This document shows positions 1 through 64,000 of a stretch of DNA of 64,000 nucleotides, piece after piece. Position 1 is the stretch's first letter. Each line of letters opens with the position of its first letter. The position numbers were made by a program, and so were the translations under genes. This DNA comes from Naegleria gruberi. Taxonomy: Eukaryota. Where the stretch lies: NCBI GenBank assembly GCA_000004985.1, contig GG738887.1; one strand, 5' to 3'. Under the pieces are notes generated by a model. That model saw nothing but the letters and a program-made list of their open reading frames with translations, did no database searches and had not been told where the DNA came from.

Positions 1-307
1 TTGCCTCAGTAATATTTGGAATGGATGAATATGGCTTTCATTTTGACTTTGATATTTTACAAAAAATGGCAGATACTATGAACGAATTTGTATTTCTCTT
101 TCCAAAGAATAATATTTAATAATTTGAACAAGCAGTAGCAAAAAATACTCTTGTTCATTGACCTTGGCAATTAGCATTCTAGCTTTGATAGGAGATAATT
201 TTACAGACATAGAAGAGACCCAAAACCTAAACTTATTTTAATATCAATTTGTAATTTTTATATTGAAGGTGAAGTTTCTTTTTATTTTACAAAATTTAAT
301 ATATAAT

Positions 308-1270
308 TTACAAATCAATGGCTGGATAATATTCTTCTGTTTCTTGAGTTTCATTTCTTTGTTTTGGTCTAGTTGGTACATAATTTCCAAAATTGTAATC
401 GCCTCCAATTATGGAATTATCAATAATTTCAGAAAATGATTTTTCAAGAGGATTAAATGGACATGAATTTTCACCTCTTTCATTCTTTAGTGGTAAATAT
501 TCTTCCTTTCTTTGACTACTTGCCAATCTTAACCAAAATGCTCTATCAAATGCTTTTAACAATAATTCATCGGACATTCCTTCAGCACTGAGGAAATATT
601 TTGGTAATTTCTCTTGAACTTTCATGTAAAATTCATCCAATTCCTTGTGAGTTTTAAATTGAACACTTTTTTGTGAAGGGAAAATCTTTTTGAGCGATTC
701 TGAAAGTTGAAATTCCATTTTACAATATCCATCATTCTTCAATCTTTGGAAATATAATTTAAGTGATCCAGATAATCTATTTTCTACTCCTAATGTTTGT
801 AATACTTGTGTTACAAAATGTTGACAATTACACTTATCAGTTGAGTAAGTCATTTCACCATTCCATTTACAAATAATATCTCCTAATGAAGTAATAGCAT
901 TATTAATAGATTCTTGTCCTCTAAATGTATGAATATCATAAGCTAATACTGCCTTACTTGAACTTCTGGATCGAATGGTAACAATTGAATTATCTGTCCA
1001 TTCTAAATAAAATGCTCCAAATACTAAAGCTGCATGGAAATAACCATATTCTTGGTTGACTTTACCAAATTTATGAGCTAAACTACGTTGTAATCTGTGA
1101 ACTGTTGTATCACTCAGCTCTGTAATGACTAATTTTAACTTGACAAATGGTGCAGTAATCTTTCTTTTCAGAGGTTGTTGAATTGTTGAAGAGGGATCTA
1201 CAAGTAATGGATCAGCAAGATATGGATTGATCTTTAAAAATAACAATCTTTCACTATATTGTTTTTTCAT
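308..1270 (-). CDS. 3'-terminal exon of a multi-exon gene: LRAT/PLAAT-like acyltransferase domain (circularly permuted NlpC/P60 fold)
   Basis: The ORF has a His motif (FHAALVFGAFYLEW) followed later by a Cys motif (NCQHFVTQVL), matching the NCEHFVTQL motif of the PLAAT/LRAT family. The ORF extends past the likely upstream acceptor, so the 5' boundary is approximate. Confidence 0.6.
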   Translation of the reverse strand: MKKQYSERLLFLKINPYLADPLLVDPSSTIQQPLKRKITAPFVKLKLVITELSDTTVHRLQRSLAHKFGKVNQEYGYFHAALVFGAFYLEWTDNSIVTIRSRSSSKAVLAYDIHTFRGQESINNAITSLGDIICKWNGEMTYSTDKCNCQHFVTQVLQTLGVENRLSGSLKLYFQRLKNDGYCKMEFQLSESLKKIFPSQKSVQFKTHKELDEFYMKVQEKLPKYFLSAEGMSDELLLKAFDRAFWLRLASSQRKEEYLPLKNERGENSCPFNPLEKSFSEIIDNSIIGGDYNFGNYVPTRPKQRNETQETEEYYPAIDL

Positions 1271-1326
1271 AAATGAACCAATTAATAGGTTGATGAGTAT
1301 ATGTTTTGATTAGTATAATATTATAC

Positions 1327-1782
1327 TTACTCGATTACTAAATTTTGGGAAAGAATAATGTAAGCTCTCTCACTTAAATATGGATCAATCTTTCTCAATT
1401 TATCAATACACATTCTAATTCTCTTCAATTCCATTTCTGTCAAATGTTCTCTCTCAATAGGTGGTAAATATTCACATCTTTCAACATTTGAAGCAAAAGA
1501 ATCACTTCTTCCCAATGATGATGGTGTTTCGGTACTCGATAACTTTAAATTATTTGAAAAATCAAATGAAATATCAAATGATTCACCTCCAAATGTTTTT
1601 GGTTCTTCAATTTCTCTCTTGTCATAAATTAAACTTCCCTCATTTGATTCAGATAAAATATTTAGAGAGCTAGTGCTACTCTTCTCCAAACTCTTTTGTT
1701 CAGCAATCGCTCTTTGAAATGTGTGAACTTGACGAAGATGATTAAATAAATTCAATACTCTTCCAGGTGTAATTCCTGTCAT
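1327..1782 (-). CDS. Internal exon of the same gene (Ser-rich linker)
   Basis: Same strand and adjacent. A GTATGT donor lies at its upstream edge and a GTAAGT donor at its downstream edge. The frame is open throughout. Confidence 0.45.
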   Translation of the reverse strand: MTGITPGRVLNLFNHLRQVHTFQRAIAEQKSLEKSSTSSLNILSESNEGSLIYDKREIEEPKTFGGESFDISFDFSNNLKLSSTETPSSLGRSDSFASNVERCEYLPPIEREHLTEMELKRIRMCIDKLRKIDPYLSERAYIILSQNLVIE

Positions 1783-1824
1783 TGAGAAGTATATGTTAAA
1801 TAGTTATTCAATTCACAATTACAA

Positions 1825-2190
1825 TTAACTACGAAAAAGAAACATACCAACTAATTTATCCTTATCACCAGTCACTGCATAATTCCAAATCTTTTCACCA
1901 TTCCATTCAGGATGATTTTCAAAAACATCAATTAAACCATGCATATCACGTGAACACATCCAAATCATTAAATCTTCATGTGTCCATTCAATAATTGGTA
2001 ATTCATATTCAAGAAAATGTTTAGATTGATTTCCACCATTTTGATTGCTATTCGAATGTAGTACTGAATTTAAAATATGTCGATGAGAAGCTAACACTCT
2101 CAATAAGGAAAAATCTGTTGGAATTCCAAGAAAATCTCTGAAATATGAATTTGCATAAATTTGTCCATGTTCCAACATTTCACATAACAA
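1825..2190 (-). CDS. Exon of the same gene encoding a SAM-like domain
   Basis: The motif WTHEDLMIWMCSRDMHGLIDVFENHPEWNGEKIWNYAVTGDKDKL fits the SAM consensus. The exon ends at a GTATGT donor. Confidence 0.5.
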   Translation of the reverse strand: MLCEMLEHGQIYANSYFRDFLGIPTDFSLLRVLASHRHILNSVLHSNSNQNGGNQSKHFLEYELPIIEWTHEDLMIWMCSRDMHGLIDVFENHPEWNGEKIWNYAVTGDKDKLVGMFLFRS

Positions 2191-2391
2191 TATTTGAAAT
2201 TGATTCTTTCTTTCCTCAATTACTTTATCATCAAATCGATCTATTTACATTTATATGAACATTAATATATTTAAAAAATATATTCAATAGTTTACAATCA
2301 ATATATTAAATATTAAATAGTAAATATTAAATATTAAATTTCCATATCAATACAAAAATAACAATAACAACAAACATACTAAATGCATTCT

Positions 2392-2701
2392 TTTCAGGCA
2401 TTTCCGATAACACAACATTCGGCAACTTGACACACAAATCATACAATTCTTTAAATTCCTTAAATCTCCGCGATACTTTAAAATTAATAATTGTCTCACG
2501 AATTCGAGTTGTAATATCGTAGAGTGTTTTTTTAGATAAAAAACCATCACTCTCATCAATTTTATTATCTGTAATAGTGATGGTGATGAATTTGTGTGGA
2601 ATAATTCCGATATCTTGGAAGGCTAGGTCTTCGTGTTCTTCCTCCATTTCAACGTAGTGGTTTTTTTCATCTTGTGAATGTTTGCTAATGTAGTGAAACA
2701 T
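2392..2701 (-). CDS. Probable 5' exon of the same gene with a PX-like motif; start at 2701
   Basis: The start codon follows an A-run. The motif RRFKEFKELYDLCVKLPNVVLSEMPEKNAF resembles the PX RR(Y/F)S(D/E)F...LP...P segment. A GTATGT donor lies near 2392. The 3' boundary is approximate. Confidence 0.4.
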
Positions 2702-2993
2702 TTTTTTTTTTTAGGAGTTTCGAATAGAGTTGATTTTTAAAGGTCAACGAATGAGATTTTTAGTGAACACCATTTTCGGAGCACGATCTATTTAACATTT
2801 GGAACATGAATTGTAAAGTTGTTTATTCGAATATTTAAATAAACTTCAGTGCAATAACATTTAAATTGTACAAAATTGTTACGTACTTTACAAAGAAAAT
2901 TAAATTTTCAAGATGAACTTGCAAATAAATTCTTTAAAAAAAAATATCTTCACATGATTGAACCCATTCACTATATACACACACAATCTAAAA

Positions 2994-4583
2994 ATGAATG
3001 ATATTGATAAAGTTAATATTTTATTAATTAATGATATTTGTTATGAAATATTGGAATGGTTAGAATTTCAGGAAATTATTTGTACTTGTTCACTCGTTTG
3101 TAAAAAGTGGAATGAAATTTCCCGATCAGCATGTAAAATTCACATCCGAATAGAAACTAAATTAATGTTTCAAAATTTACTTTTCACATTGGAAAAATTC
3201 AATAATAATTTAATGTATTATCATATTCATGGATTAACATTTTCATTTTCAAAGGCAATTTCAGATAAAACGAATTTAATTTCCATTGAGAAATTAATGC
3301 CAAATTTAATACATTTAGATATTTATGGAAGTGATATTGAAGATAGTGGAGTTGCTTGTTTATGTAAATTAAAAGAATTGAAAATATTGAATATTGGTAG
3401 TAACAAATTAACATCTAAGGGAAGAGGAATAGAAATGATAAGCAAGTTTATGAAATGTTTAACAAATTTGGATATTTCTTTTAATTCTTTGGGAAATTCT
3501 GGTATGAAACAATTAAAATTGGATAAATTGACCGATTTGAATGTTTCATATTGTGATATAGATGCAACAGGCATTCAATTTATTAGAAATATGACTTGTC
3601 TTATCAAGCTCAATATTTCAGGTAATAATATTAATTGTAAAGGTGCTTTGTTGCTTTCCAATTTGAAGAATTTACAAGAACTTGATATTGCGTCTGCCTG
3701 TTTAAAAGAAGAAGGGGCTAAACATATTTCTCGAATGGATAATTTAAAGTTTCTCTCTATTTCACATAATCAAATTCTTAATGGTGGAGCCAAGGCCATT
3801 TCATCACTTTCTAAATTGGAAATATTGCATATTTCGAATTGTGATATTGGATGTGAAGGTCTTCAATATATTTCAAAGAATTTGAAAAACCTTACTGAAA
3901 TTGATATTGGAGGCAATCATTTTGGGATGGATGGTGTTATTGTAATTGCCTCCATGAATAATCTGAAAGTACTTTCAATAGCTGAAAGCTGTTTAGGTTT
4001 ACTTGGAGTTCAATATTTATCCAAAATGGAAAATTTGACCTATCTTAATATTTCAGATAATATTGACGATATTTTTATTGGAGAGTCGATTAATGATTTA
4101 CAAAATTTAACAACATTATTGTATACAAATAATAGTCTTTCTATGGATGAAGCTATTACAATTAGTTCACTAACTCAACTTACAACACTTAATATTGAAT
4201 CAACAGAGATCAGTGATGTACATATTGAAATATTATGTAGCTCACTTCATCATTTAATCAATCTATATGCAGATACCAATTTCATTACAAGTTGGGGAGT
4301 TAAACTAATTAGTGAATCAATGATTGATTTAGAAAGTTTATATTTGAGTGGTAATAGAATTGGAGATGAAGGATTAACATATATTTGTTCCCTTCAACAT
4401 TTGAGAATTCTTGGAGTTTGTAATTGTGAAATTGGGGATAGAGGTGTGCAAGTATTGGTTAATTGTGCCCCAAAAAAATTAAGGGAACTTTTAATTGATT
4501 GTAATGAAAATATTACTTCAAAAGGATGTAAATTAATATATTCAATACCTCAATTAAATTCTATTTATTTAGAAAATAATTAA
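2994..4583 (+). CDS. F-box/LRR-repeat protein (RNI-like leucine-rich repeats)
   Basis: An N-terminal F-box-like segment (ICYEILEWLEFQEIICTCSLVCKKWNEIS) is followed by more than 15 RNI-type LRRs (LDISFNSLGNSGMKQL, LNISGNNINCKGALLL and similar). The ATG at 2994 follows an A-run. The ORF caller started at an upstream in-frame TTG, which I discounted. Confidence 0.7.
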   Translation: MNDIDKVNILLINDICYEILEWLEFQEIICTCSLVCKKWNEISRSACKIHIRIETKLMFQNLLFTLEKFNNNLMYYHIHGLTFSFSKAISDKTNLISIEKLMPNLIHLDIYGSDIEDSGVACLCKLKELKILNIGSNKLTSKGRGIEMISKFMKCLTNLDISFNSLGNSGMKQLKLDKLTDLNVSYCDIDATGIQFIRNMTCLIKLNISGNNINCKGALLLSNLKNLQELDIASACLKEEGAKHISRMDNLKFLSISHNQILNGGAKAISSLSKLEILHISNCDIGCEGLQYISKNLKNLTEIDIGGNHFGMDGVIVIASMNNLKVLSIAESCLGLLGVQYLSKMENLTYLNISDNIDDIFIGESINDLQNLTTLLYTNNSLSMDEAITISSLTQLTTLNIESTEISDVHIEILCSSLHHLINLYADTNFITSWGVKLISESMIDLESLYLSGNRIGDEGLTYICSLQHLRILGVCNCEIGDRGVQVLVNCAPKKLRELLIDCNENITSKGCKLIYSIPQLNSIYLENN

Positions 4584-4689
4584 TTATGGATTTTAATAAA
4601 GGAAAATCCTAAAAATTTCGACAAGTTCAATTAAATGAAAAATATTTATGATTAAAATTACAATTTTATTATGAATTTTATTTAAATAT

Positions 4690-6402
4690 TTAATTAATAA
4701 TAACAATCAATACCATCATCACCATCATTGAAAATAAAACTATAAACTTTCCATTAAATTGATTTCCACTTGAAATTCTTGTACTGTTCGTTGCAATTTT
4801 AGAACTATTCTTTGGTGTTATTGAATTTGTACCATTATTATTACCAAGTGAATTCTCTGGTTGAGTTGATTCTTTTGAAAATGTAAATTTAACAATTCTC
4901 AAATTAGTTTGTACATCTATGGTAATATTTTCCAAATCTTTAGGAAGAGTATTATTAATAATAATATTAGAAAGTGGATCATAGACAATGAAACTAGTAA
5001 TGTTATATCCTGTTAATTTGATCATATCCTTAATTGGTTGTGAGTTCAATTTAATTCCATTAGAAATTTGATTTCCCCAATAAAACCACAGCAAAGATCC
5101 TTCTCCATTATGAACAGTTACTGAATGCATATTTCCTGGATCATTTGTTGGAGTGAAAACATTTGAAACTCCATATAATTGCTTTCTTTCTCCAATAAAT
5201 TGTAAATAATTCAATAAAGCAAAATAGGAAGGTTTAGCCATTTGTTGAATATTTTCCCAATTTGATTTAGATGAATCAATTGTAATATTATTTCTCAACA
5301 TTCCATAATAGGTATCTCTTTGAGAAGCTCCAATACTAGTTGGAAAATCAAACATTGCAAATTGATAAACTCTATCAAAACATAAATGCATTAAAATTGT
5401 CAAACGTCTGAGAATGTAATCAGCTTGAACTTTTTCTGAAATGAATGGTTGTTCAGAGAAATCAGTTGTATAAGTTGACCAACCCCATTCTGTTGCAAAT
5501 ATTCTTTTACCATACTTGGCTAATAAAGGATATGCAATTTCCTTTGCTTTTGTTTCAAAATCATAAACATCTGATGAAACACTTCCTTCAGGTGTTGCAT
5601 AATAAGGATGATATGCAACAATATCACATTTATCATATGCTCCCAAAGGTTCCAATGCATAAAACATTGGTGTTTGTGAATGATATGGCATTTCACTAAA
5701 ATAAGCCATGCCTGCCATTGAAATTTTCACATTTTTCATTGAGGAATATTCAGGATTTGATGTATTGGAAATGAATGTTTGAACTCTATCATAGGATTCT
5801 CTAAGTAAATTTGTATAATTTTGAGGATTTTCCATTGGCATCCAAAAGGCAGGTAAATTAACTTCATTCCAAATTTGAACAATTTCTAATCCTTTCTTTG
5901 CATATCTTTCAATTAACCAAACAAGTCTATCTGTATATGGTGTTATACTAGTTGGTGGATAAGTATCTGATTTACTAGTTGTTGGATCTGAACTAATCCA
6001 TGGTGCACTTCCACTGAAAAAGAATAAACTCTTAATTCCATTTTTAGATAATTTGTCCATTGCCAAATCAACTCTAGCTAAATAAACATCATATAATTGA
6101 TTTCGAATAGGTTCAAGTAATGCCCAATGAATTGGTATTCTAATATGTGTAATATTAACTCTCTTTAAACTTTCAATCATTAAATCATAACTAAATAAAG
6201 AATTATCATAAAATGGAAATGGAAGATTTGTTGCTAGAAATTCTGGAATTGAAATGTTAGTTGTAGTTGATAATGGATTTGCATTCAATGAACATTTAAT
6301 AGTATTATGCGGAGATACAGTTGCATGAACATGATGTGAATTAACAATCATGCAAAATAAAAATACTACTACTATTAAAACTGTCAATTGTCTAGTCGAC
6401 AT
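4690..6402 (-). CDS. Membrane-anchored glycoside hydrolase, clan GH-A (cellulase/GH5-like (beta/alpha)8 fold)
   Basis: The N-terminus is a signal peptide (MSTRQLTVLIVVVFLFCMIVNSHHVHA). The motif IVQIWNEVNLPAFW is the acid/base NE(P/V) region and IFATEWGWS is a nucleophile TEW region. The C-terminus is a hydrophobic anchor. The ATG at 6402 follows A10. Confidence 0.6.
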   Translation of the reverse strand: MSTRQLTVLIVVVFLFCMIVNSHHVHATVSPHNTIKCSLNANPLSTTTNISIPEFLATNLPFPFYDNSLFSYDLMIESLKRVNITHIRIPIHWALLEPIRNQLYDVYLARVDLAMDKLSKNGIKSLFFFSGSAPWISSDPTTSKSDTYPPTSITPYTDRLVWLIERYAKKGLEIVQIWNEVNLPAFWMPMENPQNYTNLLRESYDRVQTFISNTSNPEYSSMKNVKISMAGMAYFSEMPYHSQTPMFYALEPLGAYDKCDIVAYHPYYATPEGSVSSDVYDFETKAKEIAYPLLAKYGKRIFATEWGWSTYTTDFSEQPFISEKVQADYILRRLTILMHLCFDRVYQFAMFDFPTSIGASQRDTYYGMLRNNITIDSSKSNWENIQQMAKPSYFALLNYLQFIGERKQLYGVSNVFTPTNDPGNMHSVTVHNGEGSLLWFYWGNQISNGIKLNSQPIKDMIKLTGYNITSFIVYDPLSNIIINNTLPKDLENITIDVQTNLRIVKFTFSKESTQPENSLGNNNGTNSITPKNSSKIATNSTRISSGNQFNGKFIVLFSMMVMMVLIVIIN

Positions 6403-6711
6403 TTTTTTTTTGAAGATGATAAGATCTTGTCCCAAATCACCAACAATAATGACTTTACAACGGAAGGAAGGACACAATGTTGTTTTATAATGTATCTTAG
6501 AAACCATTTCCACTTCCAAATTTGTACATTCGTGAAATAATAAATTGTTATTTATTATTCCATTGTAACACTGATAACGTTCACATGATGATGTTCCAAT
6601 GTTCTAATATCTCCGTATTCAAATTCATTCAATCTTTTAATTGTCCATTGTAATAATGATTGTACCATACACTTTACAAATTATTGAAAATTAATTTTTA
6701 CAATACTACTA

Positions 6712-7797
6712 CTACAAACGAGGTTTTTCACCCCTTTTAGGAGCATTAGGATTCAAAATATAATTACATGAAAGTAATGGATACAAAGTAACTGCCTTCT
6801 TTGGACATAATGCAATAATTGGATAATAAATAACATTATCCTCCATAGATGATTCAATGGTCATGACATGAACTCCATTTCTGAAAAAGTAAACTAAATT
6901 TTCCTCAAAATTAATATAAAGTGAAAATCTTTCACCAATTTTAACAATTTCAGTGTCGATAATATTGGAAGCATCTGAAATGTGATTCCCAAGTATTTTA
7001 ACTCTTTTACTATCAACTATATATGCAAATCCCTTATTTTCTCTCAAATATTGAGTGGTAGACTTGTCATTATTAAATGTATTAAAATCAATTCCAATTC
7101 CAAATAAAATTCTCCATGAATTTTGACATGCAAAATATTCATTAATAACAATTTCATATCCCTTGAATGTAAATAGACCATTGACTTGTTCAATTCTATT
7201 TGTCAAGTAATAATTTTGACATAGAAATGAATTCCAATCTTTGATATCATTATTTCTAATATATCTTCCATTTATAGTAACTCCAGTATCTGATTTTTCA
7301 CAAGTAGCTTCCTCTTGATATTTAAATTTAATTTCAAGTAATTGTTTAACCAAATCTCTATAATTGTTTTCTCCATCTTTAAATAATTGTTTTTTAATAT
7401 ACGAATCTAAACTATTCTCTGTAAAATTATCCAGCATACTCGTGTATACAAAATGATTAGTAATATTTTCATTGATTTGATCAACCCATAGATTCATTAA
7501 ACCTTTCAATTTTGATTTCCAAAGTGAGTTTCTATATCCAGAATATTCATCATCTGAATTCATTGATTTTCCTCCTCCTCCAAATATTAAATGATTATAA
7601 AAATGATTCACTTGAGCCAATGATTGTAAACTATCACCTGAGCAATACCATAAAATATGAACTCTAATTTCCAATGGAAGATCTTCAAATAATAATAAAC
7701 AATATTCATCATTCGTACGAGTAATACAATCATTAGCAATATCATCAACATCACCACCTAATACAATCATCATTAGTAGCATGATGATCAACATCAA
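6712..7797 (-). CDS. F-box/SPRY (B30.2) domain protein
   Basis: An F-box-like segment (LPLEIRVHILWYCSGDSLQSLAQVNHFYNHLI) is followed by SPRY-like strands (WRILFGIGIDF, GFAYIVDSKRVKILGNH, LYINFEENLVYFFRNG). Confidence 0.6.
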   Translation of the reverse strand: MMLIIMLLMMIVLGGDVDDIANDCITRTNDEYCLLLFEDLPLEIRVHILWYCSGDSLQSLAQVNHFYNHLIFGGGGKSMNSDDEYSGYRNSLWKSKLKGLMNLWVDQINENITNHFVYTSMLDNFTENSLDSYIKKQLFKDGENNYRDLVKQLLEIKFKYQEEATCEKSDTGVTINGRYIRNNDIKDWNSFLCQNYYLTNRIEQVNGLFTFKGYEIVINEYFACQNSWRILFGIGIDFNTFNNDKSTTQYLRENKGFAYIVDSKRVKILGNHISDASNIIDTEIVKIGERFSLYINFEENLVYFFRNGVHVMTIESSMEDNVIYYPIIALCPKKAVTLYPLLSCNYILNPNAPKRGEKPRL

Positions 7798-7922
7798 GGC
7801 TTCTTGTTTCGTTTCGTTGTAGTGGTAATGATGGTGGTGATGACATTTTTTATTTGTTCTATTAATAGAAAAAGTTCATCATTTTATTTTAAAGTCTTTG
7901 ATCGGAAGAATTAGAAAAAAAA

Positions 7923-9374
7923 ATGTCAACATCATCATTACATAATTGTGATGATCAAAACAAAAAAATAACAATTAATTCATTTTCACGTGATGATCTA
8001 ATATCTATTTGTTCATTTTTATCACCTTCTGATATTTTTAGATTTTCCCAAATTAATCAATTTTATTATTTTAATTTATTTGAATTTTCTAAATATAATC
8101 AATTAATTTCATATTTTCAAAAACAAGTTATTAATCATATTGAAAAGAAAATTAAATTATTTTTCTATTCACAAGATGAATTTAATTTTTTAATGAAAAT
8201 TAAAAATTATAAAATTAAAACTAGAAGTGAAATGAAAAAATGTGTAAAATTGGCAATTAAATTAAATTATTTATTATTAAATGATGAAAATTGTGAAGAT
8301 TGTGAATTTTTAATTAATACACCTGGAAATTGTTTATTAAATTTGAAAGAAAATGAAATGAATGAACAGGTGACAGATCAAAATACTAATCAAATTGAAA
8401 ATTTATGGATGAATCAATTTGGTAAATTATTTAATTCTATTAATTTCAACAATTTTAATGAAATTAAAAAAGATACCACTTATCTCATTCATGGTTTTAG
8501 AACTAGTTCAATAATTACAATCAATTCAATTGAACAAATTAACAAATTAACAACATTTTCATTATTATATGATAAATCTATTGATTATCAATATATTCGT
8601 TCAGATTCTATTATTAAAAATTATTTATCTAAAAGTAAGAAACGTTACAAATTCAAATATCAATTACAAGATTTGAGTAGTTTATTATTTGTACATGAAA
8701 TTCAAATTCCAAAACGTGAATTTATTATTAAAACTCCTAAACATGTTGCATTTTCAAGGGGTATTTTAAAACCCTACCAAAACAAACCAAATCATTTGAG
8801 AATTTTAAATTCCAATAATATTAATCATCAATATTATACTCAATTACTTCCTCCTCAATTAATTCCACATTATTTTGTTAATGAATTTCTACCAACATGT
8901 GGAACAATTGGATATTTCATACTATATGTATATTTAAATTCTAAAACATTTGGATTTATCAAATATGAACATATCATTGGTCGTTATCCAAATTCATTTT
9001 TAAAATTTTTTGGAATTTTATGTTTTTATTGTTGTGTTGGAGCATTTACATTTGTAAAGGTACATGACAGTGCTAAACCTTATTATAAATATTTGATACA
9101 TGTGTCAATGATTCCATTTATTTCGAGTTGTTACATGAAATGGAAAGGAATTGAATTGAAAAATATAAATAGTAATGTGATACCATTTTTGGAAACTGAA
9201 CATAATTTTATATGTGCTCTTCAAATAATAATGATGCTATTTAGAAGTTACAAGTTGTGGTTTTGGGCTAGTTCAGTATGGAGAAATTTTAAACAATTAA
9301 ATGTGAAAAAAATTGGAAGAGAAATTTTTAATGAATTGAAAAGAAATTTCACACAATTCTTTTTTAGAAAGTAA
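7923..9374 (+). CDS. Hypothetical protein with an N-terminal F-box-like motif and C-terminal TM helices
   Basis: The motif DLISICSFLSPSDIFRFSQINQFYY is F-box-like. There are several hydrophobic C-terminal segments. The ORF is 483 codons long and starts after an A-run. Confidence 0.5.
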   Translation: MSTSSLHNCDDQNKKITINSFSRDDLISICSFLSPSDIFRFSQINQFYYFNLFEFSKYNQLISYFQKQVINHIEKKIKLFFYSQDEFNFLMKIKNYKIKTRSEMKKCVKLAIKLNYLLLNDENCEDCEFLINTPGNCLLNLKENEMNEQVTDQNTNQIENLWMNQFGKLFNSINFNNFNEIKKDTTYLIHGFRTSSIITINSIEQINKLTTFSLLYDKSIDYQYIRSDSIIKNYLSKSKKRYKFKYQLQDLSSLLFVHEIQIPKREFIIKTPKHVAFSRGILKPYQNKPNHLRILNSNNINHQYYTQLLPPQLIPHYFVNEFLPTCGTIGYFILYVYLNSKTFGFIKYEHIIGRYPNSFLKFFGILCFYCCVGAFTFVKVHDSAKPYYKYLIHVSMIPFISSCYMKWKGIELKNINSNVIPFLETEHNFICALQIIMMLFRSYKLWFWASSVWRNFKQLNVKKIGREIFNELKRNFTQFFFRK

Positions 9375-9422
9375 ACAACAATATTAATAATATTAATAAT
9401 AAATTATTTGTATATGATTAAT

Positions 9423-10000
9423 TTACAATAAATATTGAGAAATTCCAAAAATGATAAAAATTACCATAAAAGTGTAAATGAAATAATTTCCATTTCTAAT
9501 AGCACCATTAACACTAGTTCTATTCACAAATGATTGACCTGTTGTAGGTTGAATTGGTGTTGGATTTACAACATCACTTGATTTCTTTTGAGCCAAATAA
9601 AATTGTTTACAATTTCCATTTTCTCCTTGAGTTAATAAATATCCAAATGCAGGATAATAATAAGCATATCCAAATGAATCAATTGCTTTAACATAATATT
9701 TTCTACATGTTGCTGTAGAGTTGACTGAAGTTGTAAATTCAAAAGTTCCCATTCCATTTGCTGATTTATCATCAAATTGATTAGTGACAGGTAATGTCAT
9801 GGTATATCCCTTATCATCAATGAATAATTGAATGGATTTTAATTGTTTGGAATTGGTAATATCATATTTATGATAATAATTAGCTAAAAATGTTAATTGA
9901 CCAGATGTTAAAATTAAATGTGAAACTGAAACAATTGGATTTGAAATACCATGTGAACCTGATACAAAGTTTTGAGTCCAATAATCTGAATAATCAGCAT
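9423..10000 (-). CDS. Exon 3 of a secreted or GPI-anchored Cys-containing protein (possible CAP/SCP-like)
   Basis: An acceptor ..tatag joins this exon in frame. The exon ends in a C-terminal hydrophobic tail. Confidence 0.45.
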
Positions 10001-10041
10001 CTATATAACTTTAAATATTAGTAATTTAATATAAAACTTAC

Positions 10042-10183
10042 TATTCAATTTAGGAAAATAACCAACTCCTAATAAAGAAAAAGAACCAAGAATATTAGCA
10101 CGATGTAAATCTGAATTAATCCATGTCATTGTAACATCGAGAGGAGTTGTTTGACCTGCTGCAATATTTTCAGCCATTCCAAT
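10042..10183 (-). CDS. Exon 2 of the same gene
   Basis: The exon is bounded by an acceptor taaacag and a GTAAGT donor. It contains GMAENIAAGQ..DVTMTWINSD, which resembles the CAP domain GENLA..AV.LW segment only weakly. Confidence 0.45.
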
Positions 10184-10268
10184 CTGTTTATATATTTCAC
10201 ACGATAGACGAATAGTCATTTCACACACAAGTCAGAACTTAGTAAAAATGTTGAGCTCAATAACTTAC

Positions 10269-10808
10269 ATTATTCCTATTATAAAAAGTTGCAATTCTAA
10301 CAAAAGTATCTTCACCATTACAAGAAGCATGTGAAAAACAATTATTGAATGACATGTCATATGAATGATATCTGGCAGATTCCACAAGATTAAAATGTTC
10401 AAATAATGGAACTAGTCCACTAGCTGCCAAACTAACACCTGATTTAAACAAGGATCCAAATCTTGATTTAAATCCAACAGGTGACATTCTTGCCCAATTT
10501 GTTAACACGTGAACTGTTTTCTCAAAATAGAGAGAATAGAGATAGGTCTTTTCTGAACGTGAATTTGTACCTGCTTGTTGAGAACCATAATAAATCCATT
10601 GACCATTATCTAATGTTCCATTATTTTGAGTATTTCCTCCATCATTAACTGAAATGGATTGTTGAGTAAAGGTTTCGAATACATTTTCAGTTTTACTTGT
10701 ATCACTTATTATGGATGGATTGCAAGTAATGAATGATACACAGGACAAGATAACTAGGAATACAAATAATATTTTGATTATGAATGGAATGAAATGAAGA
10801 GTTGCCAT
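10269..10808 (-). CDS. Exon 1 of the same gene (signal peptide); start at 10808
   Basis: The ATG follows A8 and is followed by a signal peptide MATLHFIPFIIKILFVFLVILSCVSFITC. The exon ends AAT AAT then a GTAAGT donor. Intron lengths are 85 and 41 nt. Confidence 0.5.
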
Positions 10809-11105
10809 TTTTTTTCTGTTGGATAAATGAAAGGTTTCGTATTTATGATTGATAACTGATATTTCATTGTTCGATTTGGAGCTGAAAAGCCACAACAGAC
10901 TATTGAGGATGCCATTTATGAAATATCGTTCCAAATCAACCATTAAACCAATAGAATTGTTCATTAATTTTTACAACATTCTACTAGTATCAATGAATTG
11001 AATGAGACACAACATGTAATCTTTGTTAAAACCAATTTTCATAAAGATAGAATCTATCCAATATATCAATATATATATGTATGTGAGTGGTGTATGGTAT
11101 ATGGT

Positions 11106-12494
11106 TTATTGAGATGATGAAAATAATGAACCTAAACTTGATGAAGGTCCCTCATCTCTATTTGTTGAATTAAAGAAAATATCAGAAGTGTTAAATGGAT
11201 TACTACTACTCGTTTCTTGACTTGTAATTGGTCCATCTATTAAGGGAAATAGTCCATTTTCTTGTGAAGATAATATTCTAGATTGAGGTAAAGGAGAAAG
11301 TGGTGGTGTCAGGAATGGAGGAGGTGAAGATTGAATATATTCATAATTCTTATTGGTGGTTATGATTGGACTTTGTACAGTATTCGATTCAATATCATTT
11401 GTATTAAAATCATCAGATGATGGAAAATTGGAAGATTTCACAAGAATTGGACTTGATGCTCCTCCTTCATCCAAAACTATTTCATCTCTAGATTCATCCA
11501 ATAAATTAATAACAGTGGTAGTAGTAGTAATAGTGGAACTACCACTTGGTTTTGATACAGCAGCAGTTGCACTACTTGAATTTTTCATTGTATTCTTCAA
11601 AGTAGGAATTGATAAATTATTCTTGACAGCATTTGGTGAAATTTTAACCTTTTTCTTTGAATTAGATGAGGAAGATGTAGCTACACTATGTGAATCAGTA
11701 TCATCTTCTTCATCTTCTTCTTCTTCATCATTGGTTATTGAAGATCCCTTTCTCTTATTCTTAGTCTTTGCTAAACTTTTAAGATAAACTTCAGGTTTTG
11801 AAAGTAATCTGAATGGAGATGAAATCTTTGTTGCAACTTTTTTCATTACATCTCTATCTGTACAAGCTCTATATACATCAATTTCAAATCTAAATTTGGC
11901 ACTTGGTTTAAATTTAAAAACCTTTGCATTTTGCCAATATAATGTAATTTTCCAAACTCCATTTTCATAATCCTCTGTATGAGAATCAGTAATAACAGGT
12001 CTACTTTCAGATGAAAAACATTCAGTCCATTCTCCATTATCATAATTCTCTGTCAAGTCCTGTTCACTCGATATTAGCATAAATAATTTAATTTTACTAT
12101 AAAATCCATAATCAATTTTAGCCCATTCAAGTAATTCTTTTGTTGGTGTTAATGTAAAATCGTATTGATGAGTACGAAATAAACAATCACTTGGATAATT
12201 ATCTAAATTTTTGACTAGCCTACTTTTAACTTCAATAGTTATATCAGCTCCATTGTTTGGTTCATCTTTTGTTTGTGATGGTATGATAACTTGTCCAACA
12301 GAGAGTGGTACCCATGTTAATGGTACAATAACCTTCTTTTGATCATTTGTTGCTGCTGTTGTTGTTGAAGAAGAAGATGAACCTTTTGATGAAGAAGCCT
12401 CCGATGTTGATGACTTTTTAGACTTTTTTTCTGTCGTTTTATTATTCGTTGTTGTTGCTGATGTTGTTGATATCACTGATTTTTTCTTTCCCAT
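11106..12494 (-). CDS. Ser/Thr-rich hypothetical protein
   Basis: The ORF is 462 codons with an A-rich start context. Both termini are low-complexity S/T tracts flanking a structured central region. I recognise no domain. Confidence 0.5.
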   Translation of the reverse strand: MGKKKSVISTTSATTTNNKTTEKKSKKSSTSEASSSKGSSSSSTTTAATNDQKKVIVPLTWVPLSVGQVIIPSQTKDEPNNGADITIEVKSRLVKNLDNYPSDCLFRTHQYDFTLTPTKELLEWAKIDYGFYSKIKLFMLISSEQDLTENYDNGEWTECFSSESRPVITDSHTEDYENGVWKITLYWQNAKVFKFKPSAKFRFEIDVYRACTDRDVMKKVATKISSPFRLLSKPEVYLKSLAKTKNKRKGSSITNDEEEEDEEDDTDSHSVATSSSSNSKKKVKISPNAVKNNLSIPTLKNTMKNSSSATAAVSKPSGSSTITTTTTVINLLDESRDEIVLDEGGASSPILVKSSNFPSSDDFNTNDIESNTVQSPIITTNKNYEYIQSSPPPFLTPPLSPLPQSRILSSQENGLFPLIDGPITSQETSSSNPFNTSDIFFNSTNRDEGPSSSLGSLFSSSQ

Positions 12495-12875
12495 TATTTA
12501 TTCTCTTTTCTTATTCTATTAAAGTCTTTAATAACAAACATTAAAGGCTTGTGTGAGTTTTCTTGATGATGTGCCTAAATTTTTTTTTACTTATTTTTAG
12601 ATGGAATTTAGCAAGAGATCGAAAATCTGCTGGAACTATTTAATTATCACAGTATTTAACAAATCTTTAAATTCACCATTTTCACTCACGCATCATACAC
12701 ATTTGATTAGGTTCTAAAAAGTTGTGCATGTTTGATCATTCAAAAATCAATTGAATTCATTAAATTTCATTGTATAACAGTATATCAATACCATATAACT
12801 ATTAACAATAATATTCTCACCATGATCATTCAATTATATAATTAATTAAAATTTCAAAATTATATTTATTCTTGT

Positions 12876-13514
12876 TCAATTACATATCAATATAATATCT
12901 GAAAATCTTAAATTATTAACTAAATTACAAGATAAATAATTAATTCTACTCGTATCAAAATAAATAATTGCAGTATCCAAATCTGAACAATAAAATTTTG
13001 GTATTAAATAAGGTCTTCTATCAATAAAACGATTTAAATCATCCATTTTAATTAAACCATATAAAGTAGAAAAATAATAACATTCCAATGTTTTTCTATC
13101 TTGAAACATGAATTGATTTTTGTATCCATAGAAATTTTCAATATCAAATTTAAAAAATAGAGCTGTTGGAAAGTAAACGAAATTTGGAGATGGCATTTCT
13201 TGTCCAATTGAAACAAATGCATTCATTCTTTTATAGACAAGTGTATTTCCTCTAAAAAATACCCAAGATACATTATTATCTATACATGTAAATAATTCAT
13301 AATTATATTTATATTTTGGATTATCTGCACTTAATCCACACATCCATAATGTTTTATCTTTTGATAATAAAACTGTATGATCATAATCAGCACATATATC
13401 AATTATTTCTCCTCCAGAAAATTTAATTTCAGTTAGTGTTTTTAATTGTTCTTCTAAATTACATCCAAATTGTTTTTGTCTTTTATCCTTTATATTAATA
13501 ATTATTATTATCAT
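12876..13514 (-). CDS. Hypothetical protein, possibly with RCC1-like repeats (3' exon)
   Basis: The frame is open and there are motifs such as IIDICADYDHTVLLSKDKTLWMCG. The upstream ORF at 13550..13741, and an open frame reaching about 13860, are probably exons of the same gene. Confidence 0.35.
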   Translation of the reverse strand: MIIIIINIKDKRQKQFGCNLEEQLKTLTEIKFSGGEIIDICADYDHTVLLSKDKTLWMCGLSADNPKYKYNYELFTCIDNNVSWVFFRGNTLVYKRMNAFVSIGQEMPSPNFVYFPTALFFKFDIENFYGYKNQFMFQDRKTLECYYFSTLYGLIKMDDLNRFIDRRPYLIPKFYCSDLDTAIIYFDTSRINYLSCNLVNNLRFSDIILICN

Positions 13515-13549
13515 TATTTATATTTTAATTATTATAAATATTATTATTA

Positions 13550-13741
13550 TTATATAATAAATTTATGAATATTAAAAGAAGAAAATACTAACTTGTTCAA
13601 TCCAAATGCGAATATTCTTCCCATAGTTGTTAAAAGTAAAAGAAATTTTCGACCAGTTTCAATTTTCTTAATATATTCAAGTTCCATTAAATTTAATCCT
13701 TTAATTTCATTACAAGAACCAGCTGATTTAATATGATACAC
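13550..13741 (-). CDS. Probable upstream exon of the RCC1-like gene
   Basis: It lies on the same strand, adjacent to the previous exon, with an open frame. Confidence 0.3.
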   Translation of the reverse strand: MYHIKSAGSCNEIKGLNLMELEYIKKIETGRKFLLLLTTMGRIFAFGLNKLVFSSFNIHKFII

Positions 13742-14519
13742 TTTCCATCTCGAACAACAAATAAAATGATTTTCAGTAGTTGAAATATCTATAATTTTCT
13801 CTCCAATTTGAATTTTATGAATATTATTCTTTTCTATTAAAAAACATTCTCCATTTTCTATTCAATCCAGATTGAATGGTATCATTTAAAGTAATCTTTC
13901 TTTTCTTTTCAAACAATGCTGACTTGTAAAATGAATCCAAAGTAACCTAAGTCAACTTTCTTATAACCATATTATCAAAATATAACTCCTCTCAGAGAGA
14001 GATTCAAAAATAGCTAAAGCACCTCTTGTAATAAGAAATGTACTCTATTCATTGCCATGGTTATTTAAAAGACATACTAATTACAAACGTAGTGATTATA
14101 ATTTAGTTTTAATATTGTCCCAATGATTCATCATAAACTTTTTCAGGATCCTATTCTTGATTTGAATTCTATCCGGGTAGAATTTGACCGTCTTGTACCA
14201 TGTCTTCACTTGGACTAATTATTATAGGGTGCCGTAATGAAATGAAGAATAAGTAAATTCCAAAAACGATTCAATGTAAAAATCATTGGACCGGTTACGC
14301 AATAGAACTTTTCTACCTTATCAAATATTTTCAAGACTTTATTTCTTGTACGTAATGCAAAAATGTTAGGTGTTCCTCCGTATCATGTAAAATATTGCCG
14401 AGCAAGAATTTGTGTTGCAAACAATTTTATTTGTTATCAATTCATTTAAAACATGTTTTGCAAATATATCCAACTTTTTATTAATAAAAAAAAATAAGAT
14501 CAAAACAACAAAAGAAACC

Positions 14520-16007
14520 ATGAATCCATCACAAGAAGCAAGGACAACAATAGAAGAAGAACAGGATCCAGTGGTTGTCCATCTTGATTTATCAATCTTA
14601 AGTGGTACCCTAAAGAGTACCTTTGCCCACCAAACCAAATTGTTCCTGGAATGGTACAAGGAGGAGCAATTATTTTCCTTTACCAATTCCTTAATTATTC
14701 CATTGGAATATTGCACAAGACCTACAAAATCTGATGTTTGGGCTTTTAGATCTCCTATTCCAAGAGAGGGAATATTTATATTTGGAAAGGGAGAAACACT
14801 TTCTGATGCCGTATGTAACAGAGCAAATTGGTGGCAGGGTGGTGCAACAGTCTTGATAGACCCTTCAGCTCCTCACATGCGAGCTTCTATTCCTCGTCTA
14901 TCAACAAAAAGGCGAAAAAAGAAGAATAATAATAAGTGTGACCAGGTGCCAGGTGAAATTGACACTTTGGAAGTAATTTCACTTGAATTACGAAATGATC
15001 CGGAATATATGAAAGCTCGTGTCAAGGAAAATGGATTATTTCTCTACTACGCACATCCAGATATTCTTCAAAATCGAGATATTGTTCTTGAAGCCATAAG
15101 AAATAATGGAGCTGCTTTCAAGTTTCTTCCATTCAATCTGAGACAAGATGAAGAATTTGTAAAGAAAGCAGTAGAATTGAACGGAGATTCTTTTTACTAC
15201 CTAAATAGAGAATTTAGAAATAGACAGGATTTGTTTGAGACTTCCATATTCACAAGTGGAACGGCTATTCAAAGAGCTGGTGAAAATATTAGAAAGAGTC
15301 GCTGTTCCATCTTCAAATCTGTTTCAAATGACTGGAGAGCCATCTATTGGGTTGAAAAAAGCTACCCATTCTATTCCAATTTAATTGAATCGATTCTCAC
15401 TTCCAAAGTTAATGAATCTGAATTGCTCCACTCAAACTTGATTTCCTCGAAAGAACAACTTTTGAAGTTTCTTGATATTTCACACAAAGCTTTTTTCATG
15501 AGCACCAAAGAGATTACATTGGATGAACAGGTTATTGTAAAGGCAATGAACAAGAATATTTTGATTGCGAACCATCTCAGTCTTGATCATCTCACTATAG
15601 TATTGAATGATCATGCCCTTATAAAACAAATGATCCAACATCAAGGTGTGGAATGGAATGAAGATATGGCCGAATTAATTTTGAAAAATTCATCCTCTAC
15701 TGACATTGCCAGAGAATTAATAAGAAAATATCCTTGTTGTGCAAAGCATGTCTCCGGCAAATCTCCAATATTGTTGGACCCATTCATTATGAGAAATTTC
15801 GAACAACAATTCCTATTTTTGTACGGGCATTCTCGTTTTATTTTTGATAAGAATAATAGAGAATATTTGGAAAAATTAGGGTATTGCTTTCATGGAACTA
15901 ATTATTTGGATGCTTTGAAAGAAAGATTTGCACAATCCTATCCAGATCTTGTTATTCCATGGCATAGATTTGGAAATTTTGAAACATTTGCTCCACAATT
16001 GAACTAA
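14520..16007 (+). CDS. DUF4116 repeat protein
   Basis: Tandem repeats match the DUF4116 pattern (LRNDPEYMKARVKENGLFLYYAHPDILQNRDIVLEAIRNNGAAFKFLPFNLRQDEEFVKKAVELNGDSFYYL). The ATG at 14520 is the first Met in frame. GC content is visibly higher than in neighbouring genes. Confidence 0.6.
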   Translation: MNPSQEARTTIEEEQDPVVVHLDLSILSGTLKSTFAHQTKLFLEWYKEEQLFSFTNSLIIPLEYCTRPTKSDVWAFRSPIPREGIFIFGKGETLSDAVCNRANWWQGGATVLIDPSAPHMRASIPRLSTKRRKKKNNNKCDQVPGEIDTLEVISLELRNDPEYMKARVKENGLFLYYAHPDILQNRDIVLEAIRNNGAAFKFLPFNLRQDEEFVKKAVELNGDSFYYLNREFRNRQDLFETSIFTSGTAIQRAGENIRKSRCSIFKSVSNDWRAIYWVEKSYPFYSNLIESILTSKVNESELLHSNLISSKEQLLKFLDISHKAFFMSTKEITLDEQVIVKAMNKNILIANHLSLDHLTIVLNDHALIKQMIQHQGVEWNEDMAELILKNSSSTDIARELIRKYPCCAKHVSGKSPILLDPFIMRNFEQQFLFLYGHSRFIFDKNNREYLEKLGYCFHGTNYLDALKERFAQSYPDLVIPWHRFGNFETFAPQLN

Positions 16008-16153
16008 CAATAAATTCAATATTTCATACAAACTGAACCATTCTTTACCAAATATGTATTTTAAACAAATAAGTAATTGAATAATTAAGGTATGTTGTAG
16101 ATTGACTGAATATGGAAAAGAGTTTAGCAAACTTTTAAATTACATAAAATTCT

Positions 16154-16834
16154 TCATCTTACTAAAGCAACAGCCAACGTGGCCAATAAAGCAGCAATGA
16201 TAAATCCAACCACAAGTCCAACTGCAAAAAACACTACTGAATACTTGTGTGGGAGAGCACATTTTCTTCCCAATTCTTCACAATTACACAAAAAATCACA
16301 TTTCCCACCATCCAAATCAGCTTCAAGTTCTTCCTCTTGTGTCGTTTCAATAAATCTTTGTTTCTTCTTTTTTCTTTCTTTGGTTTCTTCCTTGATTGGA
16401 GGTGATTCGATCATTGGTTGAATAGTTGGTGTTTCGTCTGGAATAGTTTTTGCATTCTTTGGTGGTGAAATATCTCTTGAACAAACTAAAAGTTTCATTT
16501 CCTTTACCTGATTTTCTCTAAAGAATTCCAAAGTCGAATTGGAAATTTGATAAAACATCTTTTTCTTTTTTGATTTTAGTGGATTTTCACCAATTGGTGA
16601 AAGTAACCATTCATATTCAATGACATTTTCTTGTGTTTGCAATCCACTTTCTTCAATAACATTTTTAATATCCGAAACTTGATGAATTTGATAAACTCCT
16701 CTCAGAGATGTTCCATTAATTTTCTTTTTTGGATGATCAAAGAATAACCACAGTGGAGTTGTTACAGCAGTATTGATGGCTGTGGAGAAGGCAAGGGATC
16801 CCAAAGGTTGTGAAGTATTGTTGTTTTCAGCCAT
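16154..16834 (-). CDS. Tail-anchored membrane protein, hypothetical
   Basis: The ORF is 226 codons with a single C-terminal TM helix (VVFFAVGLVVGFIIAALLATLAVALV) and a Lys-rich linker. Confidence 0.5.
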   Translation of the reverse strand: MAENNNTSQPLGSLAFSTAINTAVTTPLWLFFDHPKKKINGTSLRGVYQIHQVSDIKNVIEESGLQTQENVIEYEWLLSPIGENPLKSKKKKMFYQISNSTLEFFRENQVKEMKLLVCSRDISPPKNAKTIPDETPTIQPMIESPPIKEETKERKKKKQRFIETTQEEELEADLDGGKCDFLCNCEELGRKCALPHKYSVVFFAVGLVVGFIIAALLATLAVALVR

Positions 16835-17183
16835 TTTTTTATTGTTGTGCTAAAGATAAACAACTCAGGTGTCACGCTATTTAACAAGCCAAATATGTAA
16901 ATTTTGGTGGATATTGACATTATGGAGCTAATACAGACAGTAAGCGTCATAATTGGTTAATCCAATGTATTGATTGGGGTAGAATTCAAAAATTCATCAC
17001 TCAAATATGTTTTAATTGTGTTTTTGTTGAGATGTTTGTTTTGAGCAACATTTTCTCTGGTGTGATTCAAACCCACCATATACAAACCGCCACAATCCTC
17101 TCATTACAGTTACCATGATTAATAAGGTGAAACGTAGTTCTCTCTGTAAATCCTGCCGTATCAAAAAAAACTTGAACAAAATA

Positions 17184-17858
17184 ATGAAGGGCTCAATCCT
17201 CGTGTCCATTGTTCTTCTTCTCATTGTTAGCTTGCAATTGGTCTCAGCTTTTGGTGTTGCCGATAGCACTGTTGATAGAGTGAGAAAGACTCTTGTTGAA
17301 AAACAGGAACAACTCAAGAAAGTTCAAGATGGCATTCAATATCAAGAGGTTCTTCTCTCGGGATCTAAGAATTATGGAAATAAGGAAAGTCCAATAATGA
17401 TATCTTATAATCAAGAGAAGGAACAACAAATTTCCGAATTAAAACAACTTGAAAAGACAATCAATTTTGAAGTGGATTTCTTAAAGAAGAATTGGGAGGA
17501 AAGAGTTGTTATTGCCTTGTATCGTAATTTACTCAATAGAGCTCCAGAACCAACTGGATTGGCTCATTGGGCTAGTGTCTTGAGAGTGAATGATGTTAGA
17601 AAGACCATCAAAGCGATCGCCCATTCCGAAGAATACAAGCAAAAGAATATGAATACTCCAACTGAAACTGTCAAGAATGGTTATAGAATTATCTTGGGCA
17701 GAGAAGTTGAATCAGATAGTGTATTGGCTGAACAAGTTAAAAATGTGGAAAAGTTTGGACCTTTGGCTGTTATTGTTGCTTTGATTGATTCTGATGAATA
17801 TACTAAGGCATTTGGAGATTATTCAGTGCCTATTCCTGCTCAAATTACAAAGAAATAA
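17184..17858 (+). CDS. Secreted DUF4214 domain protein
   Basis: A signal peptide (MKGSILVSIVLLLIVSLQLVSA) is followed by a DUF4214 signature (ALYRNLLNRAPEPTGLAHWASVLRVNDVRKTIKAIAHSEEY). Confidence 0.6.
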   Translation: MKGSILVSIVLLLIVSLQLVSAFGVADSTVDRVRKTLVEKQEQLKKVQDGIQYQEVLLSGSKNYGNKESPIMISYNQEKEQQISELKQLEKTINFEVDFLKKNWEERVVIALYRNLLNRAPEPTGLAHWASVLRVNDVRKTIKAIAHSEEYKQKNMNTPTETVKNGYRIILGREVESDSVLAEQVKNVEKFGPLAVIVALIDSDEYTKAFGDYSVPIPAQITKK

Positions 17859-18099
17859 ACTCAGTTCAGAACATGTTTCAACATTGTTTAAGTAAATACA
17901 TCCAAGTAATTGTAATACATGATTTTGCAGGCAAGCTGTTAAGAATAAATGTATTCAACTGCACTATTATCCTTCAATTTTCACTTCCGTGGTCAAACAG
18001 AATTAGAAGACATCCAATATCAACTTAGCTTCCGGAGTTTAAACTTGTTGTCCAGAACAACTTCAATTCCCATAATATCCACTTAGCTTGACTAATGAC

Positions 18100-18960
18100 A
18101 CATGACTTCCTCATATCCTAGATATTTCCAATGTGGAGTTGGTTTATTGTAAAAGGTTCGAGGATATTTCCATTTAGTTTCATTTAAATATTTCAGATGT
18201 TTGTATTTGTAATAATTTTCTCATTCAAAAAAAAATGTTTAAACAAGCAATTCTTTCAGTCTTGATCGTTGCAATCATTGCTTCCTCTGCCTATGCTTCT
18301 CCTATTTTTTCTTTCGTTAAACAATTCGAAAGTGCCAACAAGAGATCTCCAACCTCTTCAAACATCTGTTGTTTGCCAAATGTCTTCTCCATGAAGGGTG
18401 TTTTCAATCAAGTTTCCATCGTTGCCAATAACAGTACCTTACAACCAGTCGATGGTGGTTTCAACTTTGTTGTTGATTACAATGCTGGTAAAATTAGACA
18501 AGATATCACTTACACAGTTGATGGAGCTGTCAATACCTATACTAATTGGGACTTTAAGATTAGTTCTTCTATTACTGTTTCCTATGATTTACAAAGTGGC
18601 AAATGTCATTGTCATAAGGTTACAGATTTCAATCAATGGGAGGCATACTGTATTCCAAATACTGGAACCGTTACCAAAGCAAAGATTGGTTCCTATGATG
18701 CTTTGAAGATTGTCAATACTCAAAATGGTGCAATTGGTACTTTCTGGACATTCAGAGAACCACAAATGGCCAATGATAAGTGTTGGATTTTGAATACCTT
18801 GGCTGTTTCTTCAACTGCTTCTCTAGAGCAAATGTATTATGATATGGTTGAAAAGGTTGATTCAAATGTTTTCACTGTCCCTGCTTCTTGTCCATCAATT
18901 AATACTTGTTTGTCTCAATAAATTATCATAACATGAGTTGTGTTAATTGATACAATTTCT
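18100..18960. repeat. Segmental duplication copy A (EPDR-like gene plus about 130 nt of promoter/5'UTR and about 30 nt of 3' flank)
   Basis: The inverted partner lies at about 57790..58640. The upstream blocks gatatttccaatgtggagttggtttattgtaaaaggttcgaggat..tttaaatatttcagatgt are nearly identical in both copies. Confidence 0.7.
18235..18921 (+). CDS. Secreted ependymin-related (EPDR) family protein, paralog A
   Basis: A signal peptide is followed by a C(C)xxP motif (NICCLPNVF) and the C-terminal motifs DKCWIL and VFTVPASCPS, which compare with DCYPV and VFTPPSTCQ in EPDR1. It is about 90% identical in protein sequence to the gene at 57819..58504. Confidence 0.6.
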   Translation: MFKQAILSVLIVAIIASSAYASPIFSFVKQFESANKRSPTSSNICCLPNVFSMKGVFNQVSIVANNSTLQPVDGGFNFVVDYNAGKIRQDITYTVDGAVNTYTNWDFKISSSITVSYDLQSGKCHCHKVTDFNQWEAYCIPNTGTVTKAKIGSYDALKIVNTQNGAIGTFWTFREPQMANDKCWILNTLAVSSTASLEQMYYDMVEKVDSNVFTVPASCPSINTCLSQ

Positions 18961-19380
18961 ACACAATAGTTCCTTGTTTTGGAAAAGGAAAAAGAAAGGA
19001 GAATCTCTAATACAACAAGAATAAATTTGGACAATTTGAAACGTTGTTACACTATGGCATGTTTGTGTTTGTAATTATGGCCGGATAGAAATGGTTTACA
19101 GAATGCATATTTAACATGCTAGTTGATGATATTTATAACATGTGAATTATGCTCTCCTTAATGGGATATTTGGAAAGTTGAACAATATGTGATGTGAATG
19201 TGTTTCTTGTAAAATATAATCGATTTCCTATCAAATGGTTTTCTGTAGTGGAGCTAATAATTTCACTTCGCACATGCTCCCAACATGAAGGCGCAACTTT
19301 CAAATGTCAACACGTCAAAACGAATTACCTTTTAAACTGTTTCAGTAACTTCAGTTTCACTCCAAAACAAAAAAGAAAAA

Positions 19381-19522
19381 ATGTTTCTTAGTAATTCAGC
19401 AGGTGATGCTATTGCCCCAAGACACTTTGGTGTCAATAGCTCTTTCCAAAGCAAAACCTTTCACATGAAGTTGACCATTATTGCTGCCAAAGGATTGATT
19501 AACACGGATTCAGGAAAGAATG
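19381..19522 (+). CDS. Exon 1 of a C2 domain plus permuted NlpC/P60-like domain protein
   Basis: The ATG follows an A-run. The exon ends ..AAG AAT G then a GTAAGT donor. The 56-nt intron splits the C2 core SDPY motif. Confidence 0.7.
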
Positions 19523-19578
19523 GTAAGTTTTTATTCGAAATTCATCATTTTAATAGATTATTCTTATTCGAAATGTAG

Positions 19579-20795
19579 GTGATGTTTCGGATCCATATTG
19601 TGTTGCTTGGTTGGGAGGTAAAAAGAAGGAACAATTCAAAACTCGTGTCATTGATGATAATCTGAATCCAGTGTGGGACGAAACTTTTGAGATTCCTCTC
19701 GAGCATAATCCCGAGCAATATGTTCTAATTTGTCAATTATATGATAAGGACACTTTCACATCAGATGATTCTTTAGGATTTGCAGCAGTTTCACTTTCCA
19801 TCCTAAAGCTCAAAGAAGGAGAACCATTTGAAATGTGGTTGAATTTACAAGGAGTTCCAAAAGGATCATTGAATGTACGAATTGAACCTTTGGATTTTTC
19901 TATCAATGATGGATTTGTCTCAAGTAATTCAGAGGAAATACCACAAATTGATCTGACAAACTTTTTGAAGGAATATAAGAATGAGAAGGGAGGAGGATTT
20001 TCCACACGAGGCAGAAGTTTGGCATCTATTTTGAGTGGAAATATTTCAGAAAAGGAATCACATCGTTTGGATAAGTTGTTTGGTGTTGAATATTTGGAGG
20101 ATGTTTATGATAGTTTGAGAACTGGAGATGTGTTACTTCACTCTGGAAAGGGAAATTTCTCTAAAGCTATTCAATTGGGATTTTCTTCGACTTGGTCTCA
20201 CTTATCTGTGATTATTAGAAATCCACCGAAAGAAGTATTGGATGCATACAATGTTAAAGTTGATCATTCATCTCATTATTCAACTGTTTTTGTTGCTGAA
20301 TCAGAAACTGATACAGTTGATAATAAGGAAGGAGGTGGAATTCAATTGGTTGAGTTGAGAAGATGGTTTTTGGATTACTTGACAAGAGATCCAACTGATT
20401 TGTGTTGTCTGAGAAGATTAAATATTCCATCAATGGGAGAAAGACCTAAGGAAGAGAATATTACAGAACATTTCCCATCCCTTGTTGAATATTTAAAGAG
20501 ATGCACAACCAAAAAATATGAAACATCAAAATCTGAATTGTTGAAATGTGTCATTAAGAGAAATACTCAATCAAATGATTCAAATGTTTTCTGTTCAGAG
20601 TTTGTGGCAGAATGTTATACTAAAATGGGTCTTTTACCACAAAATACAATCACATGCAACTATGGTCCACGAGACTTTAGTCAGGAATCCAATTTAGTTA
20701 ACACAGTTCTATTGAAAGGAGCCAATTTGACACCAGAAAAGAGAGTGAGAGTCAAGGAATGGGACAAGGAGCACGATTGGGCCATTCATCCTTAA
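19579..20795 (+). CDS. Exon 2 of the same gene: C2 domain then a permuted papain-like NlpC/P60 (LRAT/YiiX-like) domain
   Basis: An acceptor aatgtag is used. The spliced protein reads KNG|DVSDPYCVAWLGGKKKEQFKTRVIDDNLNPVWDETFEIPL, which is a C2 domain. Later a His motif (GDVLLHSGKGNFSKAIQLGFSSTWSHLSVII) precedes a Cys motif (NVFCSEFVAECYTKMGLL). Confidence 0.7.
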
Positions 20796-20922
20796 AATCT
20801 CTAGTAAATTACAGGTGCACAGTTTCACGCCAACTTTAATTCTTCCGTGTGACACGTTTTTGTAACTAAGAAAATGAAACATTGAACTTGAACTCATAAG
20901 TTCGCTTAAATTGTCAAAAAAA

Positions 20923-21900
20923 ATGAAGCAAAAGAGGGCTAACCAATCACCATCGTCATTTCGTTGGTATGAAACATGTGGAGAAGCCTTTTTTACACAA
21001 TTAATCATATCCTTCCTTGGTGATGCACCCCGAGAGTTAAAATCACTGGCACAAACATGTAGATTTATTTATCAAATTTACTCTCAACATTGCGATGAGT
21101 TTTGGAAGAATTTACTATTAAAGAAATATCATGATTTAAATCGAGAGGTATTGGAGATGGAGAAAATGAAAGGAAAACTAATGATGGCATATTATCAATT
21201 GAGGTATTTTGAAAATAATTTGGATAAGGTTTCTGAACAGTTATTGAACTGCACTGGAATAGATCCAAAGAACATGAATAATTCATATCATGATCCAAGA
21301 CCTTGTTTTATTTGTGCATCTTCTTATGGATATTATTATGCTCAGGGATTTATAACCCAGTTGATTAGCTCTTTCTTTTTAGAGGAATATGATCCATGCA
21401 CAATAGATTCTTATAGATATAATTTGGAAATGGATAATTCTTCAAAGAGAATGATTTCAATGTATCCTATTTCATTGTATGAGGAATACCCAATACTACT
21501 CGACAATCATATAAATATGAGTGATGGAATGATTTTTTCTCTGGTTATTAGGAACGATTTCAATCCCAATAACTTTACCTCAGAATTTGCAGGATTTACT
21601 CCTTACTACAATCAATTAGCCAAATCAGTTTTTTTTAATAGATATATTATTACAATTGCAATTCATTACAAGGATATTGTGGAAGATTCATTCAAGAAAA
21701 TTGTGGAGGAGGAATTGAGAAAGTTTTTAAAGCAAAATTATGATTTTAGAAATTATCTGATTATGGAATGCAATCTTTTTAATAGAGAACAAGTGCTGAG
21801 AACAACTGTGGAGTCTGTGAAAAGATTTAGATTTATTGACACCAACCAATTCTTGAAATACATGATTCAGTCAGACAAGAAGAAGTGCTCCTTAATGTAA
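20923..21900 (+). CDS. Hypothetical protein with an N-terminal F-box-like motif
   Basis: The ATG follows A9. The motif AFFTQLIISFLGDAPRELKSLAQTCRFIYQI is F-box-like. Confidence 0.5.
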   Translation: MKQKRANQSPSSFRWYETCGEAFFTQLIISFLGDAPRELKSLAQTCRFIYQIYSQHCDEFWKNLLLKKYHDLNREVLEMEKMKGKLMMAYYQLRYFENNLDKVSEQLLNCTGIDPKNMNNSYHDPRPCFICASSYGYYYAQGFITQLISSFFLEEYDPCTIDSYRYNLEMDNSSKRMISMYPISLYEEYPILLDNHINMSDGMIFSLVIRNDFNPNNFTSEFAGFTPYYNQLAKSVFFNRYIITIAIHYKDIVEDSFKKIVEEELRKFLKQNYDFRNYLIMECNLFNREQVLRTTVESVKRFRFIDTNQFLKYMIQSDKKKCSLM

Positions 21901-22324
21901 ATCAATTTACTTGAATATTTACTTCTAGCGATTGGAAATTAATATCAACCAAATCCCTTACAAAATACTCGAATTTTAGTGTGAAAATATCATACACACA
22001 TCTCATGGGAGAATAATGTCTCGTGGTATTGGCTAATAAAGTGTGAAATAACAATAGAATAGGTTGGATTTATTTCAAAGAAAATCATTTAATTCCACAC
22101 AGTTTTTAGTTCTTCTCTTTATTTGAAGTGCTATCTTTTAACCGCCAAAGCACTTGTAACGGTCAACCGCTTCAATATTTAAATTTTTAAAAAAATTGCG
22201 CAAAAATTTAGTTAGGCGGTTAAATTGAAAATTTTGCTGCTTTTTAAAGAGAAACGGAAAGCTACCCTCTAGATTTTTATTGAACAATTTGTTCTCCTCA
22301 CTCTGAAGAAGAACAACAACAAGT

Positions 22325-25195
22325 ATGAAAAAGAAAACCAATTCCCAACCCTATGGTGGTGGGCAAAAGAAGAACAATAATAACAATAACCGCAACAATA
22401 ACAAACAAAAACCATCCAATACAACAACACAACAGCAAACAACAACATCATCTTCAATAATTCAGCAACAACAACAAGCTAATGCGACTGCTACCACTAC
22501 TCCTATTGTTAACAATAATACCACAACTGCCACTCAACAAAATTCCACAACTACTGCTAGTAGCAGCAATGTTAACAAACAAGAAGGTAAAGCATCAGTT
22601 CTTATTGGTGATAAACCATTGGATCCATATTTGACTGAATTATTCTCTGTCTTGATGAGTGGAACAAAAGCTTCCAATGAAATCCCATCTTCCAAGGAAT
22701 TTGACTTTCTCACTTCACATTTTCCACAATTTAGAGGTGCTATGGATGAGTCTGCAAATGCTTTGAAGTTAGCATTATCTTCATTCCTTGGTCAAAAGAA
22801 CAAGTCCAATTCTGTTATGGATGACCCAGAAGTAATGTTTGAATCAACAGTTGATTTACTTGACCAATATTTTGAAAATGTAGATATGGCTCTTGATGAA
22901 ATGGATATGGAATCTAACGCTGATAGTGTCGGAGTGAATCCTTCACAAAGTAATTCAGGTTCTTCTGACCAAACCCTTAAATCAATGAGCAGACCCCAAT
23001 TGAAATGGAACGATGTTGATAACAGAAACATGCCGTTCGTACCAAATTTGAAATCAAAACCTAACGCATTTGTTGCCTCACTCGAAAAGTCAATGAAGAT
23101 TGGTTCCTTAGATGATGATGATGAAGAAATGAGTGGTGGTACTAAAAAGATGGGTGTAACCTTTGAACATAGCACTTTACCTCCATTCCCATTCCGTTTT
23201 GGAGTAGGTAATGGTGTTGGTGGTGAAACAACTCGCCAAAGTTCTCCTCATCCATACTTGCCTGAATTGTTGAGTCTTCAATTTATGAAATCACAAACGA
23301 CGCCTCCTGAGAAGGCTATTTCTTATGCTCCTCTAGAAAACTCACCTTGCACATGGATTAGCACTGTGGAAGATCTTCACAAGCTAGCTACAATCTTGGA
23401 AGGCCAAGATGCTTTCGCAATAGATTTGGAACAACACAGTTATCGTTCATTCCAAGGTTTTGTTTGCCTTATGCAAATTTCTACAAGAAGTGAAGACTTC
23501 CTCATAGATACTCTTGAATTGAGACAACACATGCATATTCTTAATTCCTCCTTCACACATCCTAAGATTGTTAAGGTTATGCATGGTTCCGATTGTGATA
23601 TTTTGTGGCTGCAGAGAGATTTTGCAATTTATTGTGTTAACTTGTTTGATACCGGTCAGGCTTGTAGAACTCTTGCTTTACCTGGTTGTTCTCTTGCCTA
23701 CTTGCTTAAGCACTATTGCGGAATTGATGCTGATAAAAAGTATCAATTGGCTGATTGGCGAGTGAGACCTCTCCCAAGTGAAATGGTAAAATATGCTAGA
23801 GAAGATACTCACTATCTATTATACATTTATGATAGATTGAGACAAGATATTTTCAACACCAAACCCAACACTTCTACTGTTTCTGGATTTGAAAGAATGG
23901 AAGAAGTTTTGGTAAGATCTAAGGAATTGTGTATGAGAAGATATGAAAAGGAACTCTTCTCAGAAACTTCATATCTTTCCCTTATCAAATTCTCTAGAGG
24001 ATGTACAGCATCCATTAGTGAAAATGTTATTCGAGTTTTATTCAAGTGGAGAGATACTGTAGCTAGAAAAGATGACGAAAGTATTCGTTACGTTTTACCT
24101 GATCACATGATTCTCTCAATAGCCCAAGAAGCTCCAACTGAGGTTAGTCAATTGTTAAGTTGTTGTAACCCAGTTCCTAAACTTGTCAGAAGAGATGCTA
24201 AAATTATTGTTGACTTGATAACCAAGGCATTACAAAGTCGTGATATGCCAGAGCCAACATTCTCCACACCATCTAAGATCCCTGATGAAAGCTATATTAA
24301 TCAACATGCCAAACCATCTTTTGAACTTGAATCACCAATTGTTAATCCACATTACAAGACTCCTTCAAGAATGAGTCCTGTTATGAATACTGATGATTTA
24401 TATAACATTGCTGGATGGATTGAATCCAAGAATTATTATCCATCATCTTCAATGTCCAAACTTACATTTTCTGAGGAGGAAGATGAAGTTTTGGAAACCA
24501 TTGAAAATATCAGAAAACACTCCAATGTAAATGTCACTCCAAGCAAGAAATCATCTCTTTTCTTCCCTCCTAGCAACAGTAGCTTTAACAAAGATAAGGT
24601 ATCACAAATCATGTCTTCATTCTCTCTAGGTAATGGACAAACATCCAACAAGCAACAAAACGATGAAGATACATCCATGATGGACAGTAGTAATATCCTT
24701 ACAGACGATCCAACATTGGATGATGCTATGGATACATCCTCTAGCTTTATTAACACTCCTATTAATAACACAAAGAACCCATCTGCACGTGTGACTCCAG
24801 AAGAAGAGCGTGTTCCATTGAGTCTCAACGAAATTTACAAACTTTCTCAAAAGAATAGAAAGAAGAACAAGCAAAAGAAGAAGCTCAAACAAGATTCTGT
24901 CTCTGATCCATCTCCAGCTTATGATGGTGATGATAATGATGATGAAGACATTGTTATTCATCAACCAACTATTCCAACACCATCAGAATCAATTCCAACT
25001 CAAAAACCAGTCGATTTTATGAAAAAGATTGGTTGGTTGGGAGCTGAAGAAGAATTATCTGCTTCAGAAGAAGAAAAGGAAGAAGAAGTTAATGCTTCAG
25101 TTGCTGTTAAGGTTCCAAACTATAGCAAACCAAACATGAATGTTCGTAAAAAACCATCTAAAAATTATGTGCAGAATAGGCAACATAAATACTAA
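22325..25195 (+). CDS. RRP6: Exosome complex exonuclease RRP6 (EXOSC10/PM-Scl100 homolog)
   Basis: A DEDDy 3'-5' exonuclease domain is present (FAIDLEQHSYRSFQGFVCLMQISTRSEDFLIDTLEL, HGSDCDILWLQRDF, YAREDTHYLLYIYDRL). It is followed by an HRDC domain (VLFKWRDTVARKDDESIRYVLPDHMILSIAQEAP). A PMC2NT-like N-terminal region follows an N/Q/T-rich tract. The gene is a single exon. Confidence 0.85.
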   Translation: MKKKTNSQPYGGGQKKNNNNNNRNNNKQKPSNTTTQQQTTTSSSIIQQQQQANATATTTPIVNNNTTTATQQNSTTTASSSNVNKQEGKASVLIGDKPLDPYLTELFSVLMSGTKASNEIPSSKEFDFLTSHFPQFRGAMDESANALKLALSSFLGQKNKSNSVMDDPEVMFESTVDLLDQYFENVDMALDEMDMESNADSVGVNPSQSNSGSSDQTLKSMSRPQLKWNDVDNRNMPFVPNLKSKPNAFVASLEKSMKIGSLDDDDEEMSGGTKKMGVTFEHSTLPPFPFRFGVGNGVGGETTRQSSPHPYLPELLSLQFMKSQTTPPEKAISYAPLENSPCTWISTVEDLHKLATILEGQDAFAIDLEQHSYRSFQGFVCLMQISTRSEDFLIDTLELRQHMHILNSSFTHPKIVKVMHGSDCDILWLQRDFAIYCVNLFDTGQACRTLALPGCSLAYLLKHYCGIDADKKYQLADWRVRPLPSEMVKYAREDTHYLLYIYDRLRQDIFNTKPNTSTVSGFERMEEVLVRSKELCMRRYEKELFSETSYLSLIKFSRGCTASISENVIRVLFKWRDTVARKDDESIRYVLPDHMILSIAQEAPTEVSQLLSCCNPVPKLVRRDAKIIVDLITKALQSRDMPEPTFSTPSKIPDESYINQHAKPSFELESPIVNPHYKTPSRMSPVMNTDDLYNIAGWIESKNYYPSSSMSKLTFSEEEDEVLETIENIRKHSNVNVTPSKKSSLFFPPSNSSFNKDKVSQIMSSFSLGNGQTSNKQQNDEDTSMMDSSNILTDDPTLDDAMDTSSSFINTPINNTKNPSARVTPEEERVPLSLNEIYKLSQKNRKKNKQKKKLKQDSVSDPSPAYDGDDNDDEDIVIHQPTIPTPSESIPTQKPVDFMKKIGWLGAEEELSASEEEKEEEVNASVAVKVPNYSKPNMNVRKKPSKNYVQNRQHKY

Positions 25196-25259
25196 ACCTA
25201 AGCTTATTAAAATGGAAGTTTCCTATTTAGTTGATCTCTATTTTTCAAAATCAAAAACA

Positions 25260-25898
25260 ATGAAACAACGAATAATCATAATATTAATTGTATTAGTAAT
25301 TTTCTCCTTAGGACTGGTAACTTCTTCAAGATCTAACTCTACAAACCTTAGAGGCACTCGGGCTGCTCAAACAACATGTGAGGATTATCAAGTTTCTTTC
25401 TATGTGGACGATGATTCAACAAGCCAACAGCAGTGCGGAGAATGTATACCAGGATCATCAGGAATCGACACTAAAGAGTTTTGTCAAATTGATGAATACT
25501 GTACAGACGAAGGAAAATGTGAAAGCATTACAAAACAACCCTTATTTATGACAACGTGTCCTAGAGAGCTAGGTAAAACCTTAACAAAAGATGGATTTTG
25601 TGGACCAGGTTTGAGATGTATCCAACATAAATGTATTCAATGTGTGACAGGTATGATGGATTATGCTGATGGTAAAATCTGTATTGATTCAGTGTGGACA
25701 TTCAACAATTTAAAGATTGGATTTTATCATCCTACTGTCATCTTTCTAACATCTTTTGTAGTTCTAGTAGGATTCAACATGTCAATTGATTGTTGTTTCG
25801 ATATTGTATATTCCATTCGAAAAAAGAAGAGAAAGCAAATTGAGGAAAGATACAGGATATTCTATCAATATATTCGTACAAGAAGTAATAAATTATAA
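25260..25898 (+). CDS. Cys-rich type I membrane protein, hypothetical
   Basis: The ATG follows an A-run. There is a signal peptide (MKQRIIIILIVLVIFSLGLVTS), a Cys-rich ectodomain, one TM helix and a short basic tail. Confidence 0.5.
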   Translation: MKQRIIIILIVLVIFSLGLVTSSRSNSTNLRGTRAAQTTCEDYQVSFYVDDDSTSQQQCGECIPGSSGIDTKEFCQIDEYCTDEGKCESITKQPLFMTTCPRELGKTLTKDGFCGPGLRCIQHKCIQCVTGMMDYADGKICIDSVWTFNNLKIGFYHPTVIFLTSFVVLVGFNMSIDCCFDIVYSIRKKKRKQIEERYRIFYQYIRTRSNKL

Positions 25899-26330
25899 AG
25901 TTAAATTTTCCAACATTTCATCAGTTATATCATCATCAATAATACCCACACCGGTTGGCAAATCCTTAGCTGATAATTTCGATGAGTCCTTTTTCTCTAA
26001 TTGTGCTAATCTTTCCTTGATTAATTCAACTTGTTTTTTAAATCTTTCAATCACTTCCATATTCTCAGCTATTGCCTCCACTAAATCAGAATCTTCTCCA
26101 TCAGGATCAATTTCCTTCATTTCTCTATTAGATCGTTCCAAATGATAAATCTTATTATTCAATTCACTCAAATCACATTGTGTTGTAGCAAGTAAACTTT
26201 CATATTCTTCTTTTAGACTTGGTGTTGATTGTGGTGTGGTTTGTTTTTTCCTAAAATCTGTAATATAAACACCTTCCGATACTTTTTGTTCTTTAGGAAA
26301 TGAATTTTCGTTATTTGATGAGGATTGCAT
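25893..26330 (-). CDS. Small acidic coiled-coil protein, hypothetical
   Basis: The ORF is 145 codons and starts after an A/T run. Its 3' end overlaps the stop of the convergent gene by 6 nt. Confidence 0.45.
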   Translation of the reverse strand: MQSSSNNENSFPKEQKVSEGVYITDFRKKQTTPQSTPSLKEEYESLLATTQCDLSELNNKIYHLERSNREMKEIDPDGEDSDLVEAIAENMEVIERFKKQVELIKERLAQLEKKDSSKLSAKDLPTGVGIIDDDITDEMLENLTL

Positions 26331-26507
26331 TGTTTAATGTTGTTCTATTTTTTTTGATTTCTATTTTTAAACTTTAAATTACTAAATTTTATACAAAGAA
26401 TAGCTTCTATGCTCATACTTTTCATTCAATGGATTGAATTGTCATTTTGAATAAATATTTCTATTCACTTTCTTCAATTTAAAGTAGCATCTTAATTTAT
26501 GCAACGG

Positions 26508-26520
26508 TTCCCGCCAAAAA
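26508..26520. promoter_or_regulatory. E2F-type site TTCCCGCCAAAAA (reverse complement TTTTTGGCGGGAA), 24 nt upstream of the Pol alpha B-subunit-like start codon
   Basis: This is an exact match to the canonical TTTSSCGC E2F core with flanking A/T, and it sits in the promoter of an S-phase gene. Confidence 0.45.
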
Positions 26521-26543
26521 TTTGAATTAAAAAATTTTAAAAA

Positions 26544-26578
26544 ATGTCCAAACCAGGTAACAGTGGAAATATTGGAAG
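26544..26578 (+). CDS. Putative first micro-exon (MSKPGNSGNIG..) of the DNA polymerase alpha B-subunit-like gene
   Basis: An ATG after A-runs is followed 35 nt later by a GTGAGT donor. A 46-nt intron would join it in frame to the main ORF, which lacks its own ATG. This exon is inferred only. Confidence 0.3.
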
Positions 26579-26624
26579 GTGAGTTATTTGATGATAAAAT
26601 TGATGATGCGATGACAGAATAAAG

Positions 26625-27126
26625 TTATTTGACATCGTTGTTTGGTAAACCAACAACCAAAAAGCCATCAGCCACACCAAAGAAAAAAACCAGCCAAATA
26701 GAAGTATCAAAGGCTTCCTCTTCAGTCGCTGCTATTGATGATATTGCTGAGGTATCACACTCCGAAGTTTATGATGAAGAACCACAACATCATCACATCA
26801 TGGAAGATGATGAAATTATTGAACAACATTCAAAGAAAGTAGTTTTAATGACATCGCAACAACAATTGCAATCTGCACATACTATTGTTAATTGGAAAGA
26901 TAGAGATAATCAAGGAAAGATACTTTGTGATTTTGGAGATTCCGATATTGATAATGTAGCTAGTGAAACAGATGTTAAAATTGTAAAACCAACCAAAAGT
27001 GGACCAGTTAAATATATGTATGACAAATTGTACAAACAAGCATCAGTGCTGTTAGAAAGATTGGAAGATGTCGGTGCTAAAATTCTTGAATATCATAATA
27101 TTGAATCAGCAAAACCTTTAAATTAT
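26625..27126 (+). CDS. DNA polymerase alpha subunit B (POLA2/Pol12)-like, N-terminal exon
   Basis: The exon contains VKYMYDKLYKQASVLLERLEDVGAKI, which is Pol12-like, and ends AAT TAT then a GTAAGT donor. Confidence 0.5.
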
Positions 27127-27164
27127 GTAAGTGAATCAATTTGCTAAATTATTTACTTTGAAAG

Positions 27165-28262
27165 CATTCTGATCAACCAGAAGTTTATATTGGAAGAATT
27201 CTTGCAGAATCTGTAACTGGTGATGACAAGCTCAATCCTGCTTCTATTTTATTGGAAGGTTTAACAAATGCTGAGACATCAGATTGTAAAGTTATCAAGT
27301 TGAGTTTTGATAAGTTTGGTCTTGATTCAGGTGTTTCACAAACTCTCTTCCCAGGCCAAATTGTTGCTATCAAAGGATTAAACTCAGTACAAGGATTGAA
27401 AGTGGAAAAGATTTACACTGGAGCTCCACTTGATGCTCCAGAAGATCAACCACAGCCAAGTGATGAAAAGAAAAAGATCAAAATTATGGTTGCTTGTGGT
27501 CCATTCACTCTCCAACATAATGTCTTATACGATCCTCTCAAAAATCTTATAACTTTGGTCGAAACAAACGAACCAAATGTTTTGGTACTTGTTGGACCAT
27601 TTCTGAGTGAGGATAATGCTCTTGTGAAATCTGGATTTATGGACGAAACTTTTGAATCAACCTTTGAAAATAGATTCATTGCCAAACTGAAGACTATCGA
27701 AACTGATTGTCGTGTTATTTTAATTCCTTCCCTTAAAGATGTAAATAGTGATTTTGTTTTCCCACAGCCTGCCATTGAAATTGAAAATGGTTCTTCCAAG
27801 ATTCAAAGCTTTCCTAATCCATCAACATTTTCCATCTCATCTCCGTCCTTCAATCCAATCAAGATTGGTGTTACCTCAATAGATGCCATTAAAACCATCA
27901 AGGAAAAAGAATATACTTTTGGTTATGTTGAGGATCAAACTGAACACTATTTAAAGGCAGTACTGGAACAACAATATTACTATCCAAGATTGCTTCCTTC
28001 CTCAGAAATTCCACTTGACCATTCACTTTTAAATGGTACCAAGTCATCTCTTAAGATTGAGGAATCACCTAATATTATCATCCTTCCTTCTGATCATTTA
28101 GAAACATGTTGTAAAGTGATTAGTAACACAATTGTTATTAATCCAACAAGATTGTGTAATAATCAAAACCGAAAGGAAGGAAGTTATGCAATTATTGATA
28201 TTGTGAATGATACTTCATTAACATTGGACAAGAGAGTTCACGTTCAAGTAGTTAATATCTAA
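27165..28262 (+). CDS. DNA polymerase alpha/epsilon subunit B domain exon (calcineurin-like phosphoesterase-fold B subunit)
   Basis: A 38-nt intron with acceptor ..gaaag is removed in frame. The motif IMVACGPFTLQHNVLYDPLKNLITLVETNEPNVLVLVGPFLSEDNALV matches the B-subunit family. Confidence 0.55.
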   Translation, partial: HSDQPEVYIGRILAESVTGDDKLNPASILLEGLTNAETSDCKVIKLSFDKFGLDSGVSQTLFPGQIVAIKGLNSVQGLKVEKIYTGAPLDAPEDQPQPSDEKKKIKIMVACGPFTLQHNVLYDPLKNLITLVETNEPNVLVLVGPFLSEDNALVKSGFMDETFESTFENRFIAKLKTIETDCRVILIPSLKDVNSDFVFPQPAIEIENGSSKIQSFPNPSTFSISSPSFNPIKIGVTSIDAIKTIKEKEYTFGYVEDQTEHYLKAVLEQQYYYPRLLPSSEIPLDHSLLNGTKSSLKIEESPNIIILPSDHLETCCKVISNTIVINPTRLCNNQNRKEGSYAIIDIVNDTSLTLDKRVHVQVVNI

Positions 28263-28290
28263 AATAAATTATTCAAAATTTCAAAATCAT

Positions 28291-30405
28291 TTATTCATTG
28301 TTCGAAGATGTTGATGGAGCTCCACCTGATGTTCTTGGAGTATCATTGTTGCTTTCGGAAGTGGAGGCAAATCCACCCAATAGAGAAGCAAATAAAGAGC
28401 TGGCTCCCGACGAATTACTGGAATAGTTATAATTTGGGGGGTTCAACACGCTAGGTTTTTCGTCCTTTCGTTTAAATAGTCTCTCATCTGTTTGAGAGTC
28501 GAAAACTTCCACTCTGTTCTTTGTTGGTGGTTTGTTAGTTGTTCTTGTTGGTGTTGGAGTAGCTGCTTGATCTGTTCCAAACAATTCATTGTTGAATACC
28601 TTCAATTCATTGTAAAATTTGGTATTTGGTTTGATTATATTTCTGATAGCATAAACTTCCTTGTATGCTTCTTGCAGCTTCTTATTTTCTTCTTTCATTA
28701 AATATGAAATGACTATTGTACTTGATCTACTGACACCTGCCATGCAATGTACCATACATGCAGTGCCTTGCTTTTTAGCTTCATTGATAAACTCGCGTGT
28801 TTCCTCAAAGTGAGATCTAAGGGATGCTTCATTAGTATCTTCAGCAAATATTACCATATACTTGAAATCATTCTTATGTCTTGGTGGGATATCTTTGGCA
28901 ATAGTAATAACATGTGAGACGTTTAGTGATTTGAGAAGTCTCCTAGATCCAGCTGGTGGTGCACTACTCAAAAACAAATAATCTCTAATCTTGCTTGGTT
29001 CTTCGTATGTGTATTGGAATACTATATCATTATCTTCCATATGTTTTTTGATATTTTCTTGAGGTTTCAATTCATAGTTATTAATGATTGAAAAGTTTTT
29101 CAGCTTTTTCAAAAGCATAACCTCTTCGGGTATAGATAATATTTCATTATTATCTAAGTTCAATGTTTCCAATTCGACAAGATTGCAAATTTTTGCGTCC
29201 AAACTTTCCAGCGAGTTGTGTTTCAATTTACAATTTCTAAGATTTACCAGATCATAAAAGTAGTCAGGTATAGCTCCTCTTAATCTGTTCATAGTTAAAT
29301 CGAGAGAAGTAAGATTTTTACAGCCACCAATTTTAGGGAACTCTTCCAAATAATTGTATGTCACGTCTAATCTTTCCAAGTTGGTCATTTTCGAACAATC
29401 AAACATCTTCTTCAAGTCATTTTCGCTCAAATCAATCTCTTTCAAACTCTCAAGCTCACATAACTCGTCAGGAATCTCGAATAGTCTATTAGATTTAAGC
29501 TTGAATATCTCCAGTTTTTTGAGGTTTCCAAAAGCGGGATCAATATCTTCAATATTGTTCTCTGATAAATCTAAATAAACCAAATTTACAAATTCACTAA
29601 AGTGTTCAGGAATATGTGTGATAAAATTTTTGGAAAGCACCAACTCTTCTAGTAGTGAAAGAGTTCTAACTTCTGTCGGAACACCTCTTATCTTATTATT
29701 TGAAAGTTGTAAAATTACCAATTTTGCTTGGCAAAATAATTGAGACCACCCATGTAATTTACAAGAATTGGCATATAGTTCTGATAACTGGCTCAATTGA
29801 CTCATCAAACCTTGAGTTTGTGGAAACCATTCGAATTCGTTATTGCTTACATTTAAAACCTTGAGATTGAGTAAGTTACAAATAGTTATTGGAAATGTTG
29901 TAAATCCACAACCTTCTAACATTAATTCCTTCAAAGTATCTGCCATTTTACCCAGGTCAGGCAAGGTTACCAAATCGTTCTTTGTCAAGTCTAATTTTTC
30001 AAGAGCAGAAAATTTTAACAAATCTGTTGGAAAATTTGTAAAGTAGTTATAACTTAGATTCAATTCTCTTAAAGATGTTTGTAATGGTACTGAACGTTCA
30101 CCAAATATAAAGCTCGATAAATTTGGAGACGAAACAGATATCTTATTCAAACGATTAAAACTTAGATCTAATCTTTGAAGGTTAATTTTGTTGAGTTGAA
30201 TTGGCCAATCTTTGAAATTATTTAATCTGAACTGGACATCGGTCAGTGAAGGTTCCAAAAGTTCAAAGTTTTTAGGGGGAGCAACAAGCTCACTCTTATT
30301 CATCACCAGTGTTCGTAAATTTGCTAAATTTGTTATATTTGAAGGAAGAGCTTGTATACAATGTCCAGTCAAATCTAAATGTTGTAAATTTACCAATAGA
30401 CATAT
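28291..30405 (-). CDS. MAP-kinase-phosphatase-like protein with leucine-rich repeats (LRR plus DUSP; MPL family), 3' exon
   Basis: About 20 LRRs are followed by a dual-specificity phosphatase active site (ACMVHCMAGVSRSSTIVISYLM). An acceptor gatag lies at 30406..30407. Confidence 0.7.
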   Translation of the reverse strand: MCLLVNLQHLDLTGHCIQALPSNITNLANLRTLVMNKSELVAPPKNFELLEPSLTDVQFRLNNFKDWPIQLNKINLQRLDLSFNRLNKISVSSPNLSSFIFGERSVPLQTSLRELNLSYNYFTNFPTDLLKFSALEKLDLTKNDLVTLPDLGKMADTLKELMLEGCGFTTFPITICNLLNLKVLNVSNNEFEWFPQTQGLMSQLSQLSELYANSCKLHGWSQLFCQAKLVILQLSNNKIRGVPTEVRTLSLLEELVLSKNFITHIPEHFSEFVNLVYLDLSENNIEDIDPAFGNLKKLEIFKLKSNRLFEIPDELCELESLKEIDLSENDLKKMFDCSKMTNLERLDVTYNYLEEFPKIGGCKNLTSLDLTMNRLRGAIPDYFYDLVNLRNCKLKHNSLESLDAKICNLVELETLNLDNNEILSIPEEVMLLKKLKNFSIINNYELKPQENIKKHMEDNDIVFQYTYEEPSKIRDYLFLSSAPPAGSRRLLKSLNVSHVITIAKDIPPRHKNDFKYMVIFAEDTNEASLRSHFEETREFINEAKKQGTACMVHCMAGVSRSSTIVISYLMKEENKKLQEAYKEVYAIRNIIKPNTKFYNELKVFNNELFGTDQAATPTPTRTTNKPPTKNRVEVFDSQTDERLFKRKDEKPSVLNPPNYNYSSNSSGASSLFASLLGGFASTSESNNDTPRTSGGAPSTSSNNE

Positions 30406-30446
30406 CTATCATTGTTAAAACAATCAATCCAATATATATAATTATT

Positions 30447-30633
30447 ATAAACATACTTTTGAAAGATCTCTTTCTGTGAACCTCTTAGAACTTTGATTAT
30501 CCTTTTGTATTGAAGCATTGAGTATTTTGTGAGAGTTTGCATTCTCTACCATTTTGTCAACAACTTCCCTTGGATCTTCACTTGTTGATGATCCATTCTT
30601 GGACTCAACTCTTTTGCGATAGGGTTGTAACAT
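30447..30633 (-). CDS. 5' exon of the LRR/DUSP gene
   Basis: An ATG at 30633 opens the exon. It ends ..TCA AAA then a GTATGT donor. The 51-nt intron is removed in frame. Confidence 0.5.
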
Positions 30634-31137
30634 ATTTAATAATAACAAGTCTTATTTCCAAAGTCAATTATCAACTCTGAGCTTGTTATTGTTGTAGAAA
30701 AAGTAAAAAGGCTAAACTCCAACTTTCGTCTACTATAAACAACTCTACTATTATTACTAGTTAATTTTCAAGAACAAAAAGCCTCTTGTCAATTTGAATA
30801 TAATTCCTTTCTATTTGTTTCTATATCTTCTCTCTATACAAAATTCAAATAGATGATAAACAAACTGAATTCTCTCCACTTTTTGAAAATTGATGATGAA
30901 GGCTAATGTTGTTCTCGTGAATGATGATGTACAAATCGATGACAAAGACGACAGAATGATGATGGGTCAACGAGAAACAACACGGTTGCTGAAAGTAATA
31001 TGAAATGTTGATGCGATTTTTTTCTAATTCTTTTTGGGTTGGGATGAGACGTTGATAGCTTGGACGAATTTGGGTTGTTCATAAAACAAAATTTTACTGC
31101 TTGGCTTTTTATCAGTCTTCATCTCTTTCAGTGAAAG

Positions 31138-31150
31138 TTTGGCGGGAAAA
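31138..31150. promoter_or_regulatory. E2F-type site TTTGGCGGGAAAA in the divergent RPA1 / LRR-DUSP intergenic region
   Basis: This is the canonical E2F consensus, about 550 nt upstream of the RPA1 ATG. Confidence 0.4.
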
Positions 31151-31695
31151 CGGAAGAAAAATTAGATGAGGGTGATGGTAATACTCGGGCAGTTCTTCTT
31201 CTCATTCAAAGTGATAATAATAATCGGATTTTGAGTTGAGTTTGGATCGGTTGTATGTGGAAATTAATTTGAGGGTGTTGATATCGATAATTGGTTTGGT
31301 GACGAAATTTTTAAATTAGGTGGAATTAAGGATTGAAGCAGTGTTCGATTATTGTTAGACATTGATTAGTTGGAACTGAGGAGAAAGAACTCAAAGAGAA
31401 TCGCTGTTTGATATCATTCGTACTAATCTTTTCAGAATTCTGATGGAAAATTCATTATTCGAAACAAGTAAGCTCCCCATATTGGAGTATATTTCAAAAG
31501 TTGAAATATTTGAAGCCAAATTCTAGAATGAAAATGAATCTAAGGCACTTTCAATGTTAAAACTTCAGATTCTGTATCAATTGACTTCCATTTTTTAAAA
31601 GAAAATATCATTCCATTATTTGATGGAAATTTTCTTGTTTTCGAAAACAAAAAAACTTCACCAAAACAAACCGCTAAAAATATTAATCAAAAAAA

Positions 31696-33771
31696 ATGCC
31701 AGAAAATCTCGTAGAAATCATCAACAATGCAAATGACGCTTCCCAAGTTCGTATGCCTGTTTTGATGGCCACTCTCAAAAGCCCACAATTAATCAGTAAA
31801 CAGCCCTCTGCAAAAACTCCAGGTCAAGTTTTATATAAAGTAAACTTGTATGATACATCTTTACCAACACCATCATCACAAAATACTCTCACCGCAGTAA
31901 TTCCAAAAGATAGATTTCCTTCTGATGTTAGTGATCCTGAAACAATAGCACCAGGAACAATATTTAATATTTCAAAATTTACTTTTAAAGCTCAGCCTGG
32001 AAAAGCTAAAGTTGTTATTTTACATACTTTTACACTTGAAAGTAATAACAATCATCATCATCAACAATCTACCACTTCAACAACACATGTAAATGAACAA
32101 AAACCTGTTACAAATGTACAACCACAAAGATCAAATCCGACAAGCAATCCTACTCCAAGTAGTAATGTTAAACCTCCATCATTCTCTGTAAATAATAGTC
32201 ATTCTAATAATACTGTCAATAATCAACCACAACAAGTAAATAGAAATAATCAACCACAACCAAATACTTTCAACAGGCCACAACCACAACAAACAGCAAC
32301 TAATAGTAATCCTGTACAACAAAGAAATCAACAACAAACATTTAATAGACCAAGCAATCCAACTAATAATGCACCTAGACAATCAGTAGGAAATGTAGGA
32401 CCTCTTAAAACTAAACAAATATTACCATTAGTAGGTATTACTCCTTGGGTCAGTGATTGGGTAATTAAAGTTAGAGTTACCAAGAAAGGAGAACTTAAAA
32501 AATGGTCTAATCCAACAAAAGAAGGTCATTTATTTTCACTTGAACTAATTGATGAAGATGGAGTTGAAATTAGAGCTACATTTTTTACTAACAAATTTTA
32601 TGATCATATTAAGGAATCTAAAGTTTACTTTATGAAAGGTGGTAAAGCTAAATCAGCTGATAAAAAGTATTCAAGATTACCACATAGTTATGAACTTACA
32701 TTCTATGATAATTCAGTAATTGAAGAAGCTGAAGATGATCAAGCAAAGAATATTCCTCAAGGTCATTTTGAATTCATACCTTTCGAACAATTGAAAACTA
32801 TTGAAAAGAAGAATGGTGTTGATATTGTTGGTGTTGTTAAATCAATTGGTAATTCAGAACAAATGACAATTAAATCAAAACAAGATCCAAATGCTATTGA
32901 AAAACAAACAACAAAGAGAGAATTAATATTAATTAACAAAGATAATGATGGTAATATTTATGAAGCTGCAATTACATTATGGGGAGAGGATAATATTTCT
33001 TTTAATATTGGTGATACTGTTATATTTACTGCACTCACAATCAAAGAATTCAAAGGTGGAGTTAAATTGAGTACATCAAAATCAACAAAAATTTTAACTA
33101 ATTTTGATTTACCTGAAAGTAGAAGAGTTATGGAACAATTTGCAAATTTAGAAACTCCAATTGAAGAAATTAAGGGTGTTTTATTAAGTGCTATTGAATC
33201 AAGTGGATCATTTAAGAAATATTCTCTTGAAGATTTAGATACTGTCAGAGTACAAGATTTAGAACAAGAGAAGTTTAAATCAAAAACATTTTTCATCAGA
33301 TCACATTTCTCTTTATTTAAAGATGGAAATTTAACCTATTGTGCTTGTGTAAATGAAGAATGCAAATCAAAGAAACTGAAGAGAGATGAAATGGATAACT
33401 CATATACCTGTCCTCTTTGTAATACTAAATATGACGAAACAACAGCAGCTCACAAGTATATGACTTCTGTTGTGTTAGGAGATCATACTTGTACAAAGAC
33501 TTTAACTGCTTTTGACAAAGGTATGACATTACTTTTAGGTGTGCCTGCAGGTGATTTTTATGCACTAGATGATCGTACTAAGGATGAATATAAGTCCATT
33601 GCTCAATCTAAAATTGCCACTTATATGGTAAGAGCAGGTGTTCAAAATAATAATGAACAAGGACCTCAAGTTAGATTTTCCTTTGTTGGACTTAAGGAAC
33701 CTGAATGGGCTAAAGAAGCAAAAGGATGTCTTGGTACAATCAATGCTTACTGCAGAACTTTTGGAATCTAA
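31696..33771 (+). CDS. RPA1: Replication protein A 70 kDa DNA-binding subunit (RPA1)
   Basis: An N-terminal OB fold is followed by an N/Q/P-rich insert, tandem OB folds (DBD-A and DBD-B) and DBD-C with a zinc ribbon (CACVNEECKSKK..YTCPLCN). The gene is a single exon and the ATG follows A8. Confidence 0.85.
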   Translation: MPENLVEIINNANDASQVRMPVLMATLKSPQLISKQPSAKTPGQVLYKVNLYDTSLPTPSSQNTLTAVIPKDRFPSDVSDPETIAPGTIFNISKFTFKAQPGKAKVVILHTFTLESNNNHHHQQSTTSTTHVNEQKPVTNVQPQRSNPTSNPTPSSNVKPPSFSVNNSHSNNTVNNQPQQVNRNNQPQPNTFNRPQPQQTATNSNPVQQRNQQQTFNRPSNPTNNAPRQSVGNVGPLKTKQILPLVGITPWVSDWVIKVRVTKKGELKKWSNPTKEGHLFSLELIDEDGVEIRATFFTNKFYDHIKESKVYFMKGGKAKSADKKYSRLPHSYELTFYDNSVIEEAEDDQAKNIPQGHFEFIPFEQLKTIEKKNGVDIVGVVKSIGNSEQMTIKSKQDPNAIEKQTTKRELILINKDNDGNIYEAAITLWGEDNISFNIGDTVIFTALTIKEFKGGVKLSTSKSTKILTNFDLPESRRVMEQFANLETPIEEIKGVLLSAIESSGSFKKYSLEDLDTVRVQDLEQEKFKSKTFFIRSHFSLFKDGNLTYCACVNEECKSKKLKRDEMDNSYTCPLCNTKYDETTAAHKYMTSVVLGDHTCTKTLTAFDKGMTLLLGVPAGDFYALDDRTKDEYKSIAQSKIATYMVRAGVQNNNEQGPQVRFSFVGLKEPEWAKEAKGCLGTINAYCRTFGI

Positions 33772-33798
33772 GTAAATTAAATACAAATATATTTCTAT

Positions 33799-34572
33799 TT
33801 AAATTTTCCATGCTTTGTGATAGTTTGGTAAAATACTTCTTAGTGTGAGTAATTGTTGTTGAATTTGATGTTCATGTAAAGATCTAATCTTCTCTTTTTG
33901 TTTTAACATTGATTTTCTAGCTCCATTCAAACCAAGAATGATTGTGTAGGAGGGTAACTGACACATAGCTCCATTATCTCCACCCAATTCACACAAAGCA
34001 TTAATGATACAATATTCCTCAATTTTCACATTATTATCAATTTTGCACTTGCATTCCAGTACGTTATAGTCACCAATTTTTACATTTCCACTAATATACA
34101 CTCCAGCTTTGATATGATTGTTATTTCCAATGGTGAGTGTATCTGTTCCTTGATTGATTATTACAACTCCTTCCTCAATAATATTATTCTTTCCAATTTT
34201 AATTCCTTTTGAATTATTTCCACATTCCAAAACACATCTTGGATGTATAATTGTTCCTTCATCAATATAAATCATATGTTGTGATAGAAGAATATTTTCT
34301 TGAACCTTGTTATTAATCAGAAAGGAAGATGCTGTTGTTACTAAGGCAGAAAGAGGAGGTTTTACCATTGCACTACTAATAGCATCACGTTTGTTTAAAT
34401 TAACCAAAGATATGGCACTCATCTTGTTCGGAACTGATAAACCTTGTTGTATTGGAGTTGAAGAGTTGCTGTTGTTACTGTTGGTTGTATTATTGTTTGA
34501 AGTAGTTTTTGATATTCCCTCTCGAATAGTTACATCATGACATACAAAACACGAGTCGTGAATAAAAACCAT
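33799..34572 (-). CDS. Hexapeptide-repeat (left-handed beta-helix) protein, dynactin p25/p27-like
   Basis: There are repeated [LIV]G-x4 hexapeptides (IKIGKNNIIEEGVVIINQGTDTLTIGNNNHIKAGVYISGNVKIGDYNVLE). The ATG lies only about 31 nt downstream of the stop of the upstream gene. Confidence 0.5.
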   Translation of the reverse strand: MVFIHDSCFVCHDVTIREGISKTTSNNNTTNSNNSNSSTPIQQGLSVPNKMSAISLVNLNKRDAISSAMVKPPLSALVTTASSFLINNKVQENILLSQHMIYIDEGTIIHPRCVLECGNNSKGIKIGKNNIIEEGVVIINQGTDTLTIGNNNHIKAGVYISGNVKIGDYNVLECKCKIDNNVKIEEYCIINALCELGGDNGAMCQLPSYTIILGLNGARKSMLKQKEKIRSLHEHQIQQQLLTLRSILPNYHKAWKI

Positions 34573-34602
34573 CCTCTAAAGGTTGTTGTGTATTTTTCTT
34601 TT

Positions 34603-34928
34603 TTATTGAATTCCAGCATGACCGAATGATTCTCTAATTATTGTTGTAATGTTGGAGAGGCATCTTTGAATCGATTCAGAAACCTTGTTGGATTGTTCAT
34701 TATTGTTTGTTTCTTCCAATTGTAAATCTCCAGATATAAAGTTACGAACTATTAGTCCTTCATGAGAGTGTTTTTCTGAGAATTTTTGCATATACTTGAC
34801 AACATGATGAGTGTTGATAAGGGCATGTCTTATTTGTGATGAGGAACCAACCATTACATCTTGATCATTGATACATCTCTGAATTAAAAGTAGTTCACTA
34901 CTCAGTTGGATGGGTTCATAAGGATAAA
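34603..34928 (-). CDS. Protein prenyltransferase alpha subunit-like, exon 3
   Basis: An acceptor ttacag is used. The exon joins in frame to exon 2 across a 52-nt GTAAGT intron. Confidence 0.5.
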
Positions 34929-34980
34929 CTGTAATTAAATTGTTAATGGTGATAATTTTCAATGGAGATGGACTACTTAC

Positions 34981-35499
34981 TGTCTATTGAGGAATGTTTG
35001 AATTGATCCATAGCAATTTCAATTAATTGATCCATTATTTCACCAAGTGTTTCATCAGTAAAATATTTTTCAAATAAATCAGAGTTGTCAATAAGGTAAA
35101 TCCACAGATATCTTCTCAATACCCAAAGTGATTCGTGACCAGGGAAGAAAATAATTAAATACTGGCTATAATAGAATAATTTCAAGGAATATATTAAAAA
35201 GTATGGTATCTCCTTTTCATTTCCTAAATCCAATAGAGCTCTTTTGTAAGATTTCATTAAAATAATAATGTGGTTGACACATGAATGATCACTCACATTT
35301 CTCTTCAACCAATTAAATAAATCTTCCAATTTGGATTTGAGAAGATTCACTCGAATACTATTAACCTCTTCCTTTGAAGGTAAAAAATCACAGCTCATTA
35401 ACATATTTACAAGTTGTTGTCTATAAGACCAAGAATAATAGTTTCTTGGGTAGATTGTTACAGTCTTTTCACAATTTGAAATTTCATTATTAAAAAATT
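34981..35499 (-). CDS. Protein prenyltransferase alpha subunit-like, exon 2 (PPTA repeats)
   Basis: PPTA repeat signatures are present (TVTIYPRNYYSWSYRQQLVNML, HESLWVLRRYLWIYL). The exon is bounded by an acceptor aatgtag and a GTAAGT donor. Confidence 0.55.
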
Positions 35500-35545
35500 C
35501 TACATTAATTGTGTCAGTCAGAAGCTAAACAGGAATGAAACCAAC

Positions 35546-35897
35546 CTAAAAATTCGTCCCTATCGGAAAAGAACTTTCCGTTATTAAATATCAAATTTCT
35601 AATGATCCAACTTCTATGCTCCCATGAATCACAACTCTTTGGATGCTTTGTTGCTACTAAATTCAAAAATTTTAATTCCTTCAAAACAATATCACGATTG
35701 TCCTTGTTGTTCGTCAGGTATTCCTTTCTCCTACTCCATGCTGTAAAGCAATCGGCATTAATTAATAATATTGCTCTGGTAATTTTCAACATTTCCTCTT
35801 GAGTGTGATTGTCATGGTCAATTAATTTAGAATATGCATATCTGTACAACAATGGTAAACACCAAAATGATAATCCAATCCTATGATCCTTATACAA
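35546..35897 (-). CDS. Protein prenyltransferase alpha subunit-like, exon 1
   Basis: PPTA repeats are present (ILLINADCFTAWSRRKEYL, KHPKSCDSWEHRSWIIRNL). The true ATG and any additional 5' exon are unresolved. The caller began the ORF at a TTG. Confidence 0.45.
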
Positions 35898-36272
35898 GAA
35901 GGGTATATTAGTTTCAACATGTCTTTAAAAAGTGGAGAAATAAGCTATGCAAAATATTGAGGTGAGGTAAGTTAGTTACTCGAGCAAAGAGAGGGCACCT
36001 CAGCACCTTCCATTTAGCAACGCGTAGCGAAATGAAATAGTTGTGATCGAAATTGGGTTTGGCAGAGCGGCAACTATATCGAGCTGCTTAAATGTTATTC
36101 CATTGAGAGAGGTAAGGATGATGATCATGATCAGTGAGCCTCCTTGACGATTAGCATCTACCTTTATTTTTAAGATCATATCCCCTAATACTACAGTAAT
36201 CATCTGTAAAAAAAGTCGTTAAGCAATTGTTCTTTCTCTTTTAATATATACATTATTTAATAGTGATGAAAG

Positions 36273-38243
36273 ATGAGTTCAATGCAGCCGAATGATGATA
36301 AAACACCACCAAATCAGCAAACACCGACTACTTCTACAAATCCTTTCGGTGCTGTTTTAAATAAGGCTGGTATACTCAGGAGGAGGATGTCAAGTCCTCA
36401 TGGTGATAATATTAACAAAGCAGAGGCACTGGTTACTAAGCAATTATCAAACTTGGAGAACTCTATCAAGGATACAGTGAAAAAAACTGTGGTAAAATTT
36501 GGTAATGAAGTTGATGATTTGATCGATAATTTAAATAAGATTGAGGATACATCAGCATTATTGAAGGAACAGATAGAAAAAGAGGCGGATCTTAAAAGGA
36601 AGCTTACGGAAGTAGAAAAGGAAAATGAGGATTTGAAGAAACAAGTAGAAAAGTTAAGCAAAGATTATAAATCAAAATGTGATGATGTTGAATCAAAGGA
36701 TTCTGCCATTGAAAAACTACTCAAGAGAGCCGCAGAAAGAGAAAAGGAGCTTAATGATACTAAGGATTTGCTAAGACAAAAAAATCAGAAAATTTCCTTT
36801 CTAGAAAATATCCACTCTGAAATTTTGAAAAATGCTACAAAAGAGGAGAAATTTAAATTGAGCTATATAGATTCAGAAACAAAGAGGATGGTGTTGGAAA
36901 ATGAAGTCAGCGATATGAAGAGAAGTCTGGAAAGTATGCAAGCTGAACAAGGTATCAAATCTTCTTCCAAGAGATTCCAAAATCAGTTGGAAGCGCAAGC
37001 TCTTGAAAAGGAGAAGGATAATCTTGAGAAACAAGTACAATCTCTTTTAAAACAATGTAAAGATACTGAGAGACAACGAGATGCTTGTAAAAAGATTGCC
37101 GCAGAAGCTAATGATAAAGTTACTAGAATGGAAGCAACATTAAAGGAATGTGAAGATAAGCGAGTGAAGGCAGTTGAAGAAACCATGAAGAGAAGTACGG
37201 AACTTAAGAATTCAGCACAAAAGATCAAGGAGTTGGAAACCAAATTGGCTCTAAGTGAACAAAAGATTCAAGATATCGAAGATCTTACATTGTTATCCAA
37301 GCTCCATGAGGAAGAAATGAAGGGAACCGGATCTGTAGAACAGTTGAGAAGACTGCACACCTACAGGCAAAATAAGCTGGATAAGGCCAATTCAAGTTCT
37401 TCTGTACAACTTCGTATCCTTGAGAAGGAACATAATGCTTTACGAATGAATTATGATCTTACCATGATGGAAGTTAGTAACTTATTTGATCTTAACCAAT
37501 CCTTAACTTCACAATTGAAGGAGCTTAAAGAAGGAGCAACACCTACAAATTCCGAAGAATGGAAGATTTTAAAGCAAGAAGAAAAATCAGAGTTGGAAAA
37601 TTTACAAACAATTCAAAAGTTAAAGGAAGAAATTGATAGATTGAGGGAAGAAAATGACAAATCGAAGAATGCCATTGAAATTAAATGTATGGAAATCTCA
37701 AGCTTTAAGGATCAAATTGATGAAATGAAATCAAGATTTCAAAATTTGTCAACCGAAGCTAAAAGTGATTATGAGACTTATGCCGAGAGGGAAACCAATT
37801 TATTGCGAAGTATGGATGCCTGTGAGCAAGTTATTGAAGAAAAGAAGAAGGAAATTGTTGAACTCGTGTCTACTAATAACACATTGAAGCAACAAATAGA
37901 AGAAGTGAGCACAACAATGAATGCAAAGATTGAAGAAATCCAGGAACAAAGTAAAAAGGAAATTGAAGAAATCACAGAAAAAAGCAACAAGAAGATTGAA
38001 GAAATTACAGAGAAAACCTCTAAACAAATTGAGGAAATTACGGAACAAACTTCAAAACAAATTGAGGAGGTAAAATCACAATATCAAAAGGAGCTTTGTG
38101 AAGCATCAGTTATCACTGATCCAAATGATCAATCTGAAAATGCATCCCAAACAGAACAAATTTCTGGAGATCTTAACTCTAAATCAGATATTGAATCAGA
38201 ATTGGATACTCTCAATCAACAACTTGAATTGGTCACTTCTCAA
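36273..38243 (+). CDS. Long coiled-coil protein, exon 1
   Basis: Heptad-rich sequence runs over about 650 codons. A donor GTGAAA lies near 38244. Confidence 0.5.
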
Positions 38244-38295
38244 GTGAAAGAAATAACTGCATTGAAACAAGCAGAAAAGGAGAATTTTGATATAG

Positions 38296-39369
38296 ATGAT
38301 AACAGCCAAGAAACAGGAAATGAAGGTTTTGCTTGATGAGAAAAAGAGAAACCTAGAAGAAATCATGTCCCTTAATAATCAAAGAACCAAACTTGAGGAC
38401 ATTGTAAAACAAGAAACAGAAAAGTTGGAACGTATTGTAAAACAGAAGAATCTTGTAATTTTAAGCCAAAATGATGTAAACTACGAAACACAACCAAGCA
38501 ACATTGAAATCATTGAAACTATTGAAACAAATAATGAAACCTTTTCCGTACAGGGAAGCAAAGAGGAGGAAGAGGACGTTGATGAGTTTGACATTGTTTA
38601 TTCTAATGAAATTCAAACTCCTAATCATTTAGAATCTGAAGAGCAAGCCAATACTGATGACGATATTTGTAATGTAGATTTACCACAGGATGGAACTAGT
38701 ATTTCTCAAAACTATGAACCTACTCCTGATTATTCATTACGGGAAGACCTCGAGCATGAAGACGAAATTATGAAGAGAGTCAAAGAACTGCAATCTTGTT
38801 TAAGTCCAGATTACGCTCTTACATCATATGAAGATGTGGAGCAACACCTTGGACATGAAGCCCAAACGAACACTACACCAATGTCTCTTGATCATTCTGT
38901 TGAGGGTACTCCCCTTACTCCTCTTAGTTTGTTATCTCCACAAACTGATGAACAGAGCTTGTCTGAGAAAAAGGATGTCTGTGTTGAAACAGATGTATTC
39001 TATGAGATTGAGCCAACAACCAAAGTCACCAAGTTTGAAAAGCTGTTTACCCAAAAGTGGAATGATTTTGAAGAAGATGAAAGTGATTATTTCCTCAACA
39101 TTCCTTCACCAAAAACTGCTAAAAAACAAGTCTACTATTATGAAAAGAAATATTTACATCTCAAGATGAAATATAGACAGATGGTTGAAGAACTTGTCCG
39201 ATTTGAACTTGGATCAAGACAATACAAACAAAGAACTCGTAAATATAGGGAAGATCTGGAAACCTCTAAGAAGAAACTTGTTTCGCTTAATAAGGAAAAG
39301 AAAGAGTTGGAACGTGATCTTAAAGCCAGAATTTTAGGTCTCGAAAAGAAGCTCAAGAGGAATCAATAA
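38296..39369 (+). CDS. Long coiled-coil protein, exon 2
   Basis: A roughly 52-nt intron with acceptor gatatag joins the frames as ..LELVTSQ|MITAKKQEMKVLLDE. This explains the 41-nt overlap between the two ORFs in different frames. Confidence 0.5.
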   Translation: MITAKKQEMKVLLDEKKRNLEEIMSLNNQRTKLEDIVKQETEKLERIVKQKNLVILSQNDVNYETQPSNIEIIETIETNNETFSVQGSKEEEEDVDEFDIVYSNEIQTPNHLESEEQANTDDDICNVDLPQDGTSISQNYEPTPDYSLREDLEHEDEIMKRVKELQSCLSPDYALTSYEDVEQHLGHEAQTNTTPMSLDHSVEGTPLTPLSLLSPQTDEQSLSEKKDVCVETDVFYEIEPTTKVTKFEKLFTQKWNDFEEDESDYFLNIPSPKTAKKQVYYYEKKYLHLKMKYRQMVEELVRFELGSRQYKQRTRKYREDLETSKKKLVSLNKEKKELERDLKARILGLEKKLKRNQ

Positions 39370-39396
39370 ATTGTAAAGACATTATATAACAAATGT

Positions 39397-40216
39397 TTAA
39401 CTGGTATAAATTTTTACAATACTGTCAGCACCACCCGAAGCCAGTAAATCTTGTGAATGATGATAGGAAACACAATTAATAGATTCATCAAACTTCTTTC
39501 TATGACCAGGAAGTTCTTGAACACAAGACTTGGAACCAATATCCCAAACTCTTAGAGAGGAGTCATGACCAACAGTTGCAAAGTATAATCCACTACGATC
39601 AAAGGCCACTGAAGTAACTGCCTCCTTGTGACCAACCATTTGACTAAGTACCTTACCACTTGATGAATCATAGAATCTGATCTTCTTATCTTCATTAGCA
39701 GTTACTATGATTGGGAGTTTATCGTGACATGCGAATTGATAGACTAATGCGTCTGTCTTACCATCATCAATATTCTCTGAAATCCATATTGATTTTCCTG
39801 TTTCCACATCAAAAGCAGCAATTTTAGAATTAGTGAAAGAGGCAATAAACTTGGAAGTATCACTTGGCAAGAAAGAAACGCAAGTAGGTGTTCCAATCTT
39901 TGAAAGCATGAAAGTTTTCTTAATTTCTCCTCTTTCATAATCCCAAAGAATAACTGAATCGTCAGAACTTGCTGATAACAGTGATTGATTACTTTCATTT
40001 AAGGAAAGAGACCAAACAACATCTGTATGTCCTTTGAGTGTAGTCTTTAAGAATGGAGTAGCAAAACCATAATTTGTGTATGGATTATGATCCAATTGAG
40101 GAATATCCCATACAATAATTGTTTCATCAAAACCTGCACTAAAACAATGTGATGAACCACATTTAACAGTACAAACTCCTCCTGTGTGACCTCTCAATGT
40201 TTGAATTGGAGTATCA
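39397..40216 (-). CDS. Striatin homolog, exon 3 (WD40 repeats)
   Basis: WD40 repeats are present (TLRGHTGGVCTV.., LKGHTDVVWSLS, MVGHKEAVTSVAF, LPGHRKKFDESINCVSYH). The exon joins at an acceptor aaacag. Confidence 0.8.
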
Positions 40217-40258
40217 CTGTTTCTTGTTAATATTATTCAAATTAAAAATGAAACTTAC

Positions 40259-41011
40259 TTAGTACCAGTGAGTCCAGAAACATTCCAAACCTTTAATGTA
40301 CAATCCTCGGAACCGCTAATCATGCAATTCAAAGTTGGGTGGAATGCAACAGATCTTATAGAATCCAAATGATGTCTAAGAGTATATTTAGGTTTCCAAG
40401 AAATTGGTTGATGGTGGATAATTTGTGGTTGTTGGACTGGCATTGGTGGTAATTGTGTAGGTAGTTGTTGAGTTTCTTCAGTATTCCATGATAATGTCTT
40501 CCTTCCGAAAAATGTTCCTTCCTCTTTGCTATTTGAATTATCTTCATCCTTCCAAGGTTTAACTTCCTCTAACATGTCATCAGGAATTTTAGCTCCAATC
40601 TTTTTCTCAATTAATTTATCAGAATATCCTCTTTGTCTTAATTGTGTAATGAATTTTCTCATATCCTCATCCTCAGGAATCTCATTAGAAGAACTGTTTT
40701 TATGCTTGTTCTTCTTTTTATGCTCTTTTGTTGGTGTTGTAGGCAACTCTGCAACTGGTTCTTGTTTTGGTTTTGTTTCTTGTATTGATGACTCATTTTC
40801 TGTTGTTATTACTGTAGGTGAATTAAAGACTGGTGATTGAATATCAGATTTTGGTGTTGATGGTGTTGTTTCTGTTGTTGCTAAACCAGCATCTTTACTT
40901 GGTTCAGAACTTGGTAATACCAAATTAGAATTCATAGCAGTCGATGGAATATTGTCGGGTATGTCCACAAGGAGGGACATTAAATCTGATGAATCAATTT
41001 CTTTCAAATAG
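40259..41011 (-). CDS. Striatin homolog, exon 2 (linker and first WD40 repeat)
   Basis: The exon has an acceptor ctgtag at its 5' end and a GTAAGT donor at its 3' end. Introns are 51 and 42 nt. Confidence 0.75.
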
Positions 41012-41062
41012 CTACAGAAAATAAGAAAATCTTAATTTACACCGATCATTAACAAAACTTAC

Positions 41063-41607
41063 CCTCTTAAAAGTTCTAAACTCTTTGGTTTTGCTCCGGA
41101 TGTAGTTATACTAGTTGTAGAAGCAGGTTTACTTGGAGGAACATCATTCACTGGTTTTGCTGTTGTTACAAGTGATTCACAAAATGAAATCAAGTTCTTC
41201 TTGTAATCACCATCATTAGTTTCTGTGTTTTTAATATAATCTACAAGTGTTGAATATTTTGATCTTTCCGTTCGAAGAGCAAATTCTAACATTTTGATTC
41301 TACGCAATAAATCATATTGTATCTTTTCTTGACTTTTACGAAAAGCTTCAAGATGCGAAATAGTTGTCGATAACTCTCCTCTCTCTAATTCCCATAACTC
41401 CTTTTCATTCTCGTATTTACGAAATTCTCGTTGTAGAAAATTTATAGTTGTTGGGAAATTTAATTTTTGTAGTAGCTGATTATTTACAGAATTATTCATA
41501 CTATAAAATCCACTACCATTATTTGTTGGAGTATTTGTATTATTAATTGATGAAGAAGAGGTGGGTGATGATACACCATTATTATTGGGTGTGGCAAAAC
41601 CACTCAT
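41063..41607 (-). CDS. Striatin homolog, exon 1 (N-terminal striatin coiled-coil and caveolin-binding region)
   Basis: The motif FLQREFRKYENEKELWELERGELSTTISHLEAFRKSQEKIQYDLLRRIKMLEFALRTERSKY matches the striatin family N-terminal domain. Confidence 0.8.
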
Positions 41608-42003
41608 TTTTTAATCTTTTGATTTTTCATCATCTATCACTTATTCTTAGTGGCAAAGGAAAAATTCAAGAAAAACAAGGCTTGATATCATTATCATTAT
41701 ATAGATTATCTCGATGATACCAGGAACGAATGGCTTTAAAGTGTTAAGGTTGAAGAATTTGATTTTTTAATACATTCTCTCATACAATGATGAGCGCACA
41801 ATTTATTATTATTATTAATATTTTCAAAATTAAATCATAATGATGACGACAATTACATTAAGAGACACTTTTTTTGTTTCTTAGCAGCATAGGTTTCCAT
41901 TTGTTCCAAATCCGAATCATCAAGTCCCTTAATAAATTTAAATAAATATTAAATATTTTAAATATTTTAAATATTTTTTACAATAATATTAATAAATATA
42001 TAA

Positions 42004-42387
42004 TTATTTAAAAAAACAAACCTTCTTTCTGAATTGTCCATTTGCTTGGTAAAGACATCTTAATAAAATATTCATTACATAATCAACACAATCCACTGAA
42101 ACTTGAGGTAACTCAATGAAGGCAGTCATATCTCCTACCTTCTTTGCAAAATTGATAATATCATCATGTGGTATTCTATCTTCGATATTTCTTTTCACTG
42201 GACCTTTTGGATTCCAATCAAATGAAAATAAGACAAATGGCATTTCCTTTTTTGCTTTCTTTTTGACACTTAATATTTCAGGAAGGTATTTTTTTTCTAA
42301 TAATTTCAGATGCTCCTTCTCGTATGGATTGAAACAGAGAACAAATCCTGTTGAGTAATAGTAGGCATCTTTTCTAATTCCAATAGT
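42004..42387 (-). CDS. Conserved hypothetical protein, exon 3
   Basis: A three-exon model splices in frame through GTATGT donors and acceptors aag and ag, with introns of 66 and 58 nt. I recognise no domain. Confidence 0.5.
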   Translation of the reverse strand, partial: TIGIRKDAYYYSTGFVLCFNPYEKEHLKLLEKKYLPEILSVKKKAKKEMPFVLFSFDWNPKGPVKRNIEDRIPHDDIINFAKKVGDMTAFIELPQVSVDCVDYVMNILLRCLYQANGQFRKKVCFFK

Positions 42388-42445
42388 CTTTAATTTTCCA
42401 TATTTGGAATATTTAAATATTATTCAAAATATTTAAAAGACATAC

Positions 42446-42590
42446 TTCTGCATCATCGTCATCTCTCAAATCACGAGGATCGAATGTAACTCTATGATCT
42501 GCACTCAAATTAATTACGTAATTAGAGTGTGCAAAATAAATTGGTAATTCCATTTCTTTTGGAACTTTCTTCTTTCCGTGAGTGTACAGA
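42446..42590 (-). CDS. Conserved hypothetical protein, exon 2
   Basis: See exon 3. Confidence 0.5.
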
Positions 42591-42656
42591 ACCTTTCGAA
42601 AAACAATTTGAATTATCCAAAACATGTAAATTCCATTAAAATCCCAATAAACATAC

Positions 42657-42812
42657 TCCTGTTTTATAACAATCTTTAGGTCCTACAAAACTAATGATAA
42701 TTTTTTCGTCCATTTCGTTATCGGAAAGTACTGCAGTTCTGGCAACCTCATGAAGTTTATCCTTCATCCCTTGAGAAACTGCCATTATCTGGCTAGGTGA
42801 ATATTTAGACAT
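42657..42812 (-). CDS. Conserved hypothetical protein, exon 1 (start at 42812)
   Basis: The ATG follows A7. The exon ends ..ACA GGA then a GTATGT donor. Confidence 0.5.
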
Positions 42813-42990
42813 TTTTTTGATGATTGTTGATATCATTGACAGTATGAAAATCTGAAATCTTGCCGTAAATTTTAAGTCATAAAAAAGCCTCAAGACATCT
42901 ACGGAAATCAAAACCACTTATTACAATGGAATTTTTGAACGTGTGCTGCAATTTTGAAAAAGAATTATTATTACACCTAACTTTAAAAAA

Positions 42991-44391
42991 ATGGCACAAC
43001 TTGAATCTAGCTCTTTCAATGCTAAATTAATAATAAATGAATTGGATCGTATAAAGGCTGATTATTTGAAGACTTGCTCCGATCATGGTGATTGTATTAT
43101 TAATTCTTCAAATTCCGATTGTTTAAATTCTTCATCACATAAAACTTTGGTTCAATTTATTGGAGAGGAAATGAAATTGAAACATGCTGTCAATGTGACC
43201 GTTCATGGGAAATATCCACAGAGATTAATTTGTTTGCATTATAATCAAACGAGAGCAAATTTTGAAAATTCATTGACTAGGGCATGTCGTGGAGTAATTG
43301 TAGATTTGGAAGAGATGAGGATTGTTCATATGCCTTTTTCAAAGTTTTTCAATTTTAATGAACCAATGGCTAAGAGAGATTCAGAAATTATTTCAGAACA
43401 TTTCGATCATGTTAAAATTTATGAGAAATTCGATGGATCAATTGTGAATTTTTACTTTTTTGATGGAGAATGGAGGGTGGCTTCATCATCAACTCCTGAT
43501 GGAAGTGCCAAGATGGGATTTTATTCAGTTTCAAAGGATAAAGAGGAAAATGAAAAACATAGACAGGAATCAAAGACTTTTGTATTTGCTGATTTGGTGT
43601 GGAATGCTTTTAATGACCTCGGTTTCAAAATACCACCAACAGAATTTGAGGGAAAATATTCATTTACATTTGAATTATTAACTCAAAAACATCCATTAGT
43701 TGTACAACATCCAGAACAGGATAATTTAATTTTACATGGTGTGAGATGCTTGGAAACATTTTCAGAAAAATCAATTGAACCATTTGCTCAACAATTCAAT
43801 TGGAAATACGCAACATGCGTTAAGGAAAAATTCGGATTCAAATCATTGGAAGATGTTTCCAAGATGGCTGATGAAAGAAATGCCTATGAACACGAAGGGT
43901 TTGTCGTTTGTTATGAAACTCCAGATAACAACGGGTCTGAATCAGTTGATTTCATTAGAGTGAAGATTAAAAATTCTGAATATGTGAAAATTTCACTCAC
44001 CTTATTCGATTCCGTGGAAAAAAGAGAAAACTCCTTTATAGAAATTATTAAGAAGAATGAATCTAGTGAATTTTTAGCTTATTTCCCTCAATTCGAATCG
44101 GCTTTCCACAGATTAAAGTTAGAATATAACTCCATAGTGGAAAAGTTGAACAATGTTAGAGGGAAAATAGAGGGAATAGTTGAGGAACTTGTAAAACAGG
44201 AAACTGACACTATCAGTGTCACAAGGATGAAAGCTCTTCAATCCATTGCCATTCAACAAGCCAAAGATGAACTCAAATTCTCCAAAACGATTGCAGATAT
44301 AATGTTTGGATTATGTTCTGATAGACAACTCATGGTTGAGGATGTTCTCAAATCAATGCCTCTTAAACGATACAAAACTCTCCTTTTCTAA
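42991..44391 (+). CDS. ATP-dependent RNA ligase, T4 Rnl1-like nucleotidyltransferase
   Basis: The N-terminal motif RACRGVIVD..RIVHMPFSKFFNFNEP compares with RP.EKFFNLNE in Rnl1. Motif I is KFDGS (YEKFDGSIVNFYFF), motif IV is EGFVV (HEGFVVCYE) and motif V is K-x-K (DFIRVKIKNSEY). The gene is a single exon. Confidence 0.6.
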   Translation: MAQLESSSFNAKLIINELDRIKADYLKTCSDHGDCIINSSNSDCLNSSSHKTLVQFIGEEMKLKHAVNVTVHGKYPQRLICLHYNQTRANFENSLTRACRGVIVDLEEMRIVHMPFSKFFNFNEPMAKRDSEIISEHFDHVKIYEKFDGSIVNFYFFDGEWRVASSSTPDGSAKMGFYSVSKDKEENEKHRQESKTFVFADLVWNAFNDLGFKIPPTEFEGKYSFTFELLTQKHPLVVQHPEQDNLILHGVRCLETFSEKSIEPFAQQFNWKYATCVKEKFGFKSLEDVSKMADERNAYEHEGFVVCYETPDNNGSESVDFIRVKIKNSEYVKISLTLFDSVEKRENSFIEIIKKNESSEFLAYFPQFESAFHRLKLEYNSIVEKLNNVRGKIEGIVEELVKQETDTISVTRMKALQSIAIQQAKDELKFSKTIADIMFGLCSDRQLMVEDVLKSMPLKRYKTLLF

Positions 44392-44591
44392 TTTATTCCA
44401 ATATTAATTATGCATAAAATCTAACAATTTACATTTCTTCCATGAATTGACGAGTTCAATTACATCAATTACACATTTTGATTTGTGCTAACGAGGAGAA
44501 GTTGAAATAAGCTTCTCCCTAGATTGTAAAGTTGCTCAACTGCGCCAAAACAATCGCACAATTTCAAAAAAAAAATCAAACTAATTGAATA

Positions 44592-45965
44592 ATGACTACG
44601 TGGCCCGAACATAGAGTGTTCAAAAGGCTTCACGGAGGAGCCTTTGTGTTGCTAGCAATTTATTGTACATTTAAACGAGTGTTTAGTCATGAAGCTTTGG
44701 ATGCCTTTCCGGAACGTGCCACTCGATTGGATATTTGGATGAAGAATATGTTTTTATTGATAATGGCAACATTGATGAGCTATTATTCGATTAAAAGAAT
44801 ACTCTCGGATATATTTGTAAATTTAAAAGGAATTAAGAGACAATTATTATTTATTATTTTAATTTATTTATCATTGGCATTGTATGGACAAGTTTATTCT
44901 AATATGAGTGGAAGAATGAAATCATTTTACTTTAGAATTTTCATAACATATGTTGGTAATTTGTGGCAAATGATAGCCATGCTATTCCTTACATTTTTGC
45001 TAGTGTTTTATGTTCCGATTTACTACATGATGAGGAAATTGAGTGACAATTTTGAGACAATGAAGAAAATTATATTATTTATTTCAGTAACTTTGTGTTT
45101 GTTTGGACTTTATCATACTTTGAGTCCAAGAGTTGTAATGGAACATTCAGTGAACGTTTCAAAAGGATTGGATCAAAAGAGATACATTAAGATTATTCCT
45201 ATTAGTGATGTACATTTGGGGCATTCAATGAGTGTTAAGGATTTTTCAAATTTGAGTCAGGACATTTTGAATATTGTAAATAGAGATCCAGAAAATACGC
45301 TTGTACTTTTTATGGGAGACTTTTTCACTTTTGAATCAGAATTTAACGTTGCCTTCGAAGATGCAATTTATGAAGGATTGAAACCACTCCAATCCATTCA
45401 CAAGAATGTCTATGTAGCTCTAGGAAATCATGATATAGATCTTCTGGATACTGTTCTTTACCAGCTAAAAAGATTACAAATTACAATTCTTACAGATGAA
45501 AGTTTGGTATTGAAGAAGAAACGAATTCAATTGACAGGTTTCAATTACTTCTTTAAGAATGCTGACATTTTATCTAAACAAGTAGCAAGTAATGCCAAGA
45601 TGGAGAAGGATGTAGATTTAAGACTTTTATTATTACATAATCCTTCTCACTTTAAATATGCTGCTAGTGAATTGAATGACAAGATTCCATCTATTACTTT
45701 TAGTGGACATTTTCACGGTGGACAATTCAGTGCTCGTAATTTCTTCAGATCTCTAAGGATAGGTTTTGTTGAGGCTATTACTGGTCATCCTGACTATGAA
45801 TGGTATGGATTTGATTTTGAATCTGAAACTGTCAAGTCCCTTAGCTCTATTGCTTTGAAACCTTCCAATCCATTACTCTATGTTTGTTCAGGGGCTGGTT
45901 TTTATGGACCTCCTTTACGAATTGGCACATCCTCCGAGTTACCAATTATTCATATCAATTACTAA
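44592..45965 (+). CDS. Transmembrane metallophosphoesterase (TMPPE/YkuE-like calcineurin-fold phosphoesterase)
   Basis: About six N-terminal TM helices precede metallophosphoesterase motifs (ISDVHLG, GDFF, GNHD, GHFHGGQ). Confidence 0.65.
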   Translation: MTTWPEHRVFKRLHGGAFVLLAIYCTFKRVFSHEALDAFPERATRLDIWMKNMFLLIMATLMSYYSIKRILSDIFVNLKGIKRQLLFIILIYLSLALYGQVYSNMSGRMKSFYFRIFITYVGNLWQMIAMLFLTFLLVFYVPIYYMMRKLSDNFETMKKIILFISVTLCLFGLYHTLSPRVVMEHSVNVSKGLDQKRYIKIIPISDVHLGHSMSVKDFSNLSQDILNIVNRDPENTLVLFMGDFFTFESEFNVAFEDAIYEGLKPLQSIHKNVYVALGNHDIDLLDTVLYQLKRLQITILTDESLVLKKKRIQLTGFNYFFKNADILSKQVASNAKMEKDVDLRLLLLHNPSHFKYAASELNDKIPSITFSGHFHGGQFSARNFFRSLRIGFVEAITGHPDYEWYGFDFESETVKSLSSIALKPSNPLLYVCSGAGFYGPPLRIGTSSELPIIHINY

Positions 45966-46196
45966 TAAATTCCATATCTTTTTCAATTTGCTGCTCACAA
46001 AGCATCCAATTAAGTTAAATAATTATTGAGGTGAACATTCCAAATTGCTATTTTTCAATTTTTAAAAAACAAAAAAATTAAACTAGTTTCATCTTCGCTC
46101 TGTTGGTCCTAAAAAATCAAGATTAATAATAGGAAGAACAATAAACAGGAACATTGGACGAAGCAAAAAATTGATACTAGCAGAGATCTGATCATT

Positions 46197-46341
46197 ATGG
46201 AATCATCATCATCGGAAAATTTAAAAAGCAAATGGGAAGTGAATAGGAAAAGTTGTCTCATAACAAGTACTTCTGCGGATGCTCCTCGACTTGAAATTTA
46301 TATAAAGAGGGGAGTTAATTTGGCTTTTAGAGAAAATAATG
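46197..46341 (+). CDS. C2-domain protein kinase, exon 1
   Basis: An ATG opens the exon. It ends ..AAT AAT G then a GTATGT donor, followed by a 99-nt intron. Confidence 0.6.
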
Positions 46342-46440
46342 GTATGTTTAAACGAGTGATGATTTTACTAATAATAATAATTTATAATAATATTAATTAT
46401 TTATTTATACTTCTCATCAATCATCATCATCAATAATTAG

Positions 46441-46565
46441 ATCCATTCCTTGTTGTGTGGTCTCATGCAAGATCGAGTGCAACCTCTGATTATTATACGA
46501 GTAGAAAATTAAAATCAAAGACAGCTAAATCATCAGCTAATCCAGAGTGGAGAGAAGTTTTTGAG
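46441..46565 (+). CDS. C2-domain protein kinase, exon 2 (C2 core)
   Basis: An acceptor ttag is used. The spliced protein reads G|DPFLVVWSHAR..KLKSKTAKSSANPEWREVFE, which is a C2 domain. A GTGAGT donor follows. Confidence 0.65.
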
Positions 46566-46643
46566 GTGAGTTGTTTTGTATTGGTCAATCTAAATAATAT
46601 TATTTAAATTATTATTATTTTGTAATAATTATTAAACTTTTAG

Positions 46644-47039
46644 GTATCTGTTACTTGTGACGACAATAATAATCCACTTGATACAATTTCAATTTATATA
46701 TGGGACAAGGATAATTCTAAATTGGACGATTTCTTGGGATCGGCTGATATTCCACTTTCGACAATTATTAGAGATAGGGAAAATGTAATGAGTCTTCCAT
46801 TGGATGGAGTAGAAAGTGGACAACTTGATATTGTAGTATATCCTCACAATTTCGGAAAGGAAGATTCTTCTAAAATTGAAATTTCTGCATATCTGAACTC
46901 GTCACTCATTCAAAATTTAGGAGGTGGAACTGCTCCATCAATTAAGAATGTTTCAAGTTTTTTAAATACCAAGAAGGATAGTAAATTGAATAATAGATAT
47001 ACCATTATTAGAAACTTGGAAAAGGGTGGTTTTGGAATT
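46644..47039 (+). CDS. C2-domain protein kinase, exon 3 (C2 C-terminal half and kinase Gly-loop)
   Basis: A 78-nt intron precedes this exon. It ends ..LEKGGFGI then a GTAAGT donor. Confidence 0.7.
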
Positions 47040-47083
47040 GTAAGTTTTGGTTTCTTTGGAGCTGGATTTGACATTTTTCAAAG

Positions 47084-47493
47084 GTGTTTGTGGTAAAGGA
47101 TGAGAAAACAGGAGAAGAAAAAGCTTTAAAGAAAATCATGTGTAAAACATTGGAAGACGCCAACAGAGCAATCAAAGAAGCATGGCCATTTAAGAGCTTG
47201 GTTCATGAAAATCTTGTATTATATGAAGATATGTTTTTGGATGTTGAACAAAATATGGGAGAGTTTATATTCTATGTTTGTTATATTATGCCATTCTATA
47301 AACAAGGAGATTTGCATGCTTTATTAGAAGGAAAGCAAAGATCAAAGCCAAAGAAATATTTTAAACCTGTAGTATTAGCAAATTGGATTGTTCAAATAGC
47401 CAAGGGCATTGAATATCTGCATAATTATAAGGTAGTTCACAGAGATTTGAAACATAAGAATATTTTCTTTACCGAGGGATACAAACAGTTAAA
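47084..47493 (+). CDS. C2-domain protein kinase, exon 4 (kinase subdomains II-VIb)
   Basis: A 44-nt intron precedes this exon. It contains VFVVKDEKTGEEKALKKI (the VAIK Lys) and HRDLKHKN (the catalytic loop), followed by a GTAAGT donor. Confidence 0.75.
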
Positions 47494-47540
47494 GTAAGTT
47501 TTCACATAATTATGGAACTAACTGATATCTATTTAAATAG

Positions 47541-47946
47541 GATTGGAGATTTTGGCTTTGCAAAACAAGTAGAAGAAGGAAGAGCTTATACTCAACTTGG
47601 AAGTTCAGGATATATTGCACCAGAAATTCAGACCTCCTCTTCTGGTTATGGGCTTGGTGTAGATATTTGGAGTTTTGCAGTCATGGTCTATGAAATGATT
47701 ACATTGAAAATTGGAAGAGAACAAATCTCTCATGCCATACTGGCTCAATATAACTTTGATGATTATTGGAAGAATAATATTGAAGCTGAGGTCAAGAAAG
47801 CTTATCCTGATCCACAAATACATTCTTTACTTATCAACTTTTTGAGTAAGACACTGCGGATAGATCCTAACGAAAGAGCTAGTGCATCCGAATGTGTGAA
47901 AATGGCTAGAGAACTCAGACAAATGTTTGTTGAAAAGGAAAAATAA
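47541..47946 (+). CDS. C2-domain protein kinase, exon 5 (DFG to C-terminus)
   Basis: A 47-nt intron with acceptor aaatag precedes this exon. It contains KIGDFGFAK, GYIAPE and DIWSFAVMVYEM. Confidence 0.75.
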
Positions 47947-47964
47947 ACTTGTACAATATATTCT

Positions 47965-49671
47965 TTACTTGTCAGTTACTTGCTCCTTTACAAAATCATA
48001 ATTTAACGGGAAGTCCTCATTTGCTTTGAGTTCTTGTTCAAGAGCATTCATAATCGCAAGTACAACATCCTCTCTCCAATAACGACCAGCAACTTGAATG
48101 CAAACTGGTAACCCCTTACTATTCTTAAAGTTTTGATTACAAATCTTAAGTGGGAGTTCATTTGGGTTTTTAGAGAGAGGGCAGGAAATGTGATTTTCTT
48201 CTTGTTCTGATTCTGAAACTCTGGTTATAGGACAAACACCAGCCGGGAGTCCAAGGTAATTGAAAAGATGTACATATGTCATGTTCAAAACAACATCTGG
48301 CACATTCTCATGTTTACAATTGACAGAGCTTGCAGGGCACAAAACAGCATCATATCTTCCCTTATCAAGCAACTCGAAGAATGATCTTCTGAAATCATCT
48401 CTGTTAGCTACATGTCCCCACAATTCTGAAACAGTAATAGGAAGGAAACTATCCATTGATTTGGCTAAAATTGTTTGACCCAACCATGAAACCACAGTTC
48501 CCAACACTCCAACAAACCATTTCGGTAACAAGGATACATATTTGATACTCTTGGCCATTGGTGTTAATTTACTTCCAGCTATTTCCTTTCTATAACAGCT
48601 CATTCCATCTCCCATTAAGAAATGAACATAGCTCCTCCAATTCTCAAATGTTTTCATTTCTTTTGGAAGTTCAATTTCTTCGACGTGAGCTCCAAGTTTT
48701 CTCAATGTTTGAGCTGCCTCATCAAGACCTCTTTTAACTGATTTTGGAACAGTGAGTATTCCATTGTCTTTGAAAAGTGCAATTCTCAACTTGGAAATAT
48801 CAATCTTGTATGGATCTCTCAACTCTACAGGTGGATGCTTGATAGATTCATGTGAAAATCCACTAGAATAATCATCGTATTCATATCTTGTTAAAACTTT
48901 CATGGCAGTAATCAAGTTACTTGTAGATCGTCCCATAGGACCCATTTGTGACATGATAGCTTCCATTCCTCTATACAGCTCAGCATGTCCACTCAATGTT
49001 AATCTTCCACTTGTTGGTTTCAATCCAAATATTCCACAATGTGATGAAGGCAATCTAATAGATCCTCCAATATCTGATCCAATTCCCAATATTGATCCTC
49101 CAGCTCCAATAATTGCTCCTTCTCCACCACTACTTCCACCAGAGGTACGTGTCAAATCGAATGGATTATTGGTTCTTCCATAAACTGGATTATCAGAATC
49201 ATCAGCAGCCAACATTAATGCAACATTTGTCTTTCCCAAAACGATGGCTCCAGCATTCTTTAATCTCTTCACAAGAATTCCATCATCCTGAGCGAGAATA
49301 CCCACTCTACTGCTTAAACCCATTGTACATTGAGTTCCTTTAACATGAATAGACTCTTTAATGGTAACAGGAATTGAAAATAAGGGTTTTTCACAGAGAA
49401 TCTTCTCAATCCATTCACTCATTAAATTTTCATCTTGATCCGTAGGTCTCTCCTCAGATAACCACTTATCCAATTTCAATGCCTCTTCTCTGGCCTCTTC
49501 AAAGAGTGGAATACAAACAGCATTTAAAAGTTTGTTGGTTTTCTCAATTCGTGAGATGAAATATTCAATCAATTTCAGTGATGTTAATTCTCCTCGGAGC
49601 ACTTGACGAGATAATTGTTCAGCAGGAATTTGAAAAATTTGTTTTCTATCATCATCAACATGTTGCGACAT
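47965..49671 (-). CDS. Amidase-signature enzyme, fatty acid amide hydrolase (FAAH)-like
   Basis: The amidase signature GGSSGGEGAIIGAGGSILGIGSDIGGSIRLPSSHCG is present with the Ser-cisSer-Lys triad context. The gene is a single exon. Confidence 0.8.
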   Translation of the reverse strand: MSQHVDDDRKQIFQIPAEQLSRQVLRGELTSLKLIEYFISRIEKTNKLLNAVCIPLFEEAREEALKLDKWLSEERPTDQDENLMSEWIEKILCEKPLFSIPVTIKESIHVKGTQCTMGLSSRVGILAQDDGILVKRLKNAGAIVLGKTNVALMLAADDSDNPVYGRTNNPFDLTRTSGGSSGGEGAIIGAGGSILGIGSDIGGSIRLPSSHCGIFGLKPTSGRLTLSGHAELYRGMEAIMSQMGPMGRSTSNLITAMKVLTRYEYDDYSSGFSHESIKHPPVELRDPYKIDISKLRIALFKDNGILTVPKSVKRGLDEAAQTLRKLGAHVEEIELPKEMKTFENWRSYVHFLMGDGMSCYRKEIAGSKLTPMAKSIKYVSLLPKWFVGVLGTVVSWLGQTILAKSMDSFLPITVSELWGHVANRDDFRRSFFELLDKGRYDAVLCPASSVNCKHENVPDVVLNMTYVHLFNYLGLPAGVCPITRVSESEQEENHISCPLSKNPNELPLKICNQNFKNSKGLPVCIQVAGRYWREDVVLAIMNALEQELKANEDFPLNYDFVKEQVTDK

Positions 49672-49738
49672 TTTTTTTATTTGTATATGCTCATTAAAAC
49701 TTCATCCAACAAATTGATTGATGTCCAAATTAGTCAAA

Positions 49739-49798
49739 TTAAATATTTAAATATTCTTTAATAATTTAAATATTTAACATTTAAATATTTAAAAAAAA
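49739..49798. promoter_or_regulatory. Palindromic AAATATTTAAATATT repeats in the 127-bp bidirectional promoter between the amidase and terpene synthase genes
   Basis: The sequence aaatatttaaatattctttaataatttaaatatttaacatttaaatatttaaa contains four copies of a TTAAATATT core. The 15-mer is its own reverse complement. Confidence 0.3.
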
Positions 49799-50923
49799 AT
49801 GATGAACAAAATATCTATCGCTCATCTTCCCTACTTTTTAATGAAATGTCCTCCTCCGAGAATTCACGATCCAAATCGCCAACTTGCCATAGACCATCTA
49901 ATCCAACAATGCTTAAAACATTCAATAATTTCCTCCCCGAAACATGCTCAATTATTTCGTTCCAAACTCGACCAATACAATCATATTGGATTAATTTATA
50001 ATTGTTATTATCCATCGAATTTAAATTATCAAAATGTTGTTGATGTTGATGATGCTGGAAAGGCTTGCCAACAAGTACAATTGCAACATTTGAAATTTAT
50101 TACCAATTATTTCTTCTTCTTGTTTAGTGTTGATGATCGGATTGATAGTGTTGTGGAGAATGATGATAGGGAGGCGATGGAAAGGAAGAATTGTTTGATT
50201 GATCAGTTGGTTGAGGTTTTGAGGGTTTATAGAAAGTTGGAGGATGGTAAGGTTGAGAGTAAGGATCCACATGTCAATTTCCTGATTCAAATTATGGAGG
50301 ATTTACATTTAATGACTGGAAATCAGGAGACAATTGATAGATTTGTGGGAAATATGGAGGGATTTTTCAATATTGGAGTGAGGGGTAATCAAGAGAATGA
50401 AACACCTGAAAATTATTTGGAGAGGAGAATTTATGATAGTGCCACTTATGCCATGTTGAATGTTTTGGAAATTACTTCGAGTAGAAATGCAGTTGGGTTG
50501 ATTGGGGAGGATTACAATACTGAACTCTTCTCAAAAGCTCACAGATTGTGTGCTATTGTTTTTTCAATGGTTAATGATTTACTTTCCTATCATAAGGATG
50601 TGGTACTGCCATCAGGAGGAAATTTATTGGGATTGGATTCGAATTTATCGTATATTCAGGTATTGTTGAAGAATAATAAGGATCTTTCATTAGAGCAGGC
50701 AACAAATCAATGTTTAGACTATATCCTTGAATCGAAATCTCAATTTGAGGCCATTATGAAATTGTGTGTAGATAATTGTAACGAGAAGCAATTGGATTAT
50801 ATTAGAGGAGTAGAAAAGCTCATGGATGGAATGTGTCTTTGGATGCTCTATTCCAACAGATACAGACACGAGGAGCAAGTTTATGAGGAATTGACAAAAT
50901 TGGTTGATGAGGAAAAATTCTAG
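49799..50923 (+). CDS. Class I terpene synthase (microbial/dictyostelid TPS type)
   Basis: A DDxxD motif (FLFSVDDRIDSV) and an NSE/DTE-like motif (VNDLLSYHKD) are about 140 residues apart, as in class I terpene cyclases. The gene is a single exon. Confidence 0.7.
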   Translation: MMNKISIAHLPYFLMKCPPPRIHDPNRQLAIDHLIQQCLKHSIISSPKHAQLFRSKLDQYNHIGLIYNCYYPSNLNYQNVVDVDDAGKACQQVQLQHLKFITNYFFFLFSVDDRIDSVVENDDREAMERKNCLIDQLVEVLRVYRKLEDGKVESKDPHVNFLIQIMEDLHLMTGNQETIDRFVGNMEGFFNIGVRGNQENETPENYLERRIYDSATYAMLNVLEITSSRNAVGLIGEDYNTELFSKAHRLCAIVFSMVNDLLSYHKDVVLPSGGNLLGLDSNLSYIQVLLKNNKDLSLEQATNQCLDYILESKSQFEAIMKLCVDNCNEKQLDYIRGVEKLMDGMCLWMLYSNRYRHEEQVYEELTKLVDEEKF

Positions 50924-50961
50924 ATTTTGAAATGATAAATTTATATTCACACATTAATTGT

Positions 50962-52812
50962 TTACAAGTATTGAAGATTATGTTGTTGAATCTTATATCT
51001 AGAGAATGTATCCAGGGCAAGGTTTGACTTGACAGCATTGAACAGCTTATCGAACAAATCAAGTTGTCCTACACCTTTAACAATAACACCCATTTCCTTC
51101 TTTACAACATGGCCAGCAAGATTGATTGGAAAGGATGATTTTTCCTCCATTAAGAAGGTCTGAATGATACTCTCTTGTTTGATCATTCTCTCATGAGTAT
51201 GTTTAAATGTCTTGTATTCCAATACTGCATCCAAGAATAACATATTTTCCTCAGATTTTTCAGATTTACAGAATTGTTTAAATCTTTCCTTTTCTTCAGA
51301 GTTTAAGAGTAATCTGTCAAATTCATTGTCCATTGAGAAGAGTGAACTGGATTTAGAAATTGAAGAGCCCAACATTTGTGATGAAATTCTACCAACAAAG
51401 ACAAACATATGTTGATCTCCAGATGACATTTTAGATTTGGTGATATAGGCATCAAAATCAATATTCTTTCTCTTCTTTGTGACACCAGTGAATGGATGTG
51501 ACATGAGATCATCATAACTGGAAATAACTTGACTCAAGCCCTCACCTGCTTTGGCAGCCTCTTTCAATTGAGGGAAGATTTTATCGAGAGGCATCTTGGT
51601 AATTCCTTCAACATCCACAGCACTATAACCAAATCTTTCATAGAATGCAGTGTTTGCATGTGAAATAAAACCATCAGGTGTAACTGTCAAGACAATATCC
51701 TTAATACTATTCATAATGGAGGTTGTTCTTTCTTCAGCAACTGAAATTCTTTCTAAAAGCTTTTTCAATAATTCCTGCTCTTGAATTTGTTGCTCCAAGA
51801 GAACATCCAAACTATCCAACATGTAATTAATATTCTTGGAGACAGTTCCTAGCTCATCAGTACCTGTTGTTGAATCTGAAACTGAAACTCTTTGTTTGCT
51901 GTCATTGGATGCTGTAATACGTTGAATTTGAGTGGTGAGTGTTGTGAGACGTGACAAGACTCTTCTCTCAATGAAAAAGATGACAATCATGGAAGCAATG
52001 GCACAAACAACAAGCAATAAACCAATGGCCAACAAGACCGATTGAATTCCCAACAAGTAAACATCTCTTGCAATATCAGTTCTTACAATCATCAACTTGT
52101 TACCATAAATATCATTCACTAATTCTAGAGAGGCAAATCTTTGTTCACTCAACATAGTTCCATTAGTTTTCCAGCATTGTCTCTTTGAAAGAGAATCAGA
52201 AGAGAGAACTTCATAGGCAAAAACATCCAAATTGTCCCAATCAGCAGAAGTTTGATAAACATAAGTTCCATTCACTGAGCTCACTTGTTTAGAATAACTT
52301 GAAACAACTGCATCACTTGTATCCGAAAGTAAATGGAATGAGCAACACAACTGAGCACTATTTGCCAATGCATTAATAAATTTCGAGCTCATAATTCTAC
52401 CAAAAACCAAAACTCCTGAAGTATCTGATTGATCTGTATAATCACTCACAGACAATGGAGATGCAGAAAGCATAACAAGTTGTGAATTGTAATTATAAAA
52501 TCCACCATTTCTAGTATTTGGAGAGTCCATGTTTTTCATCAATGGATGACTTGATGGGAGGTATTGTAAAAACGTTGGAAGTGATGAAATACTTGTAGAA
52601 ATAATTCCAGTTGAGAAATCAATTGATCTTGGAACAGCAACTGTTCCATTCTTGAAATAATAAACAACCCAATTAACTTTAGATGATGTCATGATTGCCT
52701 TTGGAAAGTTTGAATCCATATAATCACTAACTTCATTGACAGTTGCCAAATTATTGGCATATCTCTTGAAAATATCATACGGAACTGTCCAAGCAGAAAA
52801 TGGCAATAAATT
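50962..52812 (-). CDS. Two-pass membrane receptor: Cache-like ectodomain, TM, PAS, RGS domain (3' exon)
   Basis: After the second TM helix (VYLLGIQSVLLAIGLLLVVCAIASMIVIFFI) comes a PAS-like region (IVLTVTPDGFISHANTAFYERFGY). An RGS signature follows (ERFKQFCKSEKSEENMLFLDAVLEYKTF). Confidence 0.6.
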   Translation of the reverse strand, partial: NLLPFSAWTVPYDIFKRYANNLATVNEVSDYMDSNFPKAIMTSSKVNWVVYYFKNGTVAVPRSIDFSTGIISTSISSLPTFLQYLPSSHPLMKNMDSPNTRNGGFYNYNSQLVMLSASPLSVSDYTDQSDTSGVLVFGRIMSSKFINALANSAQLCCSFHLLSDTSDAVVSSYSKQVSSVNGTYVYQTSADWDNLDVFAYEVLSSDSLSKRQCWKTNGTMLSEQRFASLELVNDIYGNKLMIVRTDIARDVYLLGIQSVLLAIGLLLVVCAIASMIVIFFIERRVLSRLTTLTTQIQRITASNDSKQRVSVSDSTTGTDELGTVSKNINYMLDSLDVLLEQQIQEQELLKKLLERISVAEERTTSIMNSIKDIVLTVTPDGFISHANTAFYERFGYSAVDVEGITKMPLDKIFPQLKEAAKAGEGLSQVISSYDDLMSHPFTGVTKKRKNIDFDAYITKSKMSSGDQHMFVFVGRISSQMLGSSISKSSSLFSMDNEFDRLLLNSEEKERFKQFCKSEKSEENMLFLDAVLEYKTFKHTHERMIKQESIIQTFLMEEKSSFPINLAGHVVKKEMGVIVKGVGQLDLFDKLFNAVKSNLALDTFSRYKIQQHNLQYL

Positions 52813-52909
52813 CTACAATTCAATTCATAACAAAAATCAATATAATCCATTAACAATATAATTTAAAAAACAATATAATCATCAAATTACCAAATTTCAA
52901 TCAACCTAC

Positions 52910-53509
52910 AACTAAATTAATATTCAAATCATCATATAAAACTTTCATCATTCTCCTAGAAGCATTCGAACTATCATTCTTCTCCAATTGACCAAAATTC
53001 ACAGGTAAAAGAGTTCCAATAATCACAACAAATGCCAAAATCATAATTGTAAACATGAATGTTAAAACTACAAGTGTTGTAATTCTCAAACTCTTTAAAC
53101 AACTCCAAACTTGTTCCTTATTTGGACCTTTTCTTTCTCCATTTCCAAACAAATTTTTATCCTTATTCTTCTCCACAATTCGTTGAACTTCTGCTTTTAA
53201 AGGATCGACAAGTACGAGTCCACTATTTACTAAAGAAGATGATGTGGACTGTCTCTTGTCATTTGATGAAATACCCATTGATTGATCGGTAGAGGATTGG
53301 CTTCCTACAGAGCCGATAATAATGGCTTGATTTTCAGAAGGTGATGTTGCCATGGGTGAATTTTTGTATTGTTGATGTGCTGACAGCGAATTTGAACTAT
53401 TGACACTTGACGTCACAGGAAGAACACCTCCTGTTGTTGTAGTTGTTGTGTTGTTGTTATTGTTGTCTGTTGGAAGGATATTGCTGAAGGTATCCATTTC
53501 CTTGCTCAT
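52910..53509 (-). CDS. 5' exon of the receptor gene (N/T-rich cytoplasmic N-terminus, TM1, start of ectodomain)
   Basis: The ATG at 53509 follows A7. TM1 is ITTLVVLTFMFTIMILAFVVIIGTLLPV. A GTAGGT donor and a roughly 97-nt intron with acceptor ttgtag are joined in frame. Confidence 0.5.
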
Positions 53510-53768
53510 TTTTTTGATTGGCAGGTGGCAGGTATTGGATGACTTTAATTTTTTTTGTGATCGAAAGGTTTCTCTTGTGTCAAAGTTTCCGTTATGTTTG
53601 TTGGTAACATGCCATCTGTCAGTTATCGATTTGGACAATCAAAAGTTCATATGACACGAAAACTCATAATAGTTTGAAACTTCTGCCATCCAAGAACCTT
53701 TTCTTCACATTTATCAGAATTCATATCTATTCTATTAGAAACAATCCAAATAATAAACAATTTCTTTA

Positions 53769-54707
53769 TTACATTCCAATAAATAATGCAAAAATAATCA
53801 ATACGAAACTCAACCAAGTACTATACGAAACTTGATAACTTTCACTCGATCTACTGGTACGTGCCACAAAAGCTCCAAAACTTCTTCCATTACCAAAAGT
53901 TCTCACATAACAAGAAGGACAATTTTTCACATTATTTCTCTGCCAAGCACTCAAATCATAGGCATAACCAATAGTTGCATGAATTTTCTTTGAGAGAATC
54001 ATTTCGAATTGTTCATCATATCCTAAAGGAAACTTTTGAGCGAGTGGGAATGATTGGTTAGCTACACCTTCATATAAAGTTCCTGCATAATATCCAATTT
54101 TGTAAAATGGTTGATTGAGTTGTGAAATGGAAGTGGCATTGACATATTTATCCATGTCTAGCTCACCACGAAGGAAACCATCAAAAGTGAAACCATATGG
54201 ACATGAAGCAAATGTAACAAGTTTTGTTCTTTCTTCAGTAATGATAGCATTAGAAACCACAACGTCACATGTTCCACTATTTAAGGCATTTGTCATGGAA
54301 TCGAAAAATCCTTGACTTGTGTTGACAAGTACATATTGAGCTTCCAATGTTGTTTTGTAATTGGTATTCAATTGATCGATAATTCCTTTACCAATCATTC
54401 GATACAAGTCAAAATAAACCTTTTCTAATTCTGTCACATCTTCATAACACATCTTTAATGATTTGACAGATGAAGGAATTGGATTTCTTGTTGGGTAGGC
54501 AGGTAATTGAGGACTACATTGAGGAACTGTGAATGGTAAATTGACAGTCACAAAATCTTGAAAACTTTGTGTGATAACAAGTCTTGCCATGGCAGCATCA
54601 AAAGCTTGATTAAATTCGACACTTGACACTTGACTTTGGGCAGCTGTTGCATAGAAAAACAATAAACAACACAAACAATATGAAACTATAGACGATATCT
54701 TGACCAT
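53769..54707 (-). CDS. Secreted or GPI-anchored periplasmic-binding-protein type 2 (PBPb / SBP_bac_3) domain protein
   Basis: A signal peptide (MVKISSIVSYCLCCLLFFYATAAQS) is followed by FFDSMTNALNSGTCDVVVSNAIITEERTKLVTFASCPYGFTFDGFL. This matches the hinge region of bacterial amino-acid-binding proteins (F.gii.al..g.vDla...itit.eR...idFs.pY). A C-terminal hydrophobic tail follows. Confidence 0.6.
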   Translation of the reverse strand: MVKISSIVSYCLCCLLFFYATAAQSQVSSVEFNQAFDAAMARLVITQSFQDFVTVNLPFTVPQCSPQLPAYPTRNPIPSSVKSLKMCYEDVTELEKVYFDLYRMIGKGIIDQLNTNYKTTLEAQYVLVNTSQGFFDSMTNALNSGTCDVVVSNAIITEERTKLVTFASCPYGFTFDGFLRGELDMDKYVNATSISQLNQPFYKIGYYAGTLYEGVANQSFPLAQKFPLGYDEQFEMILSKKIHATIGYAYDLSAWQRNNVKNCPSCYVRTFGNGRSFGAFVARTSRSSESYQVSYSTWLSFVLIIFALFIGM

Positions 54708-55138
54708 TTTTTTTTGATTCTGTTCATACACTCAACAGCTTCAATCATAATTGTGAAAAACAGTTTCGTAATCATTAAAGATGGAAATGATTGAACATTT
54801 TTGGATAGTGAGTGGGTGAAATTAGCAAATGCAAATGGGGTTTGGGTAACAACTCATAGAGTTATTTCTCCCAAGTTGAACATGTCAAACGCATCTGGGG
54901 CAAGTAGTGGCAGTTTTTAAACAAAACCGAAAACGAATCTTGTAACGGTTGACTGGAAATTTCACATTATCACAATGAAATTCTTTAGAAATCTCTTTTC
55001 ATGGAATCTAAAATCATACTGCCTTTCCATATTTCAGATAAGCGGCAGCAACTTCCTGTTAAAATTATGTGAACTCTAGCAAATTACAATAAACATTAAA
55101 TTATTAAATTATTACAATTTTAATTCATTGAAGAAAAA

Positions 55139-55436
55139 ATGTTCAAACGAGGCCTGCACTCACTCTCACAAAACAAAATTTCAAAAACCAATTCTCTACT
55201 CACTCCTCTTGTGAATTCTTTTGGGAAATCATTGAATTGGAAATCATCCTCTTGTGAAACATGTTCCGATTTGGAAAAATTCTTTTTTTGCAATAATTTA
55301 ATTTTTCATCGTGATCGGAATTTTCATTTCAATTCAAAGAAAATGATGCAATCATCATCATCATCACAACATAAATATACAAATAGACTTGCCAAAGAGG
55401 CATCTCCCTACTTGTTACAACATGCTCACAATCCAG
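55139..55436 (+). CDS. SPATA20/YyaL-like thioredoxin-domain (DUF255) protein, exon 1
   Basis: The exon ends ..CAC AAT CCA G then a GT donor, followed by a 43-nt intron. Confidence 0.6.
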
Positions 55437-55479
55437 GTATTTAAATAATATTAAATAATATTGTGTTAATATTGTAAAG

Positions 55480-55697
55480 TGGATTGGTATCCTTGGGGAG
55501 AGGAAGCTTTTGAAAAAGCAAGAAATGAGAATAAGCCAATATTCCTTTCAATTGGATATTCAACTTGTCATTGGTGTCATGTGATGGAAAAGGAATCATT
55601 TGAGAATGAAGAAATTGCAGCAATTATGAATCAAAACTTTGTAAATATTAAGGTAGATAGAGAAGAGAGACCAGATATAGATAGAGTATACATGACA
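55480..55697 (+). CDS. SPATA20-like, exon 2 (thioredoxin-fold CxxC)
   Basis: The motifs [48 protein letters not shown] are present. The exon ends ACA then a GTATGT donor. Confidence 0.75.
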
Positions 55698-55752
55698 GTA
55701 TGTTTTAGACAATTCAATTTATTCGAATATTTATTGATTGATTGAATATTAG

Positions 55753-56325
55753 TTTGTTCAATTGACTACTGGAAGTGGTGGATGGCCATTGAGCTGTTTC
55801 TTAACACCACAGTTGAAACCAATATTTGGAGGAACTTATTTTCCACCGAAGGAATCAATTTATAGAGGTAATATTTCATTTCCATCCTTGCTAAACAAGA
55901 TTCACAACATGTGGACCAATAAGAGAGAAGCTCTGGTTTCACAAGGTGATAAGATTGTCTCAGTTCTAAAGAAGGCATTCACAGAGAAGGAGAATGAAGA
56001 AGAGCCAGCAAAGAGTGCAGATCATATTCTGAAATTCGCTCACGAATATGTAGCATCTACTGTTGAGGATTTTCTCTCATCATTTGATACAGTTTATGGA
56101 GGATTTTCACAAGCTCCCAAATTTCCTCGTCCTGTTGTAATTGATTTCCTATTGAGATCTTACTATGAAGAGAAGGATGATAGGAGAAAGTTGGATATTA
56201 TCAATTCAGTCACTTTTACTTTGGATAAGATGGCTAGGGGAGGATTGTACGACCATTTGGGAGGTGGTTTTCATAGATATTCTGTGGATACCTATTGGCA
56301 TGTTCCACACTTTGAGAAAATGATG
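55753..56325 (+). CDS. SPATA20-like, exon 3
   Basis: A 55-nt intron precedes this exon. The spliced junction RVYMT|FVQLTTGSGGWPLSCFLTP matches the DUF255 consensus. The exon ends HFEKMM then a GTAAGT donor. Confidence 0.75.
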
Positions 56326-56366
56326 GTAAGTGATATGGAGAATCAAATTTACTCAATTTAAAAAAG

Positions 56367-57276
56367 TATGATCAAGGTCAATTAGCAATTGTGTTTGCAG
56401 AAGCATACAAGGCCACTAGAAATGAATACTACAAACAAATATTGGAAGAAATTCTTCTCTACATTGAAAGAGATATGTCACTTGGTGAATCATCTGATAT
56501 GATTGGATTCTTTTCAGCTGAAGATGCAGACAGTTTACCAACTTTTGATTCTAAAGAAAAGAGAGAAGGTGCTTTCTATGCTTGGGATTACCAACAAGTT
56601 GTTGATATTATTGATAATATGGTTCCTCATATTGGAAGTGTGAAACCTTCTGACATATTTTCATTCATGTTTGATTTAAAACAAGATGGAAATGTGAGAC
56701 AATCAAGTGATCCACATGGTGAGTTGACTGGATTAAACGTACTGTATATGGATAAGTCGTTGAAGGAGACCCAGGATAGATTCAGTACTATTCCACCTGA
56801 ATCAGTGGCTAATGTAATTATGGATTGCAAAGATATTCTATTCAAGGAAAGAAACAAGATGAAACCAAGACCACATTTGGACGACAAGATTATCACTGCT
56901 TGGAATGCTTATGTAATTAGTGCATTCTCGAGATCAGCCCTCCTTCTCTCAGAGCCAGGTTATTTGAAAATTGCCGAAAGAGCTGCCAATTTCATTTATG
57001 AAAAACTCTATGATCGAGAAACTAAGGTATTACACAGAATTTTCAAGAAAAACTCTGAAAAGGAAAGAAATATTGCTGGATTCCTTTCTGATTATGCAAA
57101 TATGATTTCAGCTTTGATTGATCTCTATGAAGCATCTGGTTCAATTAAGTGGCTTAATTGGGCATTTGAATTGCAAGATATTCAAGATTCATACTTTTAC
57201 GATCAGACAAATGGTGGATACTTTGAAGAAAGAGGTAATGATCCAACCATTATCTATAGATTGAAAGAGACAAGTG
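56367..57276 (+). CDS. SPATA20-like, exon 4 (six-hairpin glycosidase-like region)
   Basis: A 41-nt intron precedes this exon. It begins YDQGQLAIVFAEAYKAT. The exon ends ..AGT G then a GTAAGT donor. Confidence 0.7.
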
Positions 57277-57322
57277 GTAAGTAATTGACCAGTTAATCAT
57301 TATTCAAATTACAATGAAAAAG

Positions 57323-57783
57323 ATTCTGCTGAGCCAAGTGGAAATAGCGTCAGTTGTATGAATTTGGTTCGATTGAGAAACTATGATGTAAATAAGAAGG
57401 CAGAATATGAAGAAAAACTATCCAAAATATTTGAATTGAATGCCAGTCTCATTTTGGAACATCCAAGTGCATTGCCAGGTGTAATGTCAGCTTTGGCACG
57501 ATTGACTTCAGGGAGAGAAACTCATATTGCTCTAGTATTTGACAAGACAGTAACCAACTTGAAACCAATAATGGAAGAAATAGTCAAAGATACTGTAGAA
57601 TCTCACAGATCTCTAGTTTTCGTCAATAAGGATGACGAAGAAAGTCTCAAATTTATGAATGAAAGATTACCATACCTTAAGGATGCCAAGGTATTGAACA
57701 ACAAGACAACCATAATTCTCTGTAGAAATAATACATGTAATCTCCCAACCAATGACATTAGTGTCATTCAAGAACTCAAATAA
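57323..57783 (+). CDS. SPATA20-like, exon 5
   Basis: A 46-nt intron precedes this exon. It begins DSAEPSGNSVSCMNLVRL, a conserved DSAxPSGNS motif. Confidence 0.7.
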
Positions 57784-57789
57784 ATCTAA

Positions 57790-58640
57790 TACTAATTAAA
57801 AACTCATGTTATGATAATTTATTGAGACAAACAAGTATTAATTGATGGACAAGAAGATGGAACAGTGAAAACATTTGAATCAACCTTTTCAACCATATCA
57901 TAATAAGTTTGATCTTGAGAAGCAGTAGGAACAACAACAAAGGTATTCAAAATCCAACACTTATCATTGGCCATTTGTGGCTCTCTGAATGTCCAGATAG
58001 TACCAGTTGCTCCATATTGAGTATTTACAATCTTCAATGCATCATAGGAACCAATCTTTGCTTTGGTAACAGTTCCAGAATTTGGAAGACAGAGTGCATC
58101 CCATTGATTGAAATCTTGAACCTTACGACAAGTACATTTTCCACTTTGTAAATCATAGGAAACAGTAATAGAAGAACTAATCTTAAAGTCCCAATTAGTA
58201 TAGGTATTGACAGCTCCATCAACTGTGTAAGTGATATCTTGTCTAATTTTACCAGCATTGTAATCACCAGCAAATGTGAAACCACCTTCGACTGGTTGTA
58301 AGGTACTGTTATTGGCAACGATGGAAACTTGATTGAAAACACCCTTCATGGAGAAGACATTTGGCAAACAACAGATGTTTGAAGAGGTTGGAGATCTCTT
58401 GTTGACACTTTCGAATTGTTTAACGAAAGAAAAAATAGGAGAAGCATAGGCAGAGGAAGCAATGATTGCAACGATCAAGACTGAAAGAATTGCTTGTTTA
58501 AACATTTTTTTTTTGAATGAGAAATTAGGCAAATACAGACATCTGAAATATTTAAACGAAGACAAATGGAAACATCCTCGAACCTTTTACAATAAACCAA
58601 CTCCACATTGGAAATATCTTGGATTTGAGGAAGAGGACAG
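57790..58640. repeat. Segmental duplication copy B (inverted relative to copy A)
   Basis: See copy A. The 5' 100 nt of the CDS show 1 mismatch between copies, while the central CDS is more diverged. Confidence 0.7.
57819..58504 (-). CDS. Secreted ependymin-related (EPDR) family protein, paralog B
   Basis: It has the same motifs as paralog A. The first roughly 100 nt of the CDS are nearly identical to paralog A at nucleotide level. The ATG follows A12. Confidence 0.6.
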
Positions 58641-58756
58641 TGCAGATAAGATGTCCTTTTATATATTACACTTTTATCCTACAACCTTCAATCCCGTAGC
58701 CAAAAAGCATAGAGAAATAGTTTTGGCTGTAGTCAATAGTACTTACTTTTCATTCT

Positions 58757-59866
58757 TCATAGATACTCTTCTCCAAATAAATCGAATGCATAGTGTTCGT
58801 TATCGTCTTCATCATCATCACCCACAACTGTGAAAATGAATGTTTCAAATTGTGACCCTATCTTATCAATATCTGTTGAAGAATGTTCACGAATGACACC
58901 AACGTCAAGATATTTCAATGATTGAGTAATGCTCTTGTTAGCAATTAGGGATTTACAAGCATCAAAATCAGAGACTAGGATTGCCAATTTTTCAAGTTTG
59001 AGAGTACACGCCAAACTACTGATATTCTTTTTTACAGAGGTGGCCAAATACAATTCTTTCAGATTTGACCATACTGGATTGGCCATAATACTAAACAAGT
59101 CTTCCTCTGGTAAGGAAAACTCAACAGTGAGTTTTTTCAAATTGGAAAAGAGTTGATTCTTGCACACAAGTTGAATATCGTAGGAATAGTCATTCCAACC
59201 ACAAGTTAATTCTTCCAACTGTTTTAATGTGTCAGTTCCCATGCTAGATGTTCCAAAATTGCTAAAACAATTTCTATCCAAATGAAGTGCTTTGAGTTTC
59301 TTTAAAACTGGGCTGTTGAATATATCTGAAAGTCCAGTATTTCCTAAATTATGATTGATGATTGTCAACTTTTCCAAATTGGAGAAATTTTCACAATTAG
59401 CAAAAAGTGCAACATTATCCCCAAGCTTGAATTCCTGATCTTCGTATGAATCATCATCATCAAACAAACTACCCATCGACTCCTCACATTCCAAATATAA
59501 TACTTGCAGATGTTTCAAACGAGGATTTTTAACAAATCTTTTAAACCTGTCCACAGTAAATTTGTTATCCAGCATAACCAACTCGGAAACATGCTCCATC
59601 AAGACATGTTCAGTAATTTTAAAGAAATTGGAAATATCATATGTAAATTCCAATTTGATCGCATGAAAGTGTTCACTTGCTTCGAGCCAGGCTTTAGAAA
59701 TTTGTCTCATCTTGAGTGCTTCTTTGCCTCCGATCATTTCCATCACAAGTAGACAAATTTCTGGAATGAAAACCTCACCAAGTAGTTCTTGATCTTTCTC
59801 ATCCGAATGATCATCATGATCATCACAATTATTATCTTGCTGATGTAGTGTTTGATCTTTGTACAT
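58757..59866 (-). CDS. F-box-like/LRR (RNI-like) protein
   Basis: An N-terminal F-box-like segment (IPEICLLVMEMIGGKEALKMRQISKAWLEASEHF) is followed by irregular LRRs (LKHLQVLYLECEE, LEKLTIINHNLGNTGL, LKALHLDRNCFSNFG). Confidence 0.55.
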   Translation of the reverse strand: MYKDQTLHQQDNNCDDHDDHSDEKDQELLGEVFIPEICLLVMEMIGGKEALKMRQISKAWLEASEHFHAIKLEFTYDISNFFKITEHVLMEHVSELVMLDNKFTVDRFKRFVKNPRLKHLQVLYLECEESMGSLFDDDDSYEDQEFKLGDNVALFANCENFSNLEKLTIINHNLGNTGLSDIFNSPVLKKLKALHLDRNCFSNFGTSSMGTDTLKQLEELTCGWNDYSYDIQLVCKNQLFSNLKKLTVEFSLPEEDLFSIMANPVWSNLKELYLATSVKKNISSLACTLKLEKLAILVSDFDACKSLIANKSITQSLKYLDVGVIREHSSTDIDKIGSQFETFIFTVVGDDDEDDNEHYAFDLFGEEYL

Positions 59867-60220
59867 TTTGTTATTTTTGAATTTGCACTTGAAATTATGA
59901 TGAACCTGGTGAGTTAAGGAATTTGTTGGAGGTCATCTAGATCATGGTCTAGTAAGATAAAGATATAAAACTTCCACTATTATTAATACTACTGTGTACC
60001 TGATTTCTTATTGTTTGTTAAAAAATTTCTTCACCATTAAACTTTTGTGTACGGTAAAATTTGAGCGGCAAAATTTCTTTAACAAAAAACAATACAGCAC
60101 AATATTGCTTATCTTCTCTCAACATGATGAAGTACATGGCACAAACAAGAAGAACATAATGGAGTATTATTATGAACTTTAAAACAAGTGCAAATTCAAA
60201 AAAAACAAATTAACACTTAG

Positions 60221-60781
60221 ATGATCACTGCTTCTTCATCTTCGGGTGAAAGGAATGAAAAACTTTCATCCATCGCTTTGGATATTAATAATGATAGGAA
60301 TAACAACAAACCTCTCTTATCCTTTACCATCTACAATAATTGTTCATCGTCTTCATTAGAAGCTTCCTTGCCAAATACTGCAAGTTTATTAAATTGTGAA
60401 TTTAGTATTTCACCAATCAATGCTACTGATGAGAACAATCAAGTTACAATGATTGGAGTGGAAATTACACAAGCCAAGTTTGTAAATGTTAGGAGAACTG
60501 TATTTGATGCAATTTTAAGTGATTTTCCTTCGGGTTGGATTGAACCAAAGGATGTGGATCATGTTTTCTTTACTGAACATGAGTCAGTTATCAAATTGAT
60601 GGAAGGAGCTCTTTGCTATGATGATGATGGGTTCAAGTTCTTTTCTACATTGCAATCAGCACCTGTTGATGTAGATTTAAAAGATTTGAATAGTTTTTGT
60701 GATGATCTTTTTGGGTTGAATGGAACATTTGTTCTGTATGATGAATCAGCTCCATTATGTATTAGTTGTAAAGAACTGTAA
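60221..60781 (+). CDS. Hypothetical protein; first of three overlapping same-strand ORFs, probably the 5' part of one large gene
   Basis: The ORF is 186 codons and the ATG follows A-rich sequence. It overlaps the next ORF by 62 nt in another frame. Candidate introns include GTAGAT at 60671 to ag at 60773, and GTGATG at 60699 to ag at 60765. Confidence 0.4.
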   Translation: MITASSSSGERNEKLSSIALDINNDRNNNKPLLSFTIYNNCSSSSLEASLPNTASLLNCEFSISPINATDENNQVTMIGVEITQAKFVNVRRTVFDAILSDFPSGWIEPKDVDHVFFTEHESVIKLMEGALCYDDDGFKFFSTLQSAPVDVDLKDLNSFCDDLFGLNGTFVLYDESAPLCISCKEL

Positions 60782-62333
60782 CAAGTGGAATAGTTATGCA
60801 AGATTGGGAAGTGGAGATATTCCAGAGGCATTCCACAAGTTTAGGATTTATCATTCGAAAATTACTGTCTTGCAAGAGTCTCAGGCCTATGAGCTGATTG
60901 ATCAAAGTGACGAAATCAAATATTATTTAAGTTGTGTTCAAGAGAATTTACCACTCGTCAGGGTTACGCCAAGAATTCTATCCATGTTTACAGAAGGATT
61001 GGAAAAGCTTACAATTTCCAATAGTTTCTCAGAGAATTCTTTGGCAATGTCAGTATATACAGCTTCCTTCTCCAACATTTTGCAATCTCATCCTTTTTCA
61101 AATGAGGATCAAATCATTTCACTTATGAATTCATCTTTAACATGCTACGAATTTCCCAGAGTAGATCACAGATTTATTAGGTCAATTACTTCAAAATGTA
61201 GAAATGGAGTTTTTGAATGTCAAGTACATTTACCTGAGATATCCGAGACTAACAGGTTATTTAACAAGTTAGGAACTGATGGATTTCTTAAAGTGAAAAT
61301 CATTGGACAAGTTCCCTCTGGAATATATTTACAGGGAAAGACCTATTTACCGCTTGGAGGTTCATCCAACATGATGAGGGAGAGAAATATGTATTTTTAT
61401 GACTCATCCTTGTATGAATCTGTGGAGACTATCATTTCACAAATGGGAGAAATATCTATTGATAATTTGCATCAATTATGTGAAACTGAATGTAATGAAC
61501 CGGAGCAAATCAATAATGGAGAACCTGGATATCTCACTCCCTCTATGACTCATTCATTAATTGCTTTGGGCGTTCAACCACTAGTTCTTCAAACTATTTT
61601 TGAAGAATGGTTCAATTCTACCGTCAGTAATTTGACCAATCCAAACTTTTTGCTTGATTTACTAAAGGGAAGGTGTAGGGAAACTCTTCCTGCTGTCCAA
61701 AATCTCTCCGAGATACCAGACAACCCATTTATTGAAGACTTATTGCGACATTTAGTATCTTCCCATTTGCAGAAAGTTCAAAATAACCTCATTATTCCAA
61801 TTGACAAGTCAATTACAACTACAAGTTTAATTGATGAGAATAAGTGTTTAAAAGAAAATGAAATGATGGTTATACTTGGAAATGAATATTTAGAGGATGG
61901 TACGATTGTTCTAGTGTGTAATGAGCCATGTCTTTCCCAATCAAATGTTAAACTTTTCACAGTTAGAAATGACGAAACTTTGAAAGTCAAGTACGAAACA
62001 AACCATTCATTAGTTATTCTCCCAAGTATCCTGAAGAGTGATAGTGTCTTTGCATGTTGGGACTCAAGAATGATTCCAACTCTTGTTTCCAGTCAAATTA
62101 CCAATTCATACCAAAAATTGAAAACAGTACAATCTGAGGATTTACAGAGTCAAATTCTTGACGGATGGATTGCTGTTTCTGACAAGGAAGGCGCAACATC
62201 CACAAAGGCAATTGAGCTTTCTAATTTATTTAATGAAATTAGGAATAGCAACAAGATTGAGCTTCCTAATTGGTTTAACAGCTGTCTAATTCCATCTCTA
62301 GATATTTGGCAAAATTCAGATTGGACCAACTAG
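60720..62333 (+). CDS. Hypothetical protein, middle ORF of the run (537 codons)
   Basis: The long open frame has typical codon usage and no recognisable domain. Confidence 0.45.
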   Translation: MEHLFCMMNQLHYVLVVKNCNKWNSYARLGSGDIPEAFHKFRIYHSKITVLQESQAYELIDQSDEIKYYLSCVQENLPLVRVTPRILSMFTEGLEKLTISNSFSENSLAMSVYTASFSNILQSHPFSNEDQIISLMNSSLTCYEFPRVDHRFIRSITSKCRNGVFECQVHLPEISETNRLFNKLGTDGFLKVKIIGQVPSGIYLQGKTYLPLGGSSNMMRERNMYFYDSSLYESVETIISQMGEISIDNLHQLCETECNEPEQINNGEPGYLTPSMTHSLIALGVQPLVLQTIFEEWFNSTVSNLTNPNFLLDLLKGRCRETLPAVQNLSEIPDNPFIEDLLRHLVSSHLQKVQNNLIIPIDKSITTTSLIDENKCLKENEMMVILGNEYLEDGTIVLVCNEPCLSQSNVKLFTVRNDETLKVKYETNHSLVILPSILKSDSVFACWDSRMIPTLVSSQITNSYQKLKTVQSEDLQSQILDGWIAVSDKEGATSTKAIELSNLFNEIRNSNKIELPNWFNSCLIPSLDIWQNSDWTN

Positions 62334-63925
62334 AAAAAATAGAAAGCAAATTAAATGGATATAAGAAGAATCTTGCAGATCAACAGAAAGAGCAGGATGA
62401 TATTTACATAGTAGGATCCTTATCAATTCTACTCCATGATCCAAACGAAACAGACTGTGATTGGTTTATTGAACCAGTTTCTGATAATCCAACATTCTTT
62501 GATGATCTATGTCACAGACTTTCGACTTATTTCAAACCAATCAAGGAAGAATATCACAAATCCGTTCCTCTATTTAGAATTTATTTACAAGAAAGGGATT
62601 TGAGATTTTTAGAATTGATAGATTTGACCAATGGAGATACTGGGTTCAGAAAAAAGCATCACATGAGATTATATTTAGCACAACAGCCGAAACTCTTGCT
62701 TATTCTCAGAATTTTATTCGATATTATCAAAAAGATTTGTGCTTTCCATGTTAAAACTTTCCAACTCACTTGGGAAGTTGTGGATTTTTGCATTTTGAGA
62801 AATTACATTCACAGGGAAAGACCACCAACGAGAAAGGAGTCAGTGGACCAGGAGAAACAGTTCTCAGACTCTTCTTTTATGAAATCAGTTCTTTCTAAAT
62901 GTTTGGAATCTGAAAATTTTGAAAAGGAATCCGAACTAATCATTGATTTTATGAAATTTTTCAAATTGAAAAATAACATGGAATTTCCAGATAATCTTGA
63001 CGATTCAAAATCCTATTCAGCTACCAGTGATGAAAGAAAACTTGAATATGCTCATGATTTGATTCAAACATGTCTTATCAACTTGCACCTTTATAGAGAT
63101 TTCACCAAGGCAATTTTGCCAACACAAGTAATTCAAAAAACATTTGAGGAATTTAAGAATGTTGATGCTAAACCTGTTTTCAGAGCTGAATCTAGAGATT
63201 TTGTGGATGGCTCTGTATTGACACTTTTTAAAGGAGATTCAGGAGAAAGTCCAATTAATTTCACATTTTACAAAGGTCATGTTCATGCTCAACATGCCAA
63301 ACTTCCAATCCATAGGCCTTCTTTAGAAAAATACAATCCAGAATCTAATAACTTGATATCGCCTATGTATGATCAAAAGCTTTCTAGTCAATTAACTAAA
63401 ATGGAAGATAAACCAGAGAATTACGTGTTTATTATTAGATTTGGAGTTTACTATTTGGTGAATATGCAAAAATCAATCTTCTCTGAAATTACCAAGCCAG
63501 AAAATTCATCTGTGTTTAATGAATGTATGAGAAAGAAAGCAAAAGTAGTGAAAGGTCCCTCAGCAGACTCATTTGCTACTGGTGTCAGTGAAAACGTTGT
63601 GCCTTTCCTTCGTCCAACCGATTCTCCTGCAAGAATGACTGAATATTCAGTCAGTTTTTACAAGAATGTCAATAACAAATCAACTGAATTCAAAGTGAGA
63701 TTGGACGAAAATATGAAATTGAAAACCAAAGTAATTAGTGGTCAATTGAGAGTAATTTCACATACTTTTATTGGTAAAAACAATGATATGAGATTCTACA
63801 TTAATCACTTGCAATATTTGGATGTAAATAATGAAATTTCAGAACTAGTTGACAAATTGGACAAGAAAGGATGGTTAATCAAACAAGGAGCCAATGACAC
63901 AGAAATAGTTTTAACAAGAAACTAG
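62306..63925 (+). CDS. Hypothetical protein, last ORF of the run (539 codons)
   Basis: The frame is open from 62279. The first in-frame ATG lies about 360 nt downstream of the frame opening, which implies a join to the upstream ORF. One candidate is donor GTCTAA at 62284 to acceptor cttgcag at 62378. Confidence 0.4.
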   Translation: MAKFRLDQLEKIESKLNGYKKNLADQQKEQDDIYIVGSLSILLHDPNETDCDWFIEPVSDNPTFFDDLCHRLSTYFKPIKEEYHKSVPLFRIYLQERDLRFLELIDLTNGDTGFRKKHHMRLYLAQQPKLLLILRILFDIIKKICAFHVKTFQLTWEVVDFCILRNYIHRERPPTRKESVDQEKQFSDSSFMKSVLSKCLESENFEKESELIIDFMKFFKLKNNMEFPDNLDDSKSYSATSDERKLEYAHDLIQTCLINLHLYRDFTKAILPTQVIQKTFEEFKNVDAKPVFRAESRDFVDGSVLTLFKGDSGESPINFTFYKGHVHAQHAKLPIHRPSLEKYNPESNNLISPMYDQKLSSQLTKMEDKPENYVFIIRFGVYYLVNMQKSIFSEITKPENSSVFNECMRKKAKVVKGPSADSFATGVSENVVPFLRPTDSPARMTEYSVSFYKNVNNKSTEFKVRLDENMKLKTKVISGQLRVISHTFIGKNNDMRFYINHLQYLDVNNEISELVDKLDKKGWLIKQGANDTEIVLTRN

Positions 63926-64000
63926 AATTAATCAAAACTATTCGAATGGAAGAAAGAGAAACCTATCCAATCCACATTAATGGAGAATTCATGGAATTGG

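Follow-up and report, generated by a model that had tools for sequence, protein, structure and literature searches.

Locus and Gene Identity

The window analyzed here is a 64,000-nucleotide stretch of a 508-kb contig of Naegleria gruberi. In the ORF listing of this window, exactly one ATG-initiated open reading frame (ORF) was found at 42991..44391 on the plus strand, to which all feature coordinates given below also refer. It constitutes a complete single-exon coding sequence of 466 aa plus a stop codon and is predicted to encode an Rnl1-type RNA ligase. The chance of 466 stop-free codons, calculated from the base composition (about 31% G+C), is approximately (1 - 0.078)^466, or about 4e-17. 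The 466-aa single-exon ORF, which an earlier note had called from the sequence alone, is real and intact, and no second Rnl1-like ORF is present in the window.

The translated product is identical (100% match) to N. gruberi EFC41136.1 (XP_002673880.1, NAEGRDRAFT_51245, UniProt D2VPK1). With the family profile, 13 matches were obtained in the named protein database. Unciuleac and Shuman (RNA 2015, PMC4408790) listed EFC41136.1 among the seven Rnl1-family ligases of N. gruberi, the other six being EFC42678.1, EFC38327.1, EFC38820.1, EFC38271.1, EFC38139.1, and EFC37058.1; because this exact protein was already on the 2015 list, the novelty that the earlier note implied does not hold, and a known, still uncharacterized gene was correctly called rather than discovered. 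No biochemistry of this paralog (self-adenylylation, end sealing, or tRNA preference) has been reported in publications.

Genomic Context and Orthologs

The ligase gene is flanked by intron-containing eukaryotic genes, among them a striatin gene with a canonical GTAAGT...TGTAG intron. The base composition is uniform over the region (about 31% G+C), and the G+C content of the ligase gene matches that of its flanks. Together with the 100% match to N. gruberi, these features confirmed the eukaryotic nuclear context proposed earlier. Orthologs with 55-57% identity were found in N. lovaniensis and N. fowleri, in both cases within eukaryotic gene neighborhoods; at this level of identity every catalytic residue is kept, which indicates purifying selection.

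In the neighbor-joining tree, the sequences of the three Naegleria species (N. gruberi, N. lovaniensis, and N. fowleri) formed a clade together with those of two more Naegleria-like sources, with 93% bootstrap support. The nearest outgroup to this clade was a metagenomic relative (P0016) located on a eukaryote-like contig, and the nearest bacterial and viral relatives were only about 30-34% identical. The deep node of the tree received 7% support, so that the direction and number of transfers among bacteria, viruses, and eukaryotes are left undecided by the tree. Given the contig setting, the G+C content, the Naegleria clade, and the distance of the bacterial and viral relatives, any transfer therefore predates the Naegleria radiation. 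The alternative that the locus is no functional host gene but a recent acquisition from a bacterium, a phage, or a giant virus, or else contamination of the assembly, would be in line with the mostly bacterial or viral membership of the family and with the absence of introns from the ligase gene; in addition, giant viruses infect Naegleria. Such an origin is nevertheless very improbable in view of the long contig with its eukaryotic flanks of matching G+C content, the well-supported Naegleria clade, the low identity to bacterial and viral relatives, and the eukaryote-like contig of the outgroup.

The downstream gene (44592-45965, Metallophos) was considered as a possible CthPnkp-like healing partner and rejected: its product spans the membrane several times, and the two genes are not adjacent in N. 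lovaniensis and N. fowleri. A gene for an LRR-DSPc phosphatase lies 13 kb upstream of the ligase; the DSPc domain is also used in amoebozoan fusions, and no evidence of a link to the ligase was found. No Pnkp gene was linked to the ligase at the N. gruberi, N. lovaniensis, and N. fowleri loci, and the matches listed in the Pnkp profile search were saturated by cyanobacteria. Neither tRNA genes nor Rfam families were detected in the window.

Family Assignment

The protein scored 106.8 bits with the Pfam family RNA_lig_T4_1 (PF09511), above its cut-off of 28.3 (E=2e-30), residues 99-331 covering positions 2-227 of the 227-position profile. [quoted passage not shown] The N-domains of the family and of the T4 type were aligned by hhalign with a probability of 99.5 (P=3.8e-22). 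The NCBIfam equivalog model TIGR02308 was not reached, the score of 26.2 bits lying far below its cut-off of 242. Judged by these profiles, the 466-aa protein is a member of the Rnl1 family and not a T4 RnlA equivalog.

The fold comparison pointed in the same direction. In the Foldseek search with the AlphaFold model, the best match was T4 Rnl1 (2c5u/5tt6/9do4; E=1e-14, TM 0.63-0.65), and the Trl1-LIG structures formed the second-best fold class (TM 0.46), the TM-scores for T4 Rnl1 and Trl1 being target-normalized. T4 Rnl1 ranked first with both the family profile and the AlphaFold model, ahead of fungal Trl1, Rnl3, Rnl2, and Rnl5. The assignment to the T4 Rnl1 family made in the earlier note thus stood in the PF09511, PHROG, PDB profile, and Foldseek comparisons.

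The identity of the protein as a nick-sealing ligase of the Rnl5 or RLIG1 (C12orf29) kind was also considered. N. gruberi does possess an Rnl5 enzyme, NgrRnl, encoded by a separate gene (XP_002669268.1; PMC4408790), and RLIG1 is structurally closest to NgrRnl (PMC4408790; PMC11494293). However, the NgrRnl structures scored far below T4 Rnl1 (TM 0.34-0.38, about 240 aligned columns, E of about 1e-5), and the residues of the Rnl1 N-sub-domain and the C-domain, both absent from Rnl5 and RLIG1, are present here. The fold ranking and the alignment of catalytic residues effectively refute this identity, and the protein is distinct from the Rnl5/RLIG1 clade (TM 0.36); the RLIG1/C12orf29-like clade had been mentioned in the earlier note.

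The protein could alternatively be a stand-alone tRNA-splicing ligase of the Trl1/Rnl6 type, comparable to the Branchiostoma and Mucorales RNLs; such an enzyme would require a 3'-OH,2'-PO4 end and would cooperate with Tpt1 and a separate kinase/cyclic phosphodiesterase. In some eukaryotes, tRNA splicing is carried out by stand-alone ligases with Rnl1-like adenylyltransferase domains (PMC10946426), and the kinetoplastids, which also belong to Discoba, have a Trl1-type ligase (PMC6379707); the second place of Trl1-LIG in the fold search fits as well. In contrast, the family profile matched the Trl1-type ligase with E=0.004 only, against 2.5e-16 for T4 Rnl1, the TM-scores follow the same order, and neither KIN (kinase) nor CPD (cyclic phosphodiesterase) domains were detected by the Pfam search in the 466 aa. 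These values agree with the earlier claim of distinctness from Trl1; the C-domain and the healing enzymes of relatives, described below, bear on the same question.

Organization of the Adenylyltransferase Domain

The first 52 residues (aa 1-52, 42991..43146) form an extension specific to the Naegleria clade in the AlphaFold model and alignments, with a confidently predicted helix (9-33) followed by a low-confidence Ser/Asn-rich linker (34-52). Bacterial, phage, and T4 relatives lack it, the bacterial matches starting at about query residue 53-67. Several internal insertions relative to the bacterial and phage proteins were found besides this extension of about 52 aa. One of them, AKMGFYSVSKDKEENEKHRQESKTF, lies in the nucleotidyltransferase domain (aa ~173-197, 43507..43581); it is modeled with lower confidence and is in part common to the metagenomic relatives P0016 and P0039.

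The adenylyltransferase domain (aa 53-328, 43147..43974), delimited by PF09511, the PDB profile, Foldseek, and hhalign, consists of an Rnl1-type N-terminal sub-domain and the nucleotidyltransferase core. Conservation of its residues was scored in an alignment of 18 sequences. The Rnl1-type upstream segment RIVHMPFSKFFNFNE pairs with T4 RIASRPMEKFFNLNE, as the earlier note had read it. Arg100 (43288..43290), the counterpart of T4 Rnl1 Arg54, and K118-F-F-N121 (43342..43353), an Rnl1-specific upstream element equivalent to T4 K75-F76-F77-N78, were invariant in 18/18 sequences. In T4 Rnl1, Arg54 touches the ATP gamma-phosphate, and K75-F76-F77-N78 provides contacts to the gamma-phosphate and the adenine (PMC6379707).

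Motifs I (KFDG), IV (EGFVV), and V (KIK), all named in the earlier note, align with T4 K99, E227, and K240/K242, respectively. Motif I, K146-F-D-G (43426..43437), pairs with T4 K99-E-D-G, and its Lys146, at the position of T4 Lys99, is predicted to accept the AMP as the nucleophile; K, D, and G were invariant in all 18 sequences. The same applied to motif III, F227-E228 (43669..43674; T4 F158-E159), to E and G of motif IV, E302-G-F-V-V (43894..43908; T4 E227-G228-Y-V-A), and to both lysines of motif V, K325-I-K327 (43963..43971; T4 K240-I-K242). The KFDG lysine and the motif IV and V residues therefore superimposed on ligase motifs, with T4 Rnl1 as the best fold match and not an unrelated fold. 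Across Naegleria, the bacterial-size relatives, and T4, the invariant residues were R100, K118, F119, F120, K146, D148, G149, E228, E302, G303, K325, K327, and Y331. A counterpart of T4 Lys119 is missing, the position being occupied by Ser166 and by S/T/M/N in the other 17 sequences; Lys119 is reportedly essential in T4 Rnl1, according to Wang et al. in 2003.

C-terminal Domain

The part after motif V comprises 138 aa (residues 329-466, 43975..44388) and is an all-helical domain that has diverged from its homolog, the C-domain of T4 Rnl1, which has about 120 aa and occupies the same place. The earlier note had described a C-terminal extension of roughly 150 aa; the segment is not an add-on, since hhalign identifies it as the counterpart of T4's own C-domain. 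The family C-domain aligned with the Straboviridae C-domain profile over 89-99 collinear columns with a probability of 94.1 (P=1.3e-7); the controls reached scores of at most 17.6 (shuffled sequences) and 22.5 (cross-domain comparisons). A family motif that is nearly invariant, N-E-S-S-E-F-L-A-Y-F, lies in this domain at aa 356-365 and pairs with T4 G269-A-S-D-D-L-K-A-M-Y278. The C-domain of the Naegleria clade carries an inserted long helix.

Divergence was apparent in the other searches. The C-domain was too diverged to match Pfam T4_Rnl1_C, and it gave no match to PF20819, a narrow model that 5/6 other non-T4 phage ligases miss too. In fold searches with the C-domain alone, the T4 C-domain was not recovered, and the same-fold test against it was negative. 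The C-domain model gave no match to Trl1-LIG structures either. On the strength of the sequence alignments, the C-domain of the Naegleria protein is homologous to that of T4 Rnl1 and clearly diverged from it. The C-domain of T4 Rnl1 gives the enzyme its specificity for tRNA repair, and the Rnl1-type C-domain is the clade-defining appendage in Shuman's scheme. The T4-type pairing also counts against a Trl1-type ligase, which is defined by another C-domain with 2'-PO4-binding arginines (PMC6379707).

Association with End-Healing Enzymes

In 77/78 cyanobacterial loci (10/11 clusters at 75% identity), a co-oriented T4-type Pnkp gene, composed of AAA_33 kinase and HAD_PNKP (E of about 1e-50), is located directly downstream of the ligase gene with a median gap of 143 nt. 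A Pnkp-like ORF was found within 3 kb in 21/80 viral loci. Amoebozoan relatives carry the ligase in fusion with either an AAA_33 kinase, a DSPc phosphatase, and an AEP prim-pol or Cid1-type terminal nucleotidyltransferases. The HAD-type Pnkp leaves 2'-OH,3'-OH ends, on which T4 Rnl1 acts (PMC10946426; PMC11494293). The Pnkp linkage and the amoebozoan fusions thus support a heal-and-seal role in RNA repair with T4-like end chemistry (3'-OH,2'-OH / 5'-PO4).

These data also weigh on the two remaining alternatives. Against a Trl1-type ligase, the healer linked in relatives is a HAD-type Pnkp leaving 2'-OH, not a cyclic phosphodiesterase, and two RtcB ligases are available in N. gruberi for tRNA splicing (PMC4408790); considered with the profile, fold, and C-domain results, this identity is improbable. 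A role in RNA processing instead of break repair would accord with the speculation of Unciuleac and Shuman, who considered roles of this kind for the enlarged set of Naegleria ligases (PMC4408790), with the fusion of eukaryotic relatives to Cid1-type enzymes, which are processing enzymes, with the N-terminal extension, insertions, and helix-bearing C-domain peculiar to the Naegleria clade, and with the lack of a linked healing enzyme in Naegleria. This role is nonetheless unlikely, since the only strong and recurrent association of the family is with end-healing kinase-phosphatases, a signature of break repair, and the window, free of tRNA and Rfam RNA genes, contains no pointer to a processing pathway.

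Proposed Function

The preferred interpretation, with a probability of roughly 75%, is that a resident nuclear gene encodes a stand-alone ATP-dependent RNA ligase, probably active, from the lineage of T4 Rnl1 (RnlA), which most likely performs the sealing step of heal-and-seal repair. What we infer for Naegleria in the following scheme is the activity of the enzyme, its end chemistry, its substrate, and its biological role. In the first of the three steps of the classic ligase pathway, Lys146 would attack the ATP alpha-phosphate, giving ligase-AMP, while Arg100 and Lys118 would hold the gamma-phosphate, Phe119/Phe120 would lie beside the adenine, and Asp148, Glu228, and Glu302 would organize the catalytic metal. 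AMP would be handed to the RNA 5'-phosphate in the second step, and in the third the second RNA end would attack with its 3'-OH and reseal the chain. The RNA substrate would most likely be selected by the helical C-terminal domain, a homolog of the tRNA-specificity domain of T4 Rnl1. The enzyme would most likely seal breaks made by ribotoxin-type nucleases in RNAs (probably stem-loops of the tRNA type), the 3'-OH,2'-OH / 5'-PO4 ends being supplied by a separate kinase-phosphatase.

A broader proposal is put forward tentatively: a cellular T4-style break-repair ligase independent of the 2'-PO4 end may be kept by Naegleria and by some protists not yet sampled, of which P0016 and P0039 are representatives. 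If true, eukaryotes would have an equivalent of the anti-ribotoxin pathway of phages, and the diverged C-domain, clade-specific N-terminal helix, and insertions could have shifted the ligase to a substrate other than the anticodon loop of tRNA. Since T4's C-domain is missed in the fold searches, the large RnlA-like, Pnkp-linked family might merit a structural sub-clade of its own. In practical terms, the value of the finding is modest, the protein being a conserved uncharacterized member of the unusually large Naegleria repertoire (13 ATP-dependent ligases and 2 RtcB). The Pnkp linkage, amoebozoan fusions, and diverged C-domain narrow the testable chemistry to 2'-OH end sealing paired with a kinase-phosphatase. 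With an ortholog in the pathogen N. fowleri and, to our knowledge, no Rnl1-type ligase in mammals, enzymes of this class could attract interest as a parasite-specific activity, which does not imply essentiality.

Comparison with Known Systems

NgrRnl (Rnl5) and human RLIG1/C12orf29 are ATP-dependent 5'-PO4/3'-OH RNA ligases sharing the common nucleotidyltransferase core. They seal duplex nicks and lack the Rnl1 N-sub-domain and any C-terminal appendage, in contrast to the 138-aa C-domain of the Naegleria protein; Rnl5 has an N-terminal OB-like module. The fungal/plant Trl1 ligase domain (Rnl6) and the Branchiostoma and Mucorales RNLs, which are likewise eukaryotic and in some cases stand-alone, share with the Naegleria protein an Rnl1-like adenylyltransferase domain with the Arg/Lys/Phe contacts of the N-sub-domain. 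They differ in the C-domain, which bears a 2'-PO4 site, and in requiring a 2'-PO4 end.

The amoebozoan relatives (transcripts of Pyxidicula operculata, Cavostelium apophysatum, and Flabellula baltica) are eukaryotic members of the sub-family as well and group loosely with the Naegleria clade, although their ligases are multidomain proteins and that of Naegleria is stand-alone. The closest bacterial relatives are the two-gene cassettes of a "T4 RnlA family RNA ligase" and Pnkp in cyanobacteria (for example Microcoleus, Tychonema, and Kamptonema; MEL6492858.1), for which no characterization was found in the literature. Their ligases share about 30% identity with the Naegleria protein over residues ~59-465, including the C-domain and the NESSEFLAYFP motif; they are about 360 aa long, lack the Naegleria N-terminal extension and insertions, and are encoded in an operon with a 282-aa kinase-phosphatase.

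T4 Rnl1 (RnlA, gp63; PDB 2C5U, 5TT6, and 9DO4) is the best match of the Naegleria protein by both sequence profile and fold. The two proteins differ in that their identity is about 19%, the Naegleria protein adds the N-terminal helix with linker (about 52 aa) and several insertions, and its gene is cellular and eukaryotic, whereas that of T4 serves phage counter-defense; no tail-fiber role is expected in Naegleria. They share the same two-domain plan, an adenylyltransferase with an Rnl1-type N-sub-domain followed by an all-helical C-domain, and the T4 residues R54, K75, F76/77, K99, D101, G102, E159, E227, G228, K240, K242, and Y246 are all kept in the Naegleria protein.

Gene Identity and Genomic Setting

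The ORF listing contains a single-exon, ATG-initiated CDS of 466 aa for an Rnl1-type RNA ligase at 42991..44391 on the plus strand, which agrees exactly with the ORF described in the earlier note and with the annotated N. gruberi gene model. Its product was 100% identical to an N. gruberi "predicted protein" from a 508-kb contig (EFC41136.1, XP_002673880.1, NAEGRDRAFT_51245, UniProt D2VPK1). The ORF is not a chance event, since stops make up about 8% of random codons at the local base composition (466 open codons by chance, ~4e-17 by arithmetic). The G+C content around the gene is ~31–33%, and the composition has no break at its borders.

A striatin homolog in three ORF segments, with Striatin and WD40 domains, is encoded upstream on the other strand (39397–41607, minus strand). 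The exon junction examined, near 41011–41061, is a canonical GTAAGT...TGTAG intron of ~50 nt and is therefore direct evidence of nuclear eukaryotic DNA; together with the eukaryotic neighbours and the 508-kb contig, it bears out the nuclear setting claimed previously. The next gene downstream, 200 nt from the ligase (44592–45965, plus strand), encodes a multi-pass membrane protein; its metallophosphoesterase domain is calcineurin-like (PF00149, E = 1.2e-8). The wider window includes typical eukaryotic genes, for RPA1-like and Rrp6-like proteins, DNA polymerase subunit B, an amidase, an RdRP, LRR proteins, and others. No second ligase, Pnkp-like sequence, tRNA gene, or Rfam family was found within the 64-kb window.

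Several of these genes are recorded for their own sake. The Rrp6/EXOSC10-like exosome nuclease (PMC2NT, 3'-5' exonuclease, and HRDC domains; 22325–25195, plus strand) and an LRR protein that also carries a dual-specificity phosphatase domain (28291–30396, minus strand) show no link to the ligase. The ORF at 49799–50923 (plus strand) carries a microbial-type terpene synthase domain (PF19086 Terpene_syn_C_2, E = 4e-12), a class uncommon for a protist, and the ORF at 50962–52806 (minus strand) encodes a chimeric signalling protein joining a bacterial-style CHASE4 sensor and HAMP to a eukaryotic RGS domain. An RNA-dependent RNA polymerase of the eukaryotic cellular type (PF05183) at 60720–62333 (plus strand) probably forms one multi-exon gene with the adjoining ORFs 60221–60781 and 62306–63925.

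N. lovaniensis, N. fowleri, and a JGI metagenome yielded orthologs with 55–58% identity, and a public sequencing run in the Logan collection supplied one that is 85% identical. In these orthologs the N-terminal extension and the insertions are retained, as are all catalytic residues. HAM1/EF-hand and aldehyde-dehydrogenase/actin genes flank the ligase gene in N. lovaniensis and N. fowleri, so it is nuclear there as well. The N. gruberi neighbours are not kept in either species, and the metallophosphoesterase gene was therefore rejected as an RNA end-healing partner.

The Rnl1 identification is correct but not new, as EFC41136.1 was already listed among the seven Rnl1-family ligases of N. gruberi, beside five Rnl2-family ligases, one Rnl5 (NgrRnl), and two RtcB enzymes (PMC4408790). 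The authors of that work, Unciuleac and Shuman, speculated on specialised functions in repair or on the rearrangement of RNAs as the cell differentiates (PMC4408790). The literature search found no further mention, and EFC41136.1 is thus a known, uncharacterised Rnl1-lineage RNA ligase of Naegleria. Added here are residue-level mapping, homology evidence for the C-domain, genus-wide conservation, and the Pnkp and fusion associations of relatives; what remains of interest is which substrates the diverged C-domain may select and why Naegleria has retained such a large set of ligases.

Family Placement and Catalytic Residues

EFC41136.1 matched PF09511 RNA_lig_T4_1 over residues 99–331 (profile 2–227 of 227; 106.8 bits against a gathering threshold of 28.3; E = 2e-30) and PHROG 562 over residues 78–463 (profile 34–370 of 377; E = 1.6e-31), whose annotation, "RNA ligase and tail fiber protein attachment catalyst", is the product name on T4 rnlA. 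Because it scored only 26 bits with the NCBIfam T4 RnlA equivalog model (cut-off 242) and a single-sequence phmmer search of the PDB found nothing, EFC41136.1 is a divergent Rnl1 family member and no close copy of T4 RnlA. A profile made from nine relatives reached the T4 Rnl1 structures in the PDB (E = 2.5e-16, T4 residues 53–368). T4 Rnl1 was also the top match (2C5U, 5TT6, and 9DO4; E ~1e-14; target-normalised TM 0.63–0.65) in a fold search with the AlphaFold model (pLDDT 81, pTM 0.73), so the best match was not to an unrelated fold and the family call made earlier stands. A Trl1-type identity was rejected (profile E = 0.004; TM 0.46 for fungal Trl1-LIG), as was an Rnl5/RLIG1-type identity, the N. 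gruberi Rnl5 enzyme itself giving TM 0.34–0.38. Rnl3 and Rnl2 gave 0.42 and 0.37.

In an alignment of 17 family members and T4 RnlA from the T4T genome (n = 18), the following residues were invariant (18/18; T4 counterparts in parentheses): R100 (R54), K118/F119/F120/N121 (K75/F76/F77/N78), K146/D148/G149 (K99/D101/G102), F227/E228 (F158/E159), R252 (R182), E302/G303 (E227/G228), K325/K327 (K240/K242), and Y331 (Y246). Every motif named in the earlier note was located where it had been placed, and the motif I lysine, K146, superimposes on T4 K99. In T4 Rnl1, the ATP gamma-phosphate is contacted by the essential Arg54 and Lys75, and adenine by Phe76 (PMC6379707). The sole exception found was T4 Lys119, which aligns with Ser166 in a column that is Ser/Thr-rich across the family.

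C-Terminal Domain

Residues 329–466 were tested alone because the domain attached to the NTase core defines the Rnl clades of the Shuman laboratory and confers the tRNA-repair specificity of T4 Rnl1 (PMC6379707). The evidence on their T4-type nature is mixed. The T4-type C-domain model PF20819 was not matched; this is weak evidence, since this narrow model also missed five out of six Rnl1-like ligases from phages other than T4. By tblastn, the T4 C-domain sequence reached only Straboviridae-type phages. The family C-domain alignment (101 sequences) was compared using hhalign with a profile of T4 and eight Straboviridae ligases (38–56% identity), giving a probability of 94.1%, P = 1.3e-7, and a score of 46.5, collinear over 89–99 columns from the first helix onward. 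Controls scored 17.6 (best of 60 column-shuffled), 11.4 (reversed profile), and at most 22.5 over 12 columns (cross-domain); the positive control, N-domain against N-domain, gave P = 3.8e-22. From this profile match we conclude that residues 329–466 represent a diverged homolog of the T4 Rnl1 C-domain. The "extension" of the earlier note, a segment after motif V, is thus present but not extra. A fold search with the C-domain model did not recover the T4 Rnl1 C-domain, which may reflect a Naegleria-specific insertion with a 37-residue helix, real structural drift, or model error.

Phylogeny and Gene Context of Relatives

In a rough bootstrapped neighbour-joining tree of 104 ligase domains, the Naegleria clade had 93% support, its sisters being the metagenomic proteins P0016 (88%) and P0039 (80%); the P0016 contig has fragmented, eukaryote-like gene calls. 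All identified eukaryotic sequences grouped loosely together, separate from the cyanobacteria (7% support, not statistically backed), with T4 far outside. EFC41136.1 is no closer to its viral than to its bacterial relatives (at most 34–35% identity). Given this divergence and the 93% clade, the gene was present before the Naegleria species diverged; a recent transfer was rejected on the same identities and the orthologs across the genus. With 7% at the deep node, the tree is compatible with either a single or a repeated acquisition by eukaryotes.

Cluster representatives numbered 14,170 with E ≤ 1e-3 in an exhaustive profile search, 2828 of them with E ≤ 1e-30; most are 350–390 aa long. Bacterial relatives retrieved from genomes were nearly all from filamentous cyanobacteria (Microcoleus, Tychonema, Kamptonema, and other Oscillatoriales), ~30% identical across residues ~59–465. 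Of the 78 loci whose downstream sequence is long enough, 77 have a co-oriented ORF of ~282 aa that begins within 400 nt of the ligase stop codon (median gap 143 nt, with overlaps in some); the same holds for 10 of 11 clusters after a 75%-identity collapse. This ORF encodes a T4 Pnkp-type bifunctional protein (AAA_33 P-loop kinase and HAD_PNKP phosphatase, E ~1e-50); in locus L008, for example, the ligase occupies 4022–5101 and the kinase-phosphatase 5101–5949. Judged from gene order and domains, the pair resembles a heal-and-seal cassette of two chromosomal genes for RNA repair. The literature search yielded no experiments on this pair. Ligase/kinase-phosphatase repair systems were reportedly catalogued in comparative surveys such as that of Burroughs and Aravind in 2016.

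On viral contigs, a co-oriented Pnkp-like ORF lay within 3 kb at 21 of 80 ligase loci, and individual phages have HD-phosphohydrolase/ligase/kinase clusters. In Vibrio phage vB_CoeS_P1 (L092, 78–2034) the Rnl1-like ligase has an HD phosphohydrolase on one side and a polynucleotide kinase on the other, and in Bacillus phage G (L090, 1–1659) it adjoins a putative kinase; both arrangements are versions of the heal-and-seal cluster. Among amoebozoan relatives, the transcripts P0025 (Pyxidicula operculata, 1244 aa) and P0065 (Cavostelium apophysatum, 1341 aa) encode an AAA_33 kinase, a dual-specificity phosphatase, an AEP prim-pol, and an Rnl1-type ligase in one polypeptide, an unusual four-module architecture combining healing, polymerising, and sealing activities. 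In relatives P0034 (Pyxidicula, 1012 aa), P0081 (1490 aa, also with an R3H domain), P0120, and P0133, the ligase is fused, in either order, to a Cid1-family poly(A)/terminal uridylyl transferase (MTPAP-like_central and PAP_assoc). The ligase domain of another relative, P0051 (721 aa), is interrupted by an intein that carries a LAGLIDADG homing endonuclease; P0106 and P0123, of similar length and with matches in two stretches, probably bear inteins as well.

Predicted Function

The partner that recurs across the family is an activity that heals RNA ends. T4 Rnl1 seals the 3'-OH,2'-OH ends left by a HAD-type Pnkp, whereas Trl1-type ligases require a 2'-PO4 end (PMC10946426, PMC11494293). Because its relatives, ~30% identical, pair the ligase with HAD-type Pnkp, we infer T4-like end chemistry for EFC41136.1. 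By analogy, it would most likely be the sealing enzyme in a T4-style RNA repair pathway. T4 RnlA and PseT, which mend tRNA-Lys cut by the PrrC anticodon nuclease (PMC10946426, PMC11494293), likewise pair a ligase with an end-healing enzyme, as in the relatives of EFC41136.1.

What the first reader, a model, noticed from the sequence alone, without database searches (positions are those of the whole stretch)
60221..63925. Three consecutive same-strand ORFs overlapping in three different frames: one 1,260-aa novel gene with cryptic introns, or frameshifts
The ORFs 60221..60781, 60720..62333 and 62306..63925 overlap by 62 and 28 nt, with frame changes of +1 and then -1. The third ORF frame is open for more than 100 codons before its first ATG, so it is almost certainly joined to the upstream ORF. 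Elsewhere in the window the same pattern (36273..38336 against 38296..39369) resolves as a 52-nt intron. Here only weak donors are available (GTAGAT or GTGATG near 60671-60699; GTCTAA at 62284 paired with a strong acceptor cttgcag at 62378). Possible explanations are noncanonical splice sites, an assembly indel, a recent pseudogene or programmed frameshifting. I recognise no domain in the protein.
Basis: seen in the sequence. Interest (0 to 1): 0.5.

Follow-up and report, generated by a model that had tools for sequence, protein, structure and literature searches.

The report
Broken RNA polymerase gene in Naegleria
The three overlapping reading frames are the pieces of one intron-less Naegleria gruberi gene, a degenerate RNA-dependent RNA polymerase fused to a nucleotidyltransferase, that a 2-bp and a 403-bp deletion have knocked out of frame; this is an ordinary recent pseudogene that the public annotation hides behind two made-up introns.

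Summary
In detail: three same-strand ORFs overlap by 62 and 28 nt, and the frames go +1 then -1. The window is Naegleria gruberi. The locus is already annotated as NAEGRDRAFT_80768, "RNA-dependent RNA polymerase". That model joins the ORFs with GT-AG introns at 60693..60765 and 62127..62281.

A 98.6 %-identical environmental contig (L001) has 2 extra bases at 60752/60753 and 403 extra bases at 62279/62280. These are exactly the two junctions, and L001 reads straight through both. L001 carries its own 5-bp frameshift elsewhere. Repairing that gives one uninterrupted 1372-codon ORF.

Both annotated "introns" encode residues conserved in the intact paralogue NAEGRDRAFT_67961. They lack the GTAAGT donor seen at local intron candidates and have exon-like GC.

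So the cause is frameshifting deletions. It is not cryptic introns, programmed frameshifting or a 1-nt error.

The protein is an RdRP-family domain that has lost its DxDGD catalytic loop (I-LKSD) and other blocks. It is fused to a Cid1/Trf4-type nucleotidyltransferase whose signature residues are intact.

dN/dS of 0.31 and high conservation of ORF3 show the gene was constrained until recently. I could not exclude an assembly artefact or an intact second allele without reads. Interest is low.

The parts
60221..60752 (+). Segment 1 (frame mod3=2): N-terminal region of the gene, from the ATG to the first lesion
   Evidence: It is 97.8 % identical in tblastn to residues 1-178 of the reconstructed 1372-aa protein.
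60752..60753 (+). Lesion 1: 2-bp deletion (window GCTC|CATT, relative GCTC-AA-CATT). It loses the AA of a CAA codon and causes the +1 frame change.
   Evidence: The paralogue P0003 is homologous on both sides of this point, so the in-frame state is ancestral (columns 150-200).
60753..62279 (+). Segment 2 (frame mod3=0): degenerate RdRP-family domain
   Evidence: Pfam PF05183, 64.4 bits against a cut-off of 23.8. ORF2 aa 269-419 (nt 61524..61976) match profile positions 242-408 of 582. tblastn with P0003 covers 60756..61409 and 61521..62300.
62028..62063 (+). Remnant of the catalytic loop: ILKSDSVFACWD where the paralogues have DFDGDRVFVCWD / DLDGDRYFICWE. Two of the three Mg-binding Asp are lost.
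   Evidence: columns 730-760; coordinates. The contig L001 shows the same state.
62279..62280 (+). Lesion 2: 403-bp deletion (403 mod 3 = 1), with 1 nt of microhomology. It removes about 134 codons from the end of the RdRP domain and the linker, and causes the -1 frame change.
   Evidence: The missing stretch is an open reading frame in L001 and aligns to P0003 and P0004 (columns 850-1010). It is not found elsewhere in the window.
62282..63925 (+). Segment 3 (frame mod3=2): Cid1/Trf4-type nucleotidyltransferase module plus a conserved C-terminal region. The G-S is within 62408..62425, the D-x-D within 62453..62467, and the third Asp within 62615..62629.
   Evidence: invariant G32 S33 D45 D47 D101. 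(profile against PDB: RET1 8e-7, TUT4 2.6e-5, Trf4 7.8e-5). (Pfam MTPAP-like palm in homologue P0007). (coordinates).
60693..60765 (+). Intron 1 of the public gene model (73 nt, GTTTTT..TATTAG): judged an artefact that bridges lesion 1
   Evidence: the exon map reproduces P0001 exactly. It is coding and continuous in L001 and homologous to P0003. GC is 33 %.
62127..62281 (+). Intron 2 of the public gene model (155 nt, GTACAA..TAACAG): judged an artefact that bridges lesion 2
   Evidence: It encodes VQSEDLQSQILDGWIAVSDKEGATSTKAIELSNLF..LPNWFN, which aligns to the conserved block of P0003 and P0004 (columns 798-855). GC is 36.8 %, above that of the exons.

Best explanation
The region 60221..63925 is a single, originally intron-less gene of about 1372 codons in Naegleria gruberi. 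It encodes a diverged paralogue of the cell's RNA-dependent RNA polymerase fused to a non-canonical poly(A)/uridylyl-transferase-type nucleotidyltransferase. In the sequenced genome this copy carries two frame-disrupting deletions, 2 bp at 60752/60753 and 403 bp at 62279/62280. No intact protein can be made by ordinary translation, so this is a recent pseudogene or null allele. The two GT-AG introns in the public model NAEGRDRAFT_80768 are software devices that restore the frame. Shown here: the lesions, the uninterrupted ancestral ORF, the domain identities, and the loss of the RdRP catalytic loop. Inferred: that the lesions are real mutations rather than assembly faults, that inactivation is recent, and that the ancestral protein worked through its nucleotidyltransferase part and not as a polymerase.
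For: Organism and annotation come, with the exon map verified. The metagenome contig L001 is 98.6 % identical. It has +AA and +403 nt exactly at the two junctions and a private 5-bp deletion at window 61789. Undoing that 5-bp deletion gives one ORF of 1372 codons. The paralogue P0003 (NAEGRDRAFT_67961, intact DFDGD, Pfam RdRP 6e-101) and Willaertia P0004 align through both 'introns' and through the 403-nt stretch. Twelve GTAAGT-bounded candidate introns elsewhere in the window are 32-85 nt long with 12-34 % GC; one interrupts a run of WD40 repeats. The gene contains no GTAAGT or GTATGT. Its model introns start GTTTTT and GTACAA, have 33-37 % GC, and stay open in the upstream frame. Recent inactivation is supported by dN/dS = 0.31 (17 synonymous and 21 non-synonymous differences, binomial p = 7e-4). 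It is also supported by divergence of 0.4-1.7 % in the gene against 5.8 % in the upstream spacer.
Against: I had no reads or transcripts, so an assembly fault or an intact second haplotype in the sequenced strain cannot be excluded. dN/dS well below 1 and three in-frame 3-bp indels show selection for most of the time since the two copies split. That is unexpected for an old pseudogene and leaves room for residual function of the pieces. The comparison rests on a single related contig from a metagenome, and that contig also carries a frameshift. Rescue by cryptic splicing, as in the public model, is not formally excluded for this allele.
Confidence: 0.78

Rival explanations
1. Assembly or sequencing artefact: the real NEG-M locus is intact, and the 2-bp and 403-bp gaps are errors of the reference assembly, or the assembly picked a defective haplotype.
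For: The gene shows purifying selection (dN/dS 0.31). A relative carries the missing bases. Other same-strand overlapping ORF pairs exist in the window.
Against: Two independent errors in one 3.7-kb gene, one of them 403 bp long and without flanking repeats, are unlikely. The independent contig L001 also has a frameshift in this gene, which fits a gene that tolerates loss.
Confidence: 0.1
2. Cryptic or non-consensus introns, as in the public model or the first reader's GTCTAA(62284)..cttgcag(62378) pair, are spliced out and give a functional protein of about 1160 aa.
For: Both model introns have GT-AG ends and the correct length classes (73 = 1 mod 3, 155 = 2 mod 3), and they reproduce P0001.
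Against: The sequences they remove are coding and conserved in L001, P0003 and P0004. The donors are GTTTTT and GTACAA, against GTAAGT at 12 local candidate introns. GC is exon-like. The relative needs no intron at either site.
Confidence: 0.07
3. Programmed +1 and -1 ribosomal frameshifting joins the three frames.
For: The overlaps are short and the frames return to the original one. A +1 shift at CTG-T-AAC over the ORF1 stop codon is formally possible (reading).
Against: There is no X XXY YYZ heptamer in 62279..62333. The frame changes are absent in the 98.6 %-identical relative and are explained by deletions.
Confidence: 0.02
4. Three independent genes, or at least an independently expressed ORF3 nucleotidyltransferase.
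For: ORF3 is the most conserved part, at 0.4 % divergence. In N. fowleri the homologous module lies next to a helicase with no RdRP domain.
Against: ORF3 has no ATG for 128 codons, and the G-S/DxD motif lies upstream of the first ATG. All homologues carry the parts in one chain.
Confidence: 0.03

Closest known systems
NAEGRDRAFT_67961 (P0003), the intact N. gruberi paralogue
   Same: It has the same RdRP - nucleotidyltransferase - C-terminal region architecture and is collinear over the whole length at about 38-40 % identity.
   Different: The paralogue keeps DFDGD, the DGIG/PSAxQxRxxGFKGV block and AVDFPKNG, with Pfam RdRP at 6e-101. The window copy lacks all of these, is shorter, and is frameshifted.
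Eukaryotic cellular RdRPs (Pfam PF05183: QDE-1, plant RDR1-6, S. pombe Rdp1, Dictyostelium RrpA-C)
   Same: The domain is homologous, with a score above the curated threshold.
   Different: The catalytic DxDGD loop is replaced by I-LKSD. Only profile positions 242-408 are matched in the window copy. By the family's known chemistry (my own knowledge) it is predicted to be inactive as a polymerase.
RDRC-type partnerships of RdRP with a Cid1/Trf4-family nucleotidyltransferase and a helicase (S. pombe Rdp1-Cid12-Hrr1, Tetrahymena Rdr1-Rdn1/2, C. elegans RDE-3 with RRF-1; my own knowledge, plus PMC12265681 for RDE-3)
   Same: The same enzymatic modules occur together. ORF3's module matches solved TUTases and Trf4.
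   Different: Here the modules are fused in one polypeptide. Willaertia P0004 and Cavostelium P0007 also carry the helicase. No functional link was tested.
Helicase-RdRP fusions of Dictyostelium, oomycetes, Hydra and Nematostella (PMC4791657)
   Same: Relatives P0004 and P0007 have DEAD/ResIII + Helicase_C + RdRP.
   Different: The window gene and P0003 lack the helicase. The C-terminal nucleotidyltransferase is not discussed in that paper.
Young pseudogenes bridged by artefactual introns in automated eukaryotic gene models
   Same: A frame-restoring GT-AG 'intron' is placed over each indel and deletes conserved coding sequence.
   Different: Nothing unusual.

Membership tests
Cellular RdRP (Pfam PF05183) | Significant match to the family profile above the curated cut-off | tested here: met
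   ORF2 scores 64.4 bits against a cut-off of 23.8, E=1.1e-17. The reconstructed protein scores 70.4 bits over profile positions 242-580.
Cellular RdRP (Pfam PF05183) | Catalytic DxDGD metal-binding loop | tested here: not met
   I-LKSD aligns to DFDGD (P0003) and DLDGD (P0004). Only the third Asp is kept. L001 has the same state.
Cellular RdRP (Pfam PF05183) | Complete domain (profile positions ~1-582), including the DGIG..PSAxQxRxxGxKGV and AVDxPKTG blocks | tested here: not met
   About 100 residues are absent at alignment columns 411-560. AVDFPKNG is degenerated to EIRNSNK. A further ~134 residues are removed by the 403-bp deletion.
Cid1/Trf4/GLD-2-type nucleotidyltransferase (Pol-beta superfamily) | hG[GS] ... 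DxD ... third carboxylate signature | tested here: met
   G32, S33, D45, D47 and D101 are invariant in alignment A2. In the window they read IVGSLS, DCD and IDLT.
Cid1/Trf4/GLD-2-type nucleotidyltransferase (Pol-beta superfamily) | Significant sequence-profile match to characterised members | tested here: met
   Profile A2 against PDB: RET1 5hzd 8.2e-7, TUT4 2ikf 2.6e-5, Trf4 3nyb 7.8e-5. Homologue P0007 has Pfam MTPAP-like_central at 1.2e-10 in the aligned region. ORF3 alone gives no Pfam hit.
Cid1/Trf4/GLD-2-type nucleotidyltransferase (Pol-beta superfamily) | Nucleotidyltransferase fold | tested here: inconclusive
   The AlphaFold2 model of ORF3 from a 6-sequence alignment has mean pLDDT 41.9, too poor for a fold search.
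Spliceosomal intron (as in the public model) | GT-AG ends and a frame-restoring length | tested here: met
   60693..60765 is 73 nt and 62127..62281 is 155 nt. The exons translate exactly to P0001.
Spliceosomal intron (as in the public model) | Not part of the conserved coding sequence; local donor consensus and AT-rich composition | tested here: not met
   Both stretches are coding in L001 and conserved in P0003 and P0004. Donors are GTTTTT and GTACAA, against GTAAGT at 12 local candidates with 12-34 % GC. The model introns have 33 % and 37 % GC.
Pseudogene | Frame-disrupting lesions relative to an intact ancestral ORF | tested here: met
   A 2-bp and a 403-bp deletion. The ancestral ORF of 1372 codons was reconstructed.
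Pseudogene | Neutral evolution (dN/dS near 1) | tested here: not met
   dN/dS is 0.31, p=7e-4 against neutrality. Inactivation must therefore be recent, or the pieces retain a function.
Pseudogene | No full-length protein or functional transcript | not testable with these tools
   No transcript or read data were reachable. Exact-product look-ups found nothing.
Programmed ribosomal frameshift | Slippery site in the overlap and conservation of the shift in relatives | tested here: not met
   No X XXY YYZ heptamer. The relative is in frame at both sites.

The most novel reading that the evidence does not exclude
The ancestral 1372-aa protein was a pseudo-polymerase: a catalytically dead RdRP scaffold kept under selection because of its fused, still intact Cid1/Trf4-type nucleotidyltransferase. 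Naegleria would then be dismantling the polymerase half of a single-chain 'RDRC'. Three observations point that way. N. gruberi has one intact and one dead copy. N. fowleri has helicase plus nucleotidyltransferase with no RdRP domain. Independent null alleles segregate in N. gruberi-like populations. The helicase-RdRP-nucleotidyltransferase fusion in Willaertia and Cavostelium would be a Rosetta-stone link for the RDRC complex.
Probability: 0.3. Interest if true: 0.45.

Novelty: new member of a known kind. Interest (0 to 1): 0.22.

Why it matters
The main value is an annotation correction. NAEGRDRAFT_80768 should be flagged as a disrupted gene, and its two introns should be removed. It is also a clear example of gene callers inventing introns to bridge indels. 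A secondary point is that the locus documents an RdRP-nucleotidyltransferase fusion family in Heterolobosea and Amoebozoa. In Naegleria, the polymerase half of that family is repeatedly degraded while the nucleotidyltransferase half is conserved. This is useful for reconstructing the RNAi machinery of early-branching eukaryotes, but it does not change any concept.

Tried and rejected
- phmmer of the joined protein against PDB found no hit.
- Word-indexed homology searches returned only the self model, and nothing for the nucleotidyltransferase alignment. The candidate list seems to be saturated.
- Exact-product look-ups for the neighbouring gene, for P0001, and for ORF1, ORF2 and ORF3 (two possible starts) found nothing on record. 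No independent NEG-M contigs or transcripts were obtained.
- A scan of JGI metagenome contigs with the reconstructed protein found no relative.
- The AlphaFold2 model of ORF3 had pLDDT 41.9. I did not use it and ran no fold search.
- GT-hexamer enrichment over the whole window was uninformative. I replaced it with a scan for GTAAGT between long open frames.
- Literature searches found no description of this locus or of an RdRP-nucleotidyltransferase fusion in Naegleria. The N. gruberi genome paper is not in the library.
- Programmed frameshifting and three separate genes were considered and rejected (see rival explanations).
Full report
**1. Observation**

The ORF listing reproduces the three + strand ORFs exactly: 60221..60781 (186 aa), 60720..62333 (537 aa) and 62306..63925 (539 aa). 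They overlap by 62 and 28 nt. Their start positions are 2, 0 and 2 mod 3. The frame therefore moves +1 and then -1, and ORF1 and ORF3 share a frame.

The ORF2 frame opens exactly at 60720. The ORF3 frame opens at 62279, and its first ATG is at 62663, 128 codons later. The window is AT-rich (about 33 % GC), and stop trinucleotides occupy about 6 % of positions. ORFs of more than 500 codons are therefore not chance events.

**2. Identity of the locus**

ORF2 matches Pfam RdRP (PF05183) at E=1.1e-17 and 64.4 bits, against a cut-off of 23.8. The joined translation retrieves a single database protein, P0001. This is NAEGRDRAFT_80768 of Naegleria gruberi, named "RNA-dependent RNA polymerase" by UniRef, and it is 1158 aa long.

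Concatenating window 60221..60692, 60766..62126 and 62282..63922 translates exactly to P0001. The public model therefore bridges the two frame changes with two GT-AG introns:
- 60693..60765: 73 nt, GTTTTTGT...TATTAG.
- 62127..62281: 155 nt, GTACAATC...TAACAG.

The gene is neither new nor without a domain.

**3. The decisive comparison**

An exhaustive HMMER search with P0001 gave six relatives. They were traced by exact look-up:

| Id | Length | Source | Note |
|---|---|---|---|
| P0002 | 528 aa | ENA metagenome | 97 % identical to P0001 |
| P0003 | 1650 aa | N. gruberi, NAEGRDRAFT_67961 | paralogue, 40 % identical |
| P0004 | 2397 aa | Willaertia magna | |
| P0005 | 302 aa | Logan assembly of SRR29240419 | N. 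fowleri-type contig |
| P0006 | 319 aa | N. fowleri | |
| P0007 | 2433 aa | Cavostelium | |

P0002 lies on a 4012-bp contig, L001. L001 aligns to window 60003..63615 at 98.6 % identity, with 50 mismatches in 3598 columns. Inside the gene the only length differences are these:
- Three in-frame 3-bp indels.
- +AA in L001 after window 60752.
- -TCATT in L001 at window 61789.
- +403 nt in L001 after window 62279.

The +AA and the +403 nt sit exactly inside the two ORF overlaps. With them, L001 reads straight through both junctions. L001 is itself split by its private 5-bp deletion, giving genes 209-1795 and 1854-4010. Re-inserting TCATT into L001 and adding the last 310 nt from the window gives one uninterrupted ORF of 1372 codons.

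The polarity of the changes is set by the paralogues. P0003 and P0004 align across both junctions and across the 403-nt stretch (tblastn). The in-frame, longer state is therefore ancestral, and the window carries deletions. The 403-bp deletion has only 1 nt of microhomology. It has no GT-AG ends and no copy elsewhere in the window.

**4. Why the annotated introns are not introns**

- Both are translated and continuous in L001.
- "Intron 1" encodes SFCDDLFGLNGTFVLYDESA.., which aligns to DFHNEILRAVGRYILIDERSG.. of P0003.
- "Intron 2" encodes ..ILDGWIAVSDKEGATSTKAIELSNLF..LPNWFN, which aligns to ISDAWVAIVDSEGADSDRALELADLF..LPNWFK of P0003 and the same block of P0004.
- Their GC content (33 % and 37 %) equals or exceeds that of the exons (33-35 %).
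- Both remain open in the upstream frame.
- Elsewhere in the window, 12 of the 21 GTAAGT hexamers lie between two long open frames. The shortest intervening stretch to an AG acceptor is 32-85 nt, with 12-34 % GC. One of these interrupts a run of WD40 repeats at 40198..40257, so it is very likely a genuine intron.
- The gene 60221..63925 contains no GTAAGT or GTATGT.

**5. Other mechanisms**

There is no X XXY YYZ slippery heptamer in 62279..62333. Neither frame change is conserved in a 98.6 %-identical relative. Together these exclude programmed frameshifting as a designed feature.

Three separate genes are also unlikely. ORF3 lacks an ATG for 128 codons, and its key motifs lie upstream of that ATG.

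**6. What the protein is**

*RdRP half.* Compared with P0003 (Pfam RdRP 6e-101, DFDGD intact), this lineage has several losses:
- It lost about 100 residues containing the DGIG / PSAxQxRxxGFKGV block.
- DFDGD is replaced by I-LKSD at 62028..62063.
- AVDFPKNG has degenerated to EIRNSNK.

These changes are shared with L001, so they predate the frameshifts. By the established chemistry of this family (my own knowledge: three Asp of DxDGD bind the catalytic Mg2+), the domain should be inactive as a polymerase.

*ORF3 half.* ORF3 is collinear with the C-terminal halves of P0003, P0004 and P0007. In a five-sequence alignment, G-S, D-x-D and a third Asp are invariant. A profile of that alignment hits solved terminal uridylyl and poly(A) transferases:
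- T. brucei RET1, 5hzd: 8.2e-7.
- TUT4, 2ikf: 2.6e-5.
- Yeast Trf4, 3nyb: 7.8e-5.

The aligned part of Cavostelium P0007 carries Pfam MTPAP-like_central at 1.2e-10. ORF3 alone gives no Pfam hit. An AlphaFold2 model was too poor to use, with pLDDT 41.9.

The family is therefore [helicase]-RdRP-nucleotidyltransferase-C-terminal region. This is a single-chain counterpart of the RdRP / Cid12-type transferase / helicase partnership known from fission yeast and ciliates (my own knowledge). Whether this fusion has been described before I could not establish.

**7. How old is the damage?**

Over 1129 shared codons between the window and L001 there are 17 synonymous and 21 non-synonymous differences. 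This gives dS 0.025, dN 0.0078 and dN/dS 0.31. The deficit of non-synonymous changes has p = 7e-4.

Divergence by region:

| Region | Divergence |
|---|---|
| Upstream spacer | 5.8 %, plus four indels |
| ORF1 | 1.1 % |
| ORF2 | 1.7 % |
| ORF3 | 0.4 % |

Three of the six indels in the gene are multiples of three. The gene was therefore under purifying selection for most of the time since the two copies split. The constraint was strongest on the nucleotidyltransferase half. The three frame-breaking indels are recent and independent: two in the reference and one in L001.

This fits a dispensable gene with segregating or lab-acquired null alleles. It also means I cannot exclude, without reads, that the reference lesions are assembly faults or represent only one haplotype.

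**8. Verdict**

The finding is a real feature with an ordinary explanation. It is a recently disrupted copy of a degenerate RdRP-nucleotidyltransferase paralogue, mis-modelled in the public annotation with two invented introns. Interest is low. The modestly interesting residue is the fusion architecture and the repeated decay of its polymerase half in Naegleria.

Noticed in passing
L002 4851..8960 (N. fowleri VFQX01000003.1); L003/L004 3349..7458: The N. fowleri homologue has a DEAD/ResIII helicase ORF followed directly by the nucleotidyltransferase (P0005) and C-terminal (P0006) parts. tblastn with P0003 finds residues 801-1614 but nothing of the RdRP domain (residues 1-800). The polymerase domain therefore seems to have been lost there.
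   Followed up: partly
P0004 (Willaertia magna) and P0007 (Cavostelium apophysatum), whole proteins: These single polypeptides carry helicase + RdRP + Cid1/MTPAP-type nucleotidyltransferase. That is a one-chain version of the RDRC subunits. I found no description of the nucleotidyltransferase part in the searched literature.
   Followed up: partly
window 36273..38336 and 38296..39369 (+): This coiled-coil gene is split into two overlapping frames. It may be another frameshift bridged by a model intron.
   Followed up: partly
window 22325..25195 (+) and 25140..25898 (+): The first ORF is an Rrp6-like exosome exonuclease (PMC2NT, 3'-5' exonuclease, HRDC). The overlap with the next ORF looks like a mechanical early start codon of a separate downstream gene that begins with a hydrophobic stretch.
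   Followed up: partly
window, both strands; e.g. 40198..40257 (-), 19523 (+), 27127 (+), 47494 (+), 56326 (+): Twelve GTAAGT sites lie between long open frames. The shortest stretch to an AG acceptor is 32-85 nt, with 12-34 % GC. One interrupts a run of WD40 repeats. This points to a tight donor consensus and very short introns in this genome.
   Followed up: partly
window 17115..17858 (+): An ORF matches the phycobilisome linker polypeptide domain (PF00427, 2.9e-17) and DUF4214. That is unexpected in a non-photosynthetic amoeba and might be a bacterial-type acquisition.
   Followed up: no
window 50962..52806 (-) and 49799..50923 (+): One ORF is a CHASE4-HAMP-PAS sensor fused to an RGS domain, combining a bacterial-type sensor with a eukaryotic G-protein regulator. 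Its neighbour is a bacterial-type terpene synthase (PF19086).
   Followed up: no
window 42991..44391 (+): An ORF has a T4-type RNA ligase domain (PF09511, 2e-30). It is followed by a metallophosphoesterase ORF at 44592..45965.
   Followed up: no
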